In this document: piece after piece, positions 1 to 54,389 of the stretch
Position numbering within the stretch: position 1 is the first letter of the stretch
Layout: each line of letters opens with the position of its first letter
Assembly: GCA_964608075.1 (NCBI GenBank)
Contig: CAZSMG010000003.1
Location: 1-54,389 of the forward strand
DNA from: an uncultured Clostridium sp.
GTDB lineage: Bacteria > Bacillota > Clostridia > TANB77 > CAG-508
Direction of reading: 5' to 3'
Length of the DNA stretch: 54,389 bases
Notes under the pieces: model-generated
Told to the model about the DNA's origin: nothing
The model's input: the letters and a program-made list of their open reading frames with translations, nothing else
The model's database searches: none
Position numbers and translations under genes: made by a program

Positions 1-1
1 T

Positions 2-328
2 TATAAAGGCTTATATAATGGAGAAACAGCAGATGATATTGCCAAAAGAAAAGGATTAAGATATAGGGAAGATATTTTAGACAATATGGGAAGCACAGAA
101 TTAATTGCTAATTTATTTAGAATATCACAAACAGAGGAAAAATTGATAAGGGATAATATAAAAACTGAAAAAGAAGCAAATAAAACTCATTATAATGTTG
201 GAGCAAAAGTAAGAAAAACAATAATGGAACTTGGTGGAAGAATGCCAGAAGATTTACCTACTCCTAAAAAGAGCTTAAAACAATTAGAAAAAGAAAATAA
301 TATAAATTTAAAAAAGTTATATAAGTAA
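2..328 (+). CDS. DNA-damage-inducible protein D (DinD)-like protein, C-terminal fragment; the 5' end lies outside the window
   Basis: The frame is open from the window edge (...YKGLYNGETADDIAKRKGLRYREDILDNMGSTELIANLFRISQTEEKL...). By eye its C-terminal region aligns with the C-terminus of the Bro-N protein at 26243-27112 (R-E-x-L-x-DNM...E...). Confidence 0.6.
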   Translation, partial: YKGLYNGETADDIAKRKGLRYREDILDNMGSTELIANLFRISQTEEKLIRDNIKTEKEANKTHYNVGAKVRKTIMELGGRMPEDLPTPKKSLKQLEKENNINLKKLYK

Positions 329-353
329 TATTATTTAAAAATATACTGAAACA

Positions 354-382
354 TTGATAAAAGCGCCACCTTATTTTATAAT
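354..382 (+). promoter_or_regulatory. sigma-A-type promoter (TTGATA-17-TATAAT)
   Basis: Near-consensus -35 and -10 hexamers with a 17-nt spacer, about 145 nt upstream of the ATG at 527. Confidence 0.5.
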
Positions 383-446
383 ATGTAGTAGATAATTTAA
401 AGATTTCATTAATGTAATAATTTATATGAAAATTAGGTAAAAAAAT

Positions 447-527
447 ATGTCGTTATATTGGTATTTATTATCAACAATAATTAGTATAAAACAAATAATA
501 ACAATAGAAAGGAAGAAAAACGTTTAA
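447..527 (+). CDS. hypothetical 26-aa hydrophobic mini-ORF (MSLYWYLLSTIISIKQIITIERKKNV)
   Basis: The ATG is preceded by AGGT 8 nt upstream. Its TAA stop overlaps the ATG of the next gene (TAATG). It falls below the ORF-track length cutoff. Confidence 0.3.
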   Translation: MSLYWYLLSTIISIKQIITIERKKNV

Positions 528-1057
528 TGAATTTATATGTAATTAGACATGGAGAAACTAACATGGGAAAAAATAATATTATAGCTACTGAAACTGAACC
601 ACTAAATGAAACAGGAATAGAACAAGCAATAGAAATAGGAAAAGAAATTAGAAAATTAAATATTGATAAAATATATTGTTCGCCAATACAAAGAGCAAAA
701 GATACATTGAGTTTTTTTGGATTAGATAAAAATATCCCTATAATTATTGAAAATAGAATAAAAGAGAGAAACATGGGAATATATGAAAAAATTCCTTTTG
801 AAAAATTAAAATGGGATGAATTTTGGAACTTTAATTCAGATAGATTATATCCAGAATTAGAAACTATGAAAAATGTATATGAAAGAATATCAGAGTTTTT
901 AAATGAACTAAAGTCAAATAACTGCAATGATAATATTCTATTAGTAACTCATGGAGGAATATCAAGAGCAATTTATTGGTATTTTAATGGAATACCAGCA
1001 AATGGAAATTCATCAAATATTAATGAAAATTGTAAAATTTATAGTTATAAATTATAA
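527..1057 (+). CDS. histidine phosphatase family protein (phosphoglycerate-mutase-like)
   Basis: N-terminal catalytic RHGET motif (LYVIRHGETN), SPIQRAKDT, and a C-terminal LLVTHGG histidine motif. Confidence 0.85.
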   Translation: MNLYVIRHGETNMGKNNIIATETEPLNETGIEQAIEIGKEIRKLNIDKIYCSPIQRAKDTLSFFGLDKNIPIIIENRIKERNMGIYEKIPFEKLKWDEFWNFNSDRLYPELETMKNVYERISEFLNELKSNNCNDNILLVTHGGISRAIYWYFNGIPANGNSSNINENCKIYSYKL

Positions 1058-1421
1058 AATGATTTAATTATATATATTTTGTGTAATCTTATTAGTATAT
1101 AGGAAAACTTGAAAAAAGAGTAATACTCATAAGTTATGGTAAAATAAGTGTTATACTATATTGTTGCATAATACTTATTTTATTAATATAAATATAATGG
1201 TTATACATAGTATAATTTATCTATTAATTTTGAATATAAAATTGTTCAATTTCGTATTTAAGTAATATAAAATTTATTAATTCTAGATAAATATGTTATA
1301 ATAAATCACAAACACTTAAAAATAAATAAATGTTAAAATTAGTTGACAAATTTCCAACTATAATTGGTAGAAAGCAACTAGGAAAATAAGTATAATTTTG
1401 CAAGAAAGGAAAGGTGGATTT

Positions 1422-2081
1422 ATGAATATAGGAGAAAAATTATTTGAACTAAGAAAAGAAAAAAATCTATCACAAGAAGAAGTTGCAGATAAATTAAATG
1501 TAACAAGACAAACAATATCAAAATGGGAAACAAATCAAAGTACACCAGATTTTGATAAAATAGTTCCATTGTGTGAGCTATTCAAAATAACAACAGAAGA
1601 GTTACTAACAGGAAAAAAACCAGAAGAAAACAATACTAAACAAGAAGAAAAAGAAATTGTAGAAGAAAAAATACCAACAAGACAAGAGGTAAGACAAAAG
1701 TCAGCAGAAGTGGTAAGTACATCAGTTTTTATGTACATATTAGCTGTAGTTGTTATAATTATAGCAATACCATTATTAAATATGAACCCTATATTAGCAA
1801 CAGCAATATTTTTAATTATAATAGCTTGGGCAACAGCAAGAATTATAAAACATTATATGTCAGTACCTAAATTTGAAAAAACAAAAGAAGAGAAAAAAGA
1901 AGATGCAATATTAAAACAAATTAATGGTATTGTAGGAGCTATATGTGTAGCAATATATTTTATAATAAGTTTTACAACTATGGCTTGGCATATAACTTGG
2001 GTTATATTTATAATAGATGGACTAATATGTCAAATTATTAAACTAATATTTATGTTAAAGGAGGAAAGACCAAATGAATAA
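1422..2081 (+). CDS. membrane-anchored XRE-family helix-turn-helix transcriptional regulator
   Basis: ATG at 1422 follows the AAGGAAAGGTGG RBS; the track start at 1398 is TTG. N-terminal HTH is LRKEKNLSQEEVADKLNVTRQTISKWETNQSTP. The C-terminal half has about 4 hydrophobic helices. Confidence 0.85.
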   Translation: MNIGEKLFELRKEKNLSQEEVADKLNVTRQTISKWETNQSTPDFDKIVPLCELFKITTEELLTGKKPEENNTKQEEKEIVEEKIPTRQEVRQKSAEVVSTSVFMYILAVVVIIIAIPLLNMNPILATAIFLIIIAWATARIIKHYMSVPKFEKTKEEKKEDAILKQINGIVGAICVAIYFIISFTTMAWHITWVIFIIDGLICQIIKLIFMLKEERPNE

Positions 2082-2868
2082 TAAAGGATTAATAATAACT
2101 TTAATTGTTTTACTATCAATAATAATATTTTTATTAGTTATGTTTCTTGTAGCAGCTTTAAACGGAAATTTTAGATTTGGAACTTTTGGTATAAATTTAG
2201 GAAAAAGTAATACTAATATAGTATTTGATGAAAAATTTAATCAAGAAGAAGTAAAAAATATTGAAGTTTTATCAAATGCAGGAAATGTTATTTTTAAAGA
2301 AAGCACTGGAGATAATATAGAAGTTTTAGCATATGGAAAAGATAGAGGAGATGTAAAAGTTACTCTAGAAGATAATAAATTAAAAGTAGATTACTCTAAT
2401 CATAGTAATAGATGGATTTCATTTAATTTCTACACTAATGATATATATGTATATGTTCCAAAACAATATTCAGAAGTTATTAATATAGATAACAATTATG
2501 GAAATTGTGAAATAATTAGTTTAAATGATGCAACTATAAACATTTCTTGTGATTGTGGAAATATAAATATAGGAAAAGTAAAAAATGCTAATTTGAAATG
2601 TGACTATGGAAATATAGAAGTAGATACAATTTTAAATAAATGTAAAATAAATGCAGATTGTGGAAATGTTAAAATACAAGATATGCAAATTAAAGAAAAT
2701 TCATCAATAAAATGTGATTTAGGAGATATTAAAATAAACAAGATAAATGATATTTTTGTTGATGCAAAAGTTGACTTAGGTGATGTTAAAATAGAAAATA
2801 ATAATAGACAATCTGAAATAACTCTTAAAATAGATGCAGATTGTGGAAATATTAAAGTTGGTAATTAA
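2074..2868 (+). CDS. DUF4097-like beta-helical repeat protein with N-terminal membrane anchor
   Basis: N-terminal TM helix, then six roughly 20-aa repeats of the type CD(C/Y/L)GN(I/V)x(I/V) (CDCGNINIG, CDYGNIEVD, ADCGNVKIQ, CDLGDIKIN, VDLGDVKIE, ADCGNIKVG). The start overlaps the stop of the regulator gene. Confidence 0.7.
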   Translation: MNNKGLIITLIVLLSIIIFLLVMFLVAALNGNFRFGTFGINLGKSNTNIVFDEKFNQEEVKNIEVLSNAGNVIFKESTGDNIEVLAYGKDRGDVKVTLEDNKLKVDYSNHSNRWISFNFYTNDIYVYVPKQYSEVINIDNNYGNCEIISLNDATINISCDCGNINIGKVKNANLKCDYGNIEVDTILNKCKINADCGNVKIQDMQIKENSSIKCDLGDIKINKINDIFVDAKVDLGDVKIENNNRQSEITLKIDADCGNIKVGN

Positions 2869-3093
2869 AATTTTAAATATGAAGAAAAAACGCTAACTAA
2901 CAAGCGTTGTATATAAATAGTCAGTACGAAGAATAGGGGGCTTTTGTAAGTAGGCTCTCTTTTTATTTTGTATTAAAAAATTCTTTTTACTAATTGAACT
3001 ATTATGTTAATTATGATAAAATATAAGAGTAAGAAATAAAATTACTATTTATTGAATATAATATTAATATAGATTAAAAAGGGGAAAATCTGT

Positions 3094-3726
3094 ATGAGTA
3101 AAAAGAAAAATAAGAAAAAGAATAAAATTAAAAATTATAATAAACAAAAACAATTAAAACAAATTCAGGCTAAAAAAATAGATAATAATTTAGAAGAGAT
3201 AAGAAAAGATATAAGTAATATTACACAAATATCTGAAAAAGAGAAAGAACAAGAAGAAATAAATAAAGTTGATAATAAAAACACTGATAAAAAAGAACAT
3301 GATGAACAAAAACAAGAAAAAGAAAAACAAAAGGAAAATAAACAACTAATTGTAAAAAAAGAGTATAATTTCAAAGAGCAAAAAGATATTGCAAAAAAGA
3401 TATTTAAACAAATTATAAAAATATTTAAAATACTAGCAAAATTAATAATATCATGTTTTATTATAACTGCTATATATTCAATTCTTATAATTTTAGCAAC
3501 TTTATTTTTTGGAATTAGTTTTGCAGGAGTAGGAATATTTGTAATAGGGATTATAGGAACAATATTTAATATTACAAAGCTAATAACAAAAATAGGAGCG
3601 GTAGCTTGTATATTTATAGGTATGGGAAGTGTATGTTTAGGAATATTTTTAATGGTATTAATAATAGAAGTTATAAAGAAATTTATATTATATATTAAAA
3701 ATAATATTAAAAAAATATTAAAATAA
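3094..3726 (+). CDS. hypothetical membrane protein with Lys/Glu-rich N-terminal half
   Basis: RBS AAAGGGGAAAA. A highly charged, low-complexity N-terminus is followed by 3-4 hydrophobic helices. No family recognised. Confidence 0.5.
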   Translation: MSKKKNKKKNKIKNYNKQKQLKQIQAKKIDNNLEEIRKDISNITQISEKEKEQEEINKVDNKNTDKKEHDEQKQEKEKQKENKQLIVKKEYNFKEQKDIAKKIFKQIIKIFKILAKLIISCFIITAIYSILIILATLFFGISFAGVGIFVIGIIGTIFNITKLITKIGAVACIFIGMGSVCLGIFLMVLIIEVIKKFILYIKNNIKKILK

Positions 3727-3741
3727 ATAATAATAAACTAG

Positions 3742-3768
3742 AAAGCAATAAATTTTTATTGCTTTTTT
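3742..3768 (+). terminator. rho-independent terminator
   Basis: AAAGCAATAAA...TTTATTGCTTT hairpin followed by a T-run. Confidence 0.6.
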
Positions 3769-3819
3769 CTATTGCGTATTATATTCCAGAAATTGTAATA
3801 AAAAAGTTAACAAAATTCA

Positions 3820-3848
3820 TTGACATATTAAGCAAAAGTAAATATAAT
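3820..3848 (+). promoter_or_regulatory. consensus sigma-A promoter (TTGACA-17-TATAAT) for the tagD operon
   Basis: Perfect -35 and -10 hexamers with a 17-nt spacer, 67 nt upstream of the tagD ATG. Confidence 0.7.
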
Positions 3849-3914
3849 AAAACATAGAATGTAATATTATGAAATATAATGAATTTTTATGTAAAAATAA
3901 GAGGTAAAATAAAG

Positions 3915-4361
3915 ATGAAAAGAGTTTTAACATATGGAACATTTGATTTATTACATTATGGACATATACGATTATTGCAAAGGGCGAAAGAATTAGGAGA
4001 TTATTTAATAGTTGCATTATCTACAGATGAATTTAATGAAATAAAACATAAAAAAGCATATCACAGTTATGAAACAAGAAAAAAAATGTTAGAAGCTATA
4101 AGATATGTAGATTTAGTAATTCCAGAAGAAAATTGGGAACAAAAAATAAATGATGTAAAAAAATACTATGTTGATATAGTCGTTATGGGAAGTGACTGGA
4201 AAGATAACGAAAAGTTTGAAGCTTTAAAGAAATATTGTGACGTTGTATATTTAGAAAGAACAGAAGGAGTATCAACAACAAAAATAAAAAAAGAATTGGG
4301 TCTACAAAAAGCATCAAGTGGCTTAGACCAAATACCTACACCAAAAGCAGAGAAAAAATAA
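3915..4361 (+). CDS. tagD: glycerol-3-phosphate cytidylyltransferase
   Basis: ATG at 3915 follows AGAGGT. Motifs: MKRVLTYGTFDLLHYGHIRLLQRAKELGDYLIVALSTDEFN (HxGH nucleotidyltransferase motif) and RTEGVSTT. Confidence 0.9.
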   Translation: MKRVLTYGTFDLLHYGHIRLLQRAKELGDYLIVALSTDEFNEIKHKKAYHSYETRKKMLEAIRYVDLVIPEENWEQKINDVKKYYVDIVVMGSDWKDNEKFEALKKYCDVVYLERTEGVSTTKIKKELGLQKASSGLDQIPTPKAEKK

Positions 4362-4372
4362 AGGGTGATTTT

Positions 4373-5545
4373 GTGAAAAAATTATGTATAAAATGTTTTA
4401 TACTTATACTTAAAATAATATATTCTCCAATAAAACTTTTAAAAGTGCAAAAAAAAGTTGTCTATATAAGCAGACAATTTAATAAAAGCACATTAGACTT
4501 TGATTTAATTGTAAAAGATATGGAAGAAAAATATCCTAATGTAAAAAATGTTGTTTTAGCAAGAAGAATGGAAAAAGGAATTTTAAGTAAAATTACTTAC
4601 TTATTTCATATGATTTTACAAATGTATCATATATCAACATCAAAGGTTGTTATAGTAGATAGTTATTGTATAGTAGTAAGTGTATTAAAACACAAAGAAG
4701 AAACAAAAATAATACAAATATGGCACGCAATATCAGCAATTAAAAAATTTGGATATCAAACAATTGGAAAAACAACAGGAGCAGATAAGGTAATTGCAGA
4801 TGCAATGTGTATGCATAAAAACTATGATTATATATTATGTTCAAGCAAAATAACTGCAAAATATTTTGAAGAAGCATTTAACACAGAAAAAGAAAAAATT
4901 AAATATTTAGGATTACCAAGATTAGATTATATCTTACAAGAAGACAAAGAAAAAACAAAAGAAATTTACAATACATATCCTGAATTAAAAGATAAAATAA
5001 ACATATTATATGTTCCAACATTTAGAAAATTTAGAAAAGTAAAAATAAATGATGTAATTCAAAGAATAAACACAAAAAGATATAACTTAATTGTAAAATT
5101 ACATCCATTAGATAAAAAGAATTATACATATTTACAAAAAGATGGAGTTATTTATGATGATAAGTTTAAATCATATGATTGGCTTAAAATGTGTGATAAA
5201 GTAATAACAGATTATTCATCACTAGCAATGGAGGCAAGCTTATTAGGAAAACCATTATACTTTTATATATATGATTTTAAAATATATCAAGAAGATCCAG
5301 GGCTTAACTTTGATTTTAAAAAAGAGAAAATCAGTAAATATTCAACAAATAGTCCTAAGAAAATAGTAAATATGTTAGATAGAACTTATGACTTTAGTAT
5401 ATTAGAGGAATTTAAAAGAAGATACATAAATATAGAAAGCAATAGTTATACAGAAGATTTAACAAAATTTATTATGCAATTAATTAATGAAGAATATGAA
5501 GAACAAGTACAAAAGATAGAAGTTAAAGAAGAAATTAAAGTTTAA
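4373..5545 (+). CDS. CDP-glycerol glycerophosphotransferase family protein (TagB/TagF-type)
   Basis: GTG start follows AAGGGTGA. Family motifs: IWHAISAIKKFGYQ, YVPTFR, VITDYSSLAMEASLLGKPLYFYIYD. Confidence 0.8.
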   Translation: MKKLCIKCFILILKIIYSPIKLLKVQKKVVYISRQFNKSTLDFDLIVKDMEEKYPNVKNVVLARRMEKGILSKITYLFHMILQMYHISTSKVVIVDSYCIVVSVLKHKEETKIIQIWHAISAIKKFGYQTIGKTTGADKVIADAMCMHKNYDYILCSSKITAKYFEEAFNTEKEKIKYLGLPRLDYILQEDKEKTKEIYNTYPELKDKINILYVPTFRKFRKVKINDVIQRINTKRYNLIVKLHPLDKKNYTYLQKDGVIYDDKFKSYDWLKMCDKVITDYSSLAMEASLLGKPLYFYIYDFKIYQEDPGLNFDFKKEKISKYSTNSPKKIVNMLDRTYDFSILEEFKRRYINIESNSYTEDLTKFIMQLINEEYEEQVQKIEVKEEIKV

Positions 5546-5568
5546 TATGTACAAGTAAGGGGATAAAA

Positions 5569-6822
5569 ATGAAACAGCTGTTAAAGAAAATTGTAACTAG
5601 CTTATCAAAAAAAAGTGTACTACTTAGGAAGATAATAAGAAAATTATTATATATATATAGATATTTAATATTTAAAATAAGAACAATAGGGATAAAAGTA
5701 GAGAATAAAACAATAATATTTTCTACTTTTAATGGTAAATCATATAGTTGTAGTCCAAAAGCAATATATGAGTATATGCTAAATGATAATAAATATAAGG
5801 ACTACAATTTTATATGGGCTTTTAGAAATCCAGAAAATTACAAATATGTAAAAAATAACAAAAATACAGAGGTTGTAAAAACAGGAAGTAAAGAGTTTTC
5901 AAAGGCAATTGCTAAATCTAAATATTGGGTATTTAATTATAAAATAGCAGATCAATTATATCCAAAAAAAAATCAAGTATTTTTACAATGCTGGCATGGT
6001 ACACCACTTAAAAGATTAGGTTGTGATTTAATACATTTTGATAATACATTAAATACAATTAAAGAAATGAAAAAAAGATATAAAGTAGAAGCAGAAAAAT
6101 TTAATTATTTTATATCGCCTTCAAAATATGCATCAGATAAATTTATATCAGCTTGGAATTTAAAAGAAATAGGAAAAGAAAATATAATAATAGAACAAGG
6201 ATATCCTAGAAACGATTTTTTATTTAATTATACAGACAAAGATGTTCAAAAAATAAAAAAAGAATTAGGAATAGAAAACATAAACAAAAAAATTATACTT
6301 TATGCACCAACATATAGAGGAGACCAACATGCATCAGGAATAGGTTATACATATAAAGCAGAAGTTGATTTTGAAAGACTTCAAAAAGAGTTACAAGATG
6401 AGTATATAATTTTATTTAGGGCTCACTATTTTGTAGCAAATTCATTTGATTTTGAAAAATATAAAGGATTTGTATACAATGTTTCAGATGTAGATGATAT
6501 AAATGAATTATATATAATTTCTGATATATTAATAACAGACTACTCAAGTGTATTTTTTGATTATGCAAATTTAAAAAGACCAATGATATTCCATATGTAT
6601 GACTTAGAACATTATAGAGATGAGTCTAATGGATTCTATTTTGATGTAGAAGAAGAATTACCAGGTAAAATAACTAAAACAGACGAGGAATTATTGCAAG
6701 AGATTAAAAAAGTGTCTAAAGAATTTACATATGACGATAAATATAAAAAGTTTAATGAAAAGTTTAACTACTTAGATGATGGCAAAGCAAGCAAAAGGGT
6801 AGCTCAAGTAGTTATAAACTAA
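5569..6822 (+). CDS. CDP-glycerol glycerophosphotransferase family protein (TagF/TarF-type)
   Basis: Family motifs: QCWHGTPLKRLG, LYAPTYRG, LITDYSSVFFDYANLKRPMIFHMYD. Confidence 0.85.
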   Translation: MKQLLKKIVTSLSKKSVLLRKIIRKLLYIYRYLIFKIRTIGIKVENKTIIFSTFNGKSYSCSPKAIYEYMLNDNKYKDYNFIWAFRNPENYKYVKNNKNTEVVKTGSKEFSKAIAKSKYWVFNYKIADQLYPKKNQVFLQCWHGTPLKRLGCDLIHFDNTLNTIKEMKKRYKVEAEKFNYFISPSKYASDKFISAWNLKEIGKENIIIEQGYPRNDFLFNYTDKDVQKIKKELGIENINKKIILYAPTYRGDQHASGIGYTYKAEVDFERLQKELQDEYIILFRAHYFVANSFDFEKYKGFVYNVSDVDDINELYIISDILITDYSSVFFDYANLKRPMIFHMYDLEHYRDESNGFYFDVEEELPGKITKTDEELLQEIKKVSKEFTYDDKYKKFNEKFNYLDDGKASKRVAQVVIN

Positions 6823-6833
6823 AGGGGAAGATA

Positions 6834-7787
6834 ATGAAAAAAGTATCATTAGTAATACCAATGTATTATGAAGAAAAGGTAGTAGAAGAATGTTATAAAA
6901 GAGTTAAAGAAGTTTTAGAAAAGATAGAAAACTACGAATACGAAATAATTTTTATAAATGATGGAAGTAAAGACAAAACTTTAGAGTTATTAGAAAATGT
7001 AGCTAAAGAAGACAAAAATGTAAAAGTAATATCTTTTGCAAGAAATTTTGGACATCAAGCAGCAGTTACAGCAGGTTTAAAAGAAGTTACAGGGGATGTA
7101 GTTGTAATAATAGATGCAGATCTGCAAGATCCACCTGAATTAATACCAGATATGCTAAAACTTTGGGAACAAGGAAACGAAATTGTATATGGCAAAAGAA
7201 AGAAAAGAGATGGAGAATCTGTATTTAAAGTGCTAACAGCTAAAATGTTTTATAAAACATTAAATGCATTGTCAGATGTTGATATACCTAAAGATACAGG
7301 AGATTTTAGATTAGTAGATAAAAAAGTAGTAGACCAAATGAATAGTCTGCCAGAACATAATAAATTTTTAAGAGGTTTATGGAGTTGGTTAGGATTTAAA
7401 CAATATGCATTTGAATATGAAAGAAAAGAAAGATTTGCAGGAGAAACAAAATATCCATTAAAGAAAATGCTTAAACTTGCATCTGATGGAATAATAAGTT
7501 TTTCTAGTAAGCCAATTAAGTTAGTAGGAGCATTAGGAATTATTTCAATTATTATATCTATAATTTTATTTATATATGCAATAATTGCATATACATTTAA
7601 GTTTAGTGGACTTTCTGCAGGTTGGACATCAATAATAGTAGCAATTTCGTTTTTTAGTGGAGTACAGTTACTATCATTATGGATTATATCTGAATATATA
7701 GGAAGAATATATGATGAAAGTAAGGGAAGACCACAATATATAGTAGACAAAAAGATTAATATAAAAGAAGATAATAAAACAGATTGA
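6834..7787 (+). CDS. GT2 polyprenyl-phosphate glycosyltransferase (GtrB/CsbB-like)
   Basis: Motifs VSLVIPMYYEE, FINDGSKD, IIDADLQDPPE (DxD). Two C-terminal TM helices, as in GtrB/CsbB. Confidence 0.85.
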   Translation: MKKVSLVIPMYYEEKVVEECYKRVKEVLEKIENYEYEIIFINDGSKDKTLELLENVAKEDKNVKVISFARNFGHQAAVTAGLKEVTGDVVVIIDADLQDPPELIPDMLKLWEQGNEIVYGKRKKRDGESVFKVLTAKMFYKTLNALSDVDIPKDTGDFRLVDKKVVDQMNSLPEHNKFLRGLWSWLGFKQYAFEYERKERFAGETKYPLKKMLKLASDGIISFSSKPIKLVGALGIISIIISIILFIYAIIAYTFKFSGLSAGWTSIIVAISFFSGVQLLSLWIISEYIGRIYDESKGRPQYIVDKKINIKEDNKTD

Positions 7788-7804
7788 AAATAAGAGGAAA
7801 ATTA

Positions 7805-9949
7805 ATGAAAATTGAAAAGATAAAAAATATCTTATATAAAGTAATGCTTGTAATTCTATTTATATTAGCTTCATATGTTACATATTGTTCGGTATTTAAT
7901 ATTTATGATTCAAAAGAAGTTTTAAGCCCAATAGTCATTATATTAGGAACAATAGTAAGTATATGTTTATTTATTGCTTTAAAAAAAGCATTTACTAAAT
8001 TACAAGAAAAGACTTCAAATAAAATAGCTGTAATTATTTGCATTATATTTTTTATTGCATTAATAATATTTGGAAAAGTAGTAATGGCAATTCCAGGTTA
8101 TGATGCAGCAGACTTACAACAACAAGCAATAAAAATGTTAGATAATAGTGGCAAGTTTAATGATGAGGAATATTTTTCAATATATACAAATCAAGTGCCA
8201 GCAACAATATTAATATATTATATATATAAAATTGGAATTATACTAGGCATATCAAATTTAAGAATGTTTGCAACTATAATAAATGCATTATTTATAGCTA
8301 TAACAGCATTTTTTACATATATGTCTGTTAAAAAACTAAAAGACTATAAGTTGGCATTAATAACATTAGTATTTTTTGTACTAAATCCAATATTTTATTT
8401 ATACACATCTTATTATTATACAGACACATTGTGCATGCCATTTGCTGCAACTGCAATGTATCTGTTTATATCTGCTATAAAATCTGATAATAGGAAAAGG
8501 GCAATATTATCATTAGTTGGAAGCGGAATAATAGTAATGCTTGGATTTAAAATAAGAGCAGTTCTTATAATATTGCCAGTAGCTATGATATTACAAATAA
8601 TATTAAACAATAAAATTAACAAAAAAACATTGATAAATTTATCAAGTATTATCATAGGTGCTTTTATTGGAGTTATAATATATACATTAATTGCAATTCC
8701 TTTTAATGTACCAAAAGATAAAGATACAGAATTTCCTGCATTACATTGGGTAATGATAGGATTAAACAAAGAAACTGATGGAGCATGGACAGATACAGAA
8801 TATAAATACACAAAAAAATATGAAACAGCAGAAACAAAAAAACAAGCAGATTTAAAAATAATAAAGAAAAGACTAAAAGAATTAGGAATAAAAGGATATT
8901 ATGATTTATCTAAAGTAAAGCTTTCGCAAACATGGTCAAATGGACAATATCATGCATGGGATCATTTAGACAATGTAGAAGATTTTAACATAGTTTATGA
9001 ATATGTAAACGGAAATAAACAAAAATTTATGCTTTATTATTTACAAATTTGTAAGACATTATTATTGCTATTGTTTACAATATCTGTAGCAAAAGAAATA
9101 TTAAAAAAAGATGAAGAAAAATTAAATGGTTTTATTTATATATCAATATTTGGAGCATTTTTATTTTATATGCTATGGGAAGTAATGTGCAGATATAGTT
9201 TATCATTTTTACCATGGATGATTCTCGCATTTGGAACAGGAATAACTATATTAGAAGATATGTTAAATAAATGTAAAAAAATGATATACAAAGATAAACC
9301 AGTAGTTATAGGCAAAGCAGAAATAGTAATTGTACTTATATCTGCAACAATTGTTTTACTTGCTTATAACTATCCAAAATATACAATACAAGAAAATATA
9401 TATAAGGATAAAGTAATTGTTCAAAATAAAGTAAGAGGTTTAGAACTTAAAAAAATATCAAATAAGAAAATAGAGCAAACTTTTAAAACTTCTAAAGAAT
9501 TTAATATAATTTCTATAGAATTTTTAAAAGGATATTCAAAAAATGAAACAACTACAACACATTACAAGTTTACTTTGTATGATGAAAATAAAAGTATTTT
9601 AAATGAGCAAGACTTTACAAGTGGTGATGTAAAAAGTTGGAGGTCAAAAGAATTTAAGTTTAATACTCAAATTCCAAATGGAGAAAAACAATATACTTTT
9701 GAAATAACATCAAGTGATGCAACAGAAGATAATTGTATAGGTATATCATCATATTTTCAAGAATATTACTCAGTTTACAAAGATGGAACTTTAAAAGTTA
9801 ATGATGAAGAAATAAAAGATGCAGATTTAAGATTTATGGTTAAAAACGAAAATAGCAGAACTTATACAAGTAAAATGTTTTATGTAATAATATCTATAAT
9901 GATATTGATAATAGAGGGAATGTTATTTTATATAATTTATAAGAATTGA
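7805..9949 (+). CDS. GT-C fold membrane glycosyltransferase (ArnT/PMT-like) with extracytoplasmic C-terminal domain
   Basis: ATG at 7805 follows AAGAGGAAAA; the track start at 7784 is TTG. At least 10 hydrophobic helices occupy the first ~520 aa. A ~170-aa soluble beta-rich region and a final TM helix follow. The gene sits directly downstream of the GtrB-like gene. Confidence 0.65.
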   Translation: MKIEKIKNILYKVMLVILFILASYVTYCSVFNIYDSKEVLSPIVIILGTIVSICLFIALKKAFTKLQEKTSNKIAVIICIIFFIALIIFGKVVMAIPGYDAADLQQQAIKMLDNSGKFNDEEYFSIYTNQVPATILIYYIYKIGIILGISNLRMFATIINALFIAITAFFTYMSVKKLKDYKLALITLVFFVLNPIFYLYTSYYYTDTLCMPFAATAMYLFISAIKSDNRKRAILSLVGSGIIVMLGFKIRAVLIILPVAMILQIILNNKINKKTLINLSSIIIGAFIGVIIYTLIAIPFNVPKDKDTEFPALHWVMIGLNKETDGAWTDTEYKYTKKYETAETKKQADLKIIKKRLKELGIKGYYDLSKVKLSQTWSNGQYHAWDHLDNVEDFNIVYEYVNGNKQKFMLYYLQICKTLLLLLFTISVAKEILKKDEEKLNGFIYISIFGAFLFYMLWEVMCRYSLSFLPWMILAFGTGITILEDMLNKCKKMIYKDKPVVIGKAEIVIVLISATIVLLAYNYPKYTIQENIYKDKVIVQNKVRGLELKKISNKKIEQTFKTSKEFNIISIEFLKGYSKNETTTTHYKFTLYDENKSILNEQDFTSGDVKSWRSKEFKFNTQIPNGEKQYTFEITSSDATEDNCIGISSYFQEYYSVYKDGTLKVNDEEIKDADLRFMVKNENSRTYTSKMFYVIISIMILIIEGMLFYIIYKN

Positions 9950-9967
9950 AAATATACTAAAAAGTCA

Positions 9968-9996
9968 TTGTGAAAAATTGGAAAATAAAGTAAAAT
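9968..9996 (+). promoter_or_regulatory. promoter of small-peptide (toxin-like) transcript 1 (TTGTGA-17-TAAAAT)
   Basis: -35 and -10 hexamers with a 17-nt spacer, immediately upstream of the conserved leader. Confidence 0.55.
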
Positions 9997-10006
9997 AAAT
10001 ACATCC

Positions 10007-10025
10007 TTTTCAAAGGAAATCTTTG
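10007..10025 (+). repeat. conserved 19-nt leader TTTTCAAAGGAAATCTTTG, copy 1
   Basis: Identical to 25431-25449. Contains a CAAAG-GAAAT-CTTTG hairpin. The adjacent TCCTTT (10004-10009) is complementary to the SD region AAAGGA (10028-10033). Confidence 0.8.
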
Positions 10026-10043
10026 GGAAAGGAGGTACATAAA

Positions 10044-10130
10044 ATGTCATCTTTTGACTTAATTTGGCGTTTAATTGTTTTGCTACTATTAAGTATCAAG
10101 AATAATGATGACCGGAACAATGAAGACTAG
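10044..10130 (+). CDS. 28-aa hydrophobic peptide, candidate type I toxin (MSSFDLIWRLIVLLLLSIKNNDDRNNED)
   Basis: Strong SD GGAAAGGAGGT 7 nt upstream of the ATG. One TM-length hydrophobic stretch plus an acidic tail. Has its own promoter and terminator. Below the ORF-track cutoff. Confidence 0.65.
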   Translation: MSSFDLIWRLIVLLLLSIKNNDDRNNED

Positions 10131-10144
10131 AAACTAGTCTTAGT

Positions 10145-10176
10145 CTAGGTAGTCTGCCAACTGCCTAGATTTTTTT
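10145..10176 (+). terminator. rho-independent terminator of peptide transcript 1
   Basis: CTAGGTAG-tctgccaa-CTGCCTAG stem (one G-U pair) followed by T7. A GACTAG-AAA-CTAGTC hairpin precedes it at 10125-10139. Confidence 0.75.
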
Positions 10177-10180
10177 ACGC

Positions 10181-10251
10181 AAAAAAAAAGATATAGACTG
10201 CCATCTATACCTTTGTACATAATTGTCATCTCTTTGACTTTTGCTTAAGCT
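10181..10251 (-). ncRNA. candidate antisense sRNA (antitoxin RNA 1), about 70 nt; ends approximate
   Basis: Minus-strand consensus promoter at 10258-10286. Minus-strand hairpin TATAGA-tggcag-TCTATA followed by a U-run (complement of A9 at 10181-10189). Carries the complement of 10224-10240, which matches the peptide's start-codon region. Confidence 0.55.
10224..10240 (+). repeat. direct repeat of the peptide-1 translation initiation region
   Basis: TGTCATCTCTTTGACTT matches TGTCATCTTTTGACTT at 10045-10060 (16 nt identical, one inserted C). Confidence 0.85.
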
Positions 10252-10257
10252 AAATAT

Positions 10258-10286
10258 AGTATACTATATTTTTTAGTATATGTCAA
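10258..10286 (-). promoter_or_regulatory. minus-strand sigma-A promoter (TTGACA-17-TATACT) driving sRNA 1
   Basis: Reverse complement reads TTGACAtatactaaaaaatatagTATACT. A near-identical element recurs at 27358-27385. Confidence 0.7.
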
Positions 10287-10373
10287 ATTTTTACTAAAAA
10301 TTCATATATAAAAAATATTACTGAAAATATTCAAAAATACTATGGAAAAGTATGTCAAAAAAGCCCAAAAATA

Positions 10374-10402
10374 TTGACAAATAACACATAAAAAACTATA
10401 AT
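10374..10402 (+). promoter_or_regulatory. consensus sigma-A promoter (TTGACA-17-TATAAT) for the dlt-like operon
   Basis: Perfect hexamers, 52 nt upstream of the ATG at 10454. Confidence 0.7.
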
Positions 10403-10453
10403 TAAAAAGGTTGTTGCAAGATAAAAGTATAATTTGTGAAAATAGGAGGAAAA

Positions 10454-11962
10454 ATGAAAAGAACTATATTAGAAATTTTAGAGGAAACAGCTAATAAATT
10501 TCCAGATAAAGTAATTTATGAAGATATTAATCGTGAAATAACATACAAAGATTATATTAAAAATTGTAAAAAAATAGGAAGTGCATTAGCAGAGAAAATA
10601 CAAGACATAAATAAACCAATAGCAATATATATAGATCGTTCTGTTACATGCTTAGAAACAATGATGGGTGTAACATATAGTGGAAATTATTTTGCAGTTT
10701 TAGATATAAAATCACCTAAAGAGAGAAATAATTTAATAATAAATACATTACCAGATATTTCAATCATTGTAGAAAAGAAAAATATTGAAAAACTTAAAGA
10801 CTTAGACTTTAAAGGAAAAATATACATATATGAAGAATTAATAGAAAATAAAATTGACGAAGAAAGATTAACTCAAATAAGAAATAAAATAATTGATACA
10901 GATCCAATGTATGCACAATTTACATCAGGATCAACAGGTGTTCCTAAAGGAATAATAATATGCCATCGTTCTGTAATGGCATATGCTTACAATATAAAAG
11001 AAACATTTAAAATAGATGAACATACTAAATTTGGTAATGAACCACCATTTTATTTCAGTATGTCAACATTAGAAATATATACAACAATGATTAGTGGAGC
11101 AACAATGGTAATTATACCTAAAATGTATTTTTCATTTCCAATTAAATTGTTAGAATTTTTAAAAGAAAAGAAAATTAATACAATATATTGGGTACCATCT
11201 GTTCTTTGTATTGTTGCTAATATGAAAGCATTAGATGAAATGGAATTACCAGATTTAAAAAAAGTAATGTTTGCTGGAGAAGTAATGCCAGTAAAACAAT
11301 TAAATATATGGATAGAACACTTACCAAATGCAATGTTTGCAAACTTATGTGGGCCAACAGAAATAACAGATATATGTACATATTATATTGTTGATAGAAA
11401 ATTTGATAATTCAGAAAGTCTTCCAATAGGTAAAGCATGTTACAATTGTGATGTATTAATAATAAAAGAAGATGGAACTAAAGCAAAAGTAGGAGAAGAA
11501 GGAGAACTTTGCGTAAGAGGTTCATTCTTAGCATTAGGTTATTATAATAATCCAGAAAAAACAAGCCAAGCATTTATACAAAATCCATTAAATACTGCAT
11601 ATCCTGAAATAATATATAAAACAGGTGATATTGTAAAAGAAAATGAAAGAGGAGAAATAATTTATCTTTCTAGAAAAGATTTTCAAATAAAACATATGGG
11701 ATATAGAATAGAATTAGGAGAAATAGAAAATGCAATTAATAATATAGAAGGAATTATATCATGTGCATGTGTATATGATACTGAAAACAAAAAGATTGTT
11801 TTATATTATCAAGGGAAAGATCTTTCAGAAAAAGAATTGTTATCACAAGCAAAAACAAAATTGCCAAATTATATGTGTCCTAACGAAATACATAAATTGG
11901 ATCAAATGATTTATAATGCAAATGGAAAAATTGACAAAAATAAATTAAAATCAATAAATTAA
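10454..11962 (+). CDS. amino-acid adenylation enzyme, DltA-like (D-alanine--carrier protein ligase family)
   Basis: ATG at 10454 follows AGGAGGA. ANL-superfamily core motifs: FTSGSTGVPKG, GELCVRGSFLALGYY, YKTGD, FQIKHMGYRIELGEIE, NGKIDKNKL. About 500 aa, a stand-alone A domain like DltA. Confidence 0.75.
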   Translation: MKRTILEILEETANKFPDKVIYEDINREITYKDYIKNCKKIGSALAEKIQDINKPIAIYIDRSVTCLETMMGVTYSGNYFAVLDIKSPKERNNLIINTLPDISIIVEKKNIEKLKDLDFKGKIYIYEELIENKIDEERLTQIRNKIIDTDPMYAQFTSGSTGVPKGIIICHRSVMAYAYNIKETFKIDEHTKFGNEPPFYFSMSTLEIYTTMISGATMVIIPKMYFSFPIKLLEFLKEKKINTIYWVPSVLCIVANMKALDEMELPDLKKVMFAGEVMPVKQLNIWIEHLPNAMFANLCGPTEITDICTYYIVDRKFDNSESLPIGKACYNCDVLIIKEDGTKAKVGEEGELCVRGSFLALGYYNNPEKTSQAFIQNPLNTAYPEIIYKTGDIVKENERGEIIYLSRKDFQIKHMGYRIELGEIENAINNIEGIISCACVYDTENKKIVLYYQGKDLSEKELLSQAKTKLPNYMCPNEIHKLDQMIYNANGKIDKNKLKSIN

Positions 11963-11982
11963 AATATATGGGGGTAAAAATT

Positions 11983-12210
11983 ATGGAGAAATTATTAGAA
12001 ATATTAAAAGGAATTAAACCAGAAGTTGACTTTGAAGGTAATGAACATTTAATTGATAATGAAGAATTAGACTCTTTATCAATAGTAGAAGTCGTATCAG
12101 CAATTGATGATGAATTTGATGTAGAAATAGGTGTAACAGATATTATACCAGAAAACTTTAATTCAGTAGAAGCAATTTGGAATTTAATTCAAAAATTATT
12201 AGATGAATAA
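11983..12210 (+). CDS. acyl/D-alanyl carrier protein (DltC-like)
   Basis: 75 aa, acidic, with phosphopantetheine-attachment Ser in ELDSLSIVE. ATG at 11983 follows GGGGGT. Confidence 0.75.
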   Translation: MEKLLEILKGIKPEVDFEGNEHLIDNEELDSLSIVEVVSAIDDEFDVEIGVTDIIPENFNSVEAIWNLIQKLLDE

Positions 12211-12244
12211 TTAACTAAAAATAAATAGAAAAAAGGGGATAAAA

Positions 12245-13837
12245 ATGACAATAAATTCATTAAGCTTTATAGCTTTTGTAGCAATAGTTGCTATCATTTA
12301 TTTTATTTTCCCTAAAAAAGCTAGATGGGTAGTTTTATTAGTTGCAAACTATGTATTCTATTCAATTTGTAGCAATTGGCTAATTATTTATATGTTAGTA
12401 ACAACACTATCAATATATTTAGTTGCACTAAAAATGGGAAAAATAGATGTTAAAACAAAAGAAATAGTAAAAAAAGAAGAAAATAGAGAAAAGAAAAAAG
12501 AGATAAAAAATAAAGCAAAGACAAAGAAAAAATGGCTAGTTGCAATAGCTGTAATTATAAACTTTGGAATTTTAATTTATTTAAAATACTCTAATTTCTT
12601 ATCTGAAAATATAAATGGATTATTTAATATAGTAAAAATACCAATAGAAATACCATTTAGACAAATATTGCTTCCACTTGGAATATCTTATTATACATTA
12701 CAAGCAATTAGCTATGTTATAGATGTATATCGTGGAAAATATTTACCAGAAAAACATTTAGGTAAATTAGCATTATTTGTATCATTCTTTCCACAAATGG
12801 TCGAAGGACCAATTGGCAGATATGATGAATTAGGACACCAATTATATGAGCCACATAAATTTGAATATACAAGAGTAAAATTTGGAATTCAATTAATGCT
12901 GTGGGGATATTTTAAAAAGATGGTAATAGCAGATAGAGCAGGATTATTTGTTAATGAGGTATTTGCAAATTATAGTCAATATTTAGGAATACCAATATTC
13001 TTTGCAGCAGCTTTATATACTATTCAAATATATGCGGAATTTTCAGGATGTATTGATATAGTAAGAGGTGTAGCACAAATACTTGGTATAAATATGGCAG
13101 AAAACTTTAAAAGACCATTTTTCTCAAAATCAGTTCAAGAGTTTTGGAGAAGATGGCATATAACACTTGGAACATGGTTTAAAGACTACATATTTTATTC
13201 AGTATCTTTTTCAAAATTAACACAAAACATTACAACATTTGCTAAAAAAGTATTTAAGACAAGTTATATTGCTAAACTTATACCAGCAATATTTGCACTA
13301 TTTTTTGTATGGTTTGGAAATGGTATTTGGCATGGAGCAAGCTGGAAATACATTTGTTATGGAATGTATTATTATGTAATAATGGTATTAGGAATGGTAT
13401 TTGAACCATTAATGAATAAAATATTAAAATTATTAAAAATAAACAAAGAAACATTTAGCTATAGTTTTATGCAAATGGTAAGAACAACATTATTTGTAAT
13501 AATAGGAATGCTATTATTTAGATCTCCAGATTTAAATATTTTTGGACAAATGTTTACAGGAATATTTACAAGAGAACATTTAGAAATGTTATCAAATGGA
13601 AAAATATTTGAAATAGGATTAACGCAAGCTGATTTTGTTGTAATAGTAATTGGTGTAATAATAATGTTTGTAGTAGGTATTTTGCAAGAGCAAGGACATA
13701 AATTAAGAGAAGATATTTCAAAACAAAATCTGCCTTTTAGATGGATATTATATTATTCTATAATATTTGCAATTATTATATTTGGAATATATGGACCAGG
13801 CTATGTAGCAACAGACTTTATATATGGTCAATTTTAG
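12245..13837 (+). CDS. MBOAT family O-acyltransferase (DltB/AlgI-like)
   Basis: Polytopic membrane protein. MBOAT signature: FWRRWHITLGTWFKDYIFY with catalytic His, and WHGASW. Confidence 0.85.
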   Translation: MTINSLSFIAFVAIVAIIYFIFPKKARWVVLLVANYVFYSICSNWLIIYMLVTTLSIYLVALKMGKIDVKTKEIVKKEENREKKKEIKNKAKTKKKWLVAIAVIINFGILIYLKYSNFLSENINGLFNIVKIPIEIPFRQILLPLGISYYTLQAISYVIDVYRGKYLPEKHLGKLALFVSFFPQMVEGPIGRYDELGHQLYEPHKFEYTRVKFGIQLMLWGYFKKMVIADRAGLFVNEVFANYSQYLGIPIFFAAALYTIQIYAEFSGCIDIVRGVAQILGINMAENFKRPFFSKSVQEFWRRWHITLGTWFKDYIFYSVSFSKLTQNITTFAKKVFKTSYIAKLIPAIFALFFVWFGNGIWHGASWKYICYGMYYYVIMVLGMVFEPLMNKILKLLKINKETFSYSFMQMVRTTLFVIIGMLLFRSPDLNIFGQMFTGIFTREHLEMLSNGKIFEIGLTQADFVVIVIGVIIMFVVGILQEQGHKLREDISKQNLPFRWILYYSIIFAIIIFGIYGPGYVATDFIYGQF

Positions 13838-13848
13838 GGGAGTTAAAA

Positions 13849-15003
13849 ATGGAAAACGAAAATAAAGATACAATAAATAAACCAAATAATATAAATGGCG
13901 AAAGCATTGGGGGAGTACACACACACACACACACACACAAGCATATTTATCAAAGTTCCGGAAGAGTAATAAAATGTATAATATTTTTTATAATAGGATT
14001 ATTTATATTTGGGAAATTAACACATATATTTGTTCCAAAATGGGTATTTCAAACAGATCCTGCTACTCCAAGAATAAAAGGATTTTATTCAGAAGAATCT
14101 AATACGATGGATGTTTTAGTAATAGGATCTAGTGGAATAGGTAGAGGATATTCACCTGTTACTGTTTGGAATAAATATGGAATTACTAGTTATAACTTAG
14201 GAACTGCATATCAAACAATGCCTTGTGCTTATTATTTACTAAAAGAAGCTTTAAAATATCAAAATCCTAAAGTTGTTGTTTTAGATATGGATGCTACTTT
14301 TATTGATTATAAAACCCCAGAAGAAACATATAGAAAATTATTTGATAATATGAAACTTGATAATATTAAATTAGAAGCTATTAATGATAGAAATATAGGT
14401 ATAGATGATAAATTATCATATGTTTTTCCATTATTAAGATTTCACTCAAGATGGAATAAATTAGAAGAAAATGATTTTAAAAAGTCACTAAAATCAGAAT
14501 ATAATAAAGTTTCATATAAAGGTATGTCAATGAACATAGATGTTAAACCATATATAGATAATAAAAAGTATATGGAAGATAAAGGAGAGAAAGCTGAAAT
14601 TTTAGAAAAAAATCTTAATTATATTGTTAAGATAATTGATTTATGCGAAAAAAATAATATAAAATTACTAATGACAGAATTACCATCTCCAAATTCATGG
14701 TCATTAGCTAGAAGTAAATCTACTACAGAACTTGCAAATAAATATAAAATAGAATTTATAGATTTTAATTTGCCCCAAATGCAAGAAAAATTGAAACTTG
14801 ATTGGAAAAAACATACTCATGATAAAGGTTCTCATTTAAATGTAGCTGGTGCAGAAATAGTTTCTAAGTACATAGGTAAGGTTTTATCTGAAAAATATAA
14901 TTGTGAAAATCATAAAGAAGATAAAGAAATTTCAACTAAATGGAAAAAAGAAGTTAAAAGATATGAGCATAACAAAGTAAAATTAAAAAATGATTTAAAA
15001 TAA
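13849..15003 (+). CDS. membrane-anchored SGNH/DltD-like protein; carries an in-frame (AC)11 tract
   Basis: ATG at 13849 follows AGGGGAG; the track's longer ORF overlaps the MBOAT gene. N-terminal tail plus one TM helix. VLVIGSSG (GxS block) and DKGSHLNVAGAE (Asp/His block). Occupies the fourth position of the dlt-like operon. Confidence 0.6.
   Translation: MENENKDTINKPNNINGESIGGVHTHTHTHKHIYQSSGRVIKCIIFFIIGLFIFGKLTHIFVPKWVFQTDPATPRIKGFYSEESNTMDVLVIGSSGIGRGYSPVTVWNKYGITSYNLGTAYQTMPCAYYLLKEALKYQNPKVVVLDMDATFIDYKTPEETYRKLFDNMKLDNIKLEAINDRNIGIDDKLSYVFPLLRFHSRWNKLEENDFKKSLKSEYNKVSYKGMSMNIDVKPYIDNKKYMEDKGEKAEILEKNLNYIVKIIDLCEKNNIKLLMTELPSPNSWSLARSKSTTELANKYKIEFIDFNLPQMQEKLKLDWKKHTHDKGSHLNVAGAEIVSKYIGKVLSEKYNCENHKEDKEISTKWKKEVKRYEHNKVKLKNDLK
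13917..13938 (+). repeat. (AC)11 dinucleotide simple-sequence repeat inside coding sequence
   Basis: ACACACACACACACACACACAC encodes HTHTHTH at codons 23-30 of the DltD-like gene. Confidence 0.95.
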
Positions 15004-15045
15004 ATATATATATATATAATTATATATAATAAGGAGGAATTAATA

Positions 15046-17712
15046 TTGCTAAGTGATAATGAATATAAATATAAATTTAGTATTATAATGTCTATTTATA
15101 ATGTAGAAGAATATTTAAGAGAAGCTGTAGATAGTATAATAAATCAAAATATAGGTTTTGAAGAAAATGTACAATTAATATTGGTAAATGATGGAAGCCC
15201 AGATAATTCAGAAGAAATATGTTTAGAATATAAAGAAAAATATCCTAACAATGTTGTATATGTGAAAAAGGAAAATGGAGGATTATCTTCAGCAAAAAAT
15301 TATGGATTAAAATATAGAGAGGGTCAATATGTAAATTTCTTTGATCCAGATGATATATTACCTCCTAAAGTATTAAAAGAAGTTGAAAAATTTTTCAATA
15401 AGAATAATAATATCATATCTATGGTTGGTATTCCTTTAGTATTTTTTGAAGCTAGAACAGGACTACATCCTAAATATAAATATATGGGAAATAAAAATAG
15501 AATAATAAATTTAGATATAGAGCCATACAACTTTATTTTGTCATCTGCAAGTGTTTTTTATAAGACAGAAGTATTTAATGAAGTTCAATTTGATGAAGAA
15601 ATGGTAGGAGAAGAAGACACAAAATTAAATTTTAGAATTTATGAAAAAGATCATTGTTTTGGATATGTATGTGAAAAAGGTGTTAGATATAATTACAGAA
15701 AAAGAGTAGAAGGAGGATCTATTGTTGATAAGTCATCGACTAATAAGGCTAATTTTTATAGTGTAATTAGATTATTAGATGAAGTCATAGAAAATAATGA
15801 TGAAAATAATATTCCAAATTATAAGAAAGAATTAATTATTTATGAAACAAGATCTAGATTAAAATCTCTAGATGAGAAAATGTTTGAAAAAGAGGAATAT
15901 GAATATATAATAAGTAAATATAGAGAATATGTAAATTTAGTAGGAGATGCTTATTTAGCAACAAGTTCAAGATGGCTTCCAGATTTGCAAGGAAAATATT
16001 TTTATTTATGCAATTTCTTACAAAACAATCAAACATTTAAAATATCTGATAACGGATTTATAAGGTATAAAGATTTTAATTTATCACCTGTAAATCAAAT
16101 GAGACTATTAATTCAAAATATTAAATTTACTAAAAAAAATATAGTTATTGATTTGTTTTTTTGGGATTATAATATAGAAAATTTAGAGTTAATTGTTAAA
16201 ACATCAGATGGAAAAATAAGAGAGTTTTGCAATATAGATAGAGTTGATTCATTAGGATATAATATTAAATATGGAAATAATATAGTCTCTAATGTAATTC
16301 ATTATAAATTAAAATTAAAACATAAAAGACAAGCAATATCTTTTTATATAAGAAATAAAGACAATAATGTTGAATACAGAGTTGAAAATATCGATATCAA
16401 CAAATATAACAAATTAATTTTAAAAAATAAAGAAATTAGAATTTTTTATAATGATTATAATATTAAATTTAAAAATAATGAAATTACAATAAAAAAATTC
16501 AAATATCCTTCACTAAAGTATAGCTATCATACATATTTGTGTATAAAGAAAGAATATAAATATAAAGCATTTTATAGATTATTAAATAGAAGAAAAAAGA
16601 AATATATATTAATAAATGATAGACCAGAAAAAGCTGGAGATAATGGAGAAGCAATATTTAAATATATAAATAAAAATGAAAACGAATTAGCTAAAAACAC
16701 ATATTTTGTAATTTCAAAAAAGTGTAAGGATTATAAGAGATTAAAAAAATATGGAAACGTTGTAGCATTGAATAGTATAAAACACAAACTATTATTCTTA
16801 AATTGTAAATTAATAATGTCTTCACATATGCATATACCATTTTATAGTGCATTTGAAAACAAAGACTTAAAATTTTATAGAGATATGTTAAATTATAAAT
16901 TTGTTTGGTTACAACATGGTATAACTCAAAATGATATTAGTTCTGCTGCTAATAAATATGCAAAAGGTATAGATTATGTAGTATTAGCAACAAAAGCAGA
17001 AAAAGAAGAGTTTGGAAAAAGTAAATATTTTTATAATGAAAAAGATTTAATTTTATCAGGATTTTCAAGATATGATAATTTAAAAGATGATAGTAAAAAT
17101 ATTATAACTATAGCACCAACTTGGAGATCATATTTGTCTGGAGAAATAGAAAGTGATGGTTTCCATGCTATAAAAGATGGATTTGAAGAAAGCCAATATT
17201 ATTGTAAATATACAAATATTTTAAAAAATGAAGATTTATTAAATATTTTAAGAAACAAAGGAATAAAAATTAATTTTGTGTTACATCCTGGAATGGCTGG
17301 ATATGAAGAGATGTTTAGAAAATATGAAAATGACGTTGTTAATATAATAAGTGCTCATAAAGTTAATTATTCTAAAGTATTTGCAGAGTCAAATTTATTA
17401 ATAACAGATTATTCTAGTGTATTTTTTGATTTTGCATATTTAAAGAAACCAATTATATATTATCAATTTGATAAAGAACGATTTTTTACAGAACATTATA
17501 AAAGTGGATATTTTCATTATGATGAAGATGGCTTTGGAGATGTTATAGAAGAAGAAAACGAAATATTTGATAAAATATTATATTATATTAATAATGGATT
17601 TAAAATTGAAGATAAATATCTAAATAGAATAAATTCTACATTTATATATACAGATAGAAATAATTGCAGAAGATTAATAGAATATTTAAAAGATAAAAAT
17701 GTAATAAAATAG
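15046..17712 (+). CDS. bifunctional GT2 glycosyltransferase / CDP-glycerol glycerophosphotransferase (TagF-like) fusion
   Basis: TTG start 7 nt after AAGGAGGA. The N-terminal GT2 (FSIIMSIYNVEEY, VNDGSPD, FFDPDD) requires this start. C-terminal TagF motifs: WLQHGITQND, IAPTWRS, LITDYSSVFFDFAYLKKPIIYYQFD. Confidence 0.8.
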   Translation: MLSDNEYKYKFSIIMSIYNVEEYLREAVDSIINQNIGFEENVQLILVNDGSPDNSEEICLEYKEKYPNNVVYVKKENGGLSSAKNYGLKYREGQYVNFFDPDDILPPKVLKEVEKFFNKNNNIISMVGIPLVFFEARTGLHPKYKYMGNKNRIINLDIEPYNFILSSASVFYKTEVFNEVQFDEEMVGEEDTKLNFRIYEKDHCFGYVCEKGVRYNYRKRVEGGSIVDKSSTNKANFYSVIRLLDEVIENNDENNIPNYKKELIIYETRSRLKSLDEKMFEKEEYEYIISKYREYVNLVGDAYLATSSRWLPDLQGKYFYLCNFLQNNQTFKISDNGFIRYKDFNLSPVNQMRLLIQNIKFTKKNIVIDLFFWDYNIENLELIVKTSDGKIREFCNIDRVDSLGYNIKYGNNIVSNVIHYKLKLKHKRQAISFYIRNKDNNVEYRVENIDINKYNKLILKNKEIRIFYNDYNIKFKNNEITIKKFKYPSLKYSYHTYLCIKKEYKYKAFYRLLNRRKKKYILINDRPEKAGDNGEAIFKYINKNENELAKNTYFVISKKCKDYKRLKKYGNVVALNSIKHKLLFLNCKLIMSSHMHIPFYSAFENKDLKFYRDMLNYKFVWLQHGITQNDISSAANKYAKGIDYVVLATKAEKEEFGKSKYFYNEKDLILSGFSRYDNLKDDSKNIITIAPTWRSYLSGEIESDGFHAIKDGFEESQYYCKYTNILKNEDLLNILRNKGIKINFVLHPGMAGYEEMFRKYENDVVNIISAHKVNYSKVFAESNLLITDYSSVFFDFAYLKKPIIYYQFDKERFFTEHYKSGYFHYDEDGFGDVIEEENEIFDKILYYINNGFKIEDKYLNRINSTFIYTDRNNCRRLIEYLKDKNVIK

Positions 17713-17747
17713 ATTATTATAAAATTAAAACAAGAAAGGTGATATAT

Positions 17748-19157
17748 ATGCTATTTGCGAGTAATATATTCCTATTCTTATTTTTACCAATAGTATTATT
17801 TATATACTTTGTTCTTATGAGAACAAGAACAATGAAAAACATATTTTTATTAATAGCAAGTTTGGTGTTTTATGCATATGGAGAACCTAAGTTTGTGTTA
17901 ATAATGCTAATGTCCATATTGGTAAATTATATAATAGGATTATTGATAAATAAATTTAATAAAAAGAAAAATAAAAATATATCAAAAGTTGTATTAACAT
18001 TAGGCATATTATATAATTTATTAATTTTGTTTAAGTACAAATATCTATTATTTGTACTTAATAATTTAAATATTATATTTAAAGCAAATTTACAAATACC
18101 AGAAATTTTGCTACCAATAGGAATTTCATTTTTTACATTCCAAATATTATCATACATAATAGATGTATATAGAGAAAAAGTAAAGGTGCAAAAGAATATA
18201 TTTAATTTAGGATTATATATTGCTTTATTTCCACAATTAATAGCAGGACCTATTGTAAGATATGAAACTGTTCAAGATCAGATACAAAACAGAAAAGAAA
18301 ATGTAGAAGACTTTGCGTATGGAATACAAAGATTTATAAAAGGATTAGGTAAAAAAGTAATAATATCTAATACAATGGCTGTAATTGCAGATTATGTTTT
18401 CGCACAAACAATGGATATAGCATCTGTATCATGCGCACTTGTTTGGATAGGTGCTATAGCATATACATTTCAAATATTTTTTGATTTTTCAGGATATTCA
18501 GATATGGCTATAGGACTTGGTAAAATGTTTGGATTTACTTTTGAAGAAAACTTTAATTATCCATATATTTCAAAATCAATATCAGAATTTTGGAGAAGGT
18601 GGCATATATCTTTAGGTACATGGTTTAGAGATTATGTATATATCCCATTGGGTGGAAGTAGATGTAGTAAGAAGAGACTTATTTTTAATCTAGCTGTAGT
18701 ATGGATTTTAACTGGAGTATGGCATGGAGCAAATTGGACATTTATCATATGGGGAGTGTTATATTTTATACTAATAACAATAGAAAAATTAACTAATTTT
18801 GAGAAGAGGTTAGATAATAAATATAAAATTTTAAGAAATATATACACAATGATTTTAGTTATTTTAGGATGGGTAATATTTAGAGCAGAAAATATTGGGT
18901 ATGCAGGTCAATATATTTTAAGAATGTTTACTCCTATTAATTTATTTGATTATAAATTTGTAGAATTTGTAATTGAAAACATAGTTATTTTTATAGTTGC
19001 TATTATTTTATCAACACCATTACTTCAAAAGTTCAGCAATAAAAAAATATTCAATAATGTTGTTTTAAAAAATAGTATATTATTTATTATATTGATAATA
19101 TCAGTATCATATATAGCTAAAGGTGTATATAACCCTTTTATATACTTTAATTTTTAA
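17748..19157 (+). CDS. MBOAT family O-acyltransferase (AlgI/PatA-like), second copy
   Basis: ATG at 17748 follows AAAGGTG. Motifs: FWRRWHISLGTWFRDYVYIPLGGS, WHGANW. Polytopic. Confidence 0.85.
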   Translation: MLFASNIFLFLFLPIVLFIYFVLMRTRTMKNIFLLIASLVFYAYGEPKFVLIMLMSILVNYIIGLLINKFNKKKNKNISKVVLTLGILYNLLILFKYKYLLFVLNNLNIIFKANLQIPEILLPIGISFFTFQILSYIIDVYREKVKVQKNIFNLGLYIALFPQLIAGPIVRYETVQDQIQNRKENVEDFAYGIQRFIKGLGKKVIISNTMAVIADYVFAQTMDIASVSCALVWIGAIAYTFQIFFDFSGYSDMAIGLGKMFGFTFEENFNYPYISKSISEFWRRWHISLGTWFRDYVYIPLGGSRCSKKRLIFNLAVVWILTGVWHGANWTFIIWGVLYFILITIEKLTNFEKRLDNKYKILRNIYTMILVILGWVIFRAENIGYAGQYILRMFTPINLFDYKFVEFVIENIVIFIVAIILSTPLLQKFSNKKIFNNVVLKNSILFIILIISVSYIAKGVYNPFIYFNF

Positions 19158-19171
19158 AAAAGGTGATAAAT

Positions 19172-20386
19172 ATGAAAGAAAACAAAAGTAATATAGTAAT
19201 AATTACATTATTTATAACATATTTAATTCTTACTGGCTTTTTAACAATAAAGAATAATATTAATACTTTTAAAGAAGGTATTGATTCGCTAATTCGAAGA
19301 GAAAATTGGAATACATTAACTATTTCAGAAAAAACGAAGGAAGTAAATAATACTATAGATACAATTTTTTCAAACAAGATAGCAGGAAAATATGATTATA
19401 TAGATATATATGGATTATTCCAAAATACAATGAATAAAAAAGTAATTGAAGATGTCGAAGACAATAAAAGAGTTATAAAATTATCAAATAATAGTTTAGC
19501 CTTTATATATCCTGATATGGATATAAGTAATTGGTCTGATAAGATAACAGCTGTAAGTGATTATGCTAAAGAAAATAATATATATATGTTATATGTTGAT
19601 GCTCCATGGAGAATAGGAAAAAATGTAACTACACCATTTTATATAAAAGATAATGTTGCAAAAGTGGACAAGAAGTTTGTAACTAAATTAAAAGAAAATA
19701 AAGTAAATGTTTTAAGATTAAAAGATAAACTTAAAGGTAATGAGAAAGATTGGTTCTTTGGTACAGATCATCACTGGAACATAGAAACTGCTTTTGAAAG
19801 TTATAAAATTATAATGAAAAAAATTGATAAAAATGTTAATTTAGGTTTGAAAGAAGAATACCTAAATAACTACAAAACTACAGTATATAAAAATGTTTTC
19901 TTAGGCACATATGGAAAGAGAGTTGGAAAATATTATGGTAAACCAGATGATTTTGCATATATTTTACCAAATTTTGAAACAAAATTTGATGTTATAAATA
20001 ATATTAAATGGGATTCAGAACAAAGTCATTTAGTAGGGTCATTTGATAAAGTTTTTACTTATCCAGAGTATGTAGAGAAAAAAGAACTAGATAGAGAAAG
20101 CTCAACTTATTATACATATGCAGAAGGCGGTAAAGCTGAAGTAAAAATAACAAATTTGAAAGCATATAATGATAAAAAAGTTTTAATATTAAAAGACTCA
20201 TTTGCAGAACCAGTATATCCTTTTATATCTATCAATTTTAAAGAGACAAGAATTGTTGATACAAGAGTATTTAGAAGAATAAGATTATATACATATATTG
20301 AAAAATATAAACCAGATGTAATATTATTTATACATACACCGACAAGCTTATATGACGAAAGATTAGTAGATTTTCAGCTAAGATAA
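19172..20386 (+). CDS. DHHW family protein (AlgJ/AlgX-like extracytoplasmic acyl-transfer partner)
   Basis: ATG at 19172 follows AAGGTG. N-terminal TM anchor and a literal DHHW motif (FFGTDHHWNIETAF). Immediately downstream of the MBOAT gene. Confidence 0.75.
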   Translation: MKENKSNIVIITLFITYLILTGFLTIKNNINTFKEGIDSLIRRENWNTLTISEKTKEVNNTIDTIFSNKIAGKYDYIDIYGLFQNTMNKKVIEDVEDNKRVIKLSNNSLAFIYPDMDISNWSDKITAVSDYAKENNIYMLYVDAPWRIGKNVTTPFYIKDNVAKVDKKFVTKLKENKVNVLRLKDKLKGNEKDWFFGTDHHWNIETAFESYKIIMKKIDKNVNLGLKEEYLNNYKTTVYKNVFLGTYGKRVGKYYGKPDDFAYILPNFETKFDVINNIKWDSEQSHLVGSFDKVFTYPEYVEKKELDRESSTYYTYAEGGKAEVKITNLKAYNDKKVLILKDSFAEPVYPFISINFKETRIVDTRVFRRIRLYTYIEKYKPDVILFIHTPTSLYDERLVDFQLR

Positions 20387-20416
20387 ATTAAAGAATATAA
20401 AAAGGGGAATAATAAT

Positions 20417-21475
20417 TTGAAAAACGAAGAAAGACAATCTAATATTGAATTATTAAGAATTATATTAATAATGTTTATACTTGCTTTACATTATTTAAAT
20501 GGTACTTATGGAGGAGCATTAAATATAAAAAATATATCAAATGCAGAAAATAATTACTATATAGTAAGAATACTTGAAAGTTTATTCATTGTAGCAGTAA
20601 ATTGTTTTATACTTATAACAGGATATTTTTCATATAAGCAAACAAAAATAAAAGTAAAAAAGGTTATTGATTTATTAATAATTGTATGCTTTTATAATGT
20701 TTTGATATATATAATATCTATTATTACAAAAATTACAGCATTTAATAAAGAAACATTTCAAACTTTTTTAGCTACTTTTTATAAAGGTGGAATGTGGTTT
20801 ATTGATATATACATTATTTTATATTTGTTAATTCCATTTATAAATATTGTTATAAATAAACTTAGTAAGAAAAATATGAAAATCTTAATACTTATATTAT
20901 TTATTGCATTTTCTCTATATCCTACTTTTTTAGCAAATACAACAATAAATGATGCTGGATATGGTATTGTTAGTTTTATAATGTTGTACTTAATAGGCGC
21001 CTATATTAATAAATATAATGCTAACAATAAAAACATATTTATATATTTATTAATTTATATAATTATGGCTGGATGTACATATTATGAATCCATAAATGAT
21101 ATTTTAGTATCAGGACCATTTGATTATAATAGTATATTTAATATAATTGGTTCTGTAAGTTTATTTTTAGTATTTACAAAATTTAATTTTAAATCTAAAT
21201 TAATAAATTCAATATCTAAACACACATTATCTATTTATATAATACATGCAAATGATTTTATTATTAAATATGTGTATAGAAATTTATTAAAAACAAATTT
21301 ATTTTGGAAAAGTGACTTCTTAATATTACACTTATTAGTATCAATATGTATTATTTTTATTATATGCTTATTAATAGATATAATAAGAGAATTTGTTTTT
21401 AAAAGAACTATTAGTAAATTTATACAAAATAAAAAATTTTATAATTATGAAGTCGAATTATCAGATATTGATTAA
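20417..21475 (+). CDS. acyltransferase family 3 (AT3) integral membrane O-acyltransferase
   Basis: TTG start follows AAAGGGGA. About 10 TM helices, with N-terminal NIELLRIILIMFILALHY typical of the AT3 family. Confidence 0.7.
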   Translation: MKNEERQSNIELLRIILIMFILALHYLNGTYGGALNIKNISNAENNYYIVRILESLFIVAVNCFILITGYFSYKQTKIKVKKVIDLLIIVCFYNVLIYIISIITKITAFNKETFQTFLATFYKGGMWFIDIYIILYLLIPFINIVINKLSKKNMKILILILFIAFSLYPTFLANTTINDAGYGIVSFIMLYLIGAYINKYNANNKNIFIYLLIYIIMAGCTYYESINDILVSGPFDYNSIFNIIGSVSLFLVFTKFNFKSKLINSISKHTLSIYIIHANDFIIKYVYRNLLKTNLFWKSDFLILHLLVSICIIFIICLLIDIIREFVFKRTISKFIQNKKFYNYEVELSDID

Positions 21476-21491
21476 GATTAAAAGATTAAAA

Positions 21492-21535
21492 AAGTTATTT
21501 TAAAGAAAATATATATCTTTAAAATAACTTTTGTG
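21492..21535 (+). terminator. rho-independent terminator
   Basis: Perfect 14-bp stem AAGTTATTTTAAAG / CTTTAAAATAACTT with an 11-nt loop and a short T-rich tail. Confidence 0.6.
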
Positions 21536-21564
21536 TTGAAATAAAAAAGTATAGGTGGTATAAT
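21536..21564 (+). promoter_or_regulatory. sigma-A promoter with extended -10 (TTGAAA-17-TGgTATAAT)
   Basis: Good hexamers and a TGn motif, 27 nt upstream of the ATG at 21591. Confidence 0.6.
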
Positions 21565-21590
21565 GTAGAAAAATTTAAGGAGTAGAATTA

Positions 21591-23510
21591 ATGAGCGAAT
21601 TAGTAGCAAAAATTGAAAATAATAAATTAATAATTGAAAAGAAGAGAGCAAGACAAACGAATCAAGATATAGAAATAATCCAATTAGAACAATTAGAAAA
21701 TGATAAACATTACAAGTCTAAAGTAGTATTATCTAGTATAGAACAAGCTAATCAAATAATTTTATCAGAACAAACCTCATATACTTTTATTGATGAAAAA
21801 ATGGAAACAAGAAATATCTATATAGTAGTGTATACACAAGGAAAAAAGGTATATTATTTTTTAGGAGATATAAGAAAAGTATATAAAAAATTAGTAAAAG
21901 TCCCATTTAAAATTACTGGATTAAGTTTAAATAGTAAAAGATTTTCTATAAATATGTATGCATATGTAATTAATAAATATAATTTAAATATTACAAATAA
22001 AATGTTTGTTGTTAATGAATTTATAAAAAAAGATATAAAACTTACAGAACATATAATTAAAATGTCTAAATTCAAACTACTATTTTCTAAAAATAAATTT
22101 AATGTGAAAGTTAGTAAAAACGAGTTACTTAAAGAAGAAGTACCAATTAATAATGGATTAAAAATAGTGTTAGAAATAAATGGAGAAGAAATTGAATATA
22201 AAGTAGCAATTAAAAATAAAAAGATTCGAAACTCGAAATATTATTATACTCCAATAAAAACACAATATATAGGAGATTTTGCTTTTCATATAAGGAGATC
22301 TCTTAATGGTAAATTAGTTTTAGTAAAAAGATTAAAAGAACCAATAGAAGATACTCTTAGATTTAAATTATTAGAAAATAAATTTGTTTCTATAATTCTG
22401 TATTTTTTAGGACAAGTAGGAAAGAAACTTAGAACAAAGAATGTTAATATATATTATGAAAAATTCTGTTCAAAAATTGAAGAAGGGGCATATGATATAT
22501 ATGCTAAATGCAAAAATAGTAAAACTTCTAAAAATTACTTTATTTTAAGTAAAGATTCAGATGATTTTGAAAGAGTAAAAAATGATAAAAATGTAATAAA
22601 ACAATATTCATTTAAATATTATTGGTTAATATATAATGCTAATTATGCTATTGCTACTGAAGCACAAAGTCATTTAAATGTATTAAGATCTAATAATAGA
22701 TGGCTTAGAAAAGCAACATATAATATCAAATTTATATTTTTACAACATGGTATTACATATTTAAAATCACATTCTATGAATTCAACTTTTGTAACTGGTA
22801 AAGAAGGAGAACAAGAATATATAGTAGTTGGTAGTGAAAAAGAACAAAATATAGTATCTGATATGTTTAAAATAGATGAAGATAAAATACTTGTAACAGG
22901 TCTTCCTATATTTAGTAACTTAAAATATAAACATATTAATCAAGATTCAGATGATTTTATTACAATTATGCTAACATGGAAACCATATGAAGAATATATA
23001 TATAATTTTGAAGAATCTACTTATTATGAATATATTATAGATATATATAATATACTTTCTAAATATATAGATAAAGAGAAAATAGCAATAGTTGCTCATC
23101 CAAAAGTATACGATTTACTAGAAAGTACAGATATGAAAGATAGTATATGGCAAGGCAAAATTTCAGAGATATTAGAAAAAACAAAAATGTTAATAACAGA
23201 TTATTCTTCAGTATGTTATAATTCATTTTATCAAGGAGCAGGAGTAGTTTTTTATCAACCAGATTTAGAGATGTATCAAACATATAATGGAGAATTGATA
23301 CCAACAGATGATGAATACATAGGAAAGAGAGCATTTGATATTCAACAATTAGAAACCATAGTTAAAGAAACTATAGTAAATAAAAAGATAAATTTAAGTA
23401 AAATAAGAAATAAAGAGTTTGAAGAAAAATATTCTACAATAAATGAATTTTCTGATGGAAAAAATATAGATAGAATATATGAAAAATTAAAAGAATTAAA
23501 TATAATATAA
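21591..23510 (+). CDS. CDP-glycerol glycerophosphotransferase family protein (TagF-like) with novel N-terminal ~300 aa
   Basis: C-terminal TagF motifs: FLQHGITYLK, LTWKPY, LITDYSSVCYNSFYQGAGVVFYQPD. The N-terminal half is unrecognised. Confidence 0.75.
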   Translation: MSELVAKIENNKLIIEKKRARQTNQDIEIIQLEQLENDKHYKSKVVLSSIEQANQIILSEQTSYTFIDEKMETRNIYIVVYTQGKKVYYFLGDIRKVYKKLVKVPFKITGLSLNSKRFSINMYAYVINKYNLNITNKMFVVNEFIKKDIKLTEHIIKMSKFKLLFSKNKFNVKVSKNELLKEEVPINNGLKIVLEINGEEIEYKVAIKNKKIRNSKYYYTPIKTQYIGDFAFHIRRSLNGKLVLVKRLKEPIEDTLRFKLLENKFVSIILYFLGQVGKKLRTKNVNIYYEKFCSKIEEGAYDIYAKCKNSKTSKNYFILSKDSDDFERVKNDKNVIKQYSFKYYWLIYNANYAIATEAQSHLNVLRSNNRWLRKATYNIKFIFLQHGITYLKSHSMNSTFVTGKEGEQEYIVVGSEKEQNIVSDMFKIDEDKILVTGLPIFSNLKYKHINQDSDDFITIMLTWKPYEEYIYNFEESTYYEYIIDIYNILSKYIDKEKIAIVAHPKVYDLLESTDMKDSIWQGKISEILEKTKMLITDYSSVCYNSFYQGAGVVFYQPDLEMYQTYNGELIPTDDEYIGKRAFDIQQLETIVKETIVNKKINLSKIRNKEFEEKYSTINEFSDGKNIDRIYEKLKELNII

Positions 23511-23513
23511 ATG

Positions 23514-23547
23514 CAAAAAAATATCACTATTTAAGTGATATTTTTTT
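23514..23547 (+). terminator. rho-independent terminator
   Basis: ATATCACT-attta-AGTGATAT hairpin flanked by an A-run and T7. Confidence 0.75.
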
Positions 23548-23548
23548 G

Positions 23549-23577
23549 TTGAAATAATTAATAATAAATGATACAAT
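23549..23577 (+). promoter_or_regulatory. sigma-A promoter with extended -10 (TTGAAA-17-TGaTACAAT)
   Basis: Hexamers and spacing lie upstream of the CAP-domain gene. Confidence 0.55.
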
Positions 23578-23615
23578 GTTCACATATTTCGTATATAAAA
23601 AAGGGGGGAATTTAT

Positions 23616-25358
23616 ATGAAATTAAAAAAATTATTATTAAGTATTTTAATAGTTGCGGTATTTAGCATTATTACATCAATTACTTCAAATGCAGCAAATG
23701 AGACAATATCATTTAATGTAAATGTAGCTAATGATTATACATCAGCATATGAAGTATTAGAATTAGTAAATAAAGAAAGAAAAGCAGAAGGACTAAATGA
23801 GTTAAAAATGGACAAAGATTTATTAGATGCTGCAATGATTCGTGCAAGTGAATTAGTATTAAATTTTAGTCATACTAGACCAAATGGAACAAGTTGCTTT
23901 ACAGCAATAAATAAACCATTTAGTCATATGGGAGAAAATATAGCAGCAGGGCAATCAACATCAAAATATGTAATGCAATGTTGGATGGAATCACCAGGTC
24001 ATAAAGCAAATATTTTAACAGGAGATTTTACATCTATAGGTATTGGTTGTGTAAAATATGGAAATGTTCCATATTGGGTACAATTATTTGGAGAATCTAA
24101 TACAATAACTCCAGCTGTAAAACTTAATAATAGTAAAATAACAAGAAAAGTAGATATGTTATCTAGTGATGTACAATTATATTATAATTCTATGAAAGAG
24201 ATATTTAAAGGAGATTACAAAAACGGGTTTGAAACAACAATAGTAGTTCTTAATCCTGGATGGCAAGGAAGATGTACTACAATAGACCCAAATGATCTTA
24301 TTTTTGAAAGTTCAGATAAATCGGTATTTATTGTAGATAATAAAGGAATTTTAAAATTTAATTCAGCAGGAAAAGCATATTTAACAGCTACATTAAAGCA
24401 AAATAAAAACATAAGTGTAAAAAAAGAAATAAATGCAATAGTAAGAATGTATGAATTAAAATTAGATGATATAAAAGACCAAATATTTACAGGTAAAGAT
24501 ATTAGACCAGAAGTTACAATAAAAGATGGAGATTATACCTTAGTAAATAATAAAGACTATAAAATAACATATACAAATAATAAAAAATATGGAAAAGCAA
24601 CAGCTAAAATAGAGTTAATTGGAAGTTACTTGGGAACTGCTGAAAAAACATTTAACATAGTTCCTCCTAAAGTAACAAAACTTAAGGTTAAATCTACATC
24701 AACAAATACTATAAATTTAACTTGGAAAAAGACAAATGGAGTAACAGGTTATAAAGTATATTTATATGATTATTCAAAAGGTAAATATAAATACTATGGA
24801 AAAACAAATAAAACATCTATCAAAATTAAAAATTTAAAATCTGGTACAAAATACAAAGTAAGAGTAAGAGCATATAAAAGCGTAAATGGAACTCAGTATT
24901 TTGGAGAATATACTACAGCATTAAAAACAACAACCACTCCTAAAAAAGTGACAAATTTAAAAACTAAATCAAAATCTAAAAATAGTATAAAATTAAGTTG
25001 GAAGAAATCAAATGGATCAACAGGATATAAAGTATATGTGTATAACACTAAAACAAAAAAATATGAATACTATGGAAAAACAAGCAAAACATCTATTACA
25101 ATTAAAAAATTAAAATCAGGTAAATCATATAAAATAAAAGTTAGACCATATAAAACAATTGAAGGAAAGCAATATTTAGGAGAAAATTCTGGTGCTATAA
25201 AAGTATCTATTAAAAGCACAAGTAAAAAAGTATATATAACTCCTAAAGGAAAAAGATATCATTTAAATAAGAATTGTGGAGGAAAGAATTCATATTCTGT
25301 AAATATTAATACTGCAACGTCTTATGGACTAACTGCTTGCAAAAAATGCTCTAAATAA
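23616..25358 (+). CDS. secreted CAP/SCP (YkwD-like) domain protein with two fibronectin type III repeats and a C-terminal Cys motif
   Basis: ATG at 23616 follows AAGGGGGGA. Signal peptide is MKLKKLLLSILIVAVFSIITSITSNA. CAP motifs: SHTRPNG, GENIAAG, WMESPGHKANIL. Two ~90-aa FN3-like repeats (INLTWKK..GYKVYLY, IKLSWKK..GYKVYVY). Tail: KRYHLNKNCGG...LTACKKC. Confidence 0.75.
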   Translation: MKLKKLLLSILIVAVFSIITSITSNAANETISFNVNVANDYTSAYEVLELVNKERKAEGLNELKMDKDLLDAAMIRASELVLNFSHTRPNGTSCFTAINKPFSHMGENIAAGQSTSKYVMQCWMESPGHKANILTGDFTSIGIGCVKYGNVPYWVQLFGESNTITPAVKLNNSKITRKVDMLSSDVQLYYNSMKEIFKGDYKNGFETTIVVLNPGWQGRCTTIDPNDLIFESSDKSVFIVDNKGILKFNSAGKAYLTATLKQNKNISVKKEINAIVRMYELKLDDIKDQIFTGKDIRPEVTIKDGDYTLVNNKDYKITYTNNKKYGKATAKIELIGSYLGTAEKTFNIVPPKVTKLKVKSTSTNTINLTWKKTNGVTGYKVYLYDYSKGKYKYYGKTNKTSIKIKNLKSGTKYKVRVRAYKSVNGTQYFGEYTTALKTTTTPKKVTNLKTKSKSKNSIKLSWKKSNGSTGYKVYVYNTKTKKYEYYGKTSKTSITIKKLKSGKSYKIKVRPYKTIEGKQYLGENSGAIKVSIKSTSKKVYITPKGKRYHLNKNCGGKNSYSVNINTATSYGLTACKKCSK

Positions 25359-25390
25359 TGAAAATGTCATTTTGTGTCGAACGAAAAATA

Positions 25391-25420
25391 TTGTAAGACT
25401 ATTAACTTTAAATATATAAT
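25391..25420 (+). promoter_or_regulatory. promoter of small-peptide transcript 2 (TTGTAA-18-TATAAT)
   Basis: Hexamers lie immediately upstream of the conserved 19-nt leader. Confidence 0.5.
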
Positions 25421-25430
25421 ATTATCATTC

Positions 25431-25449
25431 TTTTCAAAGGAAATCTTTG
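25431..25449 (+). repeat. conserved 19-nt leader TTTTCAAAGGAAATCTTTG, copy 2
   Basis: Identical to 10007-10025. Confidence 0.8.
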
Positions 25450-25460
25450 TGAGTGGTGTT

Positions 25461-25565
25461 ATGAGTAATTCTGATCTAGTTTTGAAGTTAGTAGAAATGC
25501 TTCTTGAATCTGAAAAGAAACAAAAAGATAATATTAATTATCAAGAGAGCAAAAGAAAAAATTAG
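25461..25565 (+). CDS. 34-aa small peptide, candidate (possibly degenerate) type I toxin paralog (MSNSDLVLKLVEMLLESEKKQKDNINYQESKRKN)
   Basis: ATG at 25461, inside the longer track ORF 25374-25565. Leader, terminator and convergent-promoter layout match the 10044 peptide. It is less hydrophobic than peptide 1. Confidence 0.45.
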   Translation: MSNSDLVLKLVEMLLESEKKQKDNINYQESKRKN

Positions 25566-25582
25566 TACATAACTAATTAAAA

Positions 25583-25617
25583 AGAGATAGTAATTCGCAG
25601 TTACTATCTCTTTTTTT
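25583..25617. terminator. bidirectional rho-independent terminator
   Basis: Perfect 11-bp stem AGAGATAGTAA / TTACTATCTCT with a 7-nt loop. An A-run lies upstream and T7 downstream. Confidence 0.85.
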
Positions 25618-25621
25618 GATA

Positions 25622-25646
25622 TTATGATAACTCTAATCTTATTTTG
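25622..25646 (+). repeat. direct repeat of the peptide-2 translation initiation region
   Basis: TTATGATAACTCTAATCTTATTTTG versus TTATGAGTAATTCTGATCTAGTTTTG (25459-25484). 21 of 25 positions are identical with one gap. Three of the four differences would give G-U pairs in an RNA duplex. Confidence 0.7.
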
Positions 25647-25664
25647 TTATCTTAAACTACTTAT

Positions 25665-25693
25665 ATTCTACTACTTAAAACTTAAATTGTCAA
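25665..25693 (-). promoter_or_regulatory. minus-strand sigma-A promoter (TTGACA-17-TAGAAT) driving sRNA 2
   Basis: Reverse complement reads TTGACAatttaagttttaagtagTAGAAT. Confidence 0.6.
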
Positions 25694-25758
25694 ACTTATT
25701 AAGATATATTCAGTAAAAATTTACTTTTTTAATTTAATCTTTAATTTAAGAACAAATG

Positions 25759-25788
25759 TTTGACAATAAAATGAAAATATTATATAAT
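25759..25788 (+). promoter_or_regulatory. consensus sigma-A promoter (TTGACA-18-TATAAT)
   Basis: Perfect hexamers upstream of the small ORFs and the Bro-N gene. Confidence 0.65.
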
Positions 25789-25816
25789 ATGTAAAAATAA
25801 TTAAGGACGTGATAAT

Positions 25817-26011
25817 GTGAATTTAACAGAACTAAAAAAAGAAATTATAAAAAATACAATAGAAGGTTATAAAGTAAAAACTAATTTCATTTCATGTGAT
25901 TTTTTAGTGCAAATTGGAGGATTTATTATCATTGCGAAACCAATTTATTTAGAAAAAGAAGTAAGGTATGAATTTAGTTGGATACACAATTTTTATCAAA
26001 TAAAGAAGTGA
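25817..26011 (+). CDS. hypothetical small protein (64 aa)
   Basis: GTG start follows AAGGACGTG. No family recognised. Overlaps the next ORF by 34 nt in another frame. Confidence 0.4.
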   Translation: MNLTELKKEIIKNTIEGYKVKTNFISCDFLVQIGGFIIIAKPIYLEKEVRYEFSWIHNFYQIKK

Positions 26012-26202
26012 CTTACAAAGAAATAGTTATGATAAAAAATATAATTGATTTATTAAACAAAAATAAAAAGTTAGCTTTATCAAAGTTGAAAAAATGGAAA
26101 ATTGAAGAATATATAGAAGACAAAAGACAAAGAGAACTGAGAAGTGAGCAAATGTTAGAAGCATTGAAGAGTGCTTTTGTAAACAGAACAAAATCTATAT
26201 GA
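25978..26202 (+). CDS. hypothetical small protein (74 aa, charged/helical)
   Basis: TTG start 10 nt after AAGGT. No family recognised. Could be the downstream part of a frameshifted gene together with 25817-26011. Confidence 0.35.
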   Translation: MDTQFLSNKEVTYKEIVMIKNIIDLLNKNKKLALSKLKKWKIEEYIEDKRQRELRSEQMLEALKSAFVNRTKSI

Positions 26203-26242
26203 GTTTTTAAAATTGTATATATTTATAAGGAGGTACTTTTAT

Positions 26243-27112
26243 ATGAATAGTAATAACAAATTAGAAACAATATCAAATCTTTTTGAAGGAATAGAAATAA
26301 GAAGTATATGGAATACAGAAAAAGAAGAATATTTTTTTAGTGTAGTTGATGTTATTAGTGCATTGACAGATAGTAAAATTCCAAGGAATTATTGGAGTGA
26401 TTTAAAACGAAAATTAATAGAAGAGGGAAGTGAGTTGCACGAAAAAATCGTGCAACTGAAATTAAAATCAAATAAAGATGGAAAAAGATATATTACAGAT
26501 ACCTTAGATACGGAAGGAATCATAAGATTAATAGAGTCAGTTCCAAGTTCAAAGGCAGAACCTTTCAAATTATGGCTTGCATCTTTAGGTAAAGAAAGAA
26601 TAGATGAGGTCTTTGATCCAGAAATAGCAGTTAATAGAGCAATTGATTATTATAGAAGTAAAGGATATTCAGATAAATGGATTGAATCAAGACTTAAAGG
26701 AATATTGGATAGAAAAAGATTGACTGATATTTGGAAAGAAAATGGTATTAAAGAAAATTACGAATATGCAGTTTTAACAAATGATATATATAAAACTTGG
26801 TCTGGAATGAAAGCATCAGAATATAAAAATTATAAAAATATTAGGAAAGAGTCTTTAAGAGATAATATGACAGATGTAGAGGTAGCTCTTACAGATTTAG
26901 GAGAAATTGCAACTCGTGAACTTGCAAAAAAGCATAGACCACAAGGATTAAAAGCAAATAGAAAGATTGCAAAGGAAGGAGGAGAAGTTGCTAAAACGGC
27001 TCGTGATGATTTAGAACAAAAACTTGGAGAAACAATTATTAGTAAAGAAAATAGATTGAATTATAAATATTTAGAAGATAATAAAAAACTAGAAGATAAA
27101 AATAGTAATTAA
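26243..27112 (+). CDS. Bro-N domain protein with DinD-like C-terminal region (phage antirepressor-like)
   Basis: ATG at 26243 follows AAGGAGGT. N-terminal Bro-N-like FEGIEIRSIWNTEKEEYFFSVVDVISALTDS. C-terminus SLRDNMTDVEVALTDLGEIATRE parallels the DinD-like fragment at 2-328. Confidence 0.7.
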   Translation: MNSNNKLETISNLFEGIEIRSIWNTEKEEYFFSVVDVISALTDSKIPRNYWSDLKRKLIEEGSELHEKIVQLKLKSNKDGKRYITDTLDTEGIIRLIESVPSSKAEPFKLWLASLGKERIDEVFDPEIAVNRAIDYYRSKGYSDKWIESRLKGILDRKRLTDIWKENGIKENYEYAVLTNDIYKTWSGMKASEYKNYKNIRKESLRDNMTDVEVALTDLGEIATRELAKKHRPQGLKANRKIAKEGGEVAKTARDDLEQKLGETIISKENRLNYKYLEDNKKLEDKNSN

Positions 27113-27357
27113 GATGAAACTACTTAATTTAATAAATATAAAAATAGCAAATGTAAAAGTAGATATAAGCACTATAAAAACAGAAAATACCTCAATTAAA
27201 ATTGAAGACAGGAAAGTGAGTATTAACATATCGTCTACATACATTGAAGGGCAAACTTTCAGGACTTAATACTTGAGAAAGGAAGGTTAATTTTGAAAGT
27301 ACAAGTTATAGAGAAGAAATAAAAGGGAATTTAAGAGTATATGCCTATGCAAGAGTT

Positions 27358-27385
27358 AGTATACTATATTTTTATTATATGTCAA
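27358..27385 (-). promoter_or_regulatory. orphan copy of the minus-strand sRNA promoter (TTGACA-16-TATACT)
   Basis: Reverse complement reads TTGACAtataataaaaatatagTATACT, near-identical to 10258-10286. No adjacent toxin-like ORF or leader was found. Confidence 0.5.
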
Positions 27386-27460
27386 AAGATATTAGAATAT
27401 TTACAAAAAATTTAGTCGACATTTTTCTACATATTAATTTTAAAATATTGTAGTATTTTA

Positions 27461-27489
27461 TTGACTATAAAAAACTATTAGAGTATTAT
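27461..27489 (+). promoter_or_regulatory. sigma-A promoter (TTGACT-17-TATTAT) for the yfhO-like operon
   Basis: Hexamers and spacing, 35 nt upstream of the ATG at 27524. Confidence 0.5.
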
Positions 27490-27523
27490 ATATTAAGAAA
27501 ATAATAAAGGGAAAAGTAGATAG

Positions 27524-30274
27524 ATGAAGGAAAAGATAAAAGAAAAAATCAAACAAATATATCCAAAAATAAATGTATATTTAATATACACAATTTTATT
27601 TACAATTTTATCATTTTTAATATATTACATATTTCTAAATTCAGGAAAAAGTTTTATATGGCAAGAAGATGGGCTAAAGCAACATTTTGCAATATTATAT
27701 AATTTTAACGAAACTATAAGAAATGTATTTACAAATGGTATTAATCTTTTTTCTTGGGAAACAGGACTTGGACTAGATGTAATAGGTCAATATTCTTATT
27801 ATATATTAGGAGACCCATTTGCATACTTAAGTTTATTATTTCCAATGAACAAATTAGAATTAGCATATAATGCATTAATAATTATTAGAATGTATTTTGT
27901 AGGAATAGCATTTTTAGCATTTTGTAAATACAATAAAAAAGATAACTTTAATTCTATATTAGGATGTATAATATACACTTTTTCTGGATTCATATTATAT
28001 TCAGGGGTAAGACATCCATATTTTTTAAATGCAGCAATTTTATTACCATTAGTATTTTTAGGAATAGATAAACTTTTAAAAGAAGATAAAATAAACTTTT
28101 TTATAATTATGATTGCTATTACAGCAATTGTAAATTACTATTTCTTATATATGATTACAATTTTAGGTATTATATATGGATTAGTAAAATATAGATCAGA
28201 ATATAAAAACAAAGGAATAAAAGTATTTTTAAATAAACTTTTAAAAGCATTTTTAGGCTATATTATAGGTATATTAATTGCTGGAATAATATTACTTCCA
28301 ACAATATATAGTTATTTAAATTCAAATAGATTAACAAATTGTGAAAATGTAAAATATAATTTTAAATATTATGCAAGCTTATTTACAGGATTTACATCTA
28401 ATAATAGTTTATATTGGACACGAATATGTACAACATCATTTACACTAATAATGTTACCAGTAGCTTTTGTTAATAGAAATAAAAATAAAGAAAATAGAAC
28501 ATTTTTTATAAGTATATTAATAACAACAATTATGTTATTAATTCCATTTTGTAGCTCACTAATGAATGGATTATCATTTAGTACAAATAGATGGGTATTT
28601 GGCTATGTATTTTTACTTTCATATATGATAGTATTAAATTTTAGAAAAGATTTAAAATATACAAAAGAAGAATTAGCATATATGGTTTTAACATTAGTTG
28701 TATATTGTATAGGAATAGTATTTTGCAAGGGAAAAGCAGAAATAAGAATATCACTAATTACTACTTTTTTAGCTATAATTATGTTTTCTATAATAGCTTT
28801 AATAAATATGCTTAAAAATAAAGATAAAACAAAATATGAAAACATATTTAGTTATGGAAAATATGCTATATTTTGCTTAATTATTATTAATATAGTATTT
28901 TGTGGATATAATTTATATTCAAAATCAGGTAAAAAATATATTAAAGAATTTATAAAATCTGGTAAAGTTACACAAAAGTATGATAATTATAATAATAAAA
29001 TAAAAGGATTTGACAAAGCAATAGAAAAAATTAAAGACGATGATAATACTTTTTATAGAATTTCTACAAACAAGTATAATTATCCTAATATATCACTAGT
29101 ACATAATTATAAATCATTAAATTCATATTTATCTGTAGGAAATAAATATGTGGGAAAATTATCTAAAGAACTTCAAAATAGATTATATAATTCAGATACA
29201 AATCCATTAAAAGAGTTTGACAATAGAACTAAAATTACAACATTACTTGGAACAAAATATTTTGTTGTAAATGAGAAGAATAAAGAATATGTACCATATG
29301 GATATAATTTATATAGAGAAATATCACAAAAAAATAAAACAACACAAATATATAAAAATCAAAACAATTTAGGACTAGGCGTATTTTATGATAATTATAT
29401 ATTACAAGAACAATATAATAAATTAAATGCATTAGAAAAAGAACAAATTATATTAGACACAGCAGTTTTAGAACAAGAACCTAAGAATAATATTTTAAAA
29501 AATGTAGATATAGTAGATAAAGTAAAATCAAGTACTTGTGTAAATGTAAAATATAAAATTAGAAACAACAAAATTTTAAAGCAAAATAAAATAACCACAA
29601 CAAAGAAAAATCAAAAATTAGTACTAGATATTGATAAAATAGAAAATAGCGAATTATATTTAGTAATACAAAACTTTGACTATGATGGAACTGAAAAAAA
29701 TGATATTAAAATTAATTATAAAAACATTAAAAAAGTACAAAAGTTTAGAGATAAAGAAGTAGATCCATATTATTCTTATAATCCAAATATATTAATAAAT
29801 TTAGGCTATAGCAAAATACATAATGGAAAAATCGAAATACAATTTACAAACAAAGGAGAATATAGTTTTAAGAAAATATATGTTATAGCAGTCTCAATGG
29901 ATTCTTATGATAAAAGTATACAAAAGTTAAAACAGACTAAGTTTAACTTAGAAAAATATGAAAATGATGAAATTATAGGCAATATAAAAAATGACAAATC
30001 AGGAATATTACAATTATCAATACCATATACAAAAGGTTGGACAGCATATGTAGATAGTAAAAAGGTTGATACAACTATAGTAAATACAGCATTTGTTGGA
30101 ATTGCTTTAGAAAAAGGAAATCATAATATAGTTTTAAAATATGAAACTCCATATTTAAAACTAGGAATAATATTTAGTATTATAGGTGTAATAGTGTTTA
30201 TATTTATAACTATATATCAAAAAAGCATTATGGAAAAAAAGATTAAAAATGGTGATAAGGATGGAAATAAATAA
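27524..30274 (+). CDS. YfhO family membrane protein (GT-C type extracytoplasmic glycosyltransferase)
   Basis: 916 aa. Many TM helices in the first ~480 aa, a large soluble C-terminal part and a terminal TM helix. N-terminal FIWQEDGLKQHFAILYNF is typical of the YfhO family. Confidence 0.7.
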   Translation: MKEKIKEKIKQIYPKINVYLIYTILFTILSFLIYYIFLNSGKSFIWQEDGLKQHFAILYNFNETIRNVFTNGINLFSWETGLGLDVIGQYSYYILGDPFAYLSLLFPMNKLELAYNALIIIRMYFVGIAFLAFCKYNKKDNFNSILGCIIYTFSGFILYSGVRHPYFLNAAILLPLVFLGIDKLLKEDKINFFIIMIAITAIVNYYFLYMITILGIIYGLVKYRSEYKNKGIKVFLNKLLKAFLGYIIGILIAGIILLPTIYSYLNSNRLTNCENVKYNFKYYASLFTGFTSNNSLYWTRICTTSFTLIMLPVAFVNRNKNKENRTFFISILITTIMLLIPFCSSLMNGLSFSTNRWVFGYVFLLSYMIVLNFRKDLKYTKEELAYMVLTLVVYCIGIVFCKGKAEIRISLITTFLAIIMFSIIALINMLKNKDKTKYENIFSYGKYAIFCLIIINIVFCGYNLYSKSGKKYIKEFIKSGKVTQKYDNYNNKIKGFDKAIEKIKDDDNTFYRISTNKYNYPNISLVHNYKSLNSYLSVGNKYVGKLSKELQNRLYNSDTNPLKEFDNRTKITTLLGTKYFVVNEKNKEYVPYGYNLYREISQKNKTTQIYKNQNNLGLGVFYDNYILQEQYNKLNALEKEQIILDTAVLEQEPKNNILKNVDIVDKVKSSTCVNVKYKIRNNKILKQNKITTTKKNQKLVLDIDKIENSELYLVIQNFDYDGTEKNDIKINYKNIKKVQKFRDKEVDPYYSYNPNILINLGYSKIHNGKIEIQFTNKGEYSFKKIYVIAVSMDSYDKSIQKLKQTKFNLEKYENDEIIGNIKNDKSGILQLSIPYTKGWTAYVDSKKVDTTIVNTAFVGIALEKGNHNIVLKYETPYLKLGIIFSIIGVIVFIFITIYQKSIMEKKIKNGDKDGNK

Positions 30275-31778
30275 AAAAATAGAAAAACTTATTATATATA
30301 TAGTAGAAATAATATTTATTTTAATATTAAGTTTTTTAACAATTGAAAGCATATTTAAAACATGTACTATAAACGATTATGAAATAACAAGCTATTTATA
30401 TGATAATCCAATTATTCATATTATAACAATTAGTTTAACAATATTAATTTTTATGTTTATAAACAAGAAAAAGCTACAAATTAATAAAAAGTGGTTATGG
30501 GTATTAATAGGAATATGGACCCTAATTTCTGCTGTATGGATATACATATGTGATTTATACCCAAGAGCTGATCAAAAATATATATATGAAATAGCCATGC
30601 AAATGAAACAAGGTATTTTTAAAGGATTTGATATAGGAAATTATGCATATTCTAATCCACATCAATATGGATTAATATTATATGAATATATTTTTGGATT
30701 CATATTTGGAAGTAAAAACTACTTAGGTTTACAATTGATTAATGTTGTAGCATTATTAGTATCATTTTTTTGCATATATAAAATAACTAGAATATTGTTT
30801 GAAAATAAAGAAACATCAGTTATAACAATATTTGGACTGCTTTTATTTATACCTATTTGGTTTTATATAACATTTATATATGGAAATATATTAGGATTAG
30901 CATTTTCAATGATTTCATTATTACTTATGTTAAATTATTTAGATACAAGAAAAGTAAAATTTTTAATATTTGGTGCTATTAGTATAAGTTTAGCGATAGT
31001 ATTTAAATCAAATTATTTAATAATGTTAATTGCAATAATATGTATGCTATTAATAGATATAATAGCTAATAAGAAATTTAAAAATATAATCACTATTATT
31101 TTATTAATATTAATGTATTTAGTTATTAAAAATTTAATACCAATTACAATGCATATAATAACAGGCAAAGAAAAAGCAGAAGGAATTCCAATGATAGCAT
31201 ATGTAGAAATGGGTATGCAAGAAAGTGAAAGAGCACCTGGATGGTATAATACATATAATAGGAGTGTTTATAAAAAGAATAAATATAATTCTAAAGAAGC
31301 TAAAAAGGTTATAAAACAAGATTTAAAAGAAACAATAAATAAATTTAAGAATAATCCTAAATATACCATGGAATTTTTCTATAAAAAGACTATTTCTCAG
31401 TGGAATAATCCTAATTTTCAATGTTTTTGGATAAGTAAAGCAAGAAGAACTGGAACAGGAAAAGAAAAATCAGTAATTACAAAATCTGTTAATGGGTCAG
31501 GAAAAGTTAATAAAGTAATTAATGAATATATGAATATAATGCAAACAATAATATTATTTGGAGCAACTGCTTTTATGATAATTAATTTTAAAAATAACAA
31601 TGGTAGACAATTAATTTTTGCAATTATGTTTATAGGTGGATTTTTATTTCATCTAATTTGGGAAGCAAAATGCCAATATACAATAACATATTTTGTTTTA
31701 CTGATACCATATACAGTAAGAGGATATATACAATTAGCAAACATTATAAATAAAAAGTTGAAAAATAGATTAAATTAA
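30261..31778 (+). CDS. GT-C fold membrane glycosyltransferase (ArnT/PMT_2-like)
   Basis: About 12 TM helices with an ADQKYIYEIA..NPHQYG loop after TM2. The start is ambiguous (ATG 30249 or 30261). Overlaps the end of the YfhO gene. Confidence 0.6.
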   Translation: MEINKKIEKLIIYIVEIIFILILSFLTIESIFKTCTINDYEITSYLYDNPIIHIITISLTILIFMFINKKKLQINKKWLWVLIGIWTLISAVWIYICDLYPRADQKYIYEIAMQMKQGIFKGFDIGNYAYSNPHQYGLILYEYIFGFIFGSKNYLGLQLINVVALLVSFFCIYKITRILFENKETSVITIFGLLLFIPIWFYITFIYGNILGLAFSMISLLLMLNYLDTRKVKFLIFGAISISLAIVFKSNYLIMLIAIICMLLIDIIANKKFKNIITIILLILMYLVIKNLIPITMHIITGKEKAEGIPMIAYVEMGMQESERAPGWYNTYNRSVYKKNKYNSKEAKKVIKQDLKETINKFKNNPKYTMEFFYKKTISQWNNPNFQCFWISKARRTGTGKEKSVITKSVNGSGKVNKVINEYMNIMQTIILFGATAFMIINFKNNNGRQLIFAIMFIGGFLFHLIWEAKCQYTITYFVLLIPYTVRGYIQLANIINKKLKNRLN

Positions 31779-31786
31779 ATATAAAA

Positions 31787-31827
31787 ATAGAAGAAAAGAT
31801 AAATTGGTATGTTTTCTTCTATTTTTG
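31787..31827 (+). terminator. rho-independent terminator
   Basis: ATAGAAGAAAA ... TTTTCTTCTAT 11-bp stem followed by a T-run. Confidence 0.7.
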
Positions 31828-31902
31828 TAAATTTAAACTTGCATTTAAATAATAAAAGTGATAGGATAAAAAATGTAAAAAAAGAATGTTAGGAGTAATA
31901 AA

Positions 31903-32709
31903 GTGAGAACTATAATTAAAATTTTAAAGGAACATTTTGAATACAGAAAACAAATATTAAAATTAGCAAAAGCAGATTTAATAAAAACATACAGAGGTTC
32001 AGCATTAGGATGGTCTTGGGCAGTAATAAAACCAACTGTTACAATCTTTGTTTATTGGTTTGCATTTTCAATAGGATTAAGAGCAAGTAGCACAATTGCA
32101 AATTATCCTTTCTTTTTATGGTTAATTGCAGGTTTAGTTCCTTGGTTTTATATGGGAGATATGATAACACTAGGGACAAGTTGTATAAGAAAATATAGTT
32201 ATTTAGTAAATAAAATGAAATTTCCAGTATCTACAATACCAACTTTTGTAAGTATTTCTAATATGATTATTAATATTATATTAATATTAATTGTAGTAGC
32301 AATTTTTTGGGCATTTGGATATTCACCAGATGTATATTTATTACAACTACCATTTTATTTATTATTAACATTTATATTTTTTACATTATGGGCATTTTTT
32401 GCATCTTTCATAGGTGCAATGAGTAAAGACTTTGTAAATTTAGTTAGATCATTTATAACAGCTGTATTTTGGCTATCTGGTATACTTTGGGATGCAGACA
32501 CAATAACAGATCCTTGGTTACATAGGTTTTTAATGTTAAATCCAGTAACATTTTTAGTAACAGGATTTAGAAATTGTTTTATAAATAAAATATGGTTTTG
32601 GCAACAACCTAAAAGACTAATGTATTTTATAATTTTAACAGGGATTATGATAATAATAGCATTGTGGAGTTATAGAAAATTAAGAAAAGAAATACCAGAT
32701 GTTTTATAA
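31903..32709 (+). CDS. tagG: ABC-2 type teichoic acid/polysaccharide export permease (TagG-like)
   Basis: GTG start 7 nt after AGGAG. Six TM helices, N-terminal YRGSALGWSWAVIKP, and a C-terminal ...EIPDVL tail, as in TagG/Wzm permeases. Confidence 0.75.
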   Translation: MRTIIKILKEHFEYRKQILKLAKADLIKTYRGSALGWSWAVIKPTVTIFVYWFAFSIGLRASSTIANYPFFLWLIAGLVPWFYMGDMITLGTSCIRKYSYLVNKMKFPVSTIPTFVSISNMIINIILILIVVAIFWAFGYSPDVYLLQLPFYLLLTFIFFTLWAFFASFIGAMSKDFVNLVRSFITAVFWLSGILWDADTITDPWLHRFLMLNPVTFLVTGFRNCFINKIWFWQQPKRLMYFIILTGIMIIIALWSYRKLRKEIPDVL

Positions 32710-32725
32710 TATGGGGAGAATAAAT

Positions 32726-33457
32726 ATGAGTAAAACAGTAATAGAATTAAAAAATGTAACTAAAAGATATAAGTTATATAAAAATGATAAACAAAGATTA
32801 ATAGGTATATTTTTAAAAAATGTTAGATTTAGAGATAAAAAAGCAGTAGATGATGTATCTTTTACAATAAAAAAAGGAGAATCTGTTGCTATATTTGGAA
32901 AAAATGGTGCAGGAAAATCTACAATTTTAAAAATGATAACAGAAGTAGCATTTCCAACTAGTGGAAAAATAAAAGTAAATGGAAGAGTAAGTGCACTTTT
33001 AGAACTTACTTCTGGATTTGATTTAGAATTTACAGGAAGAGAAAATATATATTTAAAAGGTCAAATTTTAGGATTAACAAATAAAGAAATTAAAAGTTTA
33101 GAAAAAGAAATAGTTGATTTTGCAGAACTTGAAGAATATATCGATCAACCAGTTAGAACATATTCTAGTGGTATGAAAGCAAGATTAGGTTTTTCTATAA
33201 ATGTTAATATAAAACCAGACATTTTAATTGTAGATGAGGCTTTAAGTGTTGGTGATGAAGAATTTAAAAACAAATGTATTACAAAAGTCAATGAAATAAT
33301 TAATAAAGAAGATGTTACACTTTTATTTGTTACGCATGCTACAGGTGTAGCTAAATCTTTTTGCAAAAGAGGAATAGTAATGAATAAAGGTAAAGTAGAA
33401 TTTGATGGAGATATAGATAAAGCAATAGAAGAGTATGACAAAATAATAAGAAAATAG
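32726..33457 (+). CDS. tagH: teichoic acid/polysaccharide export ABC ATPase (short TagH/TarH-like)
   Basis: ATG at 32726 follows GGGGAG. Walker A GKNGAGKST, signature YSSGMKARL, Walker B ILIVDEAL. No C-terminal extension. Confidence 0.8.
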   Translation: MSKTVIELKNVTKRYKLYKNDKQRLIGIFLKNVRFRDKKAVDDVSFTIKKGESVAIFGKNGAGKSTILKMITEVAFPTSGKIKVNGRVSALLELTSGFDLEFTGRENIYLKGQILGLTNKEIKSLEKEIVDFAELEEYIDQPVRTYSSGMKARLGFSINVNIKPDILIVDEALSVGDEEFKNKCITKVNEIINKEDVTLLFVTHATGVAKSFCKRGIVMNKGKVEFDGDIDKAIEEYDKIIRK

Positions 33458-33471
33458 TAAAATATTTCCAT

Positions 33472-33501
33472 TTGACATATACCAAGTTTAAGTGTTATAC
33501 T
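33472..33501 (+). promoter_or_regulatory. sigma-A promoter with extended -10 (TTGACA-18-TGtTATACT)
   Basis: Perfect -35 and a TGn extended -10, upstream of the LCP gene. Confidence 0.6.
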
Positions 33502-33566
33502 ATTTAAGTCAATAAAACGAAGATTATGAAATATAAAAGGGGCAAATGTAGAAAGCAGGGATTAAA

Positions 33567-34697
33567 GTGAATCAAAATAATAGTAGACATAGTGTAAATA
33601 GAAGCAATATAAATTCAAATGTTAGAACTAATGTAAAGAAAGTTCCAAACAAGAAATCAAGAAAAAAGAATAATAGAAAAAAAGTTGCAATTGTAATATT
33701 AATGATTATAGTTATTCTAATAGGAATAATAGTAGGATTTATATATAATAAGATAAGTAAAGTTAATTTTGTTGAATTAAATAAAGAAAATTTAGGTATT
33801 GGTAATAGTACAGGATATAGAAATATTGCTTTGCTTGGTGTAGATTCAAGAAATATGAATAATACCAAAGGTTCAAGAAGTGATGCAATAATAATTGTAA
33901 GTATAAACCAAAAAACTAAAAATGTTAATTTAATATCTGTGTATAGAGATTCATATTTAGATGTTCAAGGACATGGTTTAACTAAAGTTACACATGCACA
34001 TGCTTATGGAGGACCAGAGCTTGCAATAAATACTTTAAATAGAAATTTAGATTTAGATATATCAGAATTTGTTACTGTTAATTTTGAAATAGTTGCAGAT
34101 ATAGTAGATCTAGTTGGTGGAGTAGAAGTTAATATACAAAAAAGTGAAATTAATGAAATGAATAAATATATTAAAGATACTTCAAAAAATGTTGGAAGAT
34201 CTGCTAAACCAATAACTAGTTCTGGAAAACAAAAATTAGATGGTATACAAGCTGTAACTTATGGTAGAATAAGGAAAGTAGGAAACGGAGATTATAGGAG
34301 AACAGAAAGAATGAGGACAGTTATAAAAGCAGTTTTTGATAAAGCAAAAACCATGAATGTATCAACTTTAAATGATATAGCAAATAAAATTTTACCAGAA
34401 GTACAAACAAATATAGGATTATCTGAAGTTATATCATTAATACCTTCAATAACATCAGTTAATGTTTCTGATAGCATTGGATGGCCATATGAAGTTAGAA
34501 GTTACAATTCAGGTGCATCTTATGTAGCTCCTGTAACATTAGAAGCAAATGTTGTAAAGCTACATAGAGAAGTATTTAAACAAGAAAACTATGAGGCAAG
34601 TGATATTGTAAAAGAAATTAGTAATAATATAATAAAGAAAACAGGGTATAGTAAAACAAGTATAAAATTAGATGAAAATAATACAATAAATGACTAA
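33567..34697 (+). CDS. LCP (LytR-CpsA-Psr) family glycopolymer-peptidoglycan ligase
   Basis: Basic N-terminal tail plus a TM anchor. LCP core: NIALLGVDSR...RSDAIIIVSIN...LISVYRDSY, and YGRIRKVGNGDYRRTERMR. Confidence 0.85.
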   Translation: MNQNNSRHSVNRSNINSNVRTNVKKVPNKKSRKKNNRKKVAIVILMIIVILIGIIVGFIYNKISKVNFVELNKENLGIGNSTGYRNIALLGVDSRNMNNTKGSRSDAIIIVSINQKTKNVNLISVYRDSYLDVQGHGLTKVTHAHAYGGPELAINTLNRNLDLDISEFVTVNFEIVADIVDLVGGVEVNIQKSEINEMNKYIKDTSKNVGRSAKPITSSGKQKLDGIQAVTYGRIRKVGNGDYRRTERMRTVIKAVFDKAKTMNVSTLNDIANKILPEVQTNIGLSEVISLIPSITSVNVSDSIGWPYEVRSYNSGASYVAPVTLEANVVKLHREVFKQENYEASDIVKEISNNIIKKTGYSKTSIKLDENNTIND

Positions 34698-34706
34698 CTA
34701 ACAAAA

Positions 34707-34741
34707 ATAGAGGAAAGAAGATTCTTTTCTCTATTTTTTTA
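34707..34741 (+). terminator. rho-independent terminator
   Basis: ATAGAGGAAAGA / TCTTTTCTCTAT stem (one G-U pair) followed by T8. Confidence 0.7.
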
Positions 34742-34753
34742 TTGGTTTACAAC

Positions 34754-34782
34754 TTGAAAATTATGTAAATATATGATATAAT
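34754..34782 (+). promoter_or_regulatory. sigma-A promoter with extended -10 (TTGAAA-17-TGaTATAAT)
   Basis: Hexamers and spacing, 31 nt upstream of the ATG at 34813. Confidence 0.6.
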
Positions 34783-34812
34783 ATTTGCATAGTTTTTGAA
34801 AGGAAGAAAATT

Positions 34813-37101
34813 ATGAGTATAAAAGGAATAGTATATGAAATAATTAGAAAAATTACAGGAAAAAAAGATAAGAATCAAATGCAACTTGAAGAACCAGTAG
34901 AAAACAATGAAATTGATAATAGTTTAATAAATGAAGATAAAATAGAATCACAAGTAGATGAAAATAAAATGGAACCACAAGTAAATGAAATTGAAAATAA
35001 TGAAGAAGAAATAATAGAAGAAGATACGCTTGTTTCTAGATATTTATCTATAATAAGAACAAGGATTTATTTAGATAAAATTGATGATGATTTTATTGAT
35101 GAAATAAATGAAAGTGAAATTTTATCACAATACCAAAAAACTATTATATTATTGGCATTATGTGAAAAAAACAATATGTTGAAACGTGCTAAACAAATTA
35201 AAGATAATTCAAATTTTAAGAATGAAAATGAAAGAAAAGAAATAAATAAAATTATAGAGAGAATTAAATCAAATAAAATTAAAAATTTTGATTTAAAAAG
35301 ATATGATAGTGTATTAGGATGGGAATATAATGAAGAATTATATGAAAGTTATTTAAAACAAGAAGAAGAAGAAGAAGAAAAAAGTTTGGAAAATACTATA
35401 AAAGTAAGTAAAGAAATAAAACAATTAATAAATGATGAAAGATATGAAGAAGCAGAAAAAAAAGGGAAAAAGTATAAAGATAATATAATTATACAAACAC
35501 AGATGTTATTAATAGCAATAAAGCAAAATGATTTCGAAAAAATAAAACTAATTGCTAAAACTTATAAAGATTTTGAAGCAATTCAAATACAAATAGGTAA
35601 TTATATAAAAGAATTAATAAGTCTTGAAGAATTTGAAAAGGCTATAGAATTATGTGAATTCTTTTTAGAAAATCCAATAATACAATCACAGAGGTTAACA
35701 ATAGCAATAAAACAAAATGATTTTGGAAAAATACAACAAATTGCTAAAACTTATAAAGACGTTAAAGCAATTCAGAGACAGATAAGTATACTTATAAATG
35801 AATTAATAGATAATAGAAAATATAAAACTGCAACACAATTAGGGGAGATTTTTAAAGATGATTCTATAATACAATCACAAATGCTAACAATAGCGATAAT
35901 ACAAAAAGATTATGAAAAAATAGAACAAATTGCTATAATTTATAAAGATGTTAAAGCAATTCAAAGACAAATAAGTGTACTCATAAATGAATTAATAGAG
36001 AGTAGCGAATATAAAACTGCAATAAGGTTAGGAAAAATTTTTAAAGACGATGTTATAATGCAATCACAAATGCTATTAATAGCAATAAAGACAGAGGATA
36101 ATAATGAGATAAAGCAGATTGCAAAAAAATATAAAGATGATGAAGTAATAAGGACACAACTAGAGAGATATATTGAAATACAATTAATAAAAAAACAATA
36201 TGCAATAGTATTAGAAATACAAGATATTTTAAATAATAAAGAAAAAACTCAAGAACAATTACAACCAGAAAATAGTGAAAGTATTGAAGATGTTGAAAAT
36301 AGTGAAAATATTGAAGACAATGAAAAAAATCATTATCTTGCTAAATTAAAAACAAGAATTTATTTAGGTAAAATTGATGATGAATTAATTAATGAAATAA
36401 ATGAAAGTCAAATTTTATCAGAATATGAAAGAACTATTATTTTATTTGCAATATATGAAAAGAAAAACATGCCTGAACGTGTAAAACAAATACAAGCTAA
36501 AGCAAATTTTGAAGATGAAAGTCAAAAAAGAGAAGTAAGAAAAATAATAGAAAGAATGAAATCTAAAAAGAAAAGAATATTTGATTTTGGAATATATGAT
36601 AAATTATTATACTGGCAATTTGATGAGGAACTACTTGGAAAATACAAAAATAATGAAGACGATAAACAAGCAGTAAAAGAAAGTAGCGAAATATCAAAAC
36701 CAGTAGACAAAGAGGGAAAAATAGAAAATACAGAAGAAATTATATTAGAGCAAGAAGGTAATAAAGATGGGTTAGAGATATCAACTGAAAATGCAGATAC
36801 TAATAATTTAAAAATTGAAGATAATACAGATAATATAGTAAAAAAACAAAATTCCAGTGTAAAAGCTATAGTTTTAGAATATTTAATTGAAAAAAGAGTT
36901 GATATATATGTAAAAACATTTACAGATAATATTAACAAAAGAAAAAAGGCAATAAATCAATTAGATATTATACAAGAAATGATTGAAAGAGTAGAAAATT
37001 GTAAGAATGATGATGAATATATAGATATGCTATATAATAGAATTCAAAAATTAAAAAATAGTGAAAATAATAACAAAGAAGTAGAAGATAGAGATGAATA
37101 A
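34813..37101 (+). CDS. large cytoplasmic helical-repeat (TPR-like) protein of unknown function with duplicated ~100-aa module
   Basis: No signal peptide or TM helix, highly charged. Four tandem 63-64-aa repeats (IIQSQ.LTIAI.Q.D..KI.QIA..YKDVKAIQRQIS.LINELI). The ~100-aa module YL..(I/L)(R/K)TRIYL.KIDD..I.EINES.ILS.Y..TIIL...EK.NM..R.KQI... occurs twice here and once in the next gene. Confidence 0.6.
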   Translation: MSIKGIVYEIIRKITGKKDKNQMQLEEPVENNEIDNSLINEDKIESQVDENKMEPQVNEIENNEEEIIEEDTLVSRYLSIIRTRIYLDKIDDDFIDEINESEILSQYQKTIILLALCEKNNMLKRAKQIKDNSNFKNENERKEINKIIERIKSNKIKNFDLKRYDSVLGWEYNEELYESYLKQEEEEEEKSLENTIKVSKEIKQLINDERYEEAEKKGKKYKDNIIIQTQMLLIAIKQNDFEKIKLIAKTYKDFEAIQIQIGNYIKELISLEEFEKAIELCEFFLENPIIQSQRLTIAIKQNDFGKIQQIAKTYKDVKAIQRQISILINELIDNRKYKTATQLGEIFKDDSIIQSQMLTIAIIQKDYEKIEQIAIIYKDVKAIQRQISVLINELIESSEYKTAIRLGKIFKDDVIMQSQMLLIAIKTEDNNEIKQIAKKYKDDEVIRTQLERYIEIQLIKKQYAIVLEIQDILNNKEKTQEQLQPENSESIEDVENSENIEDNEKNHYLAKLKTRIYLGKIDDELINEINESQILSEYERTIILFAIYEKKNMPERVKQIQAKANFEDESQKREVRKIIERMKSKKKRIFDFGIYDKLLYWQFDEELLGKYKNNEDDKQAVKESSEISKPVDKEGKIENTEEIILEQEGNKDGLEISTENADTNNLKIEDNTDNIVKKQNSSVKAIVLEYLIEKRVDIYVKTFTDNINKRKKAINQLDIIQEMIERVENCKNDDEYIDMLYNRIQKLKNSENNNKEVEDRDE
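35485..36243 (+). repeat. four tandem intragenic repeats with a 189-192 bp period
   Basis: Units start at 35485, 35677, 35866 and 36055, each opening with ATAAT(A/T/G)(C/A)AATCACA-like sequence. The two central units are the most similar. Confidence 0.85.
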
Positions 37102-37143
37102 TTAAATTAATATTTAAATAAAAATTTAAGAGGTGTTTAAAAA

Positions 37144-37980
37144 ATGGATGAAAATAAATTAAATAATGAAGAAATAAAATTAACTTTTGAAGAGGTAAGG
37201 CAACAAATTAGTCAATTAATAAAAAAAGGAAAATATGACGAAGCTAAAATAATTGGAGAAAAAGAGGAATATGCTATTAGAGTAAATATTCAAAAATTAA
37301 TGATAAAGTTATATATTACAGAAGGAAATACTGAAAAAGCAATTGAAGTATCACAAAGAGAATGTTTTAGGCAAGATCCACAAATCCAATCATTGATAAT
37401 GAAAATGTATACAGATAATGGAGAATTTGATAAAGCATTACAAATAGGACAACAAGAAAAATTTATATTTAATTTTACTATACAAGATCAAATAAGAAGA
37501 GCTAAAGAATTAAAAAGATATAAACAAAAAATAGAAGAAAGAAAAAAACAAGAAGATAGTAAAGATGAACAAGAAAGATTATTAATAGATGAAGGTGCAT
37601 ATGAATTTTTAAGAGAAATTAAAACAAAGATATATTATAATAAAATTGATAATGAATTAATAGAACAAATTAATCAAAGTGGACTTTTATCAGAATACCA
37701 AAAAACATTAATTATGCTTGCAATATGTGAAAAGAAAAACATGCCTGAACGTGCAAAACAAATACAAGCTAAAGCAAATCTTGAAGATGAAAACCAAAAG
37801 AAAGAAGTAAGAAAAATAATAGAAAGAATAAAATCAAAGAAAAAAGCAATATTTAATCTAGGTGAATATGATCGATTGCTAAATTGGAGATTTGAACATA
37901 AGTTAGTTGAAAAATACAATAAAGAAAATGAGAGTAAAAATCAATTAGCTAAGAATGAAAATGAAGATAATCAAAAGTAG
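37144..37980 (+). CDS. paralogous helical-repeat protein carrying the third copy of the ~100-aa module
   Basis: TPR-like N-terminus (GKYDEAKIIGE..., GNTEKAIEVSQ..., GEFDKALQIGQ...). C-terminal module FLREIKTKIYYNKIDNELIEQINQSGLLSEYQKTLIMLAICEKKNMPERAKQIQAKANLEDENQKKEVRKIIERIKSKKK. Confidence 0.6.
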   Translation: MDENKLNNEEIKLTFEEVRQQISQLIKKGKYDEAKIIGEKEEYAIRVNIQKLMIKLYITEGNTEKAIEVSQRECFRQDPQIQSLIMKMYTDNGEFDKALQIGQQEKFIFNFTIQDQIRRAKELKRYKQKIEERKKQEDSKDEQERLLIDEGAYEFLREIKTKIYYNKIDNELIEQINQSGLLSEYQKTLIMLAICEKKNMPERAKQIQAKANLEDENQKKEVRKIIERIKSKKKAIFNLGEYDRLLNWRFEHKLVEKYNKENESKNQLAKNENEDNQK

Positions 37981-37990
37981 ATAAATTTTA

Positions 37991-38027
37991 AGAAATAAAT
38001 CTAAATAGAGGTTTATTTCTTTTTTTA
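37991..38027 (+). terminator. rho-independent terminator
   Basis: AGAAATAAA(T)C / GTTTATTTCT stem followed by T7. Confidence 0.65.
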
Positions 38028-38065
38028 TTTAATTGTGAAAAATGTGTGTTTTACCTTTAATTTCA

Positions 38066-38094
38066 TTGACAAAATGTGGTTTTGAATATAAAAT
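38066..38094 (+). promoter_or_regulatory. sigma-A promoter (TTGACA-17-TAAAAT)
   Basis: Perfect -35, 30 nt upstream of the ATG at 38124. Confidence 0.55.
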
Positions 38095-38123
38095 TACAAT
38101 ATGAAAAAAGAGGTGCGAAATGT

Positions 38124-39113
38124 ATGAAAGAAGATATACAAGTAGATGTCTTACTTGCAACATATAATGGCGAAAAATATTTAAAAAAACAATTAGATAG
38201 TATATTAAATCAAACATATAAAAATATAAGAATTTTAATAAATGATGATTGTTCAACAGATGGAACTATAAATATATTAAAAGAATATGCAAAAAGAGAT
38301 GATAGAATAAAAGTTATATATAATGGTAAAAATTTAGGATATATAAAGAATTTTGAAGAATTATTAAAAAGAGTAGAAAGTGATTATTTTGTATTATCAG
38401 ATCAAGATGATATATGGTATGAGGACAAGATAGAAAAGTCTTTAAATAAATTAATAAATGATAAATCTGACTTAGTGTTTACAGATTTAGAAGTTGTAGA
38501 TGAAAATTTAAATCAAATTTCACCATCATTAATAAAATTTATGCAATTTGAAAAAAATATAAAAAAACATAATGATTATAAATTAGTGTTTTTAAGAAAT
38601 TGTGTTACAGGGTGTACAATTCTTTCAAAAAAAGAATTAATAAAAAACTATATTCCAATTCCAGATAAAAGTCCTATGGTACATGATTGGTGGATGGCAC
38701 TTATAATATCACAAATAGGAAGAATTTCTTATTTAAATGAAACAACTATAAAGTATAGACAGCATATTGATAATCAACTTGGAATATATGGAATGAAAAA
38801 CTATATTCAAGATTTTGATGAATATAGGCAAAAATATATAAATTTAAAACTTGATCAATTTAGATTATATGTTGAAAACCAGATGTATTTTAAAAATAAA
38901 GAACTTGTCAAGCTTTCAAAAGATGCAATCAAATATTTAGAAAATATAAAAAATAAGAAATATTTTAATTTTAGAAATTATAAAACGTTTTTTAAGCTAT
39001 ATAATATGGAATATTTTTCAATGAGATTAAAAACATTTCTAATGTTAAATTTTCAAATAATTGGAAGAGTAATGTTTAACTTAAGAGCTGTAATTTCGAA
39101 ATTGAAATTTTAA
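38124..39113 (+). CDS. glycosyltransferase family 2
   Basis: ATG at 38124 follows AAGAGGTG. Motifs: VDVLLATYNGEKYLKKQLDSILNQTY, INDDCSTDGT, LSDQDDIW (DxD). Confidence 0.85.
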   Translation: MKEDIQVDVLLATYNGEKYLKKQLDSILNQTYKNIRILINDDCSTDGTINILKEYAKRDDRIKVIYNGKNLGYIKNFEELLKRVESDYFVLSDQDDIWYEDKIEKSLNKLINDKSDLVFTDLEVVDENLNQISPSLIKFMQFEKNIKKHNDYKLVFLRNCVTGCTILSKKELIKNYIPIPDKSPMVHDWWMALIISQIGRISYLNETTIKYRQHIDNQLGIYGMKNYIQDFDEYRQKYINLKLDQFRLYVENQMYFKNKELVKLSKDAIKYLENIKNKKYFNFRNYKTFFKLYNMEYFSMRLKTFLMLNFQIIGRVMFNLRAVISKLKF

Positions 39114-39126
39114 AATTGGAGGAAAA

Positions 39127-40116
39127 ATGGACGACGAGGAATTAGTAGATATATTAGTAACTACATATAATAGTAATCAAAAATATTTAAAAAAACAATT
39201 AGATAGTATATTAAATCAAACATATAAAAACATAAAAGTTATAATAAGTGATGACAAATCTACAAATTTTAGAGTATTAAAAACATTAGAAGAATATGAA
39301 AAAAAAGATAAAAGAGTTATAGTTTATGCTCAGGCAAAAAACCTAGGATATAATAAAAACTTTGAATTTTTATTAAAACAATCAACAGCAGAATATATAA
39401 TGTTTTGTGATCATGATGATATATGGCATGAAGATAAAGTTAGAAAATCTTTAGAAAGACTAAAAGAAAAATGTGTAAGTTTAGTTTACTCAAATTCAAC
39501 TCAAATTAATGAAAAAGGTGAAGTATTAAAACAAGATTATTTTAAATATAAAAACATGCCAAAAATTAGTGGAAAGAATAATCATTTAGCAATATCAAGA
39601 TATGCAGGGCTTGGATGCTCTCAAATTTTTACAAAAGAAGTAAAGAAAAGAATGCTTCCATTTACAAAAAAAGTAATAGCCCATGATTGGCTTGCAGGTT
39701 TTATTGCAAGTGAACTAAATGGAATAGACTATATAGAAGATACTTTATTTGATTATAGATTACATACAAATAATGTATTTGGAGGAAGAAGTTTATCTCA
39801 AAATTTAAGCACATGGAAAGAAAATAAAGGTAAATCCTATGAATCATTTTTAGAATATAGAAAATATATAATAGATTCTGCATATTTAGATGGTGCAAAA
39901 ATGTGTCTTGAGTATTCACTCTTAGATTCTAATAAAATTTTTACAGAAAAATTAATAAAATATTATGAGAATTTAAAAGTATCTAAATATATAAACTTTC
40001 ACTTAATAAAATATTTTAAATATTTATCAGGAAAAAATCTATTAAAAAAGATGGTAAAGGAAATTGCAATATTTCATTTTCCGTTGTTAGCATATATATG
40101 CTTTAAAAATATATAA
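39127..40116 (+). CDS. glycosyltransferase family 2 (paralog of 38124-39113)
   Basis: Motifs: VDILVTTYNSNQKYLKKQLDSILNQTY, ISDDKST, FCDHDDIW. Confidence 0.85.
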   Translation: MDDEELVDILVTTYNSNQKYLKKQLDSILNQTYKNIKVIISDDKSTNFRVLKTLEEYEKKDKRVIVYAQAKNLGYNKNFEFLLKQSTAEYIMFCDHDDIWHEDKVRKSLERLKEKCVSLVYSNSTQINEKGEVLKQDYFKYKNMPKISGKNNHLAISRYAGLGCSQIFTKEVKKRMLPFTKKVIAHDWLAGFIASELNGIDYIEDTLFDYRLHTNNVFGGRSLSQNLSTWKENKGKSYESFLEYRKYIIDSAYLDGAKMCLEYSLLDSNKIFTEKLIKYYENLKVSKYINFHLIKYFKYLSGKNLLKKMVKEIAIFHFPLLAYICFKNI

Positions 40117-40130
40117 AGAAAGGTAAAGTA

Positions 40131-40922
40131 ATGGAATTTATTAAATCAGTATTAAAAAATAGAAAATTAATATTTAGCTTAGGAAAAAACGATTTTAAAA
40201 ATAGATTTGCAGGTACAAGTTTAGGTGCAATATGGGGATATATCCAACCATTTATATTCATGTTTACATATGTTATTGTATTTCAATACATACTAAAAAC
40301 AGGAAAAACAGGAGATGTACCATATTTGGTATGGTTTTTACCGGGAATGTCTATGTGGATGTGTATAAATGATTCCATTATGAGTGCAAGTATGTCAATT
40401 AGAAATTATAGTTACTTAGTAAAAAAAGTAGTATTTCCAGTTGATATTATACCAATAATTTCAATTATTGCAACAGCATTTATATCAATATTTTTATTTG
40501 CTATAGTAATAATAGTATGTTCTATATTTGGGTATTTACCAAATGTTTTAATGCTTATATATATATTATTTTGTGCATATGCACTTATAATATCAATAAC
40601 AAGATTTACATCAGCACTTTCAACATTAGTTCCAGACTTTGCACAATTACTTAGTGTAATAATGCAATTATGTTTTTGGTTCACTCCAATTGTATGGAAT
40701 TTAACAATGTTAGATGGACATCAAACTCTACTTAAAATATTTAAATGTATGCCATTTACTTATCTAGTAACAGGATTTAGAGATGCATTTATAGGTGGGA
40801 ATATATTATCAGAGCAAAATGGAATGTTTACAATTATATTTTGGATAATTACAATATTTATGTTTATATGGGGAAATTATATATTCAAAAAGAATAAAAA
40901 GGATTTTGCGGATGTACTATAA
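40131..40922 (+). CDS. ABC-2 type polysaccharide export permease (Wzm/TagG-like), second copy
   Basis: Six TM helices. N-terminal FKNRFAGTSLGAIWGYIQP and a C-terminal ...DFADVL tail, parallel to 31903-32709. Confidence 0.8.
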   Translation: MEFIKSVLKNRKLIFSLGKNDFKNRFAGTSLGAIWGYIQPFIFMFTYVIVFQYILKTGKTGDVPYLVWFLPGMSMWMCINDSIMSASMSIRNYSYLVKKVVFPVDIIPIISIIATAFISIFLFAIVIIVCSIFGYLPNVLMLIYILFCAYALIISITRFTSALSTLVPDFAQLLSVIMQLCFWFTPIVWNLTMLDGHQTLLKIFKCMPFTYLVTGFRDAFIGGNILSEQNGMFTIIFWIITIFMFIWGNYIFKKNKKDFADVL

Positions 40923-40936
40923 TTTTGGAGGTAAAG

Positions 40937-42259
40937 ATGCACGAAAATAATAATAATAATAATGATGTTGTCATAAAAATAGAAAATTTAAATAAAGAAT
41001 ATAAAATGTTTGCAAGCAAAAAAGATAGACTATTAGAAACAATAATTCCAGGATATTCAAAACATGGTGTATTTAAAGCATTAGATAATTTTTCTATAGA
41101 AATAAAAAAAGGAGAAGTATTAGGAATCCTTGGAAAAAATGGTGCTGGTAAATCAACACTTCTTAAGATAATAACAGGAGTTGTAACACAAACTAGAGGA
41201 TATATAGATATAAATGGAAAGATAAGTTCACTTTTAGAATTAGGTGCGGCATTTAATCCAGATTTAACAGGGATACAAAACATATATCAACATGGACAAG
41301 TAATGGGACTTACAAAAGAGCAAATAGAAGAAAAGAAACAAGATATAATAGATTTTGCAGATATTGGAGATCATTTATATCAACCTGTAAAAACATATTC
41401 ATCAGGTATGTTTGCACGTTTAGCTTTTGCTTGTGCTATAAATGTAGATCCAGATATTTTAATTGTAGATGAGGTTTTATCTGTTGGAGATATGGCATTT
41501 CAGTTAAAATGTTTTAAGAAGTTTGAACAATTTAAAGAAAAAAATAAAACAATAATTTTTGTAAGTCATAGCATTAATGATATTTTAAATAATTGTAACA
41601 GAGCTATAATATTAGATTCAGGTAAAAAAATATTCGATGGAGATGTAAAGGCAGGAGTTGATAACTATAAAAGATTAATAACAGGAATGCTTAGTGATAA
41701 AAATAATGAATTTAGTAAAAAAGGAAAAACTTTAGAACCAAAAAAGGTATCAATTACATCAGATGATGAGAATACAGAGTGGAAAAAATATTTTACAATA
41801 AATCCTGAAATGTTGATATATGGAAATAAAGAAGCAGAGATTACTGACTTTGGTATTTTTAACTTAAAAGGAGAGCCAGCAACATTAATTGATAGCCAAG
41901 AAGAAGTTATAGTTAAATTAAAGGCTTCATTTTATAAAGATGTAGAATGTCCAACTTTTTCTATGACAATTAAAAATTTTAATGGTAAAGAAATGTGTGG
42001 TACAAATACAAGCTTTAAAAATATATATACAGGACTATGTAAAAAAGGAGAAGACTATATTTGTGAATTTAAACAAAAATTCAAATTAGCACCTGGAAAA
42101 TATACGATATCATTAAGTTGCAGTAGGTATGATGCAAATGGAGAAATTGTTGTTATAAATAGAAACTATGATGCATTAATATTTGAGACAATGTCTACAA
42201 CACCAATTGTTGGATGTTTTGATATTGATACAAAAATAGACTTTAAAAAATTAAATTAG
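40937..42259 (+). CDS. polysaccharide export ABC ATPase with C-terminal Wzt_C-like carbohydrate-binding domain
   Basis: ATG at 40937 follows GGAGGT. Walker A GKNGAGKST, signature YSSGMFARL, Walker B ILIVDEVL. An extra ~190-aa beta-rich C-terminal domain (YGNKEAEITDFGIFN...GKYTISLSC...) is absent from the tagH-like copy. Confidence 0.8.
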   Translation: MHENNNNNNDVVIKIENLNKEYKMFASKKDRLLETIIPGYSKHGVFKALDNFSIEIKKGEVLGILGKNGAGKSTLLKIITGVVTQTRGYIDINGKISSLLELGAAFNPDLTGIQNIYQHGQVMGLTKEQIEEKKQDIIDFADIGDHLYQPVKTYSSGMFARLAFACAINVDPDILIVDEVLSVGDMAFQLKCFKKFEQFKEKNKTIIFVSHSINDILNNCNRAIILDSGKKIFDGDVKAGVDNYKRLITGMLSDKNNEFSKKGKTLEPKKVSITSDDENTEWKKYFTINPEMLIYGNKEAEITDFGIFNLKGEPATLIDSQEEVIVKLKASFYKDVECPTFSMTIKNFNGKEMCGTNTSFKNIYTGLCKKGEDYICEFKQKFKLAPGKYTISLSCSRYDANGEIVVINRNYDALIFETMSTTPIVGCFDIDTKIDFKKLN

Positions 42260-42268
42260 GAGAAAAGT

Positions 42269-43489
42269 ATGCAGGAAATTCATTTATTTATATTATGGGA
42301 AAATGCCATTTATAAAAAACAAGAAATATTAGAAGATATAAAGCAAAACTTTGACATTTTAGGCATGTATAATATAACATGGAGTAAAGAAAAATTTTCA
42401 CAAAACTTGTCAAGATTTTATGGAACAAATTTACCTAAAGGAAGCGGAAAAGAATCTCATTGTGGTACAGGACCATTTTTGCTTATTATTGTTAGATGTA
42501 ATAATCCTAAATATGATAGCCGAGATACATCTAAGGGAATACAAATAGTAAATACATTAATGTTTGATAAAAAAACATATTATAGAGAATTAACTGGTGG
42601 AGGACATAAAGTACATGCAACAAATTCTGAAATTGAAACAAATCATGATTTAACATTACTACTTGGAAAAAACATAGAAGATTTCTTAAAAGATAATGAT
42701 ATATGGAATGGCAAAGAAATAAGTCTTAAAAAAGATTTATTAGGAGCAAATGATTGGGAAAATGTACAAGAAATGTTTTATGCATTAAACAATTGTACAA
42801 ATTATGCAATACTTAGAAATTTTGAAAATTTGCCAGAAGAAATATATTTAAATGATCATAATGATATTGATTTAATATGTAACTCATACGAAAATGTAGC
42901 ATATGTTTTAAATGCAAAAAAGGTTTTTGATGAAGAATATAGAGTTCATTACAAAGTAAAACTTAAAGATAAGTACGCAAATTTTGACTTAAGATATATT
43001 GGAGATGAATATTATTATAAGAAACTAGAAGAAGATATATTAAAAAATAGGATTTATAACAAAAAAGGTTTTTATACTATTTCAGAAGATTATTATTTTT
43101 ATACATTACTTTATCATGCTATTTTGCATAAACCAGAGTTTTCTAAAGATTATAAGGATAGATTAAAAAACATGAATAGTGATATTTTAAATTTAACAAA
43201 AGATGAAGAGTATTTAAAAGTTTTACAAAATTGGCTAATACAAAATGAATATATTGTAACTAAGCCAATAGATAAATCAGTACAATTTAATAAAGAAAAT
43301 GCTAAAAAATTATCAATATTAGTATATAATGATAATACACAGATTGAAGATGTTATAGAAAAAAACAAAAATATAGAAATAGAAAATAAAATATTAAAAG
43401 AAGAACTAGTAAATGTATATAATTCAAAAAGTTGGAAAGTAACAGAGATATTAAGAAAAATATCAAGAAAAATAAAAAATGGGGATTGA
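42269..43489 (+). CDS. uncharacterised two-domain protein with C-terminal coiled coil (candidate chain-termination/capping factor)
   Basis: No TM helix or signal peptide. Central NYAILRNFENLPEEIYLNDHNDIDLIC segment. C-terminal heptad-rich region ends in NSKSWKVTEILRKI, a motif shared with the next protein. Confidence 0.5.
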   Translation: MQEIHLFILWENAIYKKQEILEDIKQNFDILGMYNITWSKEKFSQNLSRFYGTNLPKGSGKESHCGTGPFLLIIVRCNNPKYDSRDTSKGIQIVNTLMFDKKTYYRELTGGGHKVHATNSEIETNHDLTLLLGKNIEDFLKDNDIWNGKEISLKKDLLGANDWENVQEMFYALNNCTNYAILRNFENLPEEIYLNDHNDIDLICNSYENVAYVLNAKKVFDEEYRVHYKVKLKDKYANFDLRYIGDEYYYKKLEEDILKNRIYNKKGFYTISEDYYFYTLLYHAILHKPEFSKDYKDRLKNMNSDILNLTKDEEYLKVLQNWLIQNEYIVTKPIDKSVQFNKENAKKLSILVYNDNTQIEDVIEKNKNIEIENKILKEELVNVYNSKSWKVTEILRKISRKIKNGD

Positions 43490-43494
43490 TTTTT

Positions 43495-45333
43495 ATGAAA
43501 TTAAATTTAGATTTTTATAAAAGCGATATAAAATATAATGAACTAAACAGGGAAGAATTCATAATAAATAATTATATATGTAATTACAATGAAGAGGATT
43601 ATGAAAGTATTTTCAAAAGAGATAATAATATAGAAAGTTTATATTGTTTATCAAATATGAGAAAAAATATTATAAGTTGGTATCCTTTTGTAAAAGATAG
43701 TTCAGTATTAGAAATAGGAGCAGGTTTAGGAGAAATAACAGGAGAACTTTGCAAAAAAGTTTCACGAGTTGTATCAGTAGAATTTTCTAAAGAAAGAGGA
43801 AGAGCAATATCAAAAAGACATAAAAATAAAGAAAATTTAGAAATTATAATAGGTGATTTAAAGGATATTGAATTTTCTGAAAAATTTGATTATATAACTT
43901 TAATTGGGGTTTTAGAATATGCACCAAATATTTATAAAACAGAAAATCCTTATATAGATTTATTAGAATATGTAAAAAAATTATTAAAGCCAAATGGAAA
44001 GATATTGATTGCAACAGATAATAAATTTGGTATGAGAAATTGGTCAGTAGTTAGTTTAAATGATAAAGATTTACAATATGATGCAGTTAGTTCATCAAAA
44101 GTTTTAAATAAAAGTCAACTTATTTCTAAAAGTAAGTTAGAAGAAATGTTTGAAAGCATAAATCTTGGAAAAAGAAAATATTATTATCCACTTCCTGATT
44201 ACAAGTATACTAATGTAATATTTACAGATTCTTTTCTGCCAAATCAAAATAATTTACATAGAAATATGACATTTTTTAAAGATACTGATATTATAAATTT
44301 CCATGAAAATAGTGCATATCTAGAATTAGTAAAAAATGATAAAAATATGTTTGAATTTTTTGCAAACTCATATTTTATAGAAATTAGTCAAGACTTAGTA
44401 GAAAATGATATTAAATATGTGTCTTTTTGGAATAATAGAAAGCCAGAATATAGGCTAAAGACTATTATAAAGGGTAATAAAGTATATAAATATCCAGCAG
44501 ATGATTTAGCTAAAGCTCATATTGAAACAATAAAGAAAAATATAGATATATTAAAAAAATCTAATATAGAAACTTTAGACGAGTATGATGATGAAAAAAT
44601 AATAAGTAACTTTATGTATGATGGAAAATCATATGATGAATTAATTTTAGAAGAATATGAAAAATATGGAATAGATAAAGTTGTAGAATTAATTAATGAA
44701 TTTAAAGAAAAGATTTTAGATAAATTAGAAATTACTAATAATGTAAATAATGTTTTTGATAACTATAATATTATATACAAAAAAGAAGAAATAAAAGACC
44801 TAAAATTTGTAAAAAATGGGTTATGGGATTTAAATTTTCAAAATTGTTTTGAAAAAGAAAATAAACTATATATATATGACCAAGAATGGGTAGATGCTAA
44901 AGTTCCATTAGAGTTTATTATATATAGAGGTATACTAATTTTTTCAGAGCTTAAAAATAAAATTAATGTAAATGAGTTATACCAAAAGTTAGGTATATTA
45001 AAATATAAAGAATTGTTTGATAAATTAGAAGATAAAATAGAAGATAGAGCATATTTTAATCCTATACGTATGGCAAACCATAAACCTATGAAAAATGTAA
45101 GAGGATTTATAGTAGAAAATAATGATTTAAGAACAAAAAATACATTTATAAATAGTCAATTACAAAAATTAGAAAAAGTAAATAATATTACACAAGAAGA
45201 AATAGATCAAATGAGAAATAAAATTAAAGAACAATCACAAAAATTAACAGAAATCGAAAATTCAAAAGGATGGAGATTAACATTAAAAATCAGAAAGATA
45301 ATTTCTTGTTTTAAAAGAAAAGAGGAGAAATAG
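43495..45333 (+). CDS. class I SAM-dependent methyltransferase with long C-terminal extension and coiled coil
   Basis: ATG at 43495; the track's longer ORF overlaps the previous gene. Motif I VLEIGAGLGEITGEL, post-I VVSVEFS, motif II FDYITLIGVLEY, motif III LKPNGKILIATDN. C-terminal coiled coil ends in NSKGWRLTLKIRKI. Confidence 0.8.
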   Translation: MKLNLDFYKSDIKYNELNREEFIINNYICNYNEEDYESIFKRDNNIESLYCLSNMRKNIISWYPFVKDSSVLEIGAGLGEITGELCKKVSRVVSVEFSKERGRAISKRHKNKENLEIIIGDLKDIEFSEKFDYITLIGVLEYAPNIYKTENPYIDLLEYVKKLLKPNGKILIATDNKFGMRNWSVVSLNDKDLQYDAVSSSKVLNKSQLISKSKLEEMFESINLGKRKYYYPLPDYKYTNVIFTDSFLPNQNNLHRNMTFFKDTDIINFHENSAYLELVKNDKNMFEFFANSYFIEISQDLVENDIKYVSFWNNRKPEYRLKTIIKGNKVYKYPADDLAKAHIETIKKNIDILKKSNIETLDEYDDEKIISNFMYDGKSYDELILEEYEKYGIDKVVELINEFKEKILDKLEITNNVNNVFDNYNIIYKKEEIKDLKFVKNGLWDLNFQNCFEKENKLYIYDQEWVDAKVPLEFIIYRGILIFSELKNKINVNELYQKLGILKYKELFDKLEDKIEDRAYFNPIRMANHKPMKNVRGFIVENNDLRTKNTFINSQLQKLEKVNNITQEEIDQMRNKIKEQSQKLTEIENSKGWRLTLKIRKIISCFKRKEEK

Positions 45334-45336
45334 TAA

Positions 45337-47232
45337 ATGTCAATAAAAACGAAGAGACTAAGAGATATACTTTTCCCAGAAGGAAGTAAATTAAGAAATA
45401 TATTAAGATTTTTTAATAAAATAGTAAAAAATTTAAATTTAAGAAATATAAAAAGATTTTTTAACCTTGTAAAACAAAAGGGAATAAGAAAATCAGTTTT
45501 AGATACCAAAAATATTTTAATGGGAAGAGTAAATATAAATAACAAGACTGCATATCAAAAATGGATAGAGGAAAATGAGCCTAATGAAGAAGAACTAGAA
45601 GAGCAAAGAAATACTAAATTTAGTATTAATCCAAAAATAAGTATATTAGTTCCTTTATTTGATACACCAGTTGAGTTTTTTAGTGAGTTAGTTCAATCAT
45701 TAATAGATCAAACATATACTAATTGGGAACTTTGTTTAGCAGATGGAAGTAAAATACAAAACCCTAGACTTATGGATATAATAGAAAAAGATTCAAGGAT
45801 TAAATATAAATTTATTGGTGAGAACAAGAATATATCCGGAAATACTAACGAATGTTTAACATTAGCAACAGGAGATTTTGTTGCACTTTTAGACCATGAT
45901 GATTTACTTCCTATATTTTCATTATATGAGATAGTAAAAACTATAAATAGAAATCCTAATGTAGAATTTATATATACTGATGAAGATAAAATAATGAAAA
46001 CTAAAGAAAATAGGGTAGATCCATATTTCAAACCAGACTTTTCTCCAGATACTTTAAGAGCAAACAATTATATAACACATTTTAGTGTTTTTAGAAAAGA
46101 TATAATGGATAAGTTAGGTGAAGAAAGAAGTAAATATGATGGTGCACAAGATTATGATTTAATACTTAGAATGTCTGAGATTGCAAAAAATATTGTCCAT
46201 ATACCAAAAGTATTATATCATTGGAGAATACATCCTAATTCAACAGCAGAGATGCCAGATGCTAAACCCTATGCATATGAAGCAGGTAGACAAGCTGTAG
46301 CAGATCATATTGAAAGATTAGGCTTAAAAGGAAAGGTAGAATTTGGAGAAACACCAGGTGTTTATCAAGTACAATATGATGTTATGGGAAAGCCAAAAGT
46401 TTGTATATTAATTCCAAATAAAGATGCAATAGATATATTAAAAACTTGTATAAATTCAATACTAGAACTTACAACTTATGAAAATTTTGAAATAGTAATT
46501 ATAGAAAATAATAGCCAAGAAGAAGAAACATTTGAGTTTTATAAATCTTTAGAAAATAATAAAAAAATAAAGGTTGTATATTATGACAAAAAAGGATATA
46601 ATTATGCTGGAATAATTAATTATGGTGTAAAAAATTGTGATGGAGAATATGTTTGTCAATTAAATAATGATACAAAATTAATTACTCCAAATTGGATAGA
46701 AGAAATGTTAGGATTTGCACAAAGAGAAGATGTAGGTGCAGTTGGAGGAAGATTATACTATCCAGATGGTTCTATTCAACATGCTGGAATAGTTGTTGGA
46801 ATTTGCGGTTTAGCTGCAAATATGCTAACAGGTCTTCCAAAGGATAGACATGGATATTTTGCAAAAGAAGGTTTAATCCAAAATATGAGTGCAGTTACAG
46901 GAGCATGTTTATTTAGCAGAAGAGATATATATGAAAAAGTAGGATATATGGATGAAGAAAATTTAGCAGTAGCTTTTAATGATGTAGATTTTTGCTTAAA
47001 GATAAGAGAACTTGGAAAATTAATAGTATATAACCCATTTGTAGAATTTTGGCATTATGAATCAAAAACAAGAGGATATGAAGATACACCAGAAAAGAAA
47101 GAAAGATTTGAAAAAGAAAGTAATAATTTTAAAACTAAATGGAAAGATTTTATAAAAAATGGAGATCCATATTATAATATAAATTTAAGAGATGATACAG
47201 CGCAATATGAAATTAAAGATTACAAAGTTTAA
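45337..47232 (+). CDS. dual-domain glycosyltransferase (two GT2 modules)
   Basis: First GT2: ISILVPLFDTPVEFF...LIDQTY, LLDHDD. Second GT2: VCILIPNKDAIDIL, VIIENNS, QLNNDT. Confidence 0.85.
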   Translation: MSIKTKRLRDILFPEGSKLRNILRFFNKIVKNLNLRNIKRFFNLVKQKGIRKSVLDTKNILMGRVNINNKTAYQKWIEENEPNEEELEEQRNTKFSINPKISILVPLFDTPVEFFSELVQSLIDQTYTNWELCLADGSKIQNPRLMDIIEKDSRIKYKFIGENKNISGNTNECLTLATGDFVALLDHDDLLPIFSLYEIVKTINRNPNVEFIYTDEDKIMKTKENRVDPYFKPDFSPDTLRANNYITHFSVFRKDIMDKLGEERSKYDGAQDYDLILRMSEIAKNIVHIPKVLYHWRIHPNSTAEMPDAKPYAYEAGRQAVADHIERLGLKGKVEFGETPGVYQVQYDVMGKPKVCILIPNKDAIDILKTCINSILELTTYENFEIVIIENNSQEEETFEFYKSLENNKKIKVVYYDKKGYNYAGIINYGVKNCDGEYVCQLNNDTKLITPNWIEEMLGFAQREDVGAVGGRLYYPDGSIQHAGIVVGICGLAANMLTGLPKDRHGYFAKEGLIQNMSAVTGACLFSRRDIYEKVGYMDEENLAVAFNDVDFCLKIRELGKLIVYNPFVEFWHYESKTRGYEDTPEKKERFEKESNNFKTKWKDFIKNGDPYYNINLRDDTAQYEIKDYKV

Positions 47233-47250
47233 AAATAAAAGGTAGAAAGG

Positions 47251-48210
47251 ATGAAACAAATAATGGAAAAAATATCAGTAATAGTATCTTGTTATAATGA
47301 AGAAAAAGCATTACCTTTATTTTATGAAGAAATGGAGAAAGTAAGAACAAAAGATTTTGAAGGAATAGATTTTGAATATATATTCATAGATGATGGCTCT
47401 AAAGATAGTACGTTAGAAAAAATAAAAAAACTAAAAGAAAAAGATGAAAAAGTAAGATATATTTCTTTTTCTAGAAATTTTGGTAAAGAAGCAGCTATGT
47501 TGGCAGGTTTAGAAGCAAGTACAGGAGACTATGTAACATTAATGGATGCTGACCTTCAAGATCCACCAGCATTGCTAAAAAATATGTATGATATAATAAA
47601 AAATGAAGATTATGATTGCGTAGGAACAAGACGTGTTACTAGAAAAGGAGAGCCACCAATTAGAAGCTTTTTTGCAAGAATGTTTTATAAAATAATAAAT
47701 AAAATGTCTGATATAGAAATGGTAGATGGTGCAAGAGATTATAGGTTAATGACAAGACAAATGATAAATTCCATTATTTCTCTAAAAGAATATAATAGAT
47801 ACTCAAAAGGATTATGGAGTTTTGTTGGTTTTAAAACAAAATGGATTGAATATGAAAATGTTGAAAGAGTAGCAGGAGAAACAAAATGGTCATTTTGGAA
47901 GTTATTTAAATATGCATTAGAAGGTATTACAGCATTTTCTACAACACCACTTATAATATCATCAGTATTTGGACTTTTATTTTGCATAGTAGCTTTTATT
48001 TTAATTGTAATGATAATTGTAAAAACATTAGTGTATGGAGATCCTACAACTGGATGGCCATCAACAATATGTATAATATTTTTATTAAGTGGAATTCAAT
48101 TATTTTCACTTGGAATAATAGGACAATACTTATCTAAAACATATTTAGAAGTTAAAAATAGACCGATATATATAGTAAGAGAGACAGAAAAAGATAAAAT
48201 CGAAAAATAA
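47251..48210 (+). CDS. GT2 polyprenyl-phosphate glycosyltransferase (GtrB/CsbB-like), second copy
   Basis: Motifs ISVIVSCYNEE, FIDDGSKD, LMDADLQDPP, plus two C-terminal TM helices. Collinear with 6834-7787. The start could also be the ATG at 47263. Confidence 0.85.
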   Translation: MKQIMEKISVIVSCYNEEKALPLFYEEMEKVRTKDFEGIDFEYIFIDDGSKDSTLEKIKKLKEKDEKVRYISFSRNFGKEAAMLAGLEASTGDYVTLMDADLQDPPALLKNMYDIIKNEDYDCVGTRRVTRKGEPPIRSFFARMFYKIINKMSDIEMVDGARDYRLMTRQMINSIISLKEYNRYSKGLWSFVGFKTKWIEYENVERVAGETKWSFWKLFKYALEGITAFSTTPLIISSVFGLLFCIVAFILIVMIIVKTLVYGDPTTGWPSTICIIFLLSGIQLFSLGIIGQYLSKTYLEVKNRPIYIVRETEKDKIEK

Positions 48211-48276
48211 AATTTTATGTGCTAAAATTTAATTCTCTTTTAAACTGATTTGTTGTAAAGAAAGGAATAGATAAAT

Positions 48277-49881
48277 ATGAAAATTAATAAAATAATTAAA
48301 CTGATTTTAATAACTTTAATAAGTATATGTATTATGCAATTTTTGTCTAATAATGAAGTACAAGCTGCATCAAACCCAAAATTAAAAGTTTCATATAGCT
48401 ATAATAAAAAAGATGATGTAGTTACAGTAAAAGTAAAGTCAAATATAAAATTTAAAAAAACAAAACCATCTTGGACTTTAAGTAAAAATAAAAAAACATA
48501 TTCTAAAAAGTTTTATAAAAATGAGACATATTCTACTAAATTTACTATGGCAAATGGAAAGAGTAAAACTATTAAAATTAAAGTAAAACAAATAAAAGGA
48601 CCTAAAATTACTGTAAGTTATAAATATGATAAAAAGACAAATAAAGTAAAAGTTACATTAAAGTCAAATAAAGAATTAAAAGACACAAAACCTTCATGGA
48701 CTTTAAGTAAAAACAAAAAAACATATACAAAAACTTTTAAAGATAATCAAACATATACAACACCAATCTATGATAAATATGGAAATAAGAAAAATGTAAA
48801 AATTAAAGTAAAACAAGTAGATAAAAAAGGACCAAAAGCACACATAACATATGACTATAATAGTAGTAATAATACTGTTTTAGTTACAATAAAAGCAGAT
48901 GAAGAATTAAAGAAAAATAGTCTTAATAGTAAATGGGTATTAAGTAAAAATAAAAAAGTATTTACAAGAACTTTTTACGTTAATACAAATTTTGATTTTA
49001 CATTAAAAGATAAATTTGGTAATAAAACTAAAGGAAAAATTATTATAGATTTAATAGATGACATACCTCCAAAAGTTACTACTACATATAATTATAGTAG
49101 CGATAAAAATAGTGCTATAGTAACACTTACAGCAAATGAAGAATTATCAAGTAGTTTAGTAAACGATGGATGGCAATTAAGTGGTGACAAAAGAATATAT
49201 ACAAAGCAATTTAAGAGAAATGGTACATATTCTGTTATAGTAAATGATAAATATAATAATGGAGCAAAAGTAAGTATAAAAATATCAGGTTTGATTTATA
49301 AAGGAATAGATGTATCAAGTCATCAAAGCAGAATAAATTGGGTAGATGTTAAACAAGATGGAATCGATTTTGCAATATTACGATTAGGCTGGATAGGAAA
49401 CAGAAATAATCATACAATAGATACATTTTTCAATGAAAATTATGAAGCATGTAAAAGATTAGGAATACCAGTAGGTATATATGTATATAATTATTGCGAA
49501 AGCGAAGAAGCTGTTGCAAGCGGTGCGAAATGGGTTCTTGATCAATTAAAAGGAAAAAAATTAACATATCCAGTTTATATTGATATGGAAGATAGTCAAA
49601 TAGCTGGATTAGATAAAGAAAAATTGACTAATATATCAAAAACTTTTTGTGAAGAAATTAAAAAAGGTGGATATAGTAAAGTTGGAGTATATGCAAATAA
49701 GAATTGGTTAATAAATAAATTAGATGCTAATCAATTATCTAGTTATAATATATGGCTTGCTCATTATACATCAAAAACAGATTATACTGGGAAATATCAA
49801 ATATGGCAATATACAAGTTCTGGAAGTGTAAAAGGAATTATTGGAAGAGTAGATATGAATTATTGCTATAAAAATTATTAA
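48277..49881 (+). CDS. secreted GH25 muramidase with four N-terminal ~85-aa repeats
   Basis: Signal peptide ends NNEVQA. Repeats centre on TKPSWTLSKNKKTY(S/T)K.F. C-terminal GH25 motifs: GIDVSSHQSRINWVDVKQDGIDFAILRLG, YIDMED, IWQYTSSG. Confidence 0.85.
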   Translation: MKINKIIKLILITLISICIMQFLSNNEVQAASNPKLKVSYSYNKKDDVVTVKVKSNIKFKKTKPSWTLSKNKKTYSKKFYKNETYSTKFTMANGKSKTIKIKVKQIKGPKITVSYKYDKKTNKVKVTLKSNKELKDTKPSWTLSKNKKTYTKTFKDNQTYTTPIYDKYGNKKNVKIKVKQVDKKGPKAHITYDYNSSNNTVLVTIKADEELKKNSLNSKWVLSKNKKVFTRTFYVNTNFDFTLKDKFGNKTKGKIIIDLIDDIPPKVTTTYNYSSDKNSAIVTLTANEELSSSLVNDGWQLSGDKRIYTKQFKRNGTYSVIVNDKYNNGAKVSIKISGLIYKGIDVSSHQSRINWVDVKQDGIDFAILRLGWIGNRNNHTIDTFFNENYEACKRLGIPVGIYVYNYCESEEAVASGAKWVLDQLKGKKLTYPVYIDMEDSQIAGLDKEKLTNISKTFCEEIKKGGYSKVGVYANKNWLINKLDANQLSSYNIWLAHYTSKTDYTGKYQIWQYTSSGSVKGIIGRVDMNYCYKNY

Positions 49882-49889
49882 ATAATATT

Positions 49890-49922
49890 AAGGTTTAAGT
49901 TTTCTTAAACCTTTTCTTTTTA
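49890..49922 (+). terminator. rho-independent terminator
   Basis: Perfect 10-bp stem AAGGTTTAAG / CTTAAACCTT with a T-rich tail. Confidence 0.75.
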
Positions 49923-49947
49923 TTGTAAATACTGGAAAAACTATCCT

Positions 49948-49977
49948 TTGACTGCTATGAAAGTAGCATGTTACAAT
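49948..49977 (+). promoter_or_regulatory. sigma-A promoter with extended -10 (TTGACT-18-TGtTACAAT)
   Basis: Hexamers and spacing lie upstream of the second GH25 gene. Confidence 0.55.
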
Positions 49978-49993
49978 CAAATAGGGTGATATT

Positions 49994-51619
49994 ATGTTAC
50001 TTTCTAAAAAAATTATATATATAATCTCTGTAATAGTACTTATTATTACTATGCAAATTATGTTTTCAGGAAAAGTAAATGCTAGTCAAAGCTCTGATAT
50101 TACTTTAACATATAAATATAATGATAATAATACTGTAACAGCAATAGCTAAATCAAGCGTTGGGTTTAAAGAAACAAAGCCAACATGGACTTTAAGTAAA
50201 GACAAACTTACATATACAAAATTATATTATACTAATGAAAGTTATTATACAACATTTGTATTAAAAAATGGAGTAACAAGAAATGTTAAATTAAATATAA
50301 CAAATATAGATGATATAGGACCTAATATTAATATGATATATGAATATGATGAAAAAGAAGATATAGTAACAGCTATTATGAAATCAAATGAAAAGATGGC
50401 AAATACAAAACCAACATGGACTTTAAGTAAAGATAAGCTAACATATACAAAAAAATATTATACAAATCAATCATATTATACATATGTAGAAGATGAGTTA
50501 GGCAATAAAACAAAAGTTATGCTTAATATAAATAAAATTAAGGGCCCTCAAATTTCAATGTCATATCAGTATAATGAAAATAATAATACTGTAACTGCGA
50601 TTATGACATCTAATAAGGCTTTAGAAAAAACAAAACCAACATGGACTTTAAGTAAAGATAAACTAACATATACAAAAACATTTGATAAAAATCAAATATA
50701 TACTACTCCTGTTGTAGATACATATGGAAATAGTGTAGATGTAAAGGTGAGTATAATAAAAGTAGATGTTACAGGACCTAAAATAACTATAACTTATGAT
50801 TATAATGAAGAAAAAAGTTCGGTTATAGTTTCTCTTAAATCAAATGAAAAAATGGCAAATACAAAACCAACATGGACTTTGAGTAAAGATAAGCTAACAT
50901 ATACTAAGAAATATGATTCCAATCAAAGCTATATAACTTCTGTAAAAGATATATATGGAAATAGCACAAACGTTAAATTAAATATTACTGGAATAAAGGA
51001 TAGAGTATTAAATGGAATAGATGTATCTTTGTATCAAGGAACAATTGATTGGACAAAAGTAAAATATTCTGGCATAGATTTTGCAATGATAAGAGCAGGA
51101 TATAGAGGATATGGGGAAAATGGAACATTAGTTGAAGATTCTATGTTTTCTAAAAATATATTAGGAGCTAAATCTAATGCAATAAAAGTTGGAATATATT
51201 TTTATACTCAAGCTATAACAGAAAAAGAAGCAAAAGAAGAAGCAAATTTTGTATTAAGCTTAATAAAGAAATATGGAGTAAAACCTGAGTATCCAATTGC
51301 TATTGATACAGAACTAAGTCCAGTAGGAACAGGAAGAGCAGATAATTTACCTAAAGAACTAAGAACTAAAATTGTAAAAGCATTTTGCAAAACAATACAA
51401 GATGCAGGATATACACCTATGGTATATGCAAATAAGTATTGGTTAAATGATAATTTAAATATTTCAGATTTAAGTAATATTGATACTTGGCTTGCACATT
51501 ATACAAATAAAACAGATTACAAATATCCATATACTATGTGGCAGTATAGTGATAAAGGAAATATAAATGGAATAACAGGAAACGTAGACTTAAATTATGG
51601 ATATAAAAAATATAATTAA
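49994..51619 (+). CDS. secreted GH25 muramidase with four N-terminal ~90-aa repeats (paralog)
   Basis: Signal peptide ends GKVNA. Four repeats around TKPTWTLSKDKLTYTK(K/L/T)(Y/F). GH25 motifs: GIDVSLYQGTIDWTKVKYSGIDFAMIRAG, AIDTE, MWQYSDKG. Confidence 0.85.
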   Translation: MLLSKKIIYIISVIVLIITMQIMFSGKVNASQSSDITLTYKYNDNNTVTAIAKSSVGFKETKPTWTLSKDKLTYTKLYYTNESYYTTFVLKNGVTRNVKLNITNIDDIGPNINMIYEYDEKEDIVTAIMKSNEKMANTKPTWTLSKDKLTYTKKYYTNQSYYTYVEDELGNKTKVMLNINKIKGPQISMSYQYNENNNTVTAIMTSNKALEKTKPTWTLSKDKLTYTKTFDKNQIYTTPVVDTYGNSVDVKVSIIKVDVTGPKITITYDYNEEKSSVIVSLKSNEKMANTKPTWTLSKDKLTYTKKYDSNQSYITSVKDIYGNSTNVKLNITGIKDRVLNGIDVSLYQGTIDWTKVKYSGIDFAMIRAGYRGYGENGTLVEDSMFSKNILGAKSNAIKVGIYFYTQAITEKEAKEEANFVLSLIKKYGVKPEYPIAIDTELSPVGTGRADNLPKELRTKIVKAFCKTIQDAGYTPMVYANKYWLNDNLNISDLSNIDTWLAHYTNKTDYKYPYTMWQYSDKGNINGITGNVDLNYGYKKYN

Positions 51620-51627
51620 TAATTAAA

Positions 51628-51665
51628 AAATATATACTATTAAAAAAGTAGTATATATTTTTTTA
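51628..51665 (+). terminator. rho-independent terminator
   Basis: Perfect 12-bp stem AAATATATACTA / TAGTATATATTT followed by a T-run. Confidence 0.7.
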
Positions 51666-51715
51666 TACTTGTATTTTTTAAAAATAATTTATATAATAAT
51701 AAAAAATAATTTAGT

Positions 51716-51744
51716 TGACTAAGTACAATTATTAAAATATAAAC
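51716..51744 (+). promoter_or_regulatory. sigma-A promoter (TTGACT-17-TATAAA)
   Basis: Hexamers and spacing lie upstream of the GtrA-like gene. Confidence 0.5.
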
Positions 51745-51762
51745 AAATAAAAGATATAAAGG

Positions 51763-52212
51763 ATGAAAAGTAAAATGAAAAAAATATTAAAATTAATGAT
51801 TAGTATATTAAAAAAATATAAAGAAATAATAATGTATGGAATAATGGGAGTTTTAACAACTATAATAAATATTGCAACATTCCAATTCATTGAAAAAGTA
51901 TTTGGAGTACCTGCGCTTATTAATAACGTAATAGCATGGATTATAGCTGTTATATTTGCATATTTAACTAATAAGTTATTTGTGTTTGAAAGTAAAAGTT
52001 TTAAAAAAGATATATTATTTAAAGAAATAGTGTCTTTTACATCAGCAAGAATATTCACTTTACTTTTAGAAGAGCTTATTATATATATAATGATAGATTT
52101 AATGAATATAAATTCATTAGCAGTAAAAGTATTTTCGAATATAGTTGTTATATTAGTAAACTATATTTTTAGTAAATTAGTTGTATTTAAGAAAAAAGAT
52201 AAAAACAAATAG
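51763..52212 (+). CDS. GtrA family protein (GtcA-like lipid-linked sugar flippase)
   Basis: About 145 aa with 4 TM helices. Motifs: IIMYGIMGVLTTIINIATFQFI and YLTNKLFVFESK, typical of GtrA-like proteins. The start could also be the ATG at 51775. Confidence 0.75.
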   Translation: MKSKMKKILKLMISILKKYKEIIMYGIMGVLTTIINIATFQFIEKVFGVPALINNVIAWIIAVIFAYLTNKLFVFESKSFKKDILFKEIVSFTSARIFTLLLEELIIYIMIDLMNINSLAVKVFSNIVVILVNYIFSKLVVFKKKDKNK

Positions 52213-52291
52213 TAATATTTTTATAAAACTAGTAATAATTGTAAAATCATAAAATATAATTAAATAAATATTTTATGAGAGGAGTTTTTAA

Positions 52292-52900
52292 ATGAAAAAA
52301 ATTTGTACAATATTACTACTTTTTGTATTTTCAATTATTTTTATGTGTAATGTTGTGTATGCTGCAGATGAATTATCTTTTAATTTAACATACACAGGAG
52401 ATGTTGTTAAAGGTGAGCAAAAAGATGCAACAGTAGTATTAAAAGGTGTAGGGGCACCAACTTATACTAATGTTAGAATAAAAGTAGATGTAACTGGACC
52501 TGCAGTACCAAGCTTTATAGCATATGATTCTCAAGGAACTAGATTTGATATTGCTGAACTAGGATATTGGGGACCAGATGCTGGATTTGCAGTTGCAGGA
52601 GATTTTGAAAATACAACTCCAATACAAGCAACATTTCCAGAAGAAGGACAATATACAGTAACACTATCATTAATTAATGTAGCTAATAATAATGATGTTA
52701 TAACATCAAAAGCTTTTACTATTAATGTAGAAGATAACTTAGTAGATAATGATGTAAATGACGTAAATGATACAAATGATGCAAATAATGTAACTGAGAT
52801 ACCTACAACTGGAACAACACTTGGTCAATATGCAGTGATGTGTGCTGTAATTTTTGCAGTATGTTATGTAGGATATTTTATATATAAAAGAAAAGTATAA
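52292..52900 (+). CDS. sortase-anchored cell-surface protein with non-canonical IPTTG sorting signal
   Basis: Signal peptide (...CNVVYA). C-terminal IPTTG, then a hydrophobic helix and a KRKV tail. An Asn/Asp-rich stalk (DNDVNDVNDTNDANN) precedes the signal. Confidence 0.7.
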   Translation: MKKICTILLLFVFSIIFMCNVVYAADELSFNLTYTGDVVKGEQKDATVVLKGVGAPTYTNVRIKVDVTGPAVPSFIAYDSQGTRFDIAELGYWGPDAGFAVAGDFENTTPIQATFPEEGQYTVTLSLINVANNNDVITSKAFTINVEDNLVDNDVNDVNDTNDANNVTEIPTTGTTLGQYAVMCAVIFAVCYVGYFIYKRKV

Positions 52901-52922
52901 AATAAAAAATTTTACCTAAGAC

Positions 52923-52975
52923 ATACACATTTATGATGTATAAAGAATATTTATATGTTATAAATGTGTATTTTT
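52923..52975 (+). terminator. intercistronic hairpin, possibly a partial terminator, between substrate and sortase genes
   Basis: 12-bp stem ATACACATTTAT / ATAAATGTGTAT with a 25-nt loop, followed by TTTT. Confidence 0.45.
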
Positions 52976-52989
52976 GTGTAGGTGAAAAA

Positions 52990-53640
52990 ATGAAAAGTAA
53001 AATAATTGTTTTAAATAGAAAAAATAGGAAAAAGATATTTATATTAATAATTTTAATGTTAATAGTTTTTATAGTATATTTTTTAATAAATAAAAATAAG
53101 GATACTAATTACACAAAATATGAACATATAAAACAAACTAATAGCTATACCTCTAGGAATTCTGATGTTAAAGACATAAACTTAAAAGATAAAATAAATA
53201 AAGATGTTATTCAAATAGAAGAATATACTTCAATGCCAAGCGAGGTAAAAGGGTATAAAGTTATAGGAAGATTAATAATACCAAGTATAAGTTTAGATAC
53301 ATATATATTAGAAGAAACAAATAATCAAGCTTTAAATGTATCTGTTACAAAACTTATAGGACCTAATATTAATGAAGTGGGAAATTTTTGTATTACAGGT
53401 CATAATTATTTTAAAAAAAATATGTTTGGTAAATTACGAAAAGTAAATAAAAATGATAAAATATATTTATTAGATACTTTTGGAAAAGAACAAGAGTATA
53501 TAGTATATGATAAATTTGAAATACCATCTTCTGATACTTCGGTATTAACCCAAAATACAAGAGGAAAAAAAGAAGTTACATTAATTACATGTACAATAGG
53601 TGCAATAAAAAGATTAGTAGTCAAAGCTGTAGAAATATAA
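52990..53640 (+). CDS. sortase family transpeptidase
   Basis: ATG at 52990 follows AGGTGA. N-terminal TM anchor. Catalytic His in FCITGHNYF, Cys in VTLITCT, Arg in IKRLVV. Confidence 0.85.
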   Translation: MKSKIIVLNRKNRKKIFILIILMLIVFIVYFLINKNKDTNYTKYEHIKQTNSYTSRNSDVKDINLKDKINKDVIQIEEYTSMPSEVKGYKVIGRLIIPSISLDTYILEETNNQALNVSVTKLIGPNINEVGNFCITGHNYFKKNMFGKLRKVNKNDKIYLLDTFGKEQEYIVYDKFEIPSSDTSVLTQNTRGKKEVTLITCTIGAIKRLVVKAVEI

Positions 53641-53650
53641 AATTTCTTTA

Positions 53651-53679
53651 AAAGTCTTAATTATAGTTAGGACTTTTTT
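53651..53679 (+). terminator. rho-independent terminator
   Basis: AAAGTCTTAA / TTAGGACTTT stem (one G-U pair) followed by a T-run. Confidence 0.65.
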
Positions 53680-53736
53680 GTTGCAATAAAGCAAAGATAA
53701 TGATAAAATATTTAAAAATCAAATTAAGGAAAAAAA

Positions 53737-54389
53737 ATGAAAAATATAAAAGACTATAACATAGAAGAATTGAAGAATGAATTTGTAAATTTAGGAGAAA
53801 AGCCATTTAGAGCAGAACAAGTATTTAAATGGATATATGAGGCAAATATTACAAGTTTTGATGATATGACAAATATATCTTTAAACTTAAGAGAAAAACT
53901 AAAAGAGAATTATTCTATATGTAATTTTAAAATACTAAAAAAACAAGTAGCAGTAGATGGAACTAAAAAGTATTTATTTGATGTACTAGATGGAAATGCA
54001 ATTGAAACAGTATTAATGCAATACCATCATGGATATAGTATATGTGTGTCATCTCAAATAGGATGTAAAATGGGATGTAAATTTTGTGCATCAACAGGAA
54101 TAAATTTTGTAAGAAATTTAACATCAGGAGAGATAGTAGAGCAACTTCTTGCTGTTCAAAGAGATGAAAATATTAAAATATCTAATGTAGTGTTTATGGG
54201 AATAGGAGAGCCATTAGATAATTATTATAATGTTGTAAATGCAATTAGAATAATAAATAATCCAAAAGGAATAAATATAGGAGCAAGACATATAAGTATA
54301 TCAACAAGCGGACTAGTTCCAAAAATATATGATTTAGCAAATGAAAATATACAATGTACTTTATCAATTTCTCTTCATGCTACAACAAA
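53737..54389 (+). CDS. rlmN: 23S rRNA/tRNA (adenine-C2)-methyltransferase RlmN, N-terminal part (continues beyond the window)
   Basis: ATG at 53737 follows TAAGGA. Motifs: [16 protein letters not shown], radical-SAM CxxxCxxC in [17 protein letters not shown], and [12 protein letters not shown]. The frame is open to the window end. Confidence 0.9.

Follow-up and report, generated by a model that had tools for sequence, protein, structure and literature searches.

A par-like peptide and antisense RNA module in an uncultured Clostridium, probably part of a large and apparently undescribed type I toxin-antitoxin-like family

The intergenic DNA at 9963-10287 of the window (the whole 54,389-nt stretch analysed here) probably holds a complete member of a type I toxin-antitoxin-like family that is large and had not been annotated before, a reading to which we give a probability of about 0.7. 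The family itself appears to be real and is apparently undescribed. The module, hereafter copy 1, lies between a glycosyltransferase operon and a co-directional dlt-like operon (dltA-dltC-dltB homologues). A sequence-only reading had listed its promoters, Shine-Dalgarno (SD) sequence, open reading frame (ORF) and hairpins, and each was recovered at the same position; the 486 nt that it gave for the gap between the operons hold to GTG 10436, but the likelier ATG 10454 makes the gap 504 nt. The parts of copy 1 are as follows.

9963-10287: whole module, match to an nhmmer profile of 61 distinct family modules (E = 1.9e-59)
9968-9996, + strand: promoter of RNA I, the peptide mRNA; -35 TTGTGA (9968-9973), 17-nt spacer, -10 TAAAAT (9991-9996); 9/12
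10003-10036, + strand: 5' leader helix, in which the 5' end UCCUUUUC pairs with GGAAAGGA of the SD around an inner hairpin CAAAG-GAAAU-CUUUG; minimum free energy (MFE) -11 kcal/mol
10006-10025, + strand: conserved leader 20-mer, identical in copy 2 and also present in 117 metagenome stretches
10026-10036, + strand: SD, GGAAAGGAGGT
10035-10060, + strand: DR, the translation-initiation region (SD end, ATG, codons 1-6), target of the 5' part of RNA II
10044-10130, + strand: peptide ORF, ATG 10044 to TAG 10130, 28 codons, 28 aa, MSSFDLIWRLIVLLLLSIKNNDDRNNED
10125-10139, + strand: small hairpin GACTAG-AAA-CTAGTC in the RNA fold, with the stop codon inside
about 10142-10176, + strand: T1, intrinsic terminator of RNA I; stem 10144-10152/10161-10169, loop UCUGCCAA (CUGCCA 10154-10159), T7 10170-10176; -15.5 kcal/mol
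10181-10210, - strand: T2, intrinsic terminator of RNA II; hairpin 10190-10210, then 9 U (A9 on the + strand, 10181-10189); -10.6 kcal/mol
10198-10203 (+ strand positions), - strand: T2 loop (U)GGCA(G), complement of CUGCCA in the T1 loop
10215-10240, - strand: DR', the 5' part of RNA II, antisense to the peptide initiation region
10258-10286, - strand: promoter of RNA II; -35 TTGACA (10286-10281), 17-nt spacer, -10 TATACT (10263-10258); 11/12

RNA I would start near 10003 and be ~175 nt long, and RNA II would start near 10251 and span about 71 nt (10251 to 10181). Because the window has only 23% G+C and yields 13 promoter-like matches against 10.1 expected from shuffles, a lone match is without significance, and the significance of both promoters comes from family-wide conservation. 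In a consensus scan the two are kept in position and sequence across the family: the RNA I promoter of copy 1 sits where the family has aTTGTtt-17-TATAAT (also TTGTnn-17-TATAAT), 68 of the 70 distinct modules have an RNA II -35 box (TGTCAA on the + strand) at the right spacing, and the RNA II -10 box takes only the forms TATACT, TGnTATAAT and TGnTATACT. Copy 1 is thus predicted to have the convergent promoters for a peptide mRNA and an antisense sRNA that are expected of a par-like locus. T1 is the sole terminator-scan match in 9500-10800, and hairpins at the stop-codon site, with differing stems, are found in most family members (mean -4.2 kcal/mol vs -1.0 in shuffles).

Two RNA-RNA contacts, predicted from sequence, covary across the family. 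At the start region, the direct repeat 10035-10060/10215-10240 is identical in 24 of 27 columns, a score reached by 0/2000 dinucleotide shuffles; the shorter repeat noticed earlier (10045-10060 and 10224-10240) is therefore real and extends further. The cognate duplex of copy 1, whose prediction the sequence-only reading had suggested as a check, comes to -30.1 kcal/mol (z = -7.2, 0/1000 shuffles). A second suggested check, covariation of the repeat with the start region in relatives, also came out in favour: start-codon regions vary between copies, yet each antisense RNA still matches its own, with alignment scores of 31.1-31.6 for cognate against 13.3-14.2 for non-cognate pairs (31.1 against 14.2 in the permutation test, 0/200,000 permutations). 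Relatives that kept the region without the ORF or the repeat match would have spoken against a toxin-antitoxin module; what is found is the ORF in about 100 copies and a repeat that covaries.

The other contact joins the terminators: read on the + strand, the loops of T1 and T2 share 6-11 nt of identical sequence in all family members. Over 18 loop variants the cognate match averages 7.1 against 3.0-3.2 for non-cognate pairs (7.11 against 3.22 in the permutation test, 0/200,000 permutations). The complementarity is convincing only family-wide, since for the loop-loop duplex of copy 1 alone 70/1000 shuffles were as good, which is not significant. Judged on these sequences, complementary terminator loops are the strongest par-like feature, and kissing between them is predicted. 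RNAalifold on a MAFFT alignment of 18 predicted RNA II sequences gave no structure because hairpins of variable length were misaligned; RNA II structure was judged from per-sequence folds and the cognate versus non-cognate tests in its place. The proposed pairing of the leader's 5' TCCTTT with the SD is present in the minimum-energy fold of copy 1, and the 5'-end/SD helix is retained in seven of eight leader variants (MFE folds of copy 1 and six others), compensatory changes included. Even the divergent leaders L217 and L222 keep both helices through such changes.

Copy 2, a paralogous module with the same order of parts, lies further along the window.

25389-25695: whole module, nhmmer E = 4.1e-18 with the family profile
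25391-25420, + strand: RNA I promoter
25430-25449: leader 20-mer, identical to that of copy 1 (expected 0.01 per window)
25462-25566: peptide ORF, MSNSDLVLKLVEMLLESEKKQKDNINYQESKRKN
25579-25615: single bidirectional terminator
about 25621-25648: DR'
25693-25665, - strand: minus-strand promoter

The cognate duplex of copy 2 is predicted at -30.9 kcal/mol (z = -5.7), against only -10.4 and -15.8 kcal/mol for cross-pairing between the two copies. It has only a weak SD and no longer forms the 5' helix. Neither copy 2 nor the terminator-loop contact figured in the sequence-only reading.

The layout proposed for copy 1, a self-contained peptide gene with a convergent antisense sRNA, recurs widely. 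A search with the leader 20-mer returned one viral and 117 metagenome stretches, about 106 of them with the full layout. These further copies, about 106 on gut metagenome contigs plus the one on a viral contig, occupy more than 60 genomic contexts. Members retrieved through the peptide rather than the leader have the same module features. The metagenome matches encode 45 distinct homologous peptides, and 498 proteins were found at E <= 0.01 among 5.8e9. Copies are often inside integrative mobilizable elements, with integrase, HTH, DUF6076, module, XRE HTH and Mob_Pre relaxase as a recurrent order, and the family occurs in low-G+C gut Bacillota and in such elements of theirs. Conservation fades ~10 nt upstream of the RNA I -35 box and ~22 nt beyond the RNA II -35 box, and no terminal repeats or target-site duplications were seen at the module edges. 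The 12/12 consensus promoter of dltA (10374-10402) might have been a third element of the module, but we rejected this because it is outside the conserved block and its equivalent is missing in many copies.

The peptides are conserved as proteins: synonymous divergence is saturated while amino acids are conserved, and the core is under purifying selection (pN/pS 0.12 in group A, codons 8-17, pS 0.62; 0.06 in group C). Selection is relaxed in the C-terminal tails of the hydrophobic subgroup (pN/pS 0.65), which are polar and acidic. The copy 1 peptide has the charged C-terminal tail typical of Fst/Ldr peptides (KNNDDRNNED), and in this the Fst-type shape attributed to it stands. The label "TM-length" was generous, because the hydrophobic stretch is about 15 residues long and has D5 and R9 inside it, with an uncharged run of 9 and a best 19-mer Kyte-Doolittle (KD) value of 1.58. 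Moreover, the description as a membrane toxin fits only part of the family: many members, among them copy 2 and the whole of subgroups C and D, are strongly charged and amphipathic (KD 0.1-0.4) and lack a membrane-spanning stretch. With a short stretch in copy 1 and whole subgroups of this kind, a generic membrane-spanning toxin is not assured. Hydrophobic and amphipathic subgroups have in common an N-terminal motif, [FY][DE]LIW.L, with a conserved Trp at position 8; this could point to one particular protein as the target, or to a role other than toxicity. GTG and TTG, both weak start codons, are frequent, and nonsense or frameshift changes are present in some copies. The L212 lineage (peptide P0092, read in 21 contigs) has kept its ORF and RNA I promoter intact, but its RNA II -10 box and the greater part of the repeat are gone, an awkward state if P0092 is lethal, since the RNA II gene is damaged while the ORF is not.

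That the module had been called unannotated is in keeping with the libraries searched, which hold neither an RNA nor a protein model for it. At E <= 10, Pfam, NCBIfam, PHROGs and PADLOC gave no family for the peptides of copies 1 and 2, the hydrophobic subgroup or group C, and three longer subgroup D peptides had stray, far-below-cut-off matches to unrelated families, none of them a toxin family. No PDB chain matched family peptides, so Fst and PepA1 are unmatched there; nor does the helix contain a PXXXG motif, there being no proline in the conserved N-terminal 20 residues of 29 aligned family peptides. The lack of homology to Fst that had been noted is borne out by these results. Rfam had no match in the whole window at gathering thresholds, and at E <= 10 only sub-threshold chance matches in 9850-10500 (best 24 bits against a gathering score of 47). 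A tRNA scan found none, distant blastn found no match among INPHARED phages and PLSDB plasmids, and exact-sequence look-ups of the 35-aa ORF and a 721-aa neighbour had neither on record. Literature searches with peptide strings and the leader sequence, together with a topical search, found no paper on this module family.

Among known systems, the closest in layout are par-like loci such as pAD1 par of Enterococcus faecalis, with the RNA I/Fst toxin and the RNA II antitoxin, and chromosomal parEF0409 (PMC7472228). The likeness to pAD1 par includes convergent promoters, a short antisense RNA encoded away from its target rather than opposite it, direct repeats through which the 5' part of the antisense RNA is complementary to the toxin initiation region, a second contact between complementary terminator stem-loops, and an intramolecular 5' helix that hides the SD. 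It extends to the peptide, which has ~30 residues, is hydrophobic in its N-terminal part and ends in a charged, acidic tail, and to a distribution that includes mobile elements as well as sites between chromosomal operons. The back-to-back terminators that had been taken to define par are in fact a difference, because pAD1 par has one shared bidirectional terminator (PMC7472228); copy 2 resembles it in this, whereas copy 1 and most family members have two separate terminators with unrelated stems and complementarity in the loops only. There is one repeat of ~25 nt with indels here, in place of the named DRa and DRb, and the SD-sequestering helix is made by the very 5' end, so that the roles of 5'-SL and 5'-UH appear merged. 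A YUNR U-turn, absent from the T1 loop of copy 1, occurs in only 6 of the 18 family loop variants, and not all par homologues have this motif either (PMC7472228). The peptides also differ from Fst in matching no Fst/Ldr profile, in their conserved Trp and in their large amphipathic subgroups.

Another Fst/Ldr-superfamily locus is SprA1/SprA1AS (PepA1) of Staphylococcus aureus (PMC7472228). It resembles the present module in having a small membrane-type peptide repressed at initiation by a nearby-encoded sRNA through non-overlapping complementarity, but no sequence relation to it or to other Fst/Ldr loci was found, and the kissing-loop and repeat geometry is nearer to pAD1 par. For the amphipathic subgroups and copy 2, a precedent is TisB/IstR-1 of Escherichia coli, an SOS-controlled system in which an amphipathic, charged-stripe helix of about 29 residues acts as a type I toxin; its sequence is unrelated and its RNA architecture different. 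The type I modules of the gut anaerobe Clostridioides difficile likewise have links to prophages and mobile regions and combine a small peptide with a convergent antisense RNA, and like the present family they occur in low-G+C anaerobic gut Firmicutes. Their antitoxins overlap the toxin transcript as true cis-antisense RNAs and their toxins are longer and lysine-rich, whereas here the genes do not overlap and complementarity comes from the repeat and the loops. None of the profile libraries searched revealed similarity to the type I toxin-antitoxin systems of Clostridioides difficile (PMC5961336).

By analogy with these systems, the peptide is probably toxic and RNA II probably its antitoxin. 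Indirect support for toxicity comes from the layered repression of translation, the location on mobile elements and the disrupted ORFs of some copies. In the mechanism that we propose, where the transcripts end, in which order they touch, how stable each RNA is relative to the other, and whether and on what target the peptide is toxic are all predictions. The weak promoter would yield RNA I, whose first nucleotides pair with the SD so that the 28-residue peptide is poorly translated, and the stronger convergent promoter would yield RNA II. The two RNAs would first meet through their complementary terminator loops (CUGCCA with UGGCAG), after which the 5' 26 nt of RNA II would zip onto RNA I from the SD edge to codon 6 and block initiation, and the duplex would probably be marked for cleavage. 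If RNA II were lost or outpaced, for example on loss of the element, the peptide would be made and the cell harmed, most likely at the membrane.

Several other explanations deserve weighing against this one. Small dltX genes precede dltA in some Firmicutes, and copy 1 is directly upstream of dltA-dltC-dltB homologues, so it might be a leader or accessory gene of that operon, encoding a DltX-type small membrane protein or an attenuator peptide. The comparative data contradict this identity, which we reject as very improbable: the closest relative (L002) has the same neighbours, and its orthologous junction contains neither module nor gap, the upstream gene ending 3 nt before dltA; none of 80 related dltA loci has the sequence, and blastn and tblastn searches of them with the intergenic region and the peptide gave only noise. 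In addition, the module recurs in more than 60 unrelated contexts and has its own terminator, dltA has its own promoter, and the peptide has no Pfam match, hence none to a DltX model if Pfam holds one. The same junction shows that the glycosyltransferase and dlt-like operons have been uncoupled by an inserted element, whose terminators now part them. Because it supplies terminators for both directions between co-directional operons that are contiguous in the relative, the module could also be pictured as a bidirectional terminator or insulator cassette working at the RNA level, an antisense pair that shields the flanking operons from read-through, with the ORF incidental. This is improbable in view of an ORF kept in about 100 copies at such low pN/pS and with saturated synonymous divergence, of a strong SD conserved along with a dedicated sequestering helix, and of an antisense RNA aimed exactly at the initiation region. 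A chance constellation of promoter-, terminator- and repeat-like sequences in AT-rich intergenic DNA, for which base composition and the ordinary frequency of promoter-like matches might be cited, is hardly credible: it is refuted by the second copy in the window, by more than 100 homologous copies with the same part order, by two covariation signals at 0/200,000 permutations and by purifying selection on the ORF.

The harder choice is between a toxin and a tightly antisense-regulated small protein that is harmless, RNA II only setting its dose; such a regulatory or accessory peptide of a mobile element could bind a host or element protein through its [FY][DE]LIW.L helix. The amphipathic, charged helices of subgroups C and D and copy 2, the restriction of the conserved part to a short N-terminal motif found in all subgroups, the persistence of the L212 ORF beside a damaged RNA II gene and the failure to find similarity to known toxin families all speak for it. 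However, repression comes in three layers, through a sequestered SD, through weak start codons and through an antisense RNA with a stronger promoter and two sites of contact; such stacking is typically seen with toxic products and seldom with harmless ones, and placement in integrative mobilizable elements beside repressor genes fits a stabilisation role. Amphipathic type I toxins exist, TisB being one, and several copies have disrupted ORFs. On balance we regard a harmless product as unlikely, and keep to the type I toxin-antitoxin-like reading.

A bolder version of that reading, which we offer only tentatively, is a widespread new family of two-site antisense "addiction" modules in uncultured gut Bacillota, in which interchangeable address codes in the loops and start regions (at least 18 and 15 classes) would enable several copies, for instance the two in the window, to coexist without cross-talk, and in which the conserved [FY][DE]LIW.L helix of the peptide would engage one specific cellular target instead of damaging membranes generically. 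[quoted passage not shown] One scaffold with many orthogonal loop and repeat pairs, and with both split and shared terminators, amounts to a natural experiment in RNA specificity that bears on the evolution of par-type regulation and on how multiple copies avoid cross-talk. Within the window, the family accounts for two intergenic regions that appear "empty" in the annotation.

The module at 9963-10287 (copy 1) is assigned here to a new family resembling type I toxin-antitoxin systems, with regulation of the par type. A peptide gene with an antisense RNA in a par-type layout had been proposed from the sequence alone, and this proposal is now supported by covariation of the pairing regions, by the leader helix and by selection on the peptide. 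All copy 1 elements listed in that sequence-only reading, that is, the promoters, the Shine-Dalgarno (SD) sequence, the ORF and both terminators, are present according to a reading of 9700-10600, the ORF list and consensus scans. RNA I denotes the plus-strand peptide mRNA and RNA II the convergent minus-strand antisense RNA.

Features of the module, its paralog (copy 2) and the adjoining promoter
9968-9996, plus strand: RNA I promoter TTGTGA-17-TAAAAT (consensus scan, 9/12)
10006-10025: leader 20-mer CTTTTCAAAGGAAATCTTTG, also at 25430-25449 in copy 2 (expected 0.01 per window)
upstream of ATG 10044, plus strand: SD sequence GGAAAGGAGGT (sequence reading)
10044-10130, plus strand: peptide ORF, ATG 10044 to TAG 10130, product MSSFDLIWRLIVLLLLSIKNNDDRNNED (ORF list)
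10125-10139: hairpin GACTAG-AAA-CTAGTC, with the peptide stop codon within the stem
10142-10171, plus strand: RNA I terminator, then T7 (consensus scan)
10154-10159, plus strand: RNA I loop CUGCCA
10190-10210, minus strand: RNA II terminator hairpin, then nine U (sequence reading)
complement of 10198-10203, minus strand: RNA II loop UGGCAG
10286-10258, minus strand: RNA II promoter TTGACA-17-TATACT (consensus scan, 11/12)
10374-10402: promoter of the dltA-like gene, TTGACA-17-TATAAT (12/12), outside the conserved module
25389-25695: copy 2 module, same layout as copy 1

Because the window has a G+C content of 23%, lone promoter-like matches carry little weight (13 found against 10.1 expected in the consensus scan); the plus-strand terminator is the sole terminator match within 9500-10800. 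At the position of the stop-codon hairpin, most family members carry a hairpin with differing stem sequences, which may act in mRNA stability, processing or ribosome release.

The direct repeat noted previously does exist, but its stated length was too short: it spans 10035-10060 and 10215-10240 with 24 of 27 aligned positions identical, a score reached by none of 2000 dinucleotide shuffles. The duplex predicted between the 5' part of RNA II and the initiation region has an energy of -30.1 kcal/mol in copy 1 (z = -7.2, 0/1000 shuffles). This start-region repeat covaries across the family: with one representative for each of 15 classes, parts of the same module (cognate) align with a mean score of 31.1 versus 14.2 for non-cognate parts, and the cognate mean was reached in 0 of 200,000 permutations. 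The sequence-only reading had not included a further feature, loop complementarity. In family members, the plus-strand sequences of both terminator-hairpin loops share an identical stretch of 6-11 nt, so that the loops of RNA I and RNA II are complementary to each other. All 18 variants of the loop have a matching partner loop (7.11 for cognate against 3.22 for non-cognate pairs; 0/200,000 permutations). In two metagenome contigs, L111 and L121, an insertion of about 90 nt or longer separates the RNA I terminator from that of RNA II; the L111 loops match despite the insertion (TCGCTA), and thus the two genes can be separated without loss of loop complementarity.

The leader and the promoters are also conserved. 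The minimum-energy fold predicted for the copy 1 mRNA pairs its 5'-most nucleotides with the SD, and seven of the eight leader variants are predicted to form such a helix. About 106 copies have an identical leader 20-mer, although their coding regions are saturated at synonymous sites, while divergent leaders also keep the helix and change the inner hairpin from CAAAG/CUUUG to CUAGA/UCUAG. SD/anti-SD-like pairing accounts for conservation of the outer helix; the inner hairpin, CAAAG-GAAAU-CUUUG, is itself SD-like and lies outside this explanation, and it is possible that the 5' end pairs alternatively with the inner AAAGGA, giving metastable folds. The RNA II -35 motif (TGTCAA on the plus strand) is spaced as expected in 68 of 70 distinct modules, and its -10 takes the forms TATACT, extended TGnTATAAT or TGnTATACT, and no others. 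Since the RNA I promoter conserves TATAAT with a poor -35 (TTGTnn), the antisense promoter looks the stronger of the two.

In par of plasmid pAD1, promoters converge, complementary terminator loops make the first contact, repeats bring the 5' part of the antisense RNA onto the initiation region, and a 5' helix hides the SD until the complex forms (PMC7472228). Because the module has this same layout of convergent promoters, loops, repeats and 5' helix, we propose a two-step pairing of the par type: RNA II (putatively ~71 nt) would repress translation of the peptide from RNA I (putatively ~175 nt), with the terminator loops making first contact, the repeat then bringing the 5' part of RNA II onto the RNA I initiation region, and the leader helix hiding the SD. 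The peptide would harm the cell when RNA II falls. We infer the transcript ends, order of contact, RNA stabilities and toxicity. In contrast to par, RNA I and RNA II have separate terminators in most family copies, a single helix appears to serve both 5'-end protection and SD sequestration, and a YUNR motif is found in only a third of loop variants.

The peptide itself is under selection. Codons 8-17 of the hydrophobic subgroup, to which copy 1 belongs, give pS 0.62 and pN 0.075, a ratio of 0.12 (19 coding sequences), whereas its tail is relaxed (pN/pS 0.65); the core of amphipathic subgroup C gives 0.06. The ORFs begin with ATG, GTG or TTG, and in a few copies they are disrupted by nonsense or frameshift changes; these premature stops or frameshifts, in loci L157, L193, L106, L083, L155, L182 and L112, may be inactivations or assembly errors. 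The peptide was rightly judged unrelated to Fst: family members have no profile match in Pfam, NCBIfam, PHROGs or PADLOC, no PDB match and no PXXXG motif. The transmembrane label was over-generous, as the hydrophobic stretch of copy 1 is short, with a best Kyte-Doolittle 19-mer of 1.58 and an uncharged run of only 9 residues.

We assign a probability of about 0.95 to an antisense-regulated small-peptide module, and consider it probable that this is a type I toxin-antitoxin system in the functional sense, with toxicity suggested by the analogy to par. A less probable alternative is that the peptide is non-toxic and acts on one specific partner, which would suit the amphipathic, charged peptides of copy 2 and subgroups C and D as well as the conserved N-terminal motif common to all subgroups, M-x-x-[FY]-[DE]-L-[IV]-W-x-L. 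One family lineage, L212, also speaks against a toxin: at 2640-2760 (peptide P0092), a ~25-nt deletion removes the RNA II -10 box and 5' end, and most of the start-region repeat is lost, whereas the 43-aa ORF, the RNA I promoter and the complementary loops are retained. L212 may be decaying, or else it hints at a peptide subgroup tolerated without full antisense control. Selection acting on the ORF contradicts a role as insulator only. Absence from relatives and the many unrelated contexts contradict a function as dlt leader or as DltX, and a chance arrangement is excluded.

New type I families are unsurprising in themselves, but this one is large, wholly unannotated and tied to mobile elements of gut bacteria, and displays unusually clean two-site covariation with many orthogonal specificities. 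Searches with the leader 20-mer returned one contig from IMG/VR and 117 stretches of metagenome DNA, most of it from human gut; the complete layout is present in about 106 of these, which encode 45 different peptides, 26-44 residues long. Of 5.8 billion proteins, 498 match a profile of the peptides at E <= 0.01; every one of them is unnamed or "hypothetical" and lacks a Pfam domain; members found via the peptide lack the exact 20-mer and keep every RNA feature. No Rfam family matches the module, phage and plasmid records gave no match, and the family sequences were not found in published literature. The neighbours of 109 modules fall into 189 protein clusters and more than 60 distinct arrangements. 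The recurrent arrangement (tyrosine integrase, Sigma70_r4-type HTH, DUF6076, module, XRE-type HTH, cargo, Mob_Pre relaxase) is that of an integrative mobilizable element. In such elements on ENA gut metagenome contigs L200-L205, exchangeable cargo adjoins the module, in some a Tad4-family protein (precomputed Pfam match PF25186) and in others a 309-aa protein with a DUF3137 protein. Further copies lie amid housekeeping genes, such as those for a radical SAM enzyme and aminopeptidase, prolyl-tRNA synthetase or fatty-acid synthesis. The conserved block runs from ~10 nt upstream of the RNA I -35 to ~22 nt past the RNA II -35, and no terminal repeats occur at its edges. On its own, the module does not resemble a transposable unit.

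Scanning the window with the copy 1 mRNA region revealed copy 2, through a 27-nt leader segment recurring at 25427-25453. It has a plus-strand promoter, the 20-nt leader core of copy 1, a 34-codon ORF whose product aligns with the copy 1 peptide, a single bidirectional terminator and a minus-strand promoter scoring 11/12. Here too, the antisense side carries a repeat of the module's own start-codon region, in a sequence unlike that of copy 1. As predicted duplexes are -30.1 and -30.9 kcal/mol for cognate pairs and -10.4 and -15.8 kcal/mol for cross pairs, the two copies are predicted to be orthogonal. Copy 2 may be a decaying copy, because its SD is weak and the SD-sequestering leader helix is absent, or a divergent subtype. 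It adjoins a secreted CAP/fn3 protein gene on one side and, on the other, small unknown genes and then a gene for a Bro-N domain protein; these (25817-27112; ORFs of 64 and 74 aa without Pfam match, then the Bro-N protein) sit within a teichoic-acid/glycosylation cluster and are possibly a mobile-element remnant.

Copy 1 is flanked by cell-envelope genes of an uncultured low-G+C gut bacterium, whose nearest species representative is a "Clostridia bacterium" MAG (78% DltA identity). On the upstream side are genes for a GT2 glycosyltransferase and for a membrane glycosyltransferase of the PMT_2 type (721 residues), and downstream dltA-, dltC- and dltB-like genes. In the closest relative, L002, only 3 nt separate the end of the upstream orthologue (718 residues) from the dltA start, so the ~500-nt region is lineage-specific, and an insertion seems to have split one operon in two, with dltA gaining its own promoter. 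The intergenic sequence and peptide are absent from all 80 related dltA loci. The dlt-like cluster (10454-15003) comprises dltA, dltC, dltB (a 530-aa MBOAT) and a 420-aa ORF without Pfam match that, as listed, overlaps the end of the dltB-like ORF by 97 nt; no dltX-like or recognisable dltD gene was seen there. The only public contig with an identical DltA, L001 (Logan contig SRR15970572_83515), starts at window position 10246, within the RNA II 5' region in sequence common to many members, which looks like a repeat-induced assembly break.

Follow-up and report, generated by a model that had tools for sequence, protein, structure and literature searches.

In the window, the whole 54,389-nucleotide stretch of DNA analyzed here, a four-gene dlt-like module was found within an island for a cell-wall glycopolymer of the teichoic-acid type. 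The DNA is from an uncultured Clostridia bacterium with low G+C. The cell-wall cluster is mosaic and variable between strains. The first gene (10436–11962, + strand; probable start ATG at 10454) encodes a stand-alone, DltA-like adenylation enzyme. The second (11968–12210, + strand) encodes a DltC-like carrier protein with a phosphopantetheine attachment site, and the third (12245–13837, + strand) encodes a DltB-like MBOAT membrane acyltransferase. Immediately 3′ of the MBOAT gene lies a gene carrying a dinucleotide tract (13849–15003, + strand), which encodes a membrane-anchored SGNH-fold protein of 384 amino acid residues. The NCBIfam equivalog cutoffs for DltA, DltB, and DltC were reached by none of the proteins: the adenylation enzyme and the MBOAT protein scored 283.6 bits against TIGR01734 (cutoff 559.85) and 147 bits against TIGR04091 (cutoff 375), respectively, and the carrier protein scored 23.1 against NF003464 (cutoff 68). 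Among PDB sequences, the best match of the adenylation enzyme was the LgrA A-domain (303 bits), with DltA at 191 bits, and the sole matches of the MBOAT protein were the DltB entries 6bug and 8jem (E 5e-27). The group esterified by this module may be other than D-alanine.

The product of the tract-bearing gene had been called DltD-like in the initial annotation. Pfam and NCBIfam scans of this protein yielded no family at E ≤ 0.01 and no match to PF04914 (DltD), and a profile search of PDB sequences yielded no DltD match, giving only marginal GDSL matches (E ≥ 0.075). Among its homologs, the most common family match was a weak one to Lipase_GDSL_2 (33 of 38). Foldseek with the AlphaFold2 model retrieved SGNH hydrolases; DltD was among the top structural matches and had the longest alignment (6pfx, E 4e-5; 3bma, E 4.6e-4), at TM-scores of only about 0.35–0.37. 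The model has the single N-terminal transmembrane helix and the extracytoplasmic SGNH-like fold with Ser/Asp/His that characterize DltD, and genes for AMP-binding, PP-binding, and MBOAT proteins, homologs of dltA, dltC, and dltB, respectively, lie directly 5′ at all related loci. The protein is therefore DltD-like by context and fold, as had been claimed, but is outside the Pfam DltD family.

The protein was predicted to consist of a disordered tail containing the repeat (residues 1–33), a single transmembrane helix (residues ~34–61), and an extracytoplasmic SGNH-fold domain. The mean pLDDT of the AlphaFold2 model was 90, with residues 1–4 and 15–26 below 50 and a value of about 45 over residues 1–30. 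The earlier placement of the tract in a cytoplasmic tail before the only transmembrane helix agrees with this model. S95, D325, and H329 are candidate catalytic residues; in the alignment, D325 and H329 were invariant, and S95 was replaced by Cys in distant members. A clade-specific N-terminal insertion of about 32–33 codons, including the tract, lies between the ancestral start and the transmembrane helix (13852–13947, + strand). It is missing from homologs at ≤67% identity, both in the alignment and in the DNA of contigs L007, L008, and L016. A search for related loci with the 12-sequence alignment led to only three MAGs labeled "uncultured Clostridia bacterium" with 30–58% identity and no tract. 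The dN/dS of the gene was 0.17–0.29 in every lineage, indicating purifying selection, which argues that the gene is not simply decaying. The perfect tract was kept across lineages with dS values of 0.15–0.9.

The tract is a perfect (AC)11 simple sequence repeat at 13917–13938 (+ strand), with an A at each of the next two positions (13939 and 13940). TRF called it at 13917–13939 with a period of 2, 11.5 copies, and 100% matches. In the frame of the first start codon, it extends from the last base of codon 23 (GTA) to the end of codon 30, and codons 24–30 encode HTHTHTH, confirming the original description of the tract and its product. The window contains 23.3% G+C and 8.5% C, and the longest non-AT/TA dinucleotide run besides (AC)11 in its 54 kb is 3 units. 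The chance expectation of (AC)11 per window was about 8e-11 under a first-order Markov model, i.e., on the order of 1e-10, and none of 100 dinucleotide-preserving shuffles contained even a 16-mer match to the tract. The proposal that the tract is strongly non-random is thus well founded, and the gene has the long, perfect simple sequence repeat within or near the coding region that is sought in a contingency locus.

Two start codons in different frames precede the tract. ATG1 (13849–13851, + strand) follows, at a distance of 6 nt, the Shine-Dalgarno-like sequence AGGGGAG (13836–13842, + strand), which overlaps the MBOAT stop codon TAG (13835–13837). AGGGGAG is conserved at every tract-bearing locus, and tract-less homologs have a Shine-Dalgarno sequence and an ATG at the equivalent place. 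Because the start codons of the tract-less homologs L008 and L016 occupy the corresponding place with respect to the MBOAT stop codon, ATG1 is regarded as the ancestral main start. It reads into the enzyme if the unit number, n, is 2 modulo 3; with n = 11, the window contains the in-frame (ON) state, as stated in the initial annotation. ATG2 (13895–13897, + strand), a start in the second frame upstream of the tract that had been overlooked previously, is in frame with the enzyme if n is 1 modulo 3. In the window, its open reading frame is MAKALGEYTHTHTHTSIFIKVPEE, with a stop codon at 13967–13969. ATG2 was found in four of four lineages and is the gene-caller start for P0002 (L001) and P0121 (L010 and L011). 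In no lineage do the 20 nt preceding ATG2 include a purine-rich, Shine-Dalgarno-like sequence.

The outcomes for the reading frames were simulated for n = 4–15. When n is 0 modulo 3, tandem TAA TAA stop codons in the second frame (13967–13972, + strand) end the ATG1 product at 36–42 residues, and open reading frames of 38 and 36 residues, truncated in this manner, were called on L005 and L006, respectively. When n is 1 modulo 3, the out-of-frame ATG1 product ends at about 79–85 residues at a stop codon in the third frame (14100–14102, + strand). A third-frame start was considered but rejected because no ATG, GTG, or TTG was present between the last stop codon of this frame and the tract. The first in-frame ATG 3′ of the tract is that of M87 (14107–14109, + strand), at a distance of seven codons from the GSS block (G93-S94-S95) that follows it. 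This ATG corrects the earlier statement that no in-frame restart was seen before the GSS block, though it lies after the transmembrane helix. A functional restart 3′ of the tract was rejected: M87 is past the only transmembrane helix (residues 34–61), so that a product initiated there would be anchorless and presumably inactive. Gain or loss of a unit shifts the frame, as had been proposed, but the outcome is not plainly ON or OFF, because a change of −1 or +2 units from the window allele brings ATG2 into frame.

The unit numbers on related contigs were 4, 6, 7, 8, 9, 11, and at least 12, and the tract length is thus not invariant. These data come from about a dozen tract-bearing contigs of four lineages in the collections searched, and the contigs are metagenome assemblies, which represent the majority or assembled allele only. 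An exact-pattern scan for the conserved junction GGTCAATTTTAGGGGAGTTAAAAATGGAAAAC gave no hits in genome contigs and JGI metagenome contigs. A literature search for the accessions of the samples and assemblies turned up no paper. For the window strain, the Logan contig L012 matched 10745–13939 of the window at 100% over 3195 nt, yet contained at least 12 units; L012 ends inside the tract. This contig end is compatible with within-sample heterogeneity but was rejected as proof of it, since contig ends have several possible causes. For a sister strain sampled in four runs, L002 and L015 contained 8 units, L005 contained 9 units, and L006 contained 6 units. The sister-strain contigs had no mismatches over the 1.3–4.7 kb compared. 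Between the alleles with 8, 9, and 6 units, a single gap, located at the tract, was present over 2.0–4.7 kb, whereas L015 was identical to L002 over 1337 nt. Two independent ENA assemblies likewise contained the 8-unit allele, the 8-unit contigs being L002, L003, L004, and L015. The (AC)4 lineage was found in two independent runs (L010 and L011), and a further lineage contained TATATA(AC)7 in GCA_037194325.1.

The repeat number is thus polymorphic with unchanged flanks (8, 9, and 6 units in the sister strain; 11 versus at least 12 units in the window strain). The tract does not change only by multiples of three units or by whole codons, as the alleles with 8, 9, and 6 units had no mismatches outside the tract and the ATG1 products of the 6- and 9-unit alleles were 36 and 38 residues long, respectively. 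All three classes of n modulo 3 occur: ATG1 is in frame with 8 and 11 units, ATG2 is in frame with 4 units and with TATATA plus 7 units, and neither is in frame with 6 and 9 units. Direct observation covers the repeat, its reading frames, both start codons, and natural alleles of each frame class, some of them in otherwise identical backgrounds. It is very improbable that the length differences are sequencing or assembly artifacts at a low-complexity site. Dinucleotide repeats are subject to PCR stutter, and the data consist entirely of short-read metagenome assemblies, one of which (L012) ends inside the tract; however, the same alleles recurred in independent assemblies (8 units in L002, L003, L004, and L015; 4 units in L010 and L011), tracts of 8–22 nt are far shorter than reads and shorter than assembler k-mers, and consensus shifts of +1 and −2 units are atypical of error.

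The tract could also be a neutral, unstable microsatellite, the frameshifts being ordinary loss of function in an accessory gene that the cell can do without. Loss of accessory genes for cell-wall decoration is common, and a mosaic cluster that varies between strains would suit such a gene, but the tract is uninterrupted in four lineages (dS 0.15–0.9) in which the enzyme is under purifying selection. Moreover, apart from the tract length, the OFF alleles are undamaged (0 mismatches over kilobases), and the lengths vary in both directions (6, 8, and 9 units). The repeat is located in a tolerant, disordered tail near the start, 3′ of two starts in two frames, a layout matching that of proven contingency loci, and no comparable repeat was found elsewhere in the 54 kb. 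We therefore consider neutrality improbable. Selection might instead act on the His-Thr run as a functional peptide, e.g., a metal-binding tail, and not on the mutability of the DNA. Alternating His residues can bind metals, and the in-frame alleles encode different runs, HTHTH with 8 units and HTHTHTH in the window. This explanation is hardly credible, however, given that the length changes go beyond multiples of three units, that an uninterrupted AC repeat, with no mixed codons, encodes the run in every case, that it is missing from all homologs beyond a narrow clade, and that the region was predicted to be disordered. The initial annotation had named, as a refuting observation, homologs that encode the run by non-repetitive codons; the run was found only where the AC tract exists. 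The switch interpretation withstood this condition and the two others named there, an invariant tract length and variation in multiples of three units only.

These results suggest that (AC)n is, with high probability, a slippage-prone translational phase-variation switch of the last gene of the dlt-like module, as judged from the DNA sequence. AC units would be gained or lost by strand slippage during replication, and n modulo 3 would determine which start reads into the enzyme. At n = 2 modulo 3, as in the window with n = 11, ATG1 with its strong Shine-Dalgarno sequence would be in frame, leading to full expression. At n = 1 modulo 3, ATG2, lacking a Shine-Dalgarno sequence, would be the only start in frame and would probably direct low-level production of an enzyme with a shorter tail. 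At n = 0 modulo 3, no start would be in frame, and translation from ATG1 would give a stub of 36–42 residues, with the enzyme OFF. Because the repeat is in a disordered, inserted cytoplasmic tail, in-frame changes in its length should be harmless to the enzyme. We infer slippage as the mechanism, reversibility, a high switching rate, and the use of ATG2. The OFF state would lose esterification of the glycopolymer, with effects on surface charge, antimicrobial peptides, and phages; such a change in surface phenotype is suggested by the place of the gene in a teichoic-acid-type island.

The state at n = 1 modulo 3 may be null, as ATG2 has no Shine-Dalgarno sequence and is crossed by ribosomes from ATG1. 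If ATG2 were not used at all, the switch would be binary, with the enzyme produced only at n = 2 modulo 3 and two-thirds of the tract lengths null. We regard a binary switch as rather unlikely. The 20 nt before ATG2 contain no Shine-Dalgarno-like sequence in any lineage, at n = 1 modulo 3 ribosomes translating 79–85 codons from ATG1 should hinder initiation at ATG2, and an ATG could occur by chance in an open stretch of 8–10 codons. On the other hand, ATG2 is present in four of four lineages despite differing codons in the ATG1 frame (AAT GGC versus AAT GAT), and two lineages are in the ATG2 phase with intact full-length open reading frames. One of these has only (AC)4, which is expected to slip back seldom, and dN/dS is about 0.2, with 8 synonymous and 3 non-synonymous changes on the L010 branch. 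CA-rich tracts have been reported to boost translation in E. coli, and the AC tract might conceivably do so for ATG2, which lacks a Shine-Dalgarno sequence.

Contingency loci based on slippage are textbook examples for a few host-adapted Gram-negative pathogens and mycoplasmas. In the literature on Clostridia and gut Firmicutes, we found no phase variation by repeat slippage, DNA inversion being the only mechanism that we found described. The affected gene would control the esterification of a teichoic-acid-type polymer, which in Firmicutes is known to determine how charged the surface is, how sensitive cells are to cationic peptides, and how phages adsorb. It is conceivable, and we propose it tentatively, that the locus is the first repeat-slippage contingency locus documented in Clostridia and the first case of phase-variable dlt-type aminoacyl esterification of a wall glycopolymer. 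It would act as a switch with three levels (strong, weak with a short tail, and off), formed by the recent insertion of a repeat-bearing disordered segment behind an ancestral start, with which a gut anaerobe hedges exposure to phages and antimicrobial peptides against the cost of the modification. Public metagenome assemblies alone contain one strain with differing repeat lengths, in and out of frame, across samples, and the locus is a concrete one to track through time series of metagenomes. Bet-hedging of the Gram-positive wall by means of repeats may have been missed, since gene callers list OFF alleles as truncated genes or as genes with a new start (e.g., P0063, P0002, and P0121).

Similar to dltXABCD, the module consists of an adenylation enzyme, a carrier protein, an MBOAT protein, and a single-pass SGNH-like protein (DltD 6pfx and 3bma). 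Its gene order is A-C-B-D, in contrast to the canonical dltXABCD, and its adenylation enzyme resembles an NRPS A-domain more than it does DltA. The dlt operons are regulated transcriptionally, and to our knowledge, no repeat-based phase variation of them has been described. In licA of H. influenzae, (CAAT)n is combined with initiation codons in two frames, leaving the third one OFF (PMC2212159). At both licA and the AC locus, a 5′ tandem repeat within the open reading frame of a gene for decoration of a surface glycan sets which start is in frame, and licA switches phosphorylcholine on LPS, likewise a charged decoration. The repeat of licA is a tetranucleotide in a Gram-negative pathogen and the product is a cytoplasmic kinase, whereas the AC locus has a dinucleotide in an uncultured Clostridia bacterium and encodes a membrane-anchored, extracytoplasmic SGNH-fold enzyme. 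The switching and phenotype of licA were demonstrated experimentally, whereas the AC locus is known from sequence.

In H. pylori, oipA has a CT dinucleotide repeat in the 5′ coding region, where frameshifts produce ON and OFF alleles among isolates (PMC10564699). This gene, together with sabA and hopZ, resembles the AC locus in having a dinucleotide repeat in the N-terminal segment of an envelope protein. The unit is CT, the product is an outer-membrane adhesin, and the N-terminal segment is for targeting in oipA, whereas the AC locus has an AC unit and a predicted glycopolymer-modifying enzyme. The AC locus has a second start in another frame, and none is described for oipA in the portion of the account consulted (PMC10564699). 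In Mycoplasma mycoides subsp. capri, (AG)12 in the coding region of M.MmyCI leads to premature termination (PMC3498834). M.MmyCI and the AC locus both contain about 12 dinucleotide units in an open reading frame, each in a bacterium of the Firmicutes/Tenericutes lineage with very AT-rich DNA; M.MmyCI is a Type III DNA methyltransferase with a repeat not at the extreme 5′ end, whereas the AC locus encodes a surface-modification enzyme. In C. difficile, phase variation of cwpV, flgB, cmrRST, and pdcB/pdcC occurs by recombinase-mediated, site-specific DNA inversion (PMC11868660; PMC8890394). These switches and the AC locus share their occurrence in Clostridia and, as proposed for the AC locus, the stochastic switching of envelope or signaling functions, with DNA inversion as the mechanism in C. 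difficile and repeat slippage as the mechanism proposed here.

The (AC)11 tract occupies positions 13917-13938 (+) near the 5′ end of the DltD-like gene (13849-15003, +) and is followed by one extra A. The local sequence at 13910-13944 is GGGGAGT(AC)11AAGCAT, and TRF called 13917-13939 with a period of 2, 11.5 copies, and 100% matches. Relative to the reading frame, the tract starts at the third base of codon 23 and ends with codon 30; codons 24-30 encode HTHTHTH. The window has a G+C content of 23.3%, with C accounting for just 8.5%, and its other non-AT/TA dinucleotide runs do not exceed 3 units. The expected count of (AC)11 in the window was about 8e-11 under a first-order Markov model, and a 16-mer match was found in 0 of 100 dinucleotide-preserving shuffles. 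The occurrence of the tract is far beyond chance, as claimed in the initial annotation, which described it as a non-random repeat in the 5′ coding region.

Other repeats were also observed. An (AT)7 run at 15004-15017 (TRF, 15000-15028) directly follows the stop codon of the tract-bearing gene; the spacer holding it before the next gene is 42 nt in the window, and its counterpart in L001, a related assembly, is 14 nt. This run could be a second length-variable site acting on the ribosome-binding region of the downstream gene. Runs of (GT)5 in an ADH-like gene of strain B (L005 6120-6129 and L002 4023-4032) and of (GA)5 in a PMT_2 gene of L001 (2132-2141), all in neighbouring genes of related strains, are out of the ordinary for DNA of such composition. 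ORF 34813-37101, encoding a 762-aa product with weak TPR matches, contains 3.3 copies of a 189-bp unit with 80% identity (35475-36089) and 27-bp repeats at 34928-34999 and 36268-36326.

The mechanically called ORF of the tract-bearing gene (13741-15003) extends into the gene before it, and the true start codon is ATG 13849 (ATG1), located 6 nt downstream of an SD-like AGGGGAG (13836-42, +) that overlaps the TAG stop of the MBOAT gene, and the product consists of 384 aa. The AlphaFold2 model, with 38 homologues as input, had a mean pLDDT of 90 and contained a long helix (34-61) followed by an alpha/beta domain; pLDDT was below 50 at residues 1-4 and 15-26, and the first three 10-residue blocks averaged about 45. 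Foldseek against the PDB returned SGNH/GDSL hydrolases, among which DltD gave the longest alignments (6pfx, E 4e-5; 3bma) with low TM-scores of about 0.35-0.37. Lipase_GDSL_2 was matched weakly by 33 of the 38 homologues, D325 and H329 were invariant among the aligned homologues, and S95 of the G-S-S block was conserved, with Cys in distant members. Pfam and NCBIfam scans of the protein itself yielded no model at E 0.01. Genes for an adenylation enzyme, a carrier protein, and an MBOAT lie directly upstream in this order. Based on these genes, the glycopolymer island around them, and the fold, it is reasonable to regard this region as a dlt-like module with a DltD-like last gene; this part of the initial assignment stood, as a label by context and fold rather than as membership in the DltD family.

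The stand-alone adenylation enzyme (10436-11962) scored under the DltA equivalog cutoffs, and its best PDB match was the A-domain of the NRPS LgrA (303 bits, versus 191 bits for DltA). The substrate that it activates may be other than D-alanine, and the group esterified by the module need not be D-alanine. The only PDB relatives of the module MBOAT were DltB. The rest of the 54-kb window is a cell-wall glycopolymer island with the following gene content: a cytidylyltransferase-like gene (TagD-like in our reading), five proteins with TagF-type glycerophosphotransferase domains, many GT2 as well as PMT_2 and YfhO glycosyltransferases, two ABC-2 exporters, one LCP ligase, and two GH25 muramidases that are tandem paralogues. 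A second MBOAT (472 aa) and a 407-aa protein whose matches to AlgX (SGNH-like) and DHHW are sub-threshold (17739-20386), followed by an Acyl_transf_3 gene (20417-21475), would make up an O-acylation system of its own within the island. A CAP-domain and fibronectin-III protein, a protein with Bro-N, a domain family common in phages, and the GH25 pair are interspersed among the glycopolymer genes (23568-25358, 26213-27112, and 48277-51619). The + strand carries every family-assigned ORF of the window (1-54389). All 2-kb windows have positive GC skew, and the cumulative skew climbs monotonically, consistent with a long leading-strand segment.

Two start codons in different frames, ATG1 and ATG2 (13895, +), lie upstream of the tract. 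In the window, the ATG2 frame reads MAKALGEY-THTH... and stops at TAA 13967. When tract lengths of n = 4-15 AC units were simulated on the window sequence, n = 2 mod 3 gave the full protein from ATG1 (380-386 aa), and n = 1 mod 3 gave the full protein from ATG2 (364-370 aa), its His-Thr run preceded by a leader of 8 residues, with the ATG1 product out of frame (79-85 aa). With n = 0 mod 3, no start was in frame, and ATG1 yielded a stub of 36-42 aa ending in ...IFIKVPEE. The third frame contained no ATG, GTG, or TTG from its last stop to the tract, and M87, the first in-frame ATG past the tract, is already beyond the membrane helix.

Natural alleles were collected from metagenome consensus sequences, about a dozen contigs. 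In lineage A, the window strain, the window carries (AC)11 with ATG1 in frame, and L012 (Logan SRR15970572), which shares 3195 nt with window 10745-13939 at 100% identity, has at least 12 units. L012 stops inside the tract after (AC)12A (3173-3197), 25 nt into the repeat, which is shorter than the k-mer size customary for such assemblies; this end may mark the point where length alleles of that sample branch apart. In lineage B, L002 (SRR27999951), L015 (SRR27999960), and the ENA contigs L003 and L004 carry (AC)8 with ATG1 in frame, and L005 (SRR27999959) and L006 (SRR27999963) carry (AC)9 and (AC)6 with no start in frame and stubs of 38 and 36 aa, respectively. The pairs L002/L005 (4697 nt), L002/L006 (2042 nt), and L005/L006 (4139 nt) had 0 mismatches and one gap each, at the tract; L015 equalled L002 over 1337 nt, and L003 and L004 had 2 mismatches to L002 in about 2.1 kb. 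ATG2 is in frame in lineage C, with (AC)4 (L010, SRR21460684; L011, SRR33727307), and in lineage D, with TATATA(AC)7 (L001, GCA_037194325.1). Gene callers use ATG2 in lineage C (P0121, MAKTLREYTHRH...) despite an intact ATG1 and SD; in lineage D, ATG1 is out of frame with its SD present. Each of the three frame classes is thus represented among natural alleles, and differences of +1 and -2 units were seen on otherwise identical backgrounds. That these differences are artefacts is very improbable, since the same allele was recovered in independent assemblies. The phase-variation switch proposed initially is supported by these frame-shifting alleles (8, 9, and 6 units; 11 versus at least 12), which weigh most in its favour; instead of an ON/OFF toggle, it probably has three states, given the second start.

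We consider it likely that the tract is a slipped-strand translational switch with these three states. Because no SD-like sequence precedes ATG2 in any lineage, ATG2 is presumably a weak start. A binary switch, in which the ATG2 state yields no enzyme, is possible but rather unlikely; it is the strongest of the rival readings. In the coding sequence 3′ of the tract, dN/dS between lineages was 0.17-0.29 at dS of 0.15-0.9, and the (AC)4 lineage branch had 8 synonymous and 3 non-synonymous changes. The enzyme is maintained in every lineage, including those sampled in the ATG2 phase, and the uninterrupted tract has been kept through substantial divergence. Neutral microsatellite instability or gene decay is an improbable alternative. 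Under the three-state switch, about 1 kb of untranslated mRNA in the OFF state could lower the expression of the downstream GT2/TagF-type gene via polarity.

In the protein search, a His-Thr run was seen in only two close homologues, P0002 (80% identity; N-terminus MMKALQEYIYTHTHKH) and P0003 (72%; MENENKDTINKPNNINGENTAGVHTHTHRH); the C-terminal part of P0003 was also recovered as an identical 263-aa protein, P0063. The idea that this run is a functional peptide is the least probable of the alternatives. Homologues at 67% identity or less begin with MKK(I/A)SKIIKC... immediately before the TM helix, and in the DNA of the tract-less relatives L007, L008, and L016, the MBOAT stop and SD are followed by an ATG leading straight into the helix, without extension or repeat. 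The nearest of them is L016, whose DltB is 82% identical. The window ATG1 position matches the L008 start, and the tract-carrying tail of about 32 codons is therefore an insertion behind the ancestral start, limited to a narrow clade.

Window 11294-14957 showed mosaic identity to L005, L010, and L001. Identity to the window was 94-100% (L005) and 90-99% (L010) in the MBOAT gene, about 100% (L010) and 72-93% (L005) in the adenylation gene, and 67-84% (L005/L010) and 79-90% (L001) in the 3′ two thirds of the tract-bearing gene. This pattern points to recombination or allelic replacement that had its breakpoint close to the tract-bearing gene. Gene order 3′ of this gene was also strain-dependent (window 15046-17712 versus L002 1716-7269 and L005 3813-6792): the window and L001 have a GT2/TagF-type fusion as the very next gene, and Acyl_transf_3, IspD-like cytidylyltransferase, and ADH-like genes come first in strain B. 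These differences look like serotype-type polymer variation.

The concentration of repeats toward N-termini has been discussed as a phase-variation signature (PMC3315296). For Clostridioides, a 2025 review mentions invertible promoters only (PMC11868660), and our limited search of open-access text turned up no account of phase variation driven by repeats, either for a dlt-type gene or in Clostridia. Mycoplasma mycoides has an (AG)12 repeat inside a coding region (PMC3498834). Helicobacter pylori oipA has a matching architecture, carrying a CT dinucleotide repeat in its 5′ coding region (PMC10564699). In Haemophilus influenzae licA, (CAAT)n aligns initiation codons present in two of three frames (PMC2212159), and the tract-bearing gene likewise has starts in two frames upstream of its repeat. 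The proposed switch is of a known type, here in an unusual taxon and pathway.

Follow-up and report, generated by a model that had tools for sequence, protein, structure and literature searches.

Module 2 occupies positions 25,391 to 25,693 of a 54,389-nt stretch of DNA from an uncultured Clostridium sp., referred to here as the window. On the plus strand a promoter and a short leader precede a small open reading frame (ORF) and an intrinsic terminator; on the opposite strand a convergent promoter is predicted to give rise to a small antisense RNA that ends at the same terminator (Table 1). A sequence-only reading of the window had described the locus as a diverged copy of a peptide/antisense-RNA module further upstream, module 1. 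The present analysis considerably strengthens this view of module 2 as a diverged paralogue, with convergent promoters, a common bidirectional terminator and an antisense RNA that by its sequence is matched to its own mRNA. The two promoters, the 34-codon ORF and the perfect hairpin between an A-run and a T-run that this reading had listed were all recovered. A 1-kb scan for promoter-like hexamers returned 10, compared with 8.0 expected.

Table 1. Features of module 2 and of its sister module in the window
Feature	Position	Strand	Basis or remark
Sense promoter TTGTAA-18-TATAAT	25391..25420	+	promoter scan, 10/12 matches
Transcription start, predicted	near 25427	+	from sense promoter
5' untranslated leader	25427..25460	+	contains 19-mer 25431-25449 and degraded ribosome-binding site
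Degraded ribosome-binding site GAGTGGTG	25451-25458	+	sequence reading
Predicted mRNA target site: remnant ribosome-binding site, start codon, to codon 8	25454..25484	+	RNAduplex
34-codon ORF MSNSDLVLKLVEMLLESEKKQKDNINYQESKRKN	25461..25565	+	ATG at 25461; tryptophan-less [DE]L[IV]L[RK]L[VI]EMLL subclade
Single bidirectional intrinsic terminator, common to both RNAs	25579..25615		terminator scan, both strands
Predicted antisense RNA, about 84 nt	25574..25657	-	ends inferred from promoter and terminator
5' tail of predicted antisense RNA, complementary to start region	25617-25657	-	terminator hairpin at other end
Direct repeat proper of start region	25622-25646		sequence reading
Antisense promoter TTGACA-17-TAGAAT	25665..25693	-	promoter scan, 11/12 matches
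Sister module 1	9968..10286	+	same leader, hydrophobic peptide MSSFDLIWRLIVLLLLSIKNNDDRNNED, two tandem terminators, own antisense RNA
Module 1 predicted antisense RNA	about 10250 to 10179	-	sequence prediction

Terminator, start-region repeat and predicted RNA pairing

The arms of the module 2 hairpin (25579-25593 and 25601-25615) are complementary at 15 of 15 positions including the A and T runs, with a core of 11 bp, and the hairpin is called terminator-like on both strands, where 0.1 such sites are expected. The overlap between mRNA and small RNA is limited to this terminator, whose loop is UUCGCAG in the mRNA and CUGCGAA in the small RNA; because the hairpin is common to both RNAs, loop complementarity is automatic in module 2. 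Upstream of the ORF, the 19-nt leader TTTTCAAAGGAAATCTTTG consists of the same letters as positions 10007-10025 of module 1, as had been claimed, and these two copies are the only ones in the window even when three mismatches are allowed (chance expectation 0.11).

The antisense RNA is predicted to fold into a free 5' tail and the terminator (z = -5.3). The tail carries the complement of a direct repeat of the start region: 25459-25484 and 25622-25646 match at 21 of 25 positions with a 1-nt gap, on account of which an automated repeat scan overlooked the repeat. In the duplex the four mismatches become three G-U pairs and one A-A, and the earlier description of the repeat was thus borne out once the gap was allowed. 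Duplex prediction, which had been proposed as a check, gave -32.2 kcal/mol (RNAduplex) for the mRNA and small RNA of module 2 (z = -6.6) and -29.5 kcal/mol for those of module 1 (z = -6.2), and in either case none of 1000 dinucleotide shuffles was as good. The cross pairs are much weaker, with -15.5 kcal/mol for the module 2 mRNA and the module 1 small RNA and -10.4 kcal/mol for the reverse combination, in agreement with the claim that each small RNA fits its own initiation region.

A family of modules in gut Clostridia

The family profile is matched by 596 peptide clusters at 90% identity, or 189 representatives at 50% identity, and almost all carriers are uncultured gut Clostridia; these are abundant bacteria with small genomes from the gut of humans, rodents, rabbits and ruminants, and their loci lie on the chromosome. 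A true module was found in only 1 of 2.9 million viral contigs. Of 118 genome loci 96 have this architecture, as have 79 of 103 metagenome loci, the latter having been found by anchoring on the antisense promoter. In the remaining 24 of these 103 loci no leader is detectable upstream, and those that were read hold no peptide gene or only a remnant. Exact conservation of the 19-mer is partly due to its use as a query; among the 79 leader-bearing modules found via the antisense promoter, only 28 contain it unchanged. Genomes carry one module per class, at times 5 kb apart (L019, L075), and nonsense alleles at the tryptophan codon occur in L017, L070 and L084.

The family sense promoter has the consensus TTGT..-TATAAT-7 nt-ATCC at a constant distance from the leader, with the -10 box at that fixed position in 79 of 83 loci. 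An antisense promoter with 11 to 12 of 12 matches lies at the equivalent place in 79 of 84 loci and reads TTGACA-17-TATACT in 64 of those. Repeat sequences vary by peptide class, and each tracks the start region of its own locus: over 84 loci the mean duplex energy is -33.2 for cognate pairs versus -21.8 for dissimilar non-cognates, and the cognate duplex ranks among the best 5% in 63. The repeat of module 2 is clipped in this 84-locus matrix, where its value is -19.7; explicit RNA boundaries give the -32.2 reported above.

Most relatives have two tandem terminators with matching loops rather than one. In module 1, for example, the loop words GTCTGCCAAC (10150-10162) and GACTGCCATC (10194-10206) have CTGCCA in common. 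Where two hairpins are detectable, the loops share a word of at least 5 nt in 65 of 67 loci; these words, 23 of them distinct, are mostly 6-9 nt long. Among non-cognate loop pairs, at least 5 nt are shared in 66 of 3806 and at least 6 nt in 2 of 3806. Overall, covariation from one locus to the next is seen across the family in both recognition elements, the start-region repeat and the loops of the terminators.

An allele without its ribosome-binding site

In a typical family member the leader is predicted to fold as UCCUUUUCAAAG-GAAAU-CUUUGnGAAAGGA and to mask the ribosome-binding site (about -12 to -15 kcal/mol). The closing pair of this stem varies between C-G, A-U, U-A and U-G, as read from a core-anchored pair table; the ungapped leader alignment is shifted in register by indels. 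Leader-containing 5' segments of typical members have predicted folds of -12.3 to -14.7 kcal/mol, and the 48-nt 5' segment of module 2 reaches only -3.7 kcal/mol, with both the lower leader stem and the ribosome-binding site missing. The orthologue of module 2 and nearly all other listed family loci have GGAGG or GGGGG, separated from the start codon by 6-9 nt; in module 2 this motif is absent and a residual GGUG sits 2 nt before the AUG. Contigs from several independent gut metagenome runs cross GAGTGGTG with zero differences, and because they agree, the weakness of the ribosome-binding site is not an assembly error.

The syntenic orthologue, L239, has the same CAP/fn3 and Bro-N neighbours; the Bro-N gene belongs to a phage-like islet that adjoins module 2. 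The L239 leader reads CATCC...GATATAGGAGGTGACTTTATG, and the orthologue has a canonical GGAGG-7-ATG, so the weak Shine-Dalgarno sequence pointed out in the sequence-only reading is a real, allele-specific lesion. The comparison indicates that the ribosome-binding site of module 2 was lost by a short deletion plus substitutions and that the masking leader stem was lost as well. Loss of repeat complementarity in close relatives was looked for, and L239 was instead found to retain it. Three positions, ATG+10, +12 and +16, differ between the two alleles, and at each of them the start region and the repeat have changed together, such that complementarity is kept and the changes are compensatory. 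The terminator stem likewise carries a compensatory change (GTAA/TTAC to GCAA/TTGC). Cross-pairing between the orthologues is predicted at -16 to -18 kcal/mol versus -30 to -32 for the cognates, which would make even orthologues mutually orthogonal. Codons 9-21 are the same at 39 of 39 nucleotides; identity is 75-81% in codons 1-8, terminator and repeat, 94% upstream and 99-100% downstream. A fast-evolving interaction region could be read into this dip, but the point is not pressed, as a recombination boundary close to the module may be partly responsible.

The peptide

The encoded peptide, whose relatives include P0251, P0212, P0207, P0225 and others, is an amphipathic helical peptide. Its Kyte-Doolittle 19-residue maximum is only 0.18 and it therefore lacks a transmembrane segment; maxima in its amphipathic class range from 0.06 to 0.38, compared with 2.24 for Fst. 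A class-2 relative is modelled as a single helix (pLDDT 84). By contrast with this class, the hydrophobic class 1 members, with maxima of 1.6-1.8 and an acidic tail, do look like classical type I toxins on the basis of these properties. Two features are common to the hydrophobic and amphipathic classes: the motif [DE]L[IV]W[RH]L[IV], and an acid-base pair conserved at i/i+4 spacing (D/E5 with R/H/K9).

The family peptides have an overall dN/dS of 0.22-0.28, with 0.12-0.16 for the core; the first ~30 residues are strongly conserved (dN/dS 0.16 in codons 9-29). The sequence-only reading had called the peptide amphipathic rather than clearly membrane-spanning, which holds, and had considered that this copy might be degenerate, which for the peptide does not: the substitution pattern (dN/dS about 0.2) is that of a conserved class kept by purifying selection and not of decay.

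Searches in databases, literature and RNA data

The peptide/antisense family is so far undescribed. No relevant match was obtained for five representative peptides in Pfam, NCBIfam (E up to 10) or PHROGs, and a MerR_2 match of a class 3 peptide (E = 0.023) was dismissed as chance. The family profile matched no sequence in the PDB, blastn searches with the module found nothing in PLSDB (plasmids) or INPHARED (phages), a full-text literature search with five peptide motifs returned no paper, and a degenerate back-translated pattern for DLVLKLVEMLL had no match in JGI metagenomes. None of the public RNA runs searched for module 2 contains its locus; bovine metatranscriptome contigs match conserved promoter/leader pieces of module 1 relatives, these contigs being strandless and possibly including DNA.

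Rfam gave no match for the whole window at gathering thresholds. The only link, below threshold, is to RF02844 RefA9, the small RNA of the pTEF1 par locus (35.4 bits versus a gathering score of 49, E 2e-4 to 7e-4); here the minus strand between 25582 and 25647 aligns with all 64 nt of the model, the loop GCGAAU included. The match is absent from the orthologues L239 and L241 and from other family relatives. Homology to par RNA II was rejected because the syntenic orthologue gives no such match, and the alignment is treated as a resemblance of a short AU-rich tail plus hairpin rather than as demonstrated homology.

A proposed mechanism

We consider it reasonably probable that module 2 truly belongs to a large family of small-peptide genes under antisense-RNA control, built on the logic of the enterococcal par system and represented here by an attenuated allele. 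By analogy, it is probably a variant of a type I toxin-antitoxin system. Since the ribosome-binding site and the masking stem are destroyed and the rest, namely the ORF, both promoters and the RNA-RNA complementarity, is intact, the locus is most likely a translationally attenuated allele that, to judge from its sequence, still maintains its antisense RNA. The term attenuated, which the sequence-only reading had offered as one possibility, is apt because the orthologue has retained GGAGG-7-ATG.

For module 2, transcription, the RNA ends, the order of binding and the harmfulness of the peptide are what we infer. A moderate sense promoter would produce an mRNA of about 190 nt that encodes the 34-residue helical peptide, and the near-consensus convergent promoter would produce an RNA of about 84 nt that halts at the same bidirectional terminator. 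First contact between the two RNAs would be made by the terminator loops, which are complementary; the small RNA would then use its free 5' tail to zip onto the mRNA, covering it from the ribosome-binding region as far as codon 8, and the resulting duplex would block initiation and possibly trigger cleavage. Most family members would have a third layer, in which the 5'-terminal bases of the mRNA, AUCCUUUU, loop back onto GAAAGGAGG and thereby mask the ribosome-binding site.

The nonsense alleles, the leaderless antisense loci and the loss of the ribosome-binding site in module 2 together hint at a cellular cost of the peptides; the module 2 allele recurs in independent metagenomes. Judging from predicted hydropathy, the usual membrane-toxin model does not fit the amphipathic class of module 2, because this class has no transmembrane segment. 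A more speculative proposal, to which we give only limited credence, is that the amphipathic classes, module 2 included, represent type I 'toxins' or effectors of a new kind: soluble helical micro-proteins that, instead of inserting into the membrane, would have a cytoplasmic target or would act on the hydrophobic paralogue encoded elsewhere in the same genome. The family would then record a membrane-to-soluble transition within one RNA chassis and would constitute a natural library of orthogonal kissing-loop/start-region address pairs.

Alternative explanations

The amphipathic peptides (module 2, class 2 and class 3) might instead be tightly gated soluble regulatory or protein-binding micro-proteins, in which case the par-like wiring was co-opted or was never that of a toxin-antitoxin system. 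Such a role is consistent with a predicted single long amphipathic helix in place of a transmembrane segment, with a conserved N-terminal portion that suggests a specific partner, with an acid-base pair and a tryptophan motif found in hydrophobic and amphipathic classes alike, and with genomes that keep one module of each class. We nevertheless think it unlikely: three stacked layers of repression, and an antisense promoter close to consensus that faces a weaker sense promoter, fit a harmful product, as do the alleles in which the peptide, its leader or its ribosome-binding site has been lost, and class 1 of the very same family resembles classical type I toxins.

Considerably less probable is that module 2 is fully active, the GGUG before the AUG or translation after RNA processing being sufficient and the altered leader merely a different set-point. 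The orthologue and nearly all listed loci have a proper motif at a proper distance, which module 2 has lost, and the masking stem is gone too, as would be expected once the masked site no longer matters; these losses count for more with us than the intact ORF and promoters, a predicted duplex as strong as in other members, an allele that is stable across several metagenomes and codons 9-21 that match those of the orthologue throughout. Finally, very AT-rich intergenic DNA might resemble such a module by chance, or the locus might be the decayed remnant of a mobile element without present function, and indeed promoter-like hexamers are common in the 1-kb scan and the Bro-N islet is close by. 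This explanation is highly improbable and is effectively refuted by the family-wide covariation, with the full architecture recurring in hundreds of loci. Leader, repeat and terminator each exceed chance expectation, and the compensatory changes in L239, the purifying selection on the peptides and the near absence of true modules from viral contigs speak against it as well. The attenuated member of an antisense-controlled family remains our preferred reading of module 2.

Significance

To our knowledge, the only toxins associated with the par design until now have been those of the Fst family in Bacilli. The modules described here, hundreds of them and chromosomal, would apply the logic of par to an unrelated family of peptides, some of which are clearly not membrane-spanning. 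Annotation pipelines miss the whole family because its peptides are unnamed in all protein resources searched. The family offers a ready covariation data set for two-site RNA-RNA recognition, by loop-loop contact and at the start region, and illustrates how paralogues, and even orthologues, can turn orthogonal. In the window allele the translation signals of the peptide appear to be knocked out and the antisense partner persists; if the peptides prove to be toxic, module 2 would be a snapshot of the taming of a module. Apart from those of C. difficile, hardly any type I toxin-antitoxin systems are known from Clostridia (PMC6563280).

Comparison with known systems

The type I systems of Clostridioides difficile, CD2517.1-RCd8, CD2907.1-RCd9 and CD0956.2-RCd10, likewise pair clostridial small-peptide genes with convergent antisense RNAs (PMC6563280). 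Their antitoxins have long complementarity to the overlapping, convergent toxin mRNA, with RNA degradation suggested as the mechanism; the toxins have 50-53 residues, a hydrophobic N-terminus and a lysine-rich tail, compared with 34 residues in module 2, and the loci lie in prophages or beside CRISPR arrays (PMC6563280). Module 2 differs in that its start-region pairing stems from a displaced repeat, its two RNAs overlap in the terminator only and its short peptide is unrelated.

In the SprA systems of Staphylococcus aureus, the blocking domain of the antisense RNA is distinct from the overlap domain, and translation is blocked through pairing with the initiation region. SprA1/SprA1AS and SprA2/SprA2AS, which encode PepA1 and PepA2, resemble the modules in that the antisense RNA overlaps the mRNA at its 3' end and a separate 5' domain pairs with the initiation region (PMC7472228). 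The PepA toxins belong to the Fst family, have a PXXXGC motif and are membrane-lytic; in Pfam and NCBIfam searches, the family peptides had no detected sequence relation to them.

The best match is par of the Enterococcus faecalis plasmid pAD1, in which RNA I encodes Fst and RNA II is the antitoxin, with the homologues par_EF0409, the pTEF1/pTEF2 copies, Fst-Sm/srSm and Lpt (PMC7472228; PMC3166299). Like the modules, par has a toxin mRNA and a small RNA that converge on a bidirectional terminator serving both, start-region complementarity provided by downstream direct repeats rather than by overlap, complementary terminator loops, a 5' stem-loop that hides the ribosome-binding site, as in typical family members, and paralogues insulated within one cell through divergent repeat sequences (PMC7472228; PMC3166299). 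Members of the Fst/Ldr superfamily are recognized by a hydrophobic transmembrane helix, a conserved tryptophan located between this helix and a charged C-terminus, and a P/D/S/T-XXX-G motif (PMC7472228). Module 2 has no Pfam match, a hydropathy maximum of 0.18, no PXXXG and no tryptophan.

The family peptides are unrelated to Fst/Ldr, with no Pfam match, an hhalign probability of 0.7% for the family profile against Fst and no PXXXG; their tryptophan, where present, lies inside the N-terminal helix and not between transmembrane helix and tail, and the class of module 2 lacks any transmembrane segment. Most members have two separate tandem terminators with co-varying loop words, one long interrupted repeat takes the place of DRa plus DRb, and the hosts are uncultured gut Clostridia, in which the loci lie on the chromosome. 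The 5' stem-loop that sequesters the ribosome-binding site is present in typical members and lost from module 2. In the remaining elements of the par design, module 2 conforms at the level of prediction: convergent promoters (10/12 on the plus and 11/12 on the minus strand) flank a bidirectional intrinsic terminator, repeats provide the small RNA with complementarity to the initiation region, and complementary terminator loops are available for a first loop-loop contact. With its one common terminator, module 2 is the closest mimic of the par layout.

Anatomy and predicted cognate pairing of module 2

Covariation, both family-wide and with an orthologue, indicates that module 2, the peptide gene and antisense RNA at 25391-25693, is a genuine, diverged member of a large and so far unannotated family resembling par, the enterococcal RNA I/RNA II type I toxin-antitoxin locus encoding Fst, with its own predicted cognate antisense RNA. 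This supports the sequence-only reading, which had described a diverged copy of module 1 (9968-10286) carrying an antisense RNA of its own; the promoters, identical 19-nt leader (19-mer), 34-codon ORF and perfect hairpin that it proposed are all present on reading 25200-25900 and in scans. These are the only two modules in the window, and the 19-mer has no third copy at up to three mismatches. The hairpin is terminator-like on both strands, against 0.1 such sites expected, in keeping with the proposed shared bidirectional terminator. The repeat of the start region is absent from an ungapped repeat search because it needs one gap; once this is allowed it is reproduced, with three of the four mismatches becoming G-U pairs in the RNA duplex.

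Features of the two modules and their surroundings, with predicted transcripts (mRNA, peptide transcript; sRNA, antisense RNA; numbered by module)
Feature	Position	Strand	Basis or remark
Sense promoter TTGTAA-18-TATAAT	25391-25420	+	sequence reading and mechanical scan
Leader 19-mer TTTTCAAAGGAAATCTTTG	25431-25449	+	same as 10007-10025
34-codon ORF	ATG 25461 to 25565	+	sequence reading
Direct repeat	25459-25484 / 25622-25646		21/25 positions identical with one gap
Perfect hairpin between A run and T run	25579-25615	both	terminator scoring
Antisense promoter TTGACA-17-TAGAAT	25693-25665	-	mechanical scan
mRNA2 (predicted)	25427-25620	+	
sRNA2 (predicted)	25657 to 25574	-	
mRNA1 (predicted)	10003-10178	+	
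sRNA1 (predicted)	10250 to 10179	-	
Bro-N protein	26213-27112		phrog_15286, E = 4e-100

RNA starts were placed 7 nt past the respective -10 boxes, and RNA 3' ends at the terminators. RNAduplex gives -32.2 kcal/mol for mRNA2 with sRNA2 and -29.5 kcal/mol for mRNA1 with sRNA1, against -15.5 kcal/mol for mRNA2 with sRNA1 and -10.4 kcal/mol for mRNA1 with sRNA2, and none of 1000 dinucleotide shuffles is as good as either cognate energy. The duplex prediction called for earlier therefore bears out the claim that each small RNA matches its own initiation region. Codons 9-21 of the ORF (25485-25523) are identical to the orthologue at 39/39 nt, flanking codons at 75-83%. In both orthologues RNAduplex also pairs CUUCUUGAAUC (25501-25511) with GUUUAAGA, the extreme 5' terminus of the small RNA, which could be a second contact site or equally chance. 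Module 1 has two tandem terminators within 10128-10215, serving the mRNA (10143-10176) and the small RNA (10188-10214); their loops (10150-10162 and 10194-10206) share CTGCCA, which predicts a kissing pair CUGCCA/UGGCAG.

An orthologue and the probably attenuated allele

The peptide closest to that of module 2, P0251 (MSNADLILKLVEMLLESEKKQEKNTNYQDNKRKD), is encoded at the corresponding position in other assemblies, with the CAP/fn3 gene upstream and a 74-residue ORF and Bro-N gene downstream. Both promoters, the 19-mer and the ORF are conserved in the orthologue alignment. At ATG+10 (T/G), +12 (T/A) and +16 (C/T) the orthologues differ in start region and repeat alike, and the terminator stem has changed on both sides (GTAA/TTAC to GCAA/TTGC). 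Such two-sided changes indicate that complementarity is actively maintained; it had been singled out for checking in close relatives, and survives all three changes in the start region. Predicted pairing is orthogonal even between orthologues (cognates -32.2, -30.5 and -32.8 kcal/mol, crosses -12.5 to -18.5).

In the orthologue, CATCC...CTTTGATATAGGAGGTGACTTTATG provides a canonical, ideally spaced ribosome-binding site; the window allele, CATTC...CTTTGTGAGTGGTGTTATG, has no GGAGG and is about six bases shorter. This allele is genuine: gut metagenome contigs from several independent runs show zero differences from it, and the weak Shine-Dalgarno sequence remarked on earlier stands. Module 2 as found here is most likely a translationally attenuated allele. 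Of the earlier caveat that the copy may be attenuated, degenerate or mechanistically different, attenuation holds, given the loss of GGAGG relative to the orthologue; degeneracy of the peptide does not, given purifying selection. The main uncertainty about module 2 is functional, its antisense RNA and the effect of its peptide being predicted. L242, a more distant relative, has two terminators with matched loops (CTTCCATT), so that the single bidirectional hairpin of module 2 would be a derived state, converging on the classical par layout. Directly 3' of the L242 module lies a T-box leader (1237-1464, 116 bits, above the gathering score).

The module type is chromosomal, with a true copy in only one of 2.9 million IMG/VR contigs. 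This contig, L243 (IMGVR_UViG_3300045988_157112), is unique in the viral catalogue in having a complete module of class 1; a second 19-mer match there (L244) lies inside a coding region and was dismissed as chance. Blastn searches of the plasmid and phage collections PLSDB and INPHARED with the module gave no match. Downstream of module 2, 25694-27112 is 99-100% identical to the syntenic orthologue (L239), the upstream CAP/fn3 gene 94%. The stretch holds a strong promoter (25760-25788), a 64-residue ORF, the 74-residue ORF and the Bro-N protein; this content puts module 2 on the border of a phage-like islet, where a recombination boundary may lie. Both modules sit among cell-envelope genes (7784-13837, 21591-30274): a PMT_2 glycosyltransferase, an AMP-binding protein and an MBOAT protein directly after module 1, and elsewhere a CDP-glycerol glycerophosphotransferase, the secreted CAP/fn3 protein and YfhO.

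Family census and covariation

A scan for exact 19-mer matches in one genome per species gave at least 118 loci, and 96 of the 118 matches listed are true modules with the layout TTG..-TATAAT, 7 nt, ATCC, leader, nGAAAGGAGG and a small ORF. Among the matches listed, nearly all carriers are gut-derived and labelled uncultured Clostridium sp. or Clostridia bacterium; they include Clostridium sp. CAG:508, CAG:245 and CAG:440, and a closed 1.55-Mb chromosome. Class 1 peptides, including that of module 1, are hydrophobic (26-29 residues; M[ST]S[FY][DE]LIWRLIVLLLLS and an acidic tail); class 2 peptides are amphipathic (30-44 residues; MNNA[DE]LVW[RH]LVELLLQKEKDLNQVALDQAK and similar) and include module 2, whose branch has no tryptophan ([DE]L[IV]L[RK]L[VI]EMLL); class 3 peptides read M[SN]GYMLIWILLQKIEKLEEELNTYKN. 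The N-terminal motif [DE]L[IV]W[RH]L[IV] is common to all classes. A family profile search returned 596 clusters (90% identity) and 189 representatives (50% identity, E < 0.001), with no name or Pfam domain among the matched clusters; Pfam, NCBIfam and PHROGs searches with five representative peptides and a PDB search with the family profile gave no relevant match, and a full-text literature search for the motifs found no paper. ORF calls often start too far upstream and run through the leader, placing for instance MLLSFSKEIFGKGGVIQ before the peptide proper (P0116-P0119, P0009, P0011, P0025 and others), so that database lengths are inflated. Some single genomes of ~1.5 Mb have two or three modules of differing class (L019, L075; assemblies JAAWOE, JAGBDU, CAPNAQ, DXVF, CAOKPI). 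In L019 and L075 a hydrophobic and an amphipathic module are separated by only ~5 kb, in the window by 15 kb.

The case that the antisense RNA is real rests on covariation. Nearly every locus carries, 80-100 nt past the stop codon, a repeat of about -10 to +20 relative to its start codon, whose sequence depends on class and tracks the start region of the same locus. Cognate duplexes average -33.2 kcal/mol (84 loci), against -21.8 kcal/mol for 5014 non-cognate pairs with dissimilar start regions, and the cognate is among the best 5% in 63 of the 84. A minus-strand sigma-70-type promoter (11-12/12) lies just past the repeat in 79/84 loci. Most members have two tandem terminators, one per RNA, with the same plus-strand word in both loops, so the small-RNA loop is complementary to the mRNA loop. 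The shared word spans at least 5 nt in 65/67 loci, usually 6-9 nt, and takes 23 forms (CTGTCGC, TGGTCAA, TCTCTAC, CTACCAC and TTAGTGG among them); non-cognate pairs share at least 5 nt in 66 of 3806 cases and at least 6 nt in two. Locus-matched words of this kind are the predicted signature of a selected loop-loop contact.

In many loci (in the window at 25465 and 10042-10046) repeat and start region almost always differ by a 1-nt indel or mismatch at or beside the start codon, predicting a bulge there in the duplex, and the start codon is often missing from the downstream copy. Some class 1 loci (L007, L025, L044, L058, L074, L078, L083) have a repeat of ~50 nt, with the minus-strand -10 box TATACT inside the copy of codons ATA GTA TTA CTA. 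This arrangement suggests that the small-RNA gene originated when the 5' portion of the peptide gene was duplicated in tandem.

Predicted leader hairpin and loci without a detectable leader

The typical mRNA 5' end is predicted to fold as UCCUUUUCAAAG-GAAAU-CUUUG-n-GAAAGGA, burying most of the ribosome-binding site, and leader-containing 5' segments of typical members reach -12.3 to -14.7 kcal/mol. The upper-stem closing pair varies (C-G, A-U, U-A and U-G, with a few mismatches), lending the hairpin modest support. The lower stem of module 2 is unable to form (48-nt 5' segment, -3.7 kcal/mol); masking stem and masked ribosome-binding site appear to have been lost together.

A second search, anchored on the antisense promoter in place of the leader, found 103 modules at metagenome loci: 28 with the exact 19-mer, 51 with variants sharing an invariant core, AAGGAAATCTTT, and 24 in which a 5-substitution filter detected no leader upstream (L120, L123, L124, L130, L132, L153, L207 and others). 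In the leaderless loci read, small-RNA terminator, repeat and promoter are present and the peptide gene is absent or a 3' remnant (L122, L225). The 24 are an upper bound for peptide-less antisense genes, since the leader of at least one module, L131, has diverged beyond the reach of the filter. L124 lies directly after a tRNA.

Nature of the peptides

The peptides, predicted to be translated products, are under purifying selection: dN/dS is 0.28, 0.26 and 0.22 for classes 1, 2 and 3, falling to 0.12-0.16 within the conserved core. Maximum 19-residue Kyte-Doolittle values are 0.06 for class 2, 0.18 for module 2, in agreement with the earlier description as amphipathic rather than clearly transmembrane, 0.38 for class 3, 1.58 for module 1, 1.78 for the MTAFDLIFF subclass and 2.24 for Fst. 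A class 2 representative was modelled as a single continuous helix (mean pLDDT 84, > 88 across the first 30 residues). On a common RNA chassis the family thus ranges from borderline-transmembrane helices to amphipathic ones that are clearly soluble.

Toxicity is inferred from indirect signs: nonsense alleles, leaderless loci, the lost ribosome-binding site and layered repression; for the amphipathic classes 'toxin' is hypothetical. Premature stops occur in 4/96 modules listed (L017, L070, L084, L029); in three of them TGG of the conserved tryptophan has become TAG or TGA. The pattern would be consistent with a harmful peptide having been inactivated, but errors in metagenome-assembled genomes could also produce it.

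Comparison with known systems

Membership among the Fst/Ldr toxins was rejected (no Pfam match, hhalign probability 0.7%, no PXXXG motif); unlike these, the module 2 peptide has no transmembrane helix. sRNA2 scores 35.4 bits with RefA9, the Rfam model of the par small RNA of pTEF1, below the gathering score of 49, and because the syntenic orthologue has no match homology was rejected and the hit counted as resemblance only. Type I systems of C. difficile (PMC6563280) act through extended complementarity between convergent transcripts that overlap, and their toxins are unrelated to the peptides described here. As described by Weaver (PMC7472228) and Shioya et al. (PMC3166299), the par family combines convergent RNAs, a bidirectional terminator, initiation-region pairing via direct repeats, a 5' stem-loop that covers the ribosome-binding site, and paralogues insulated by divergent repeats. 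The module family shares this architecture, whereas module 2, having lost the lower stem, lacks the 5' stem-loop. The par-like control logic is already known; what is new is the peptide family, the kissing-loop design with two terminators predicted in most relatives, and the classes that do not span the membrane.
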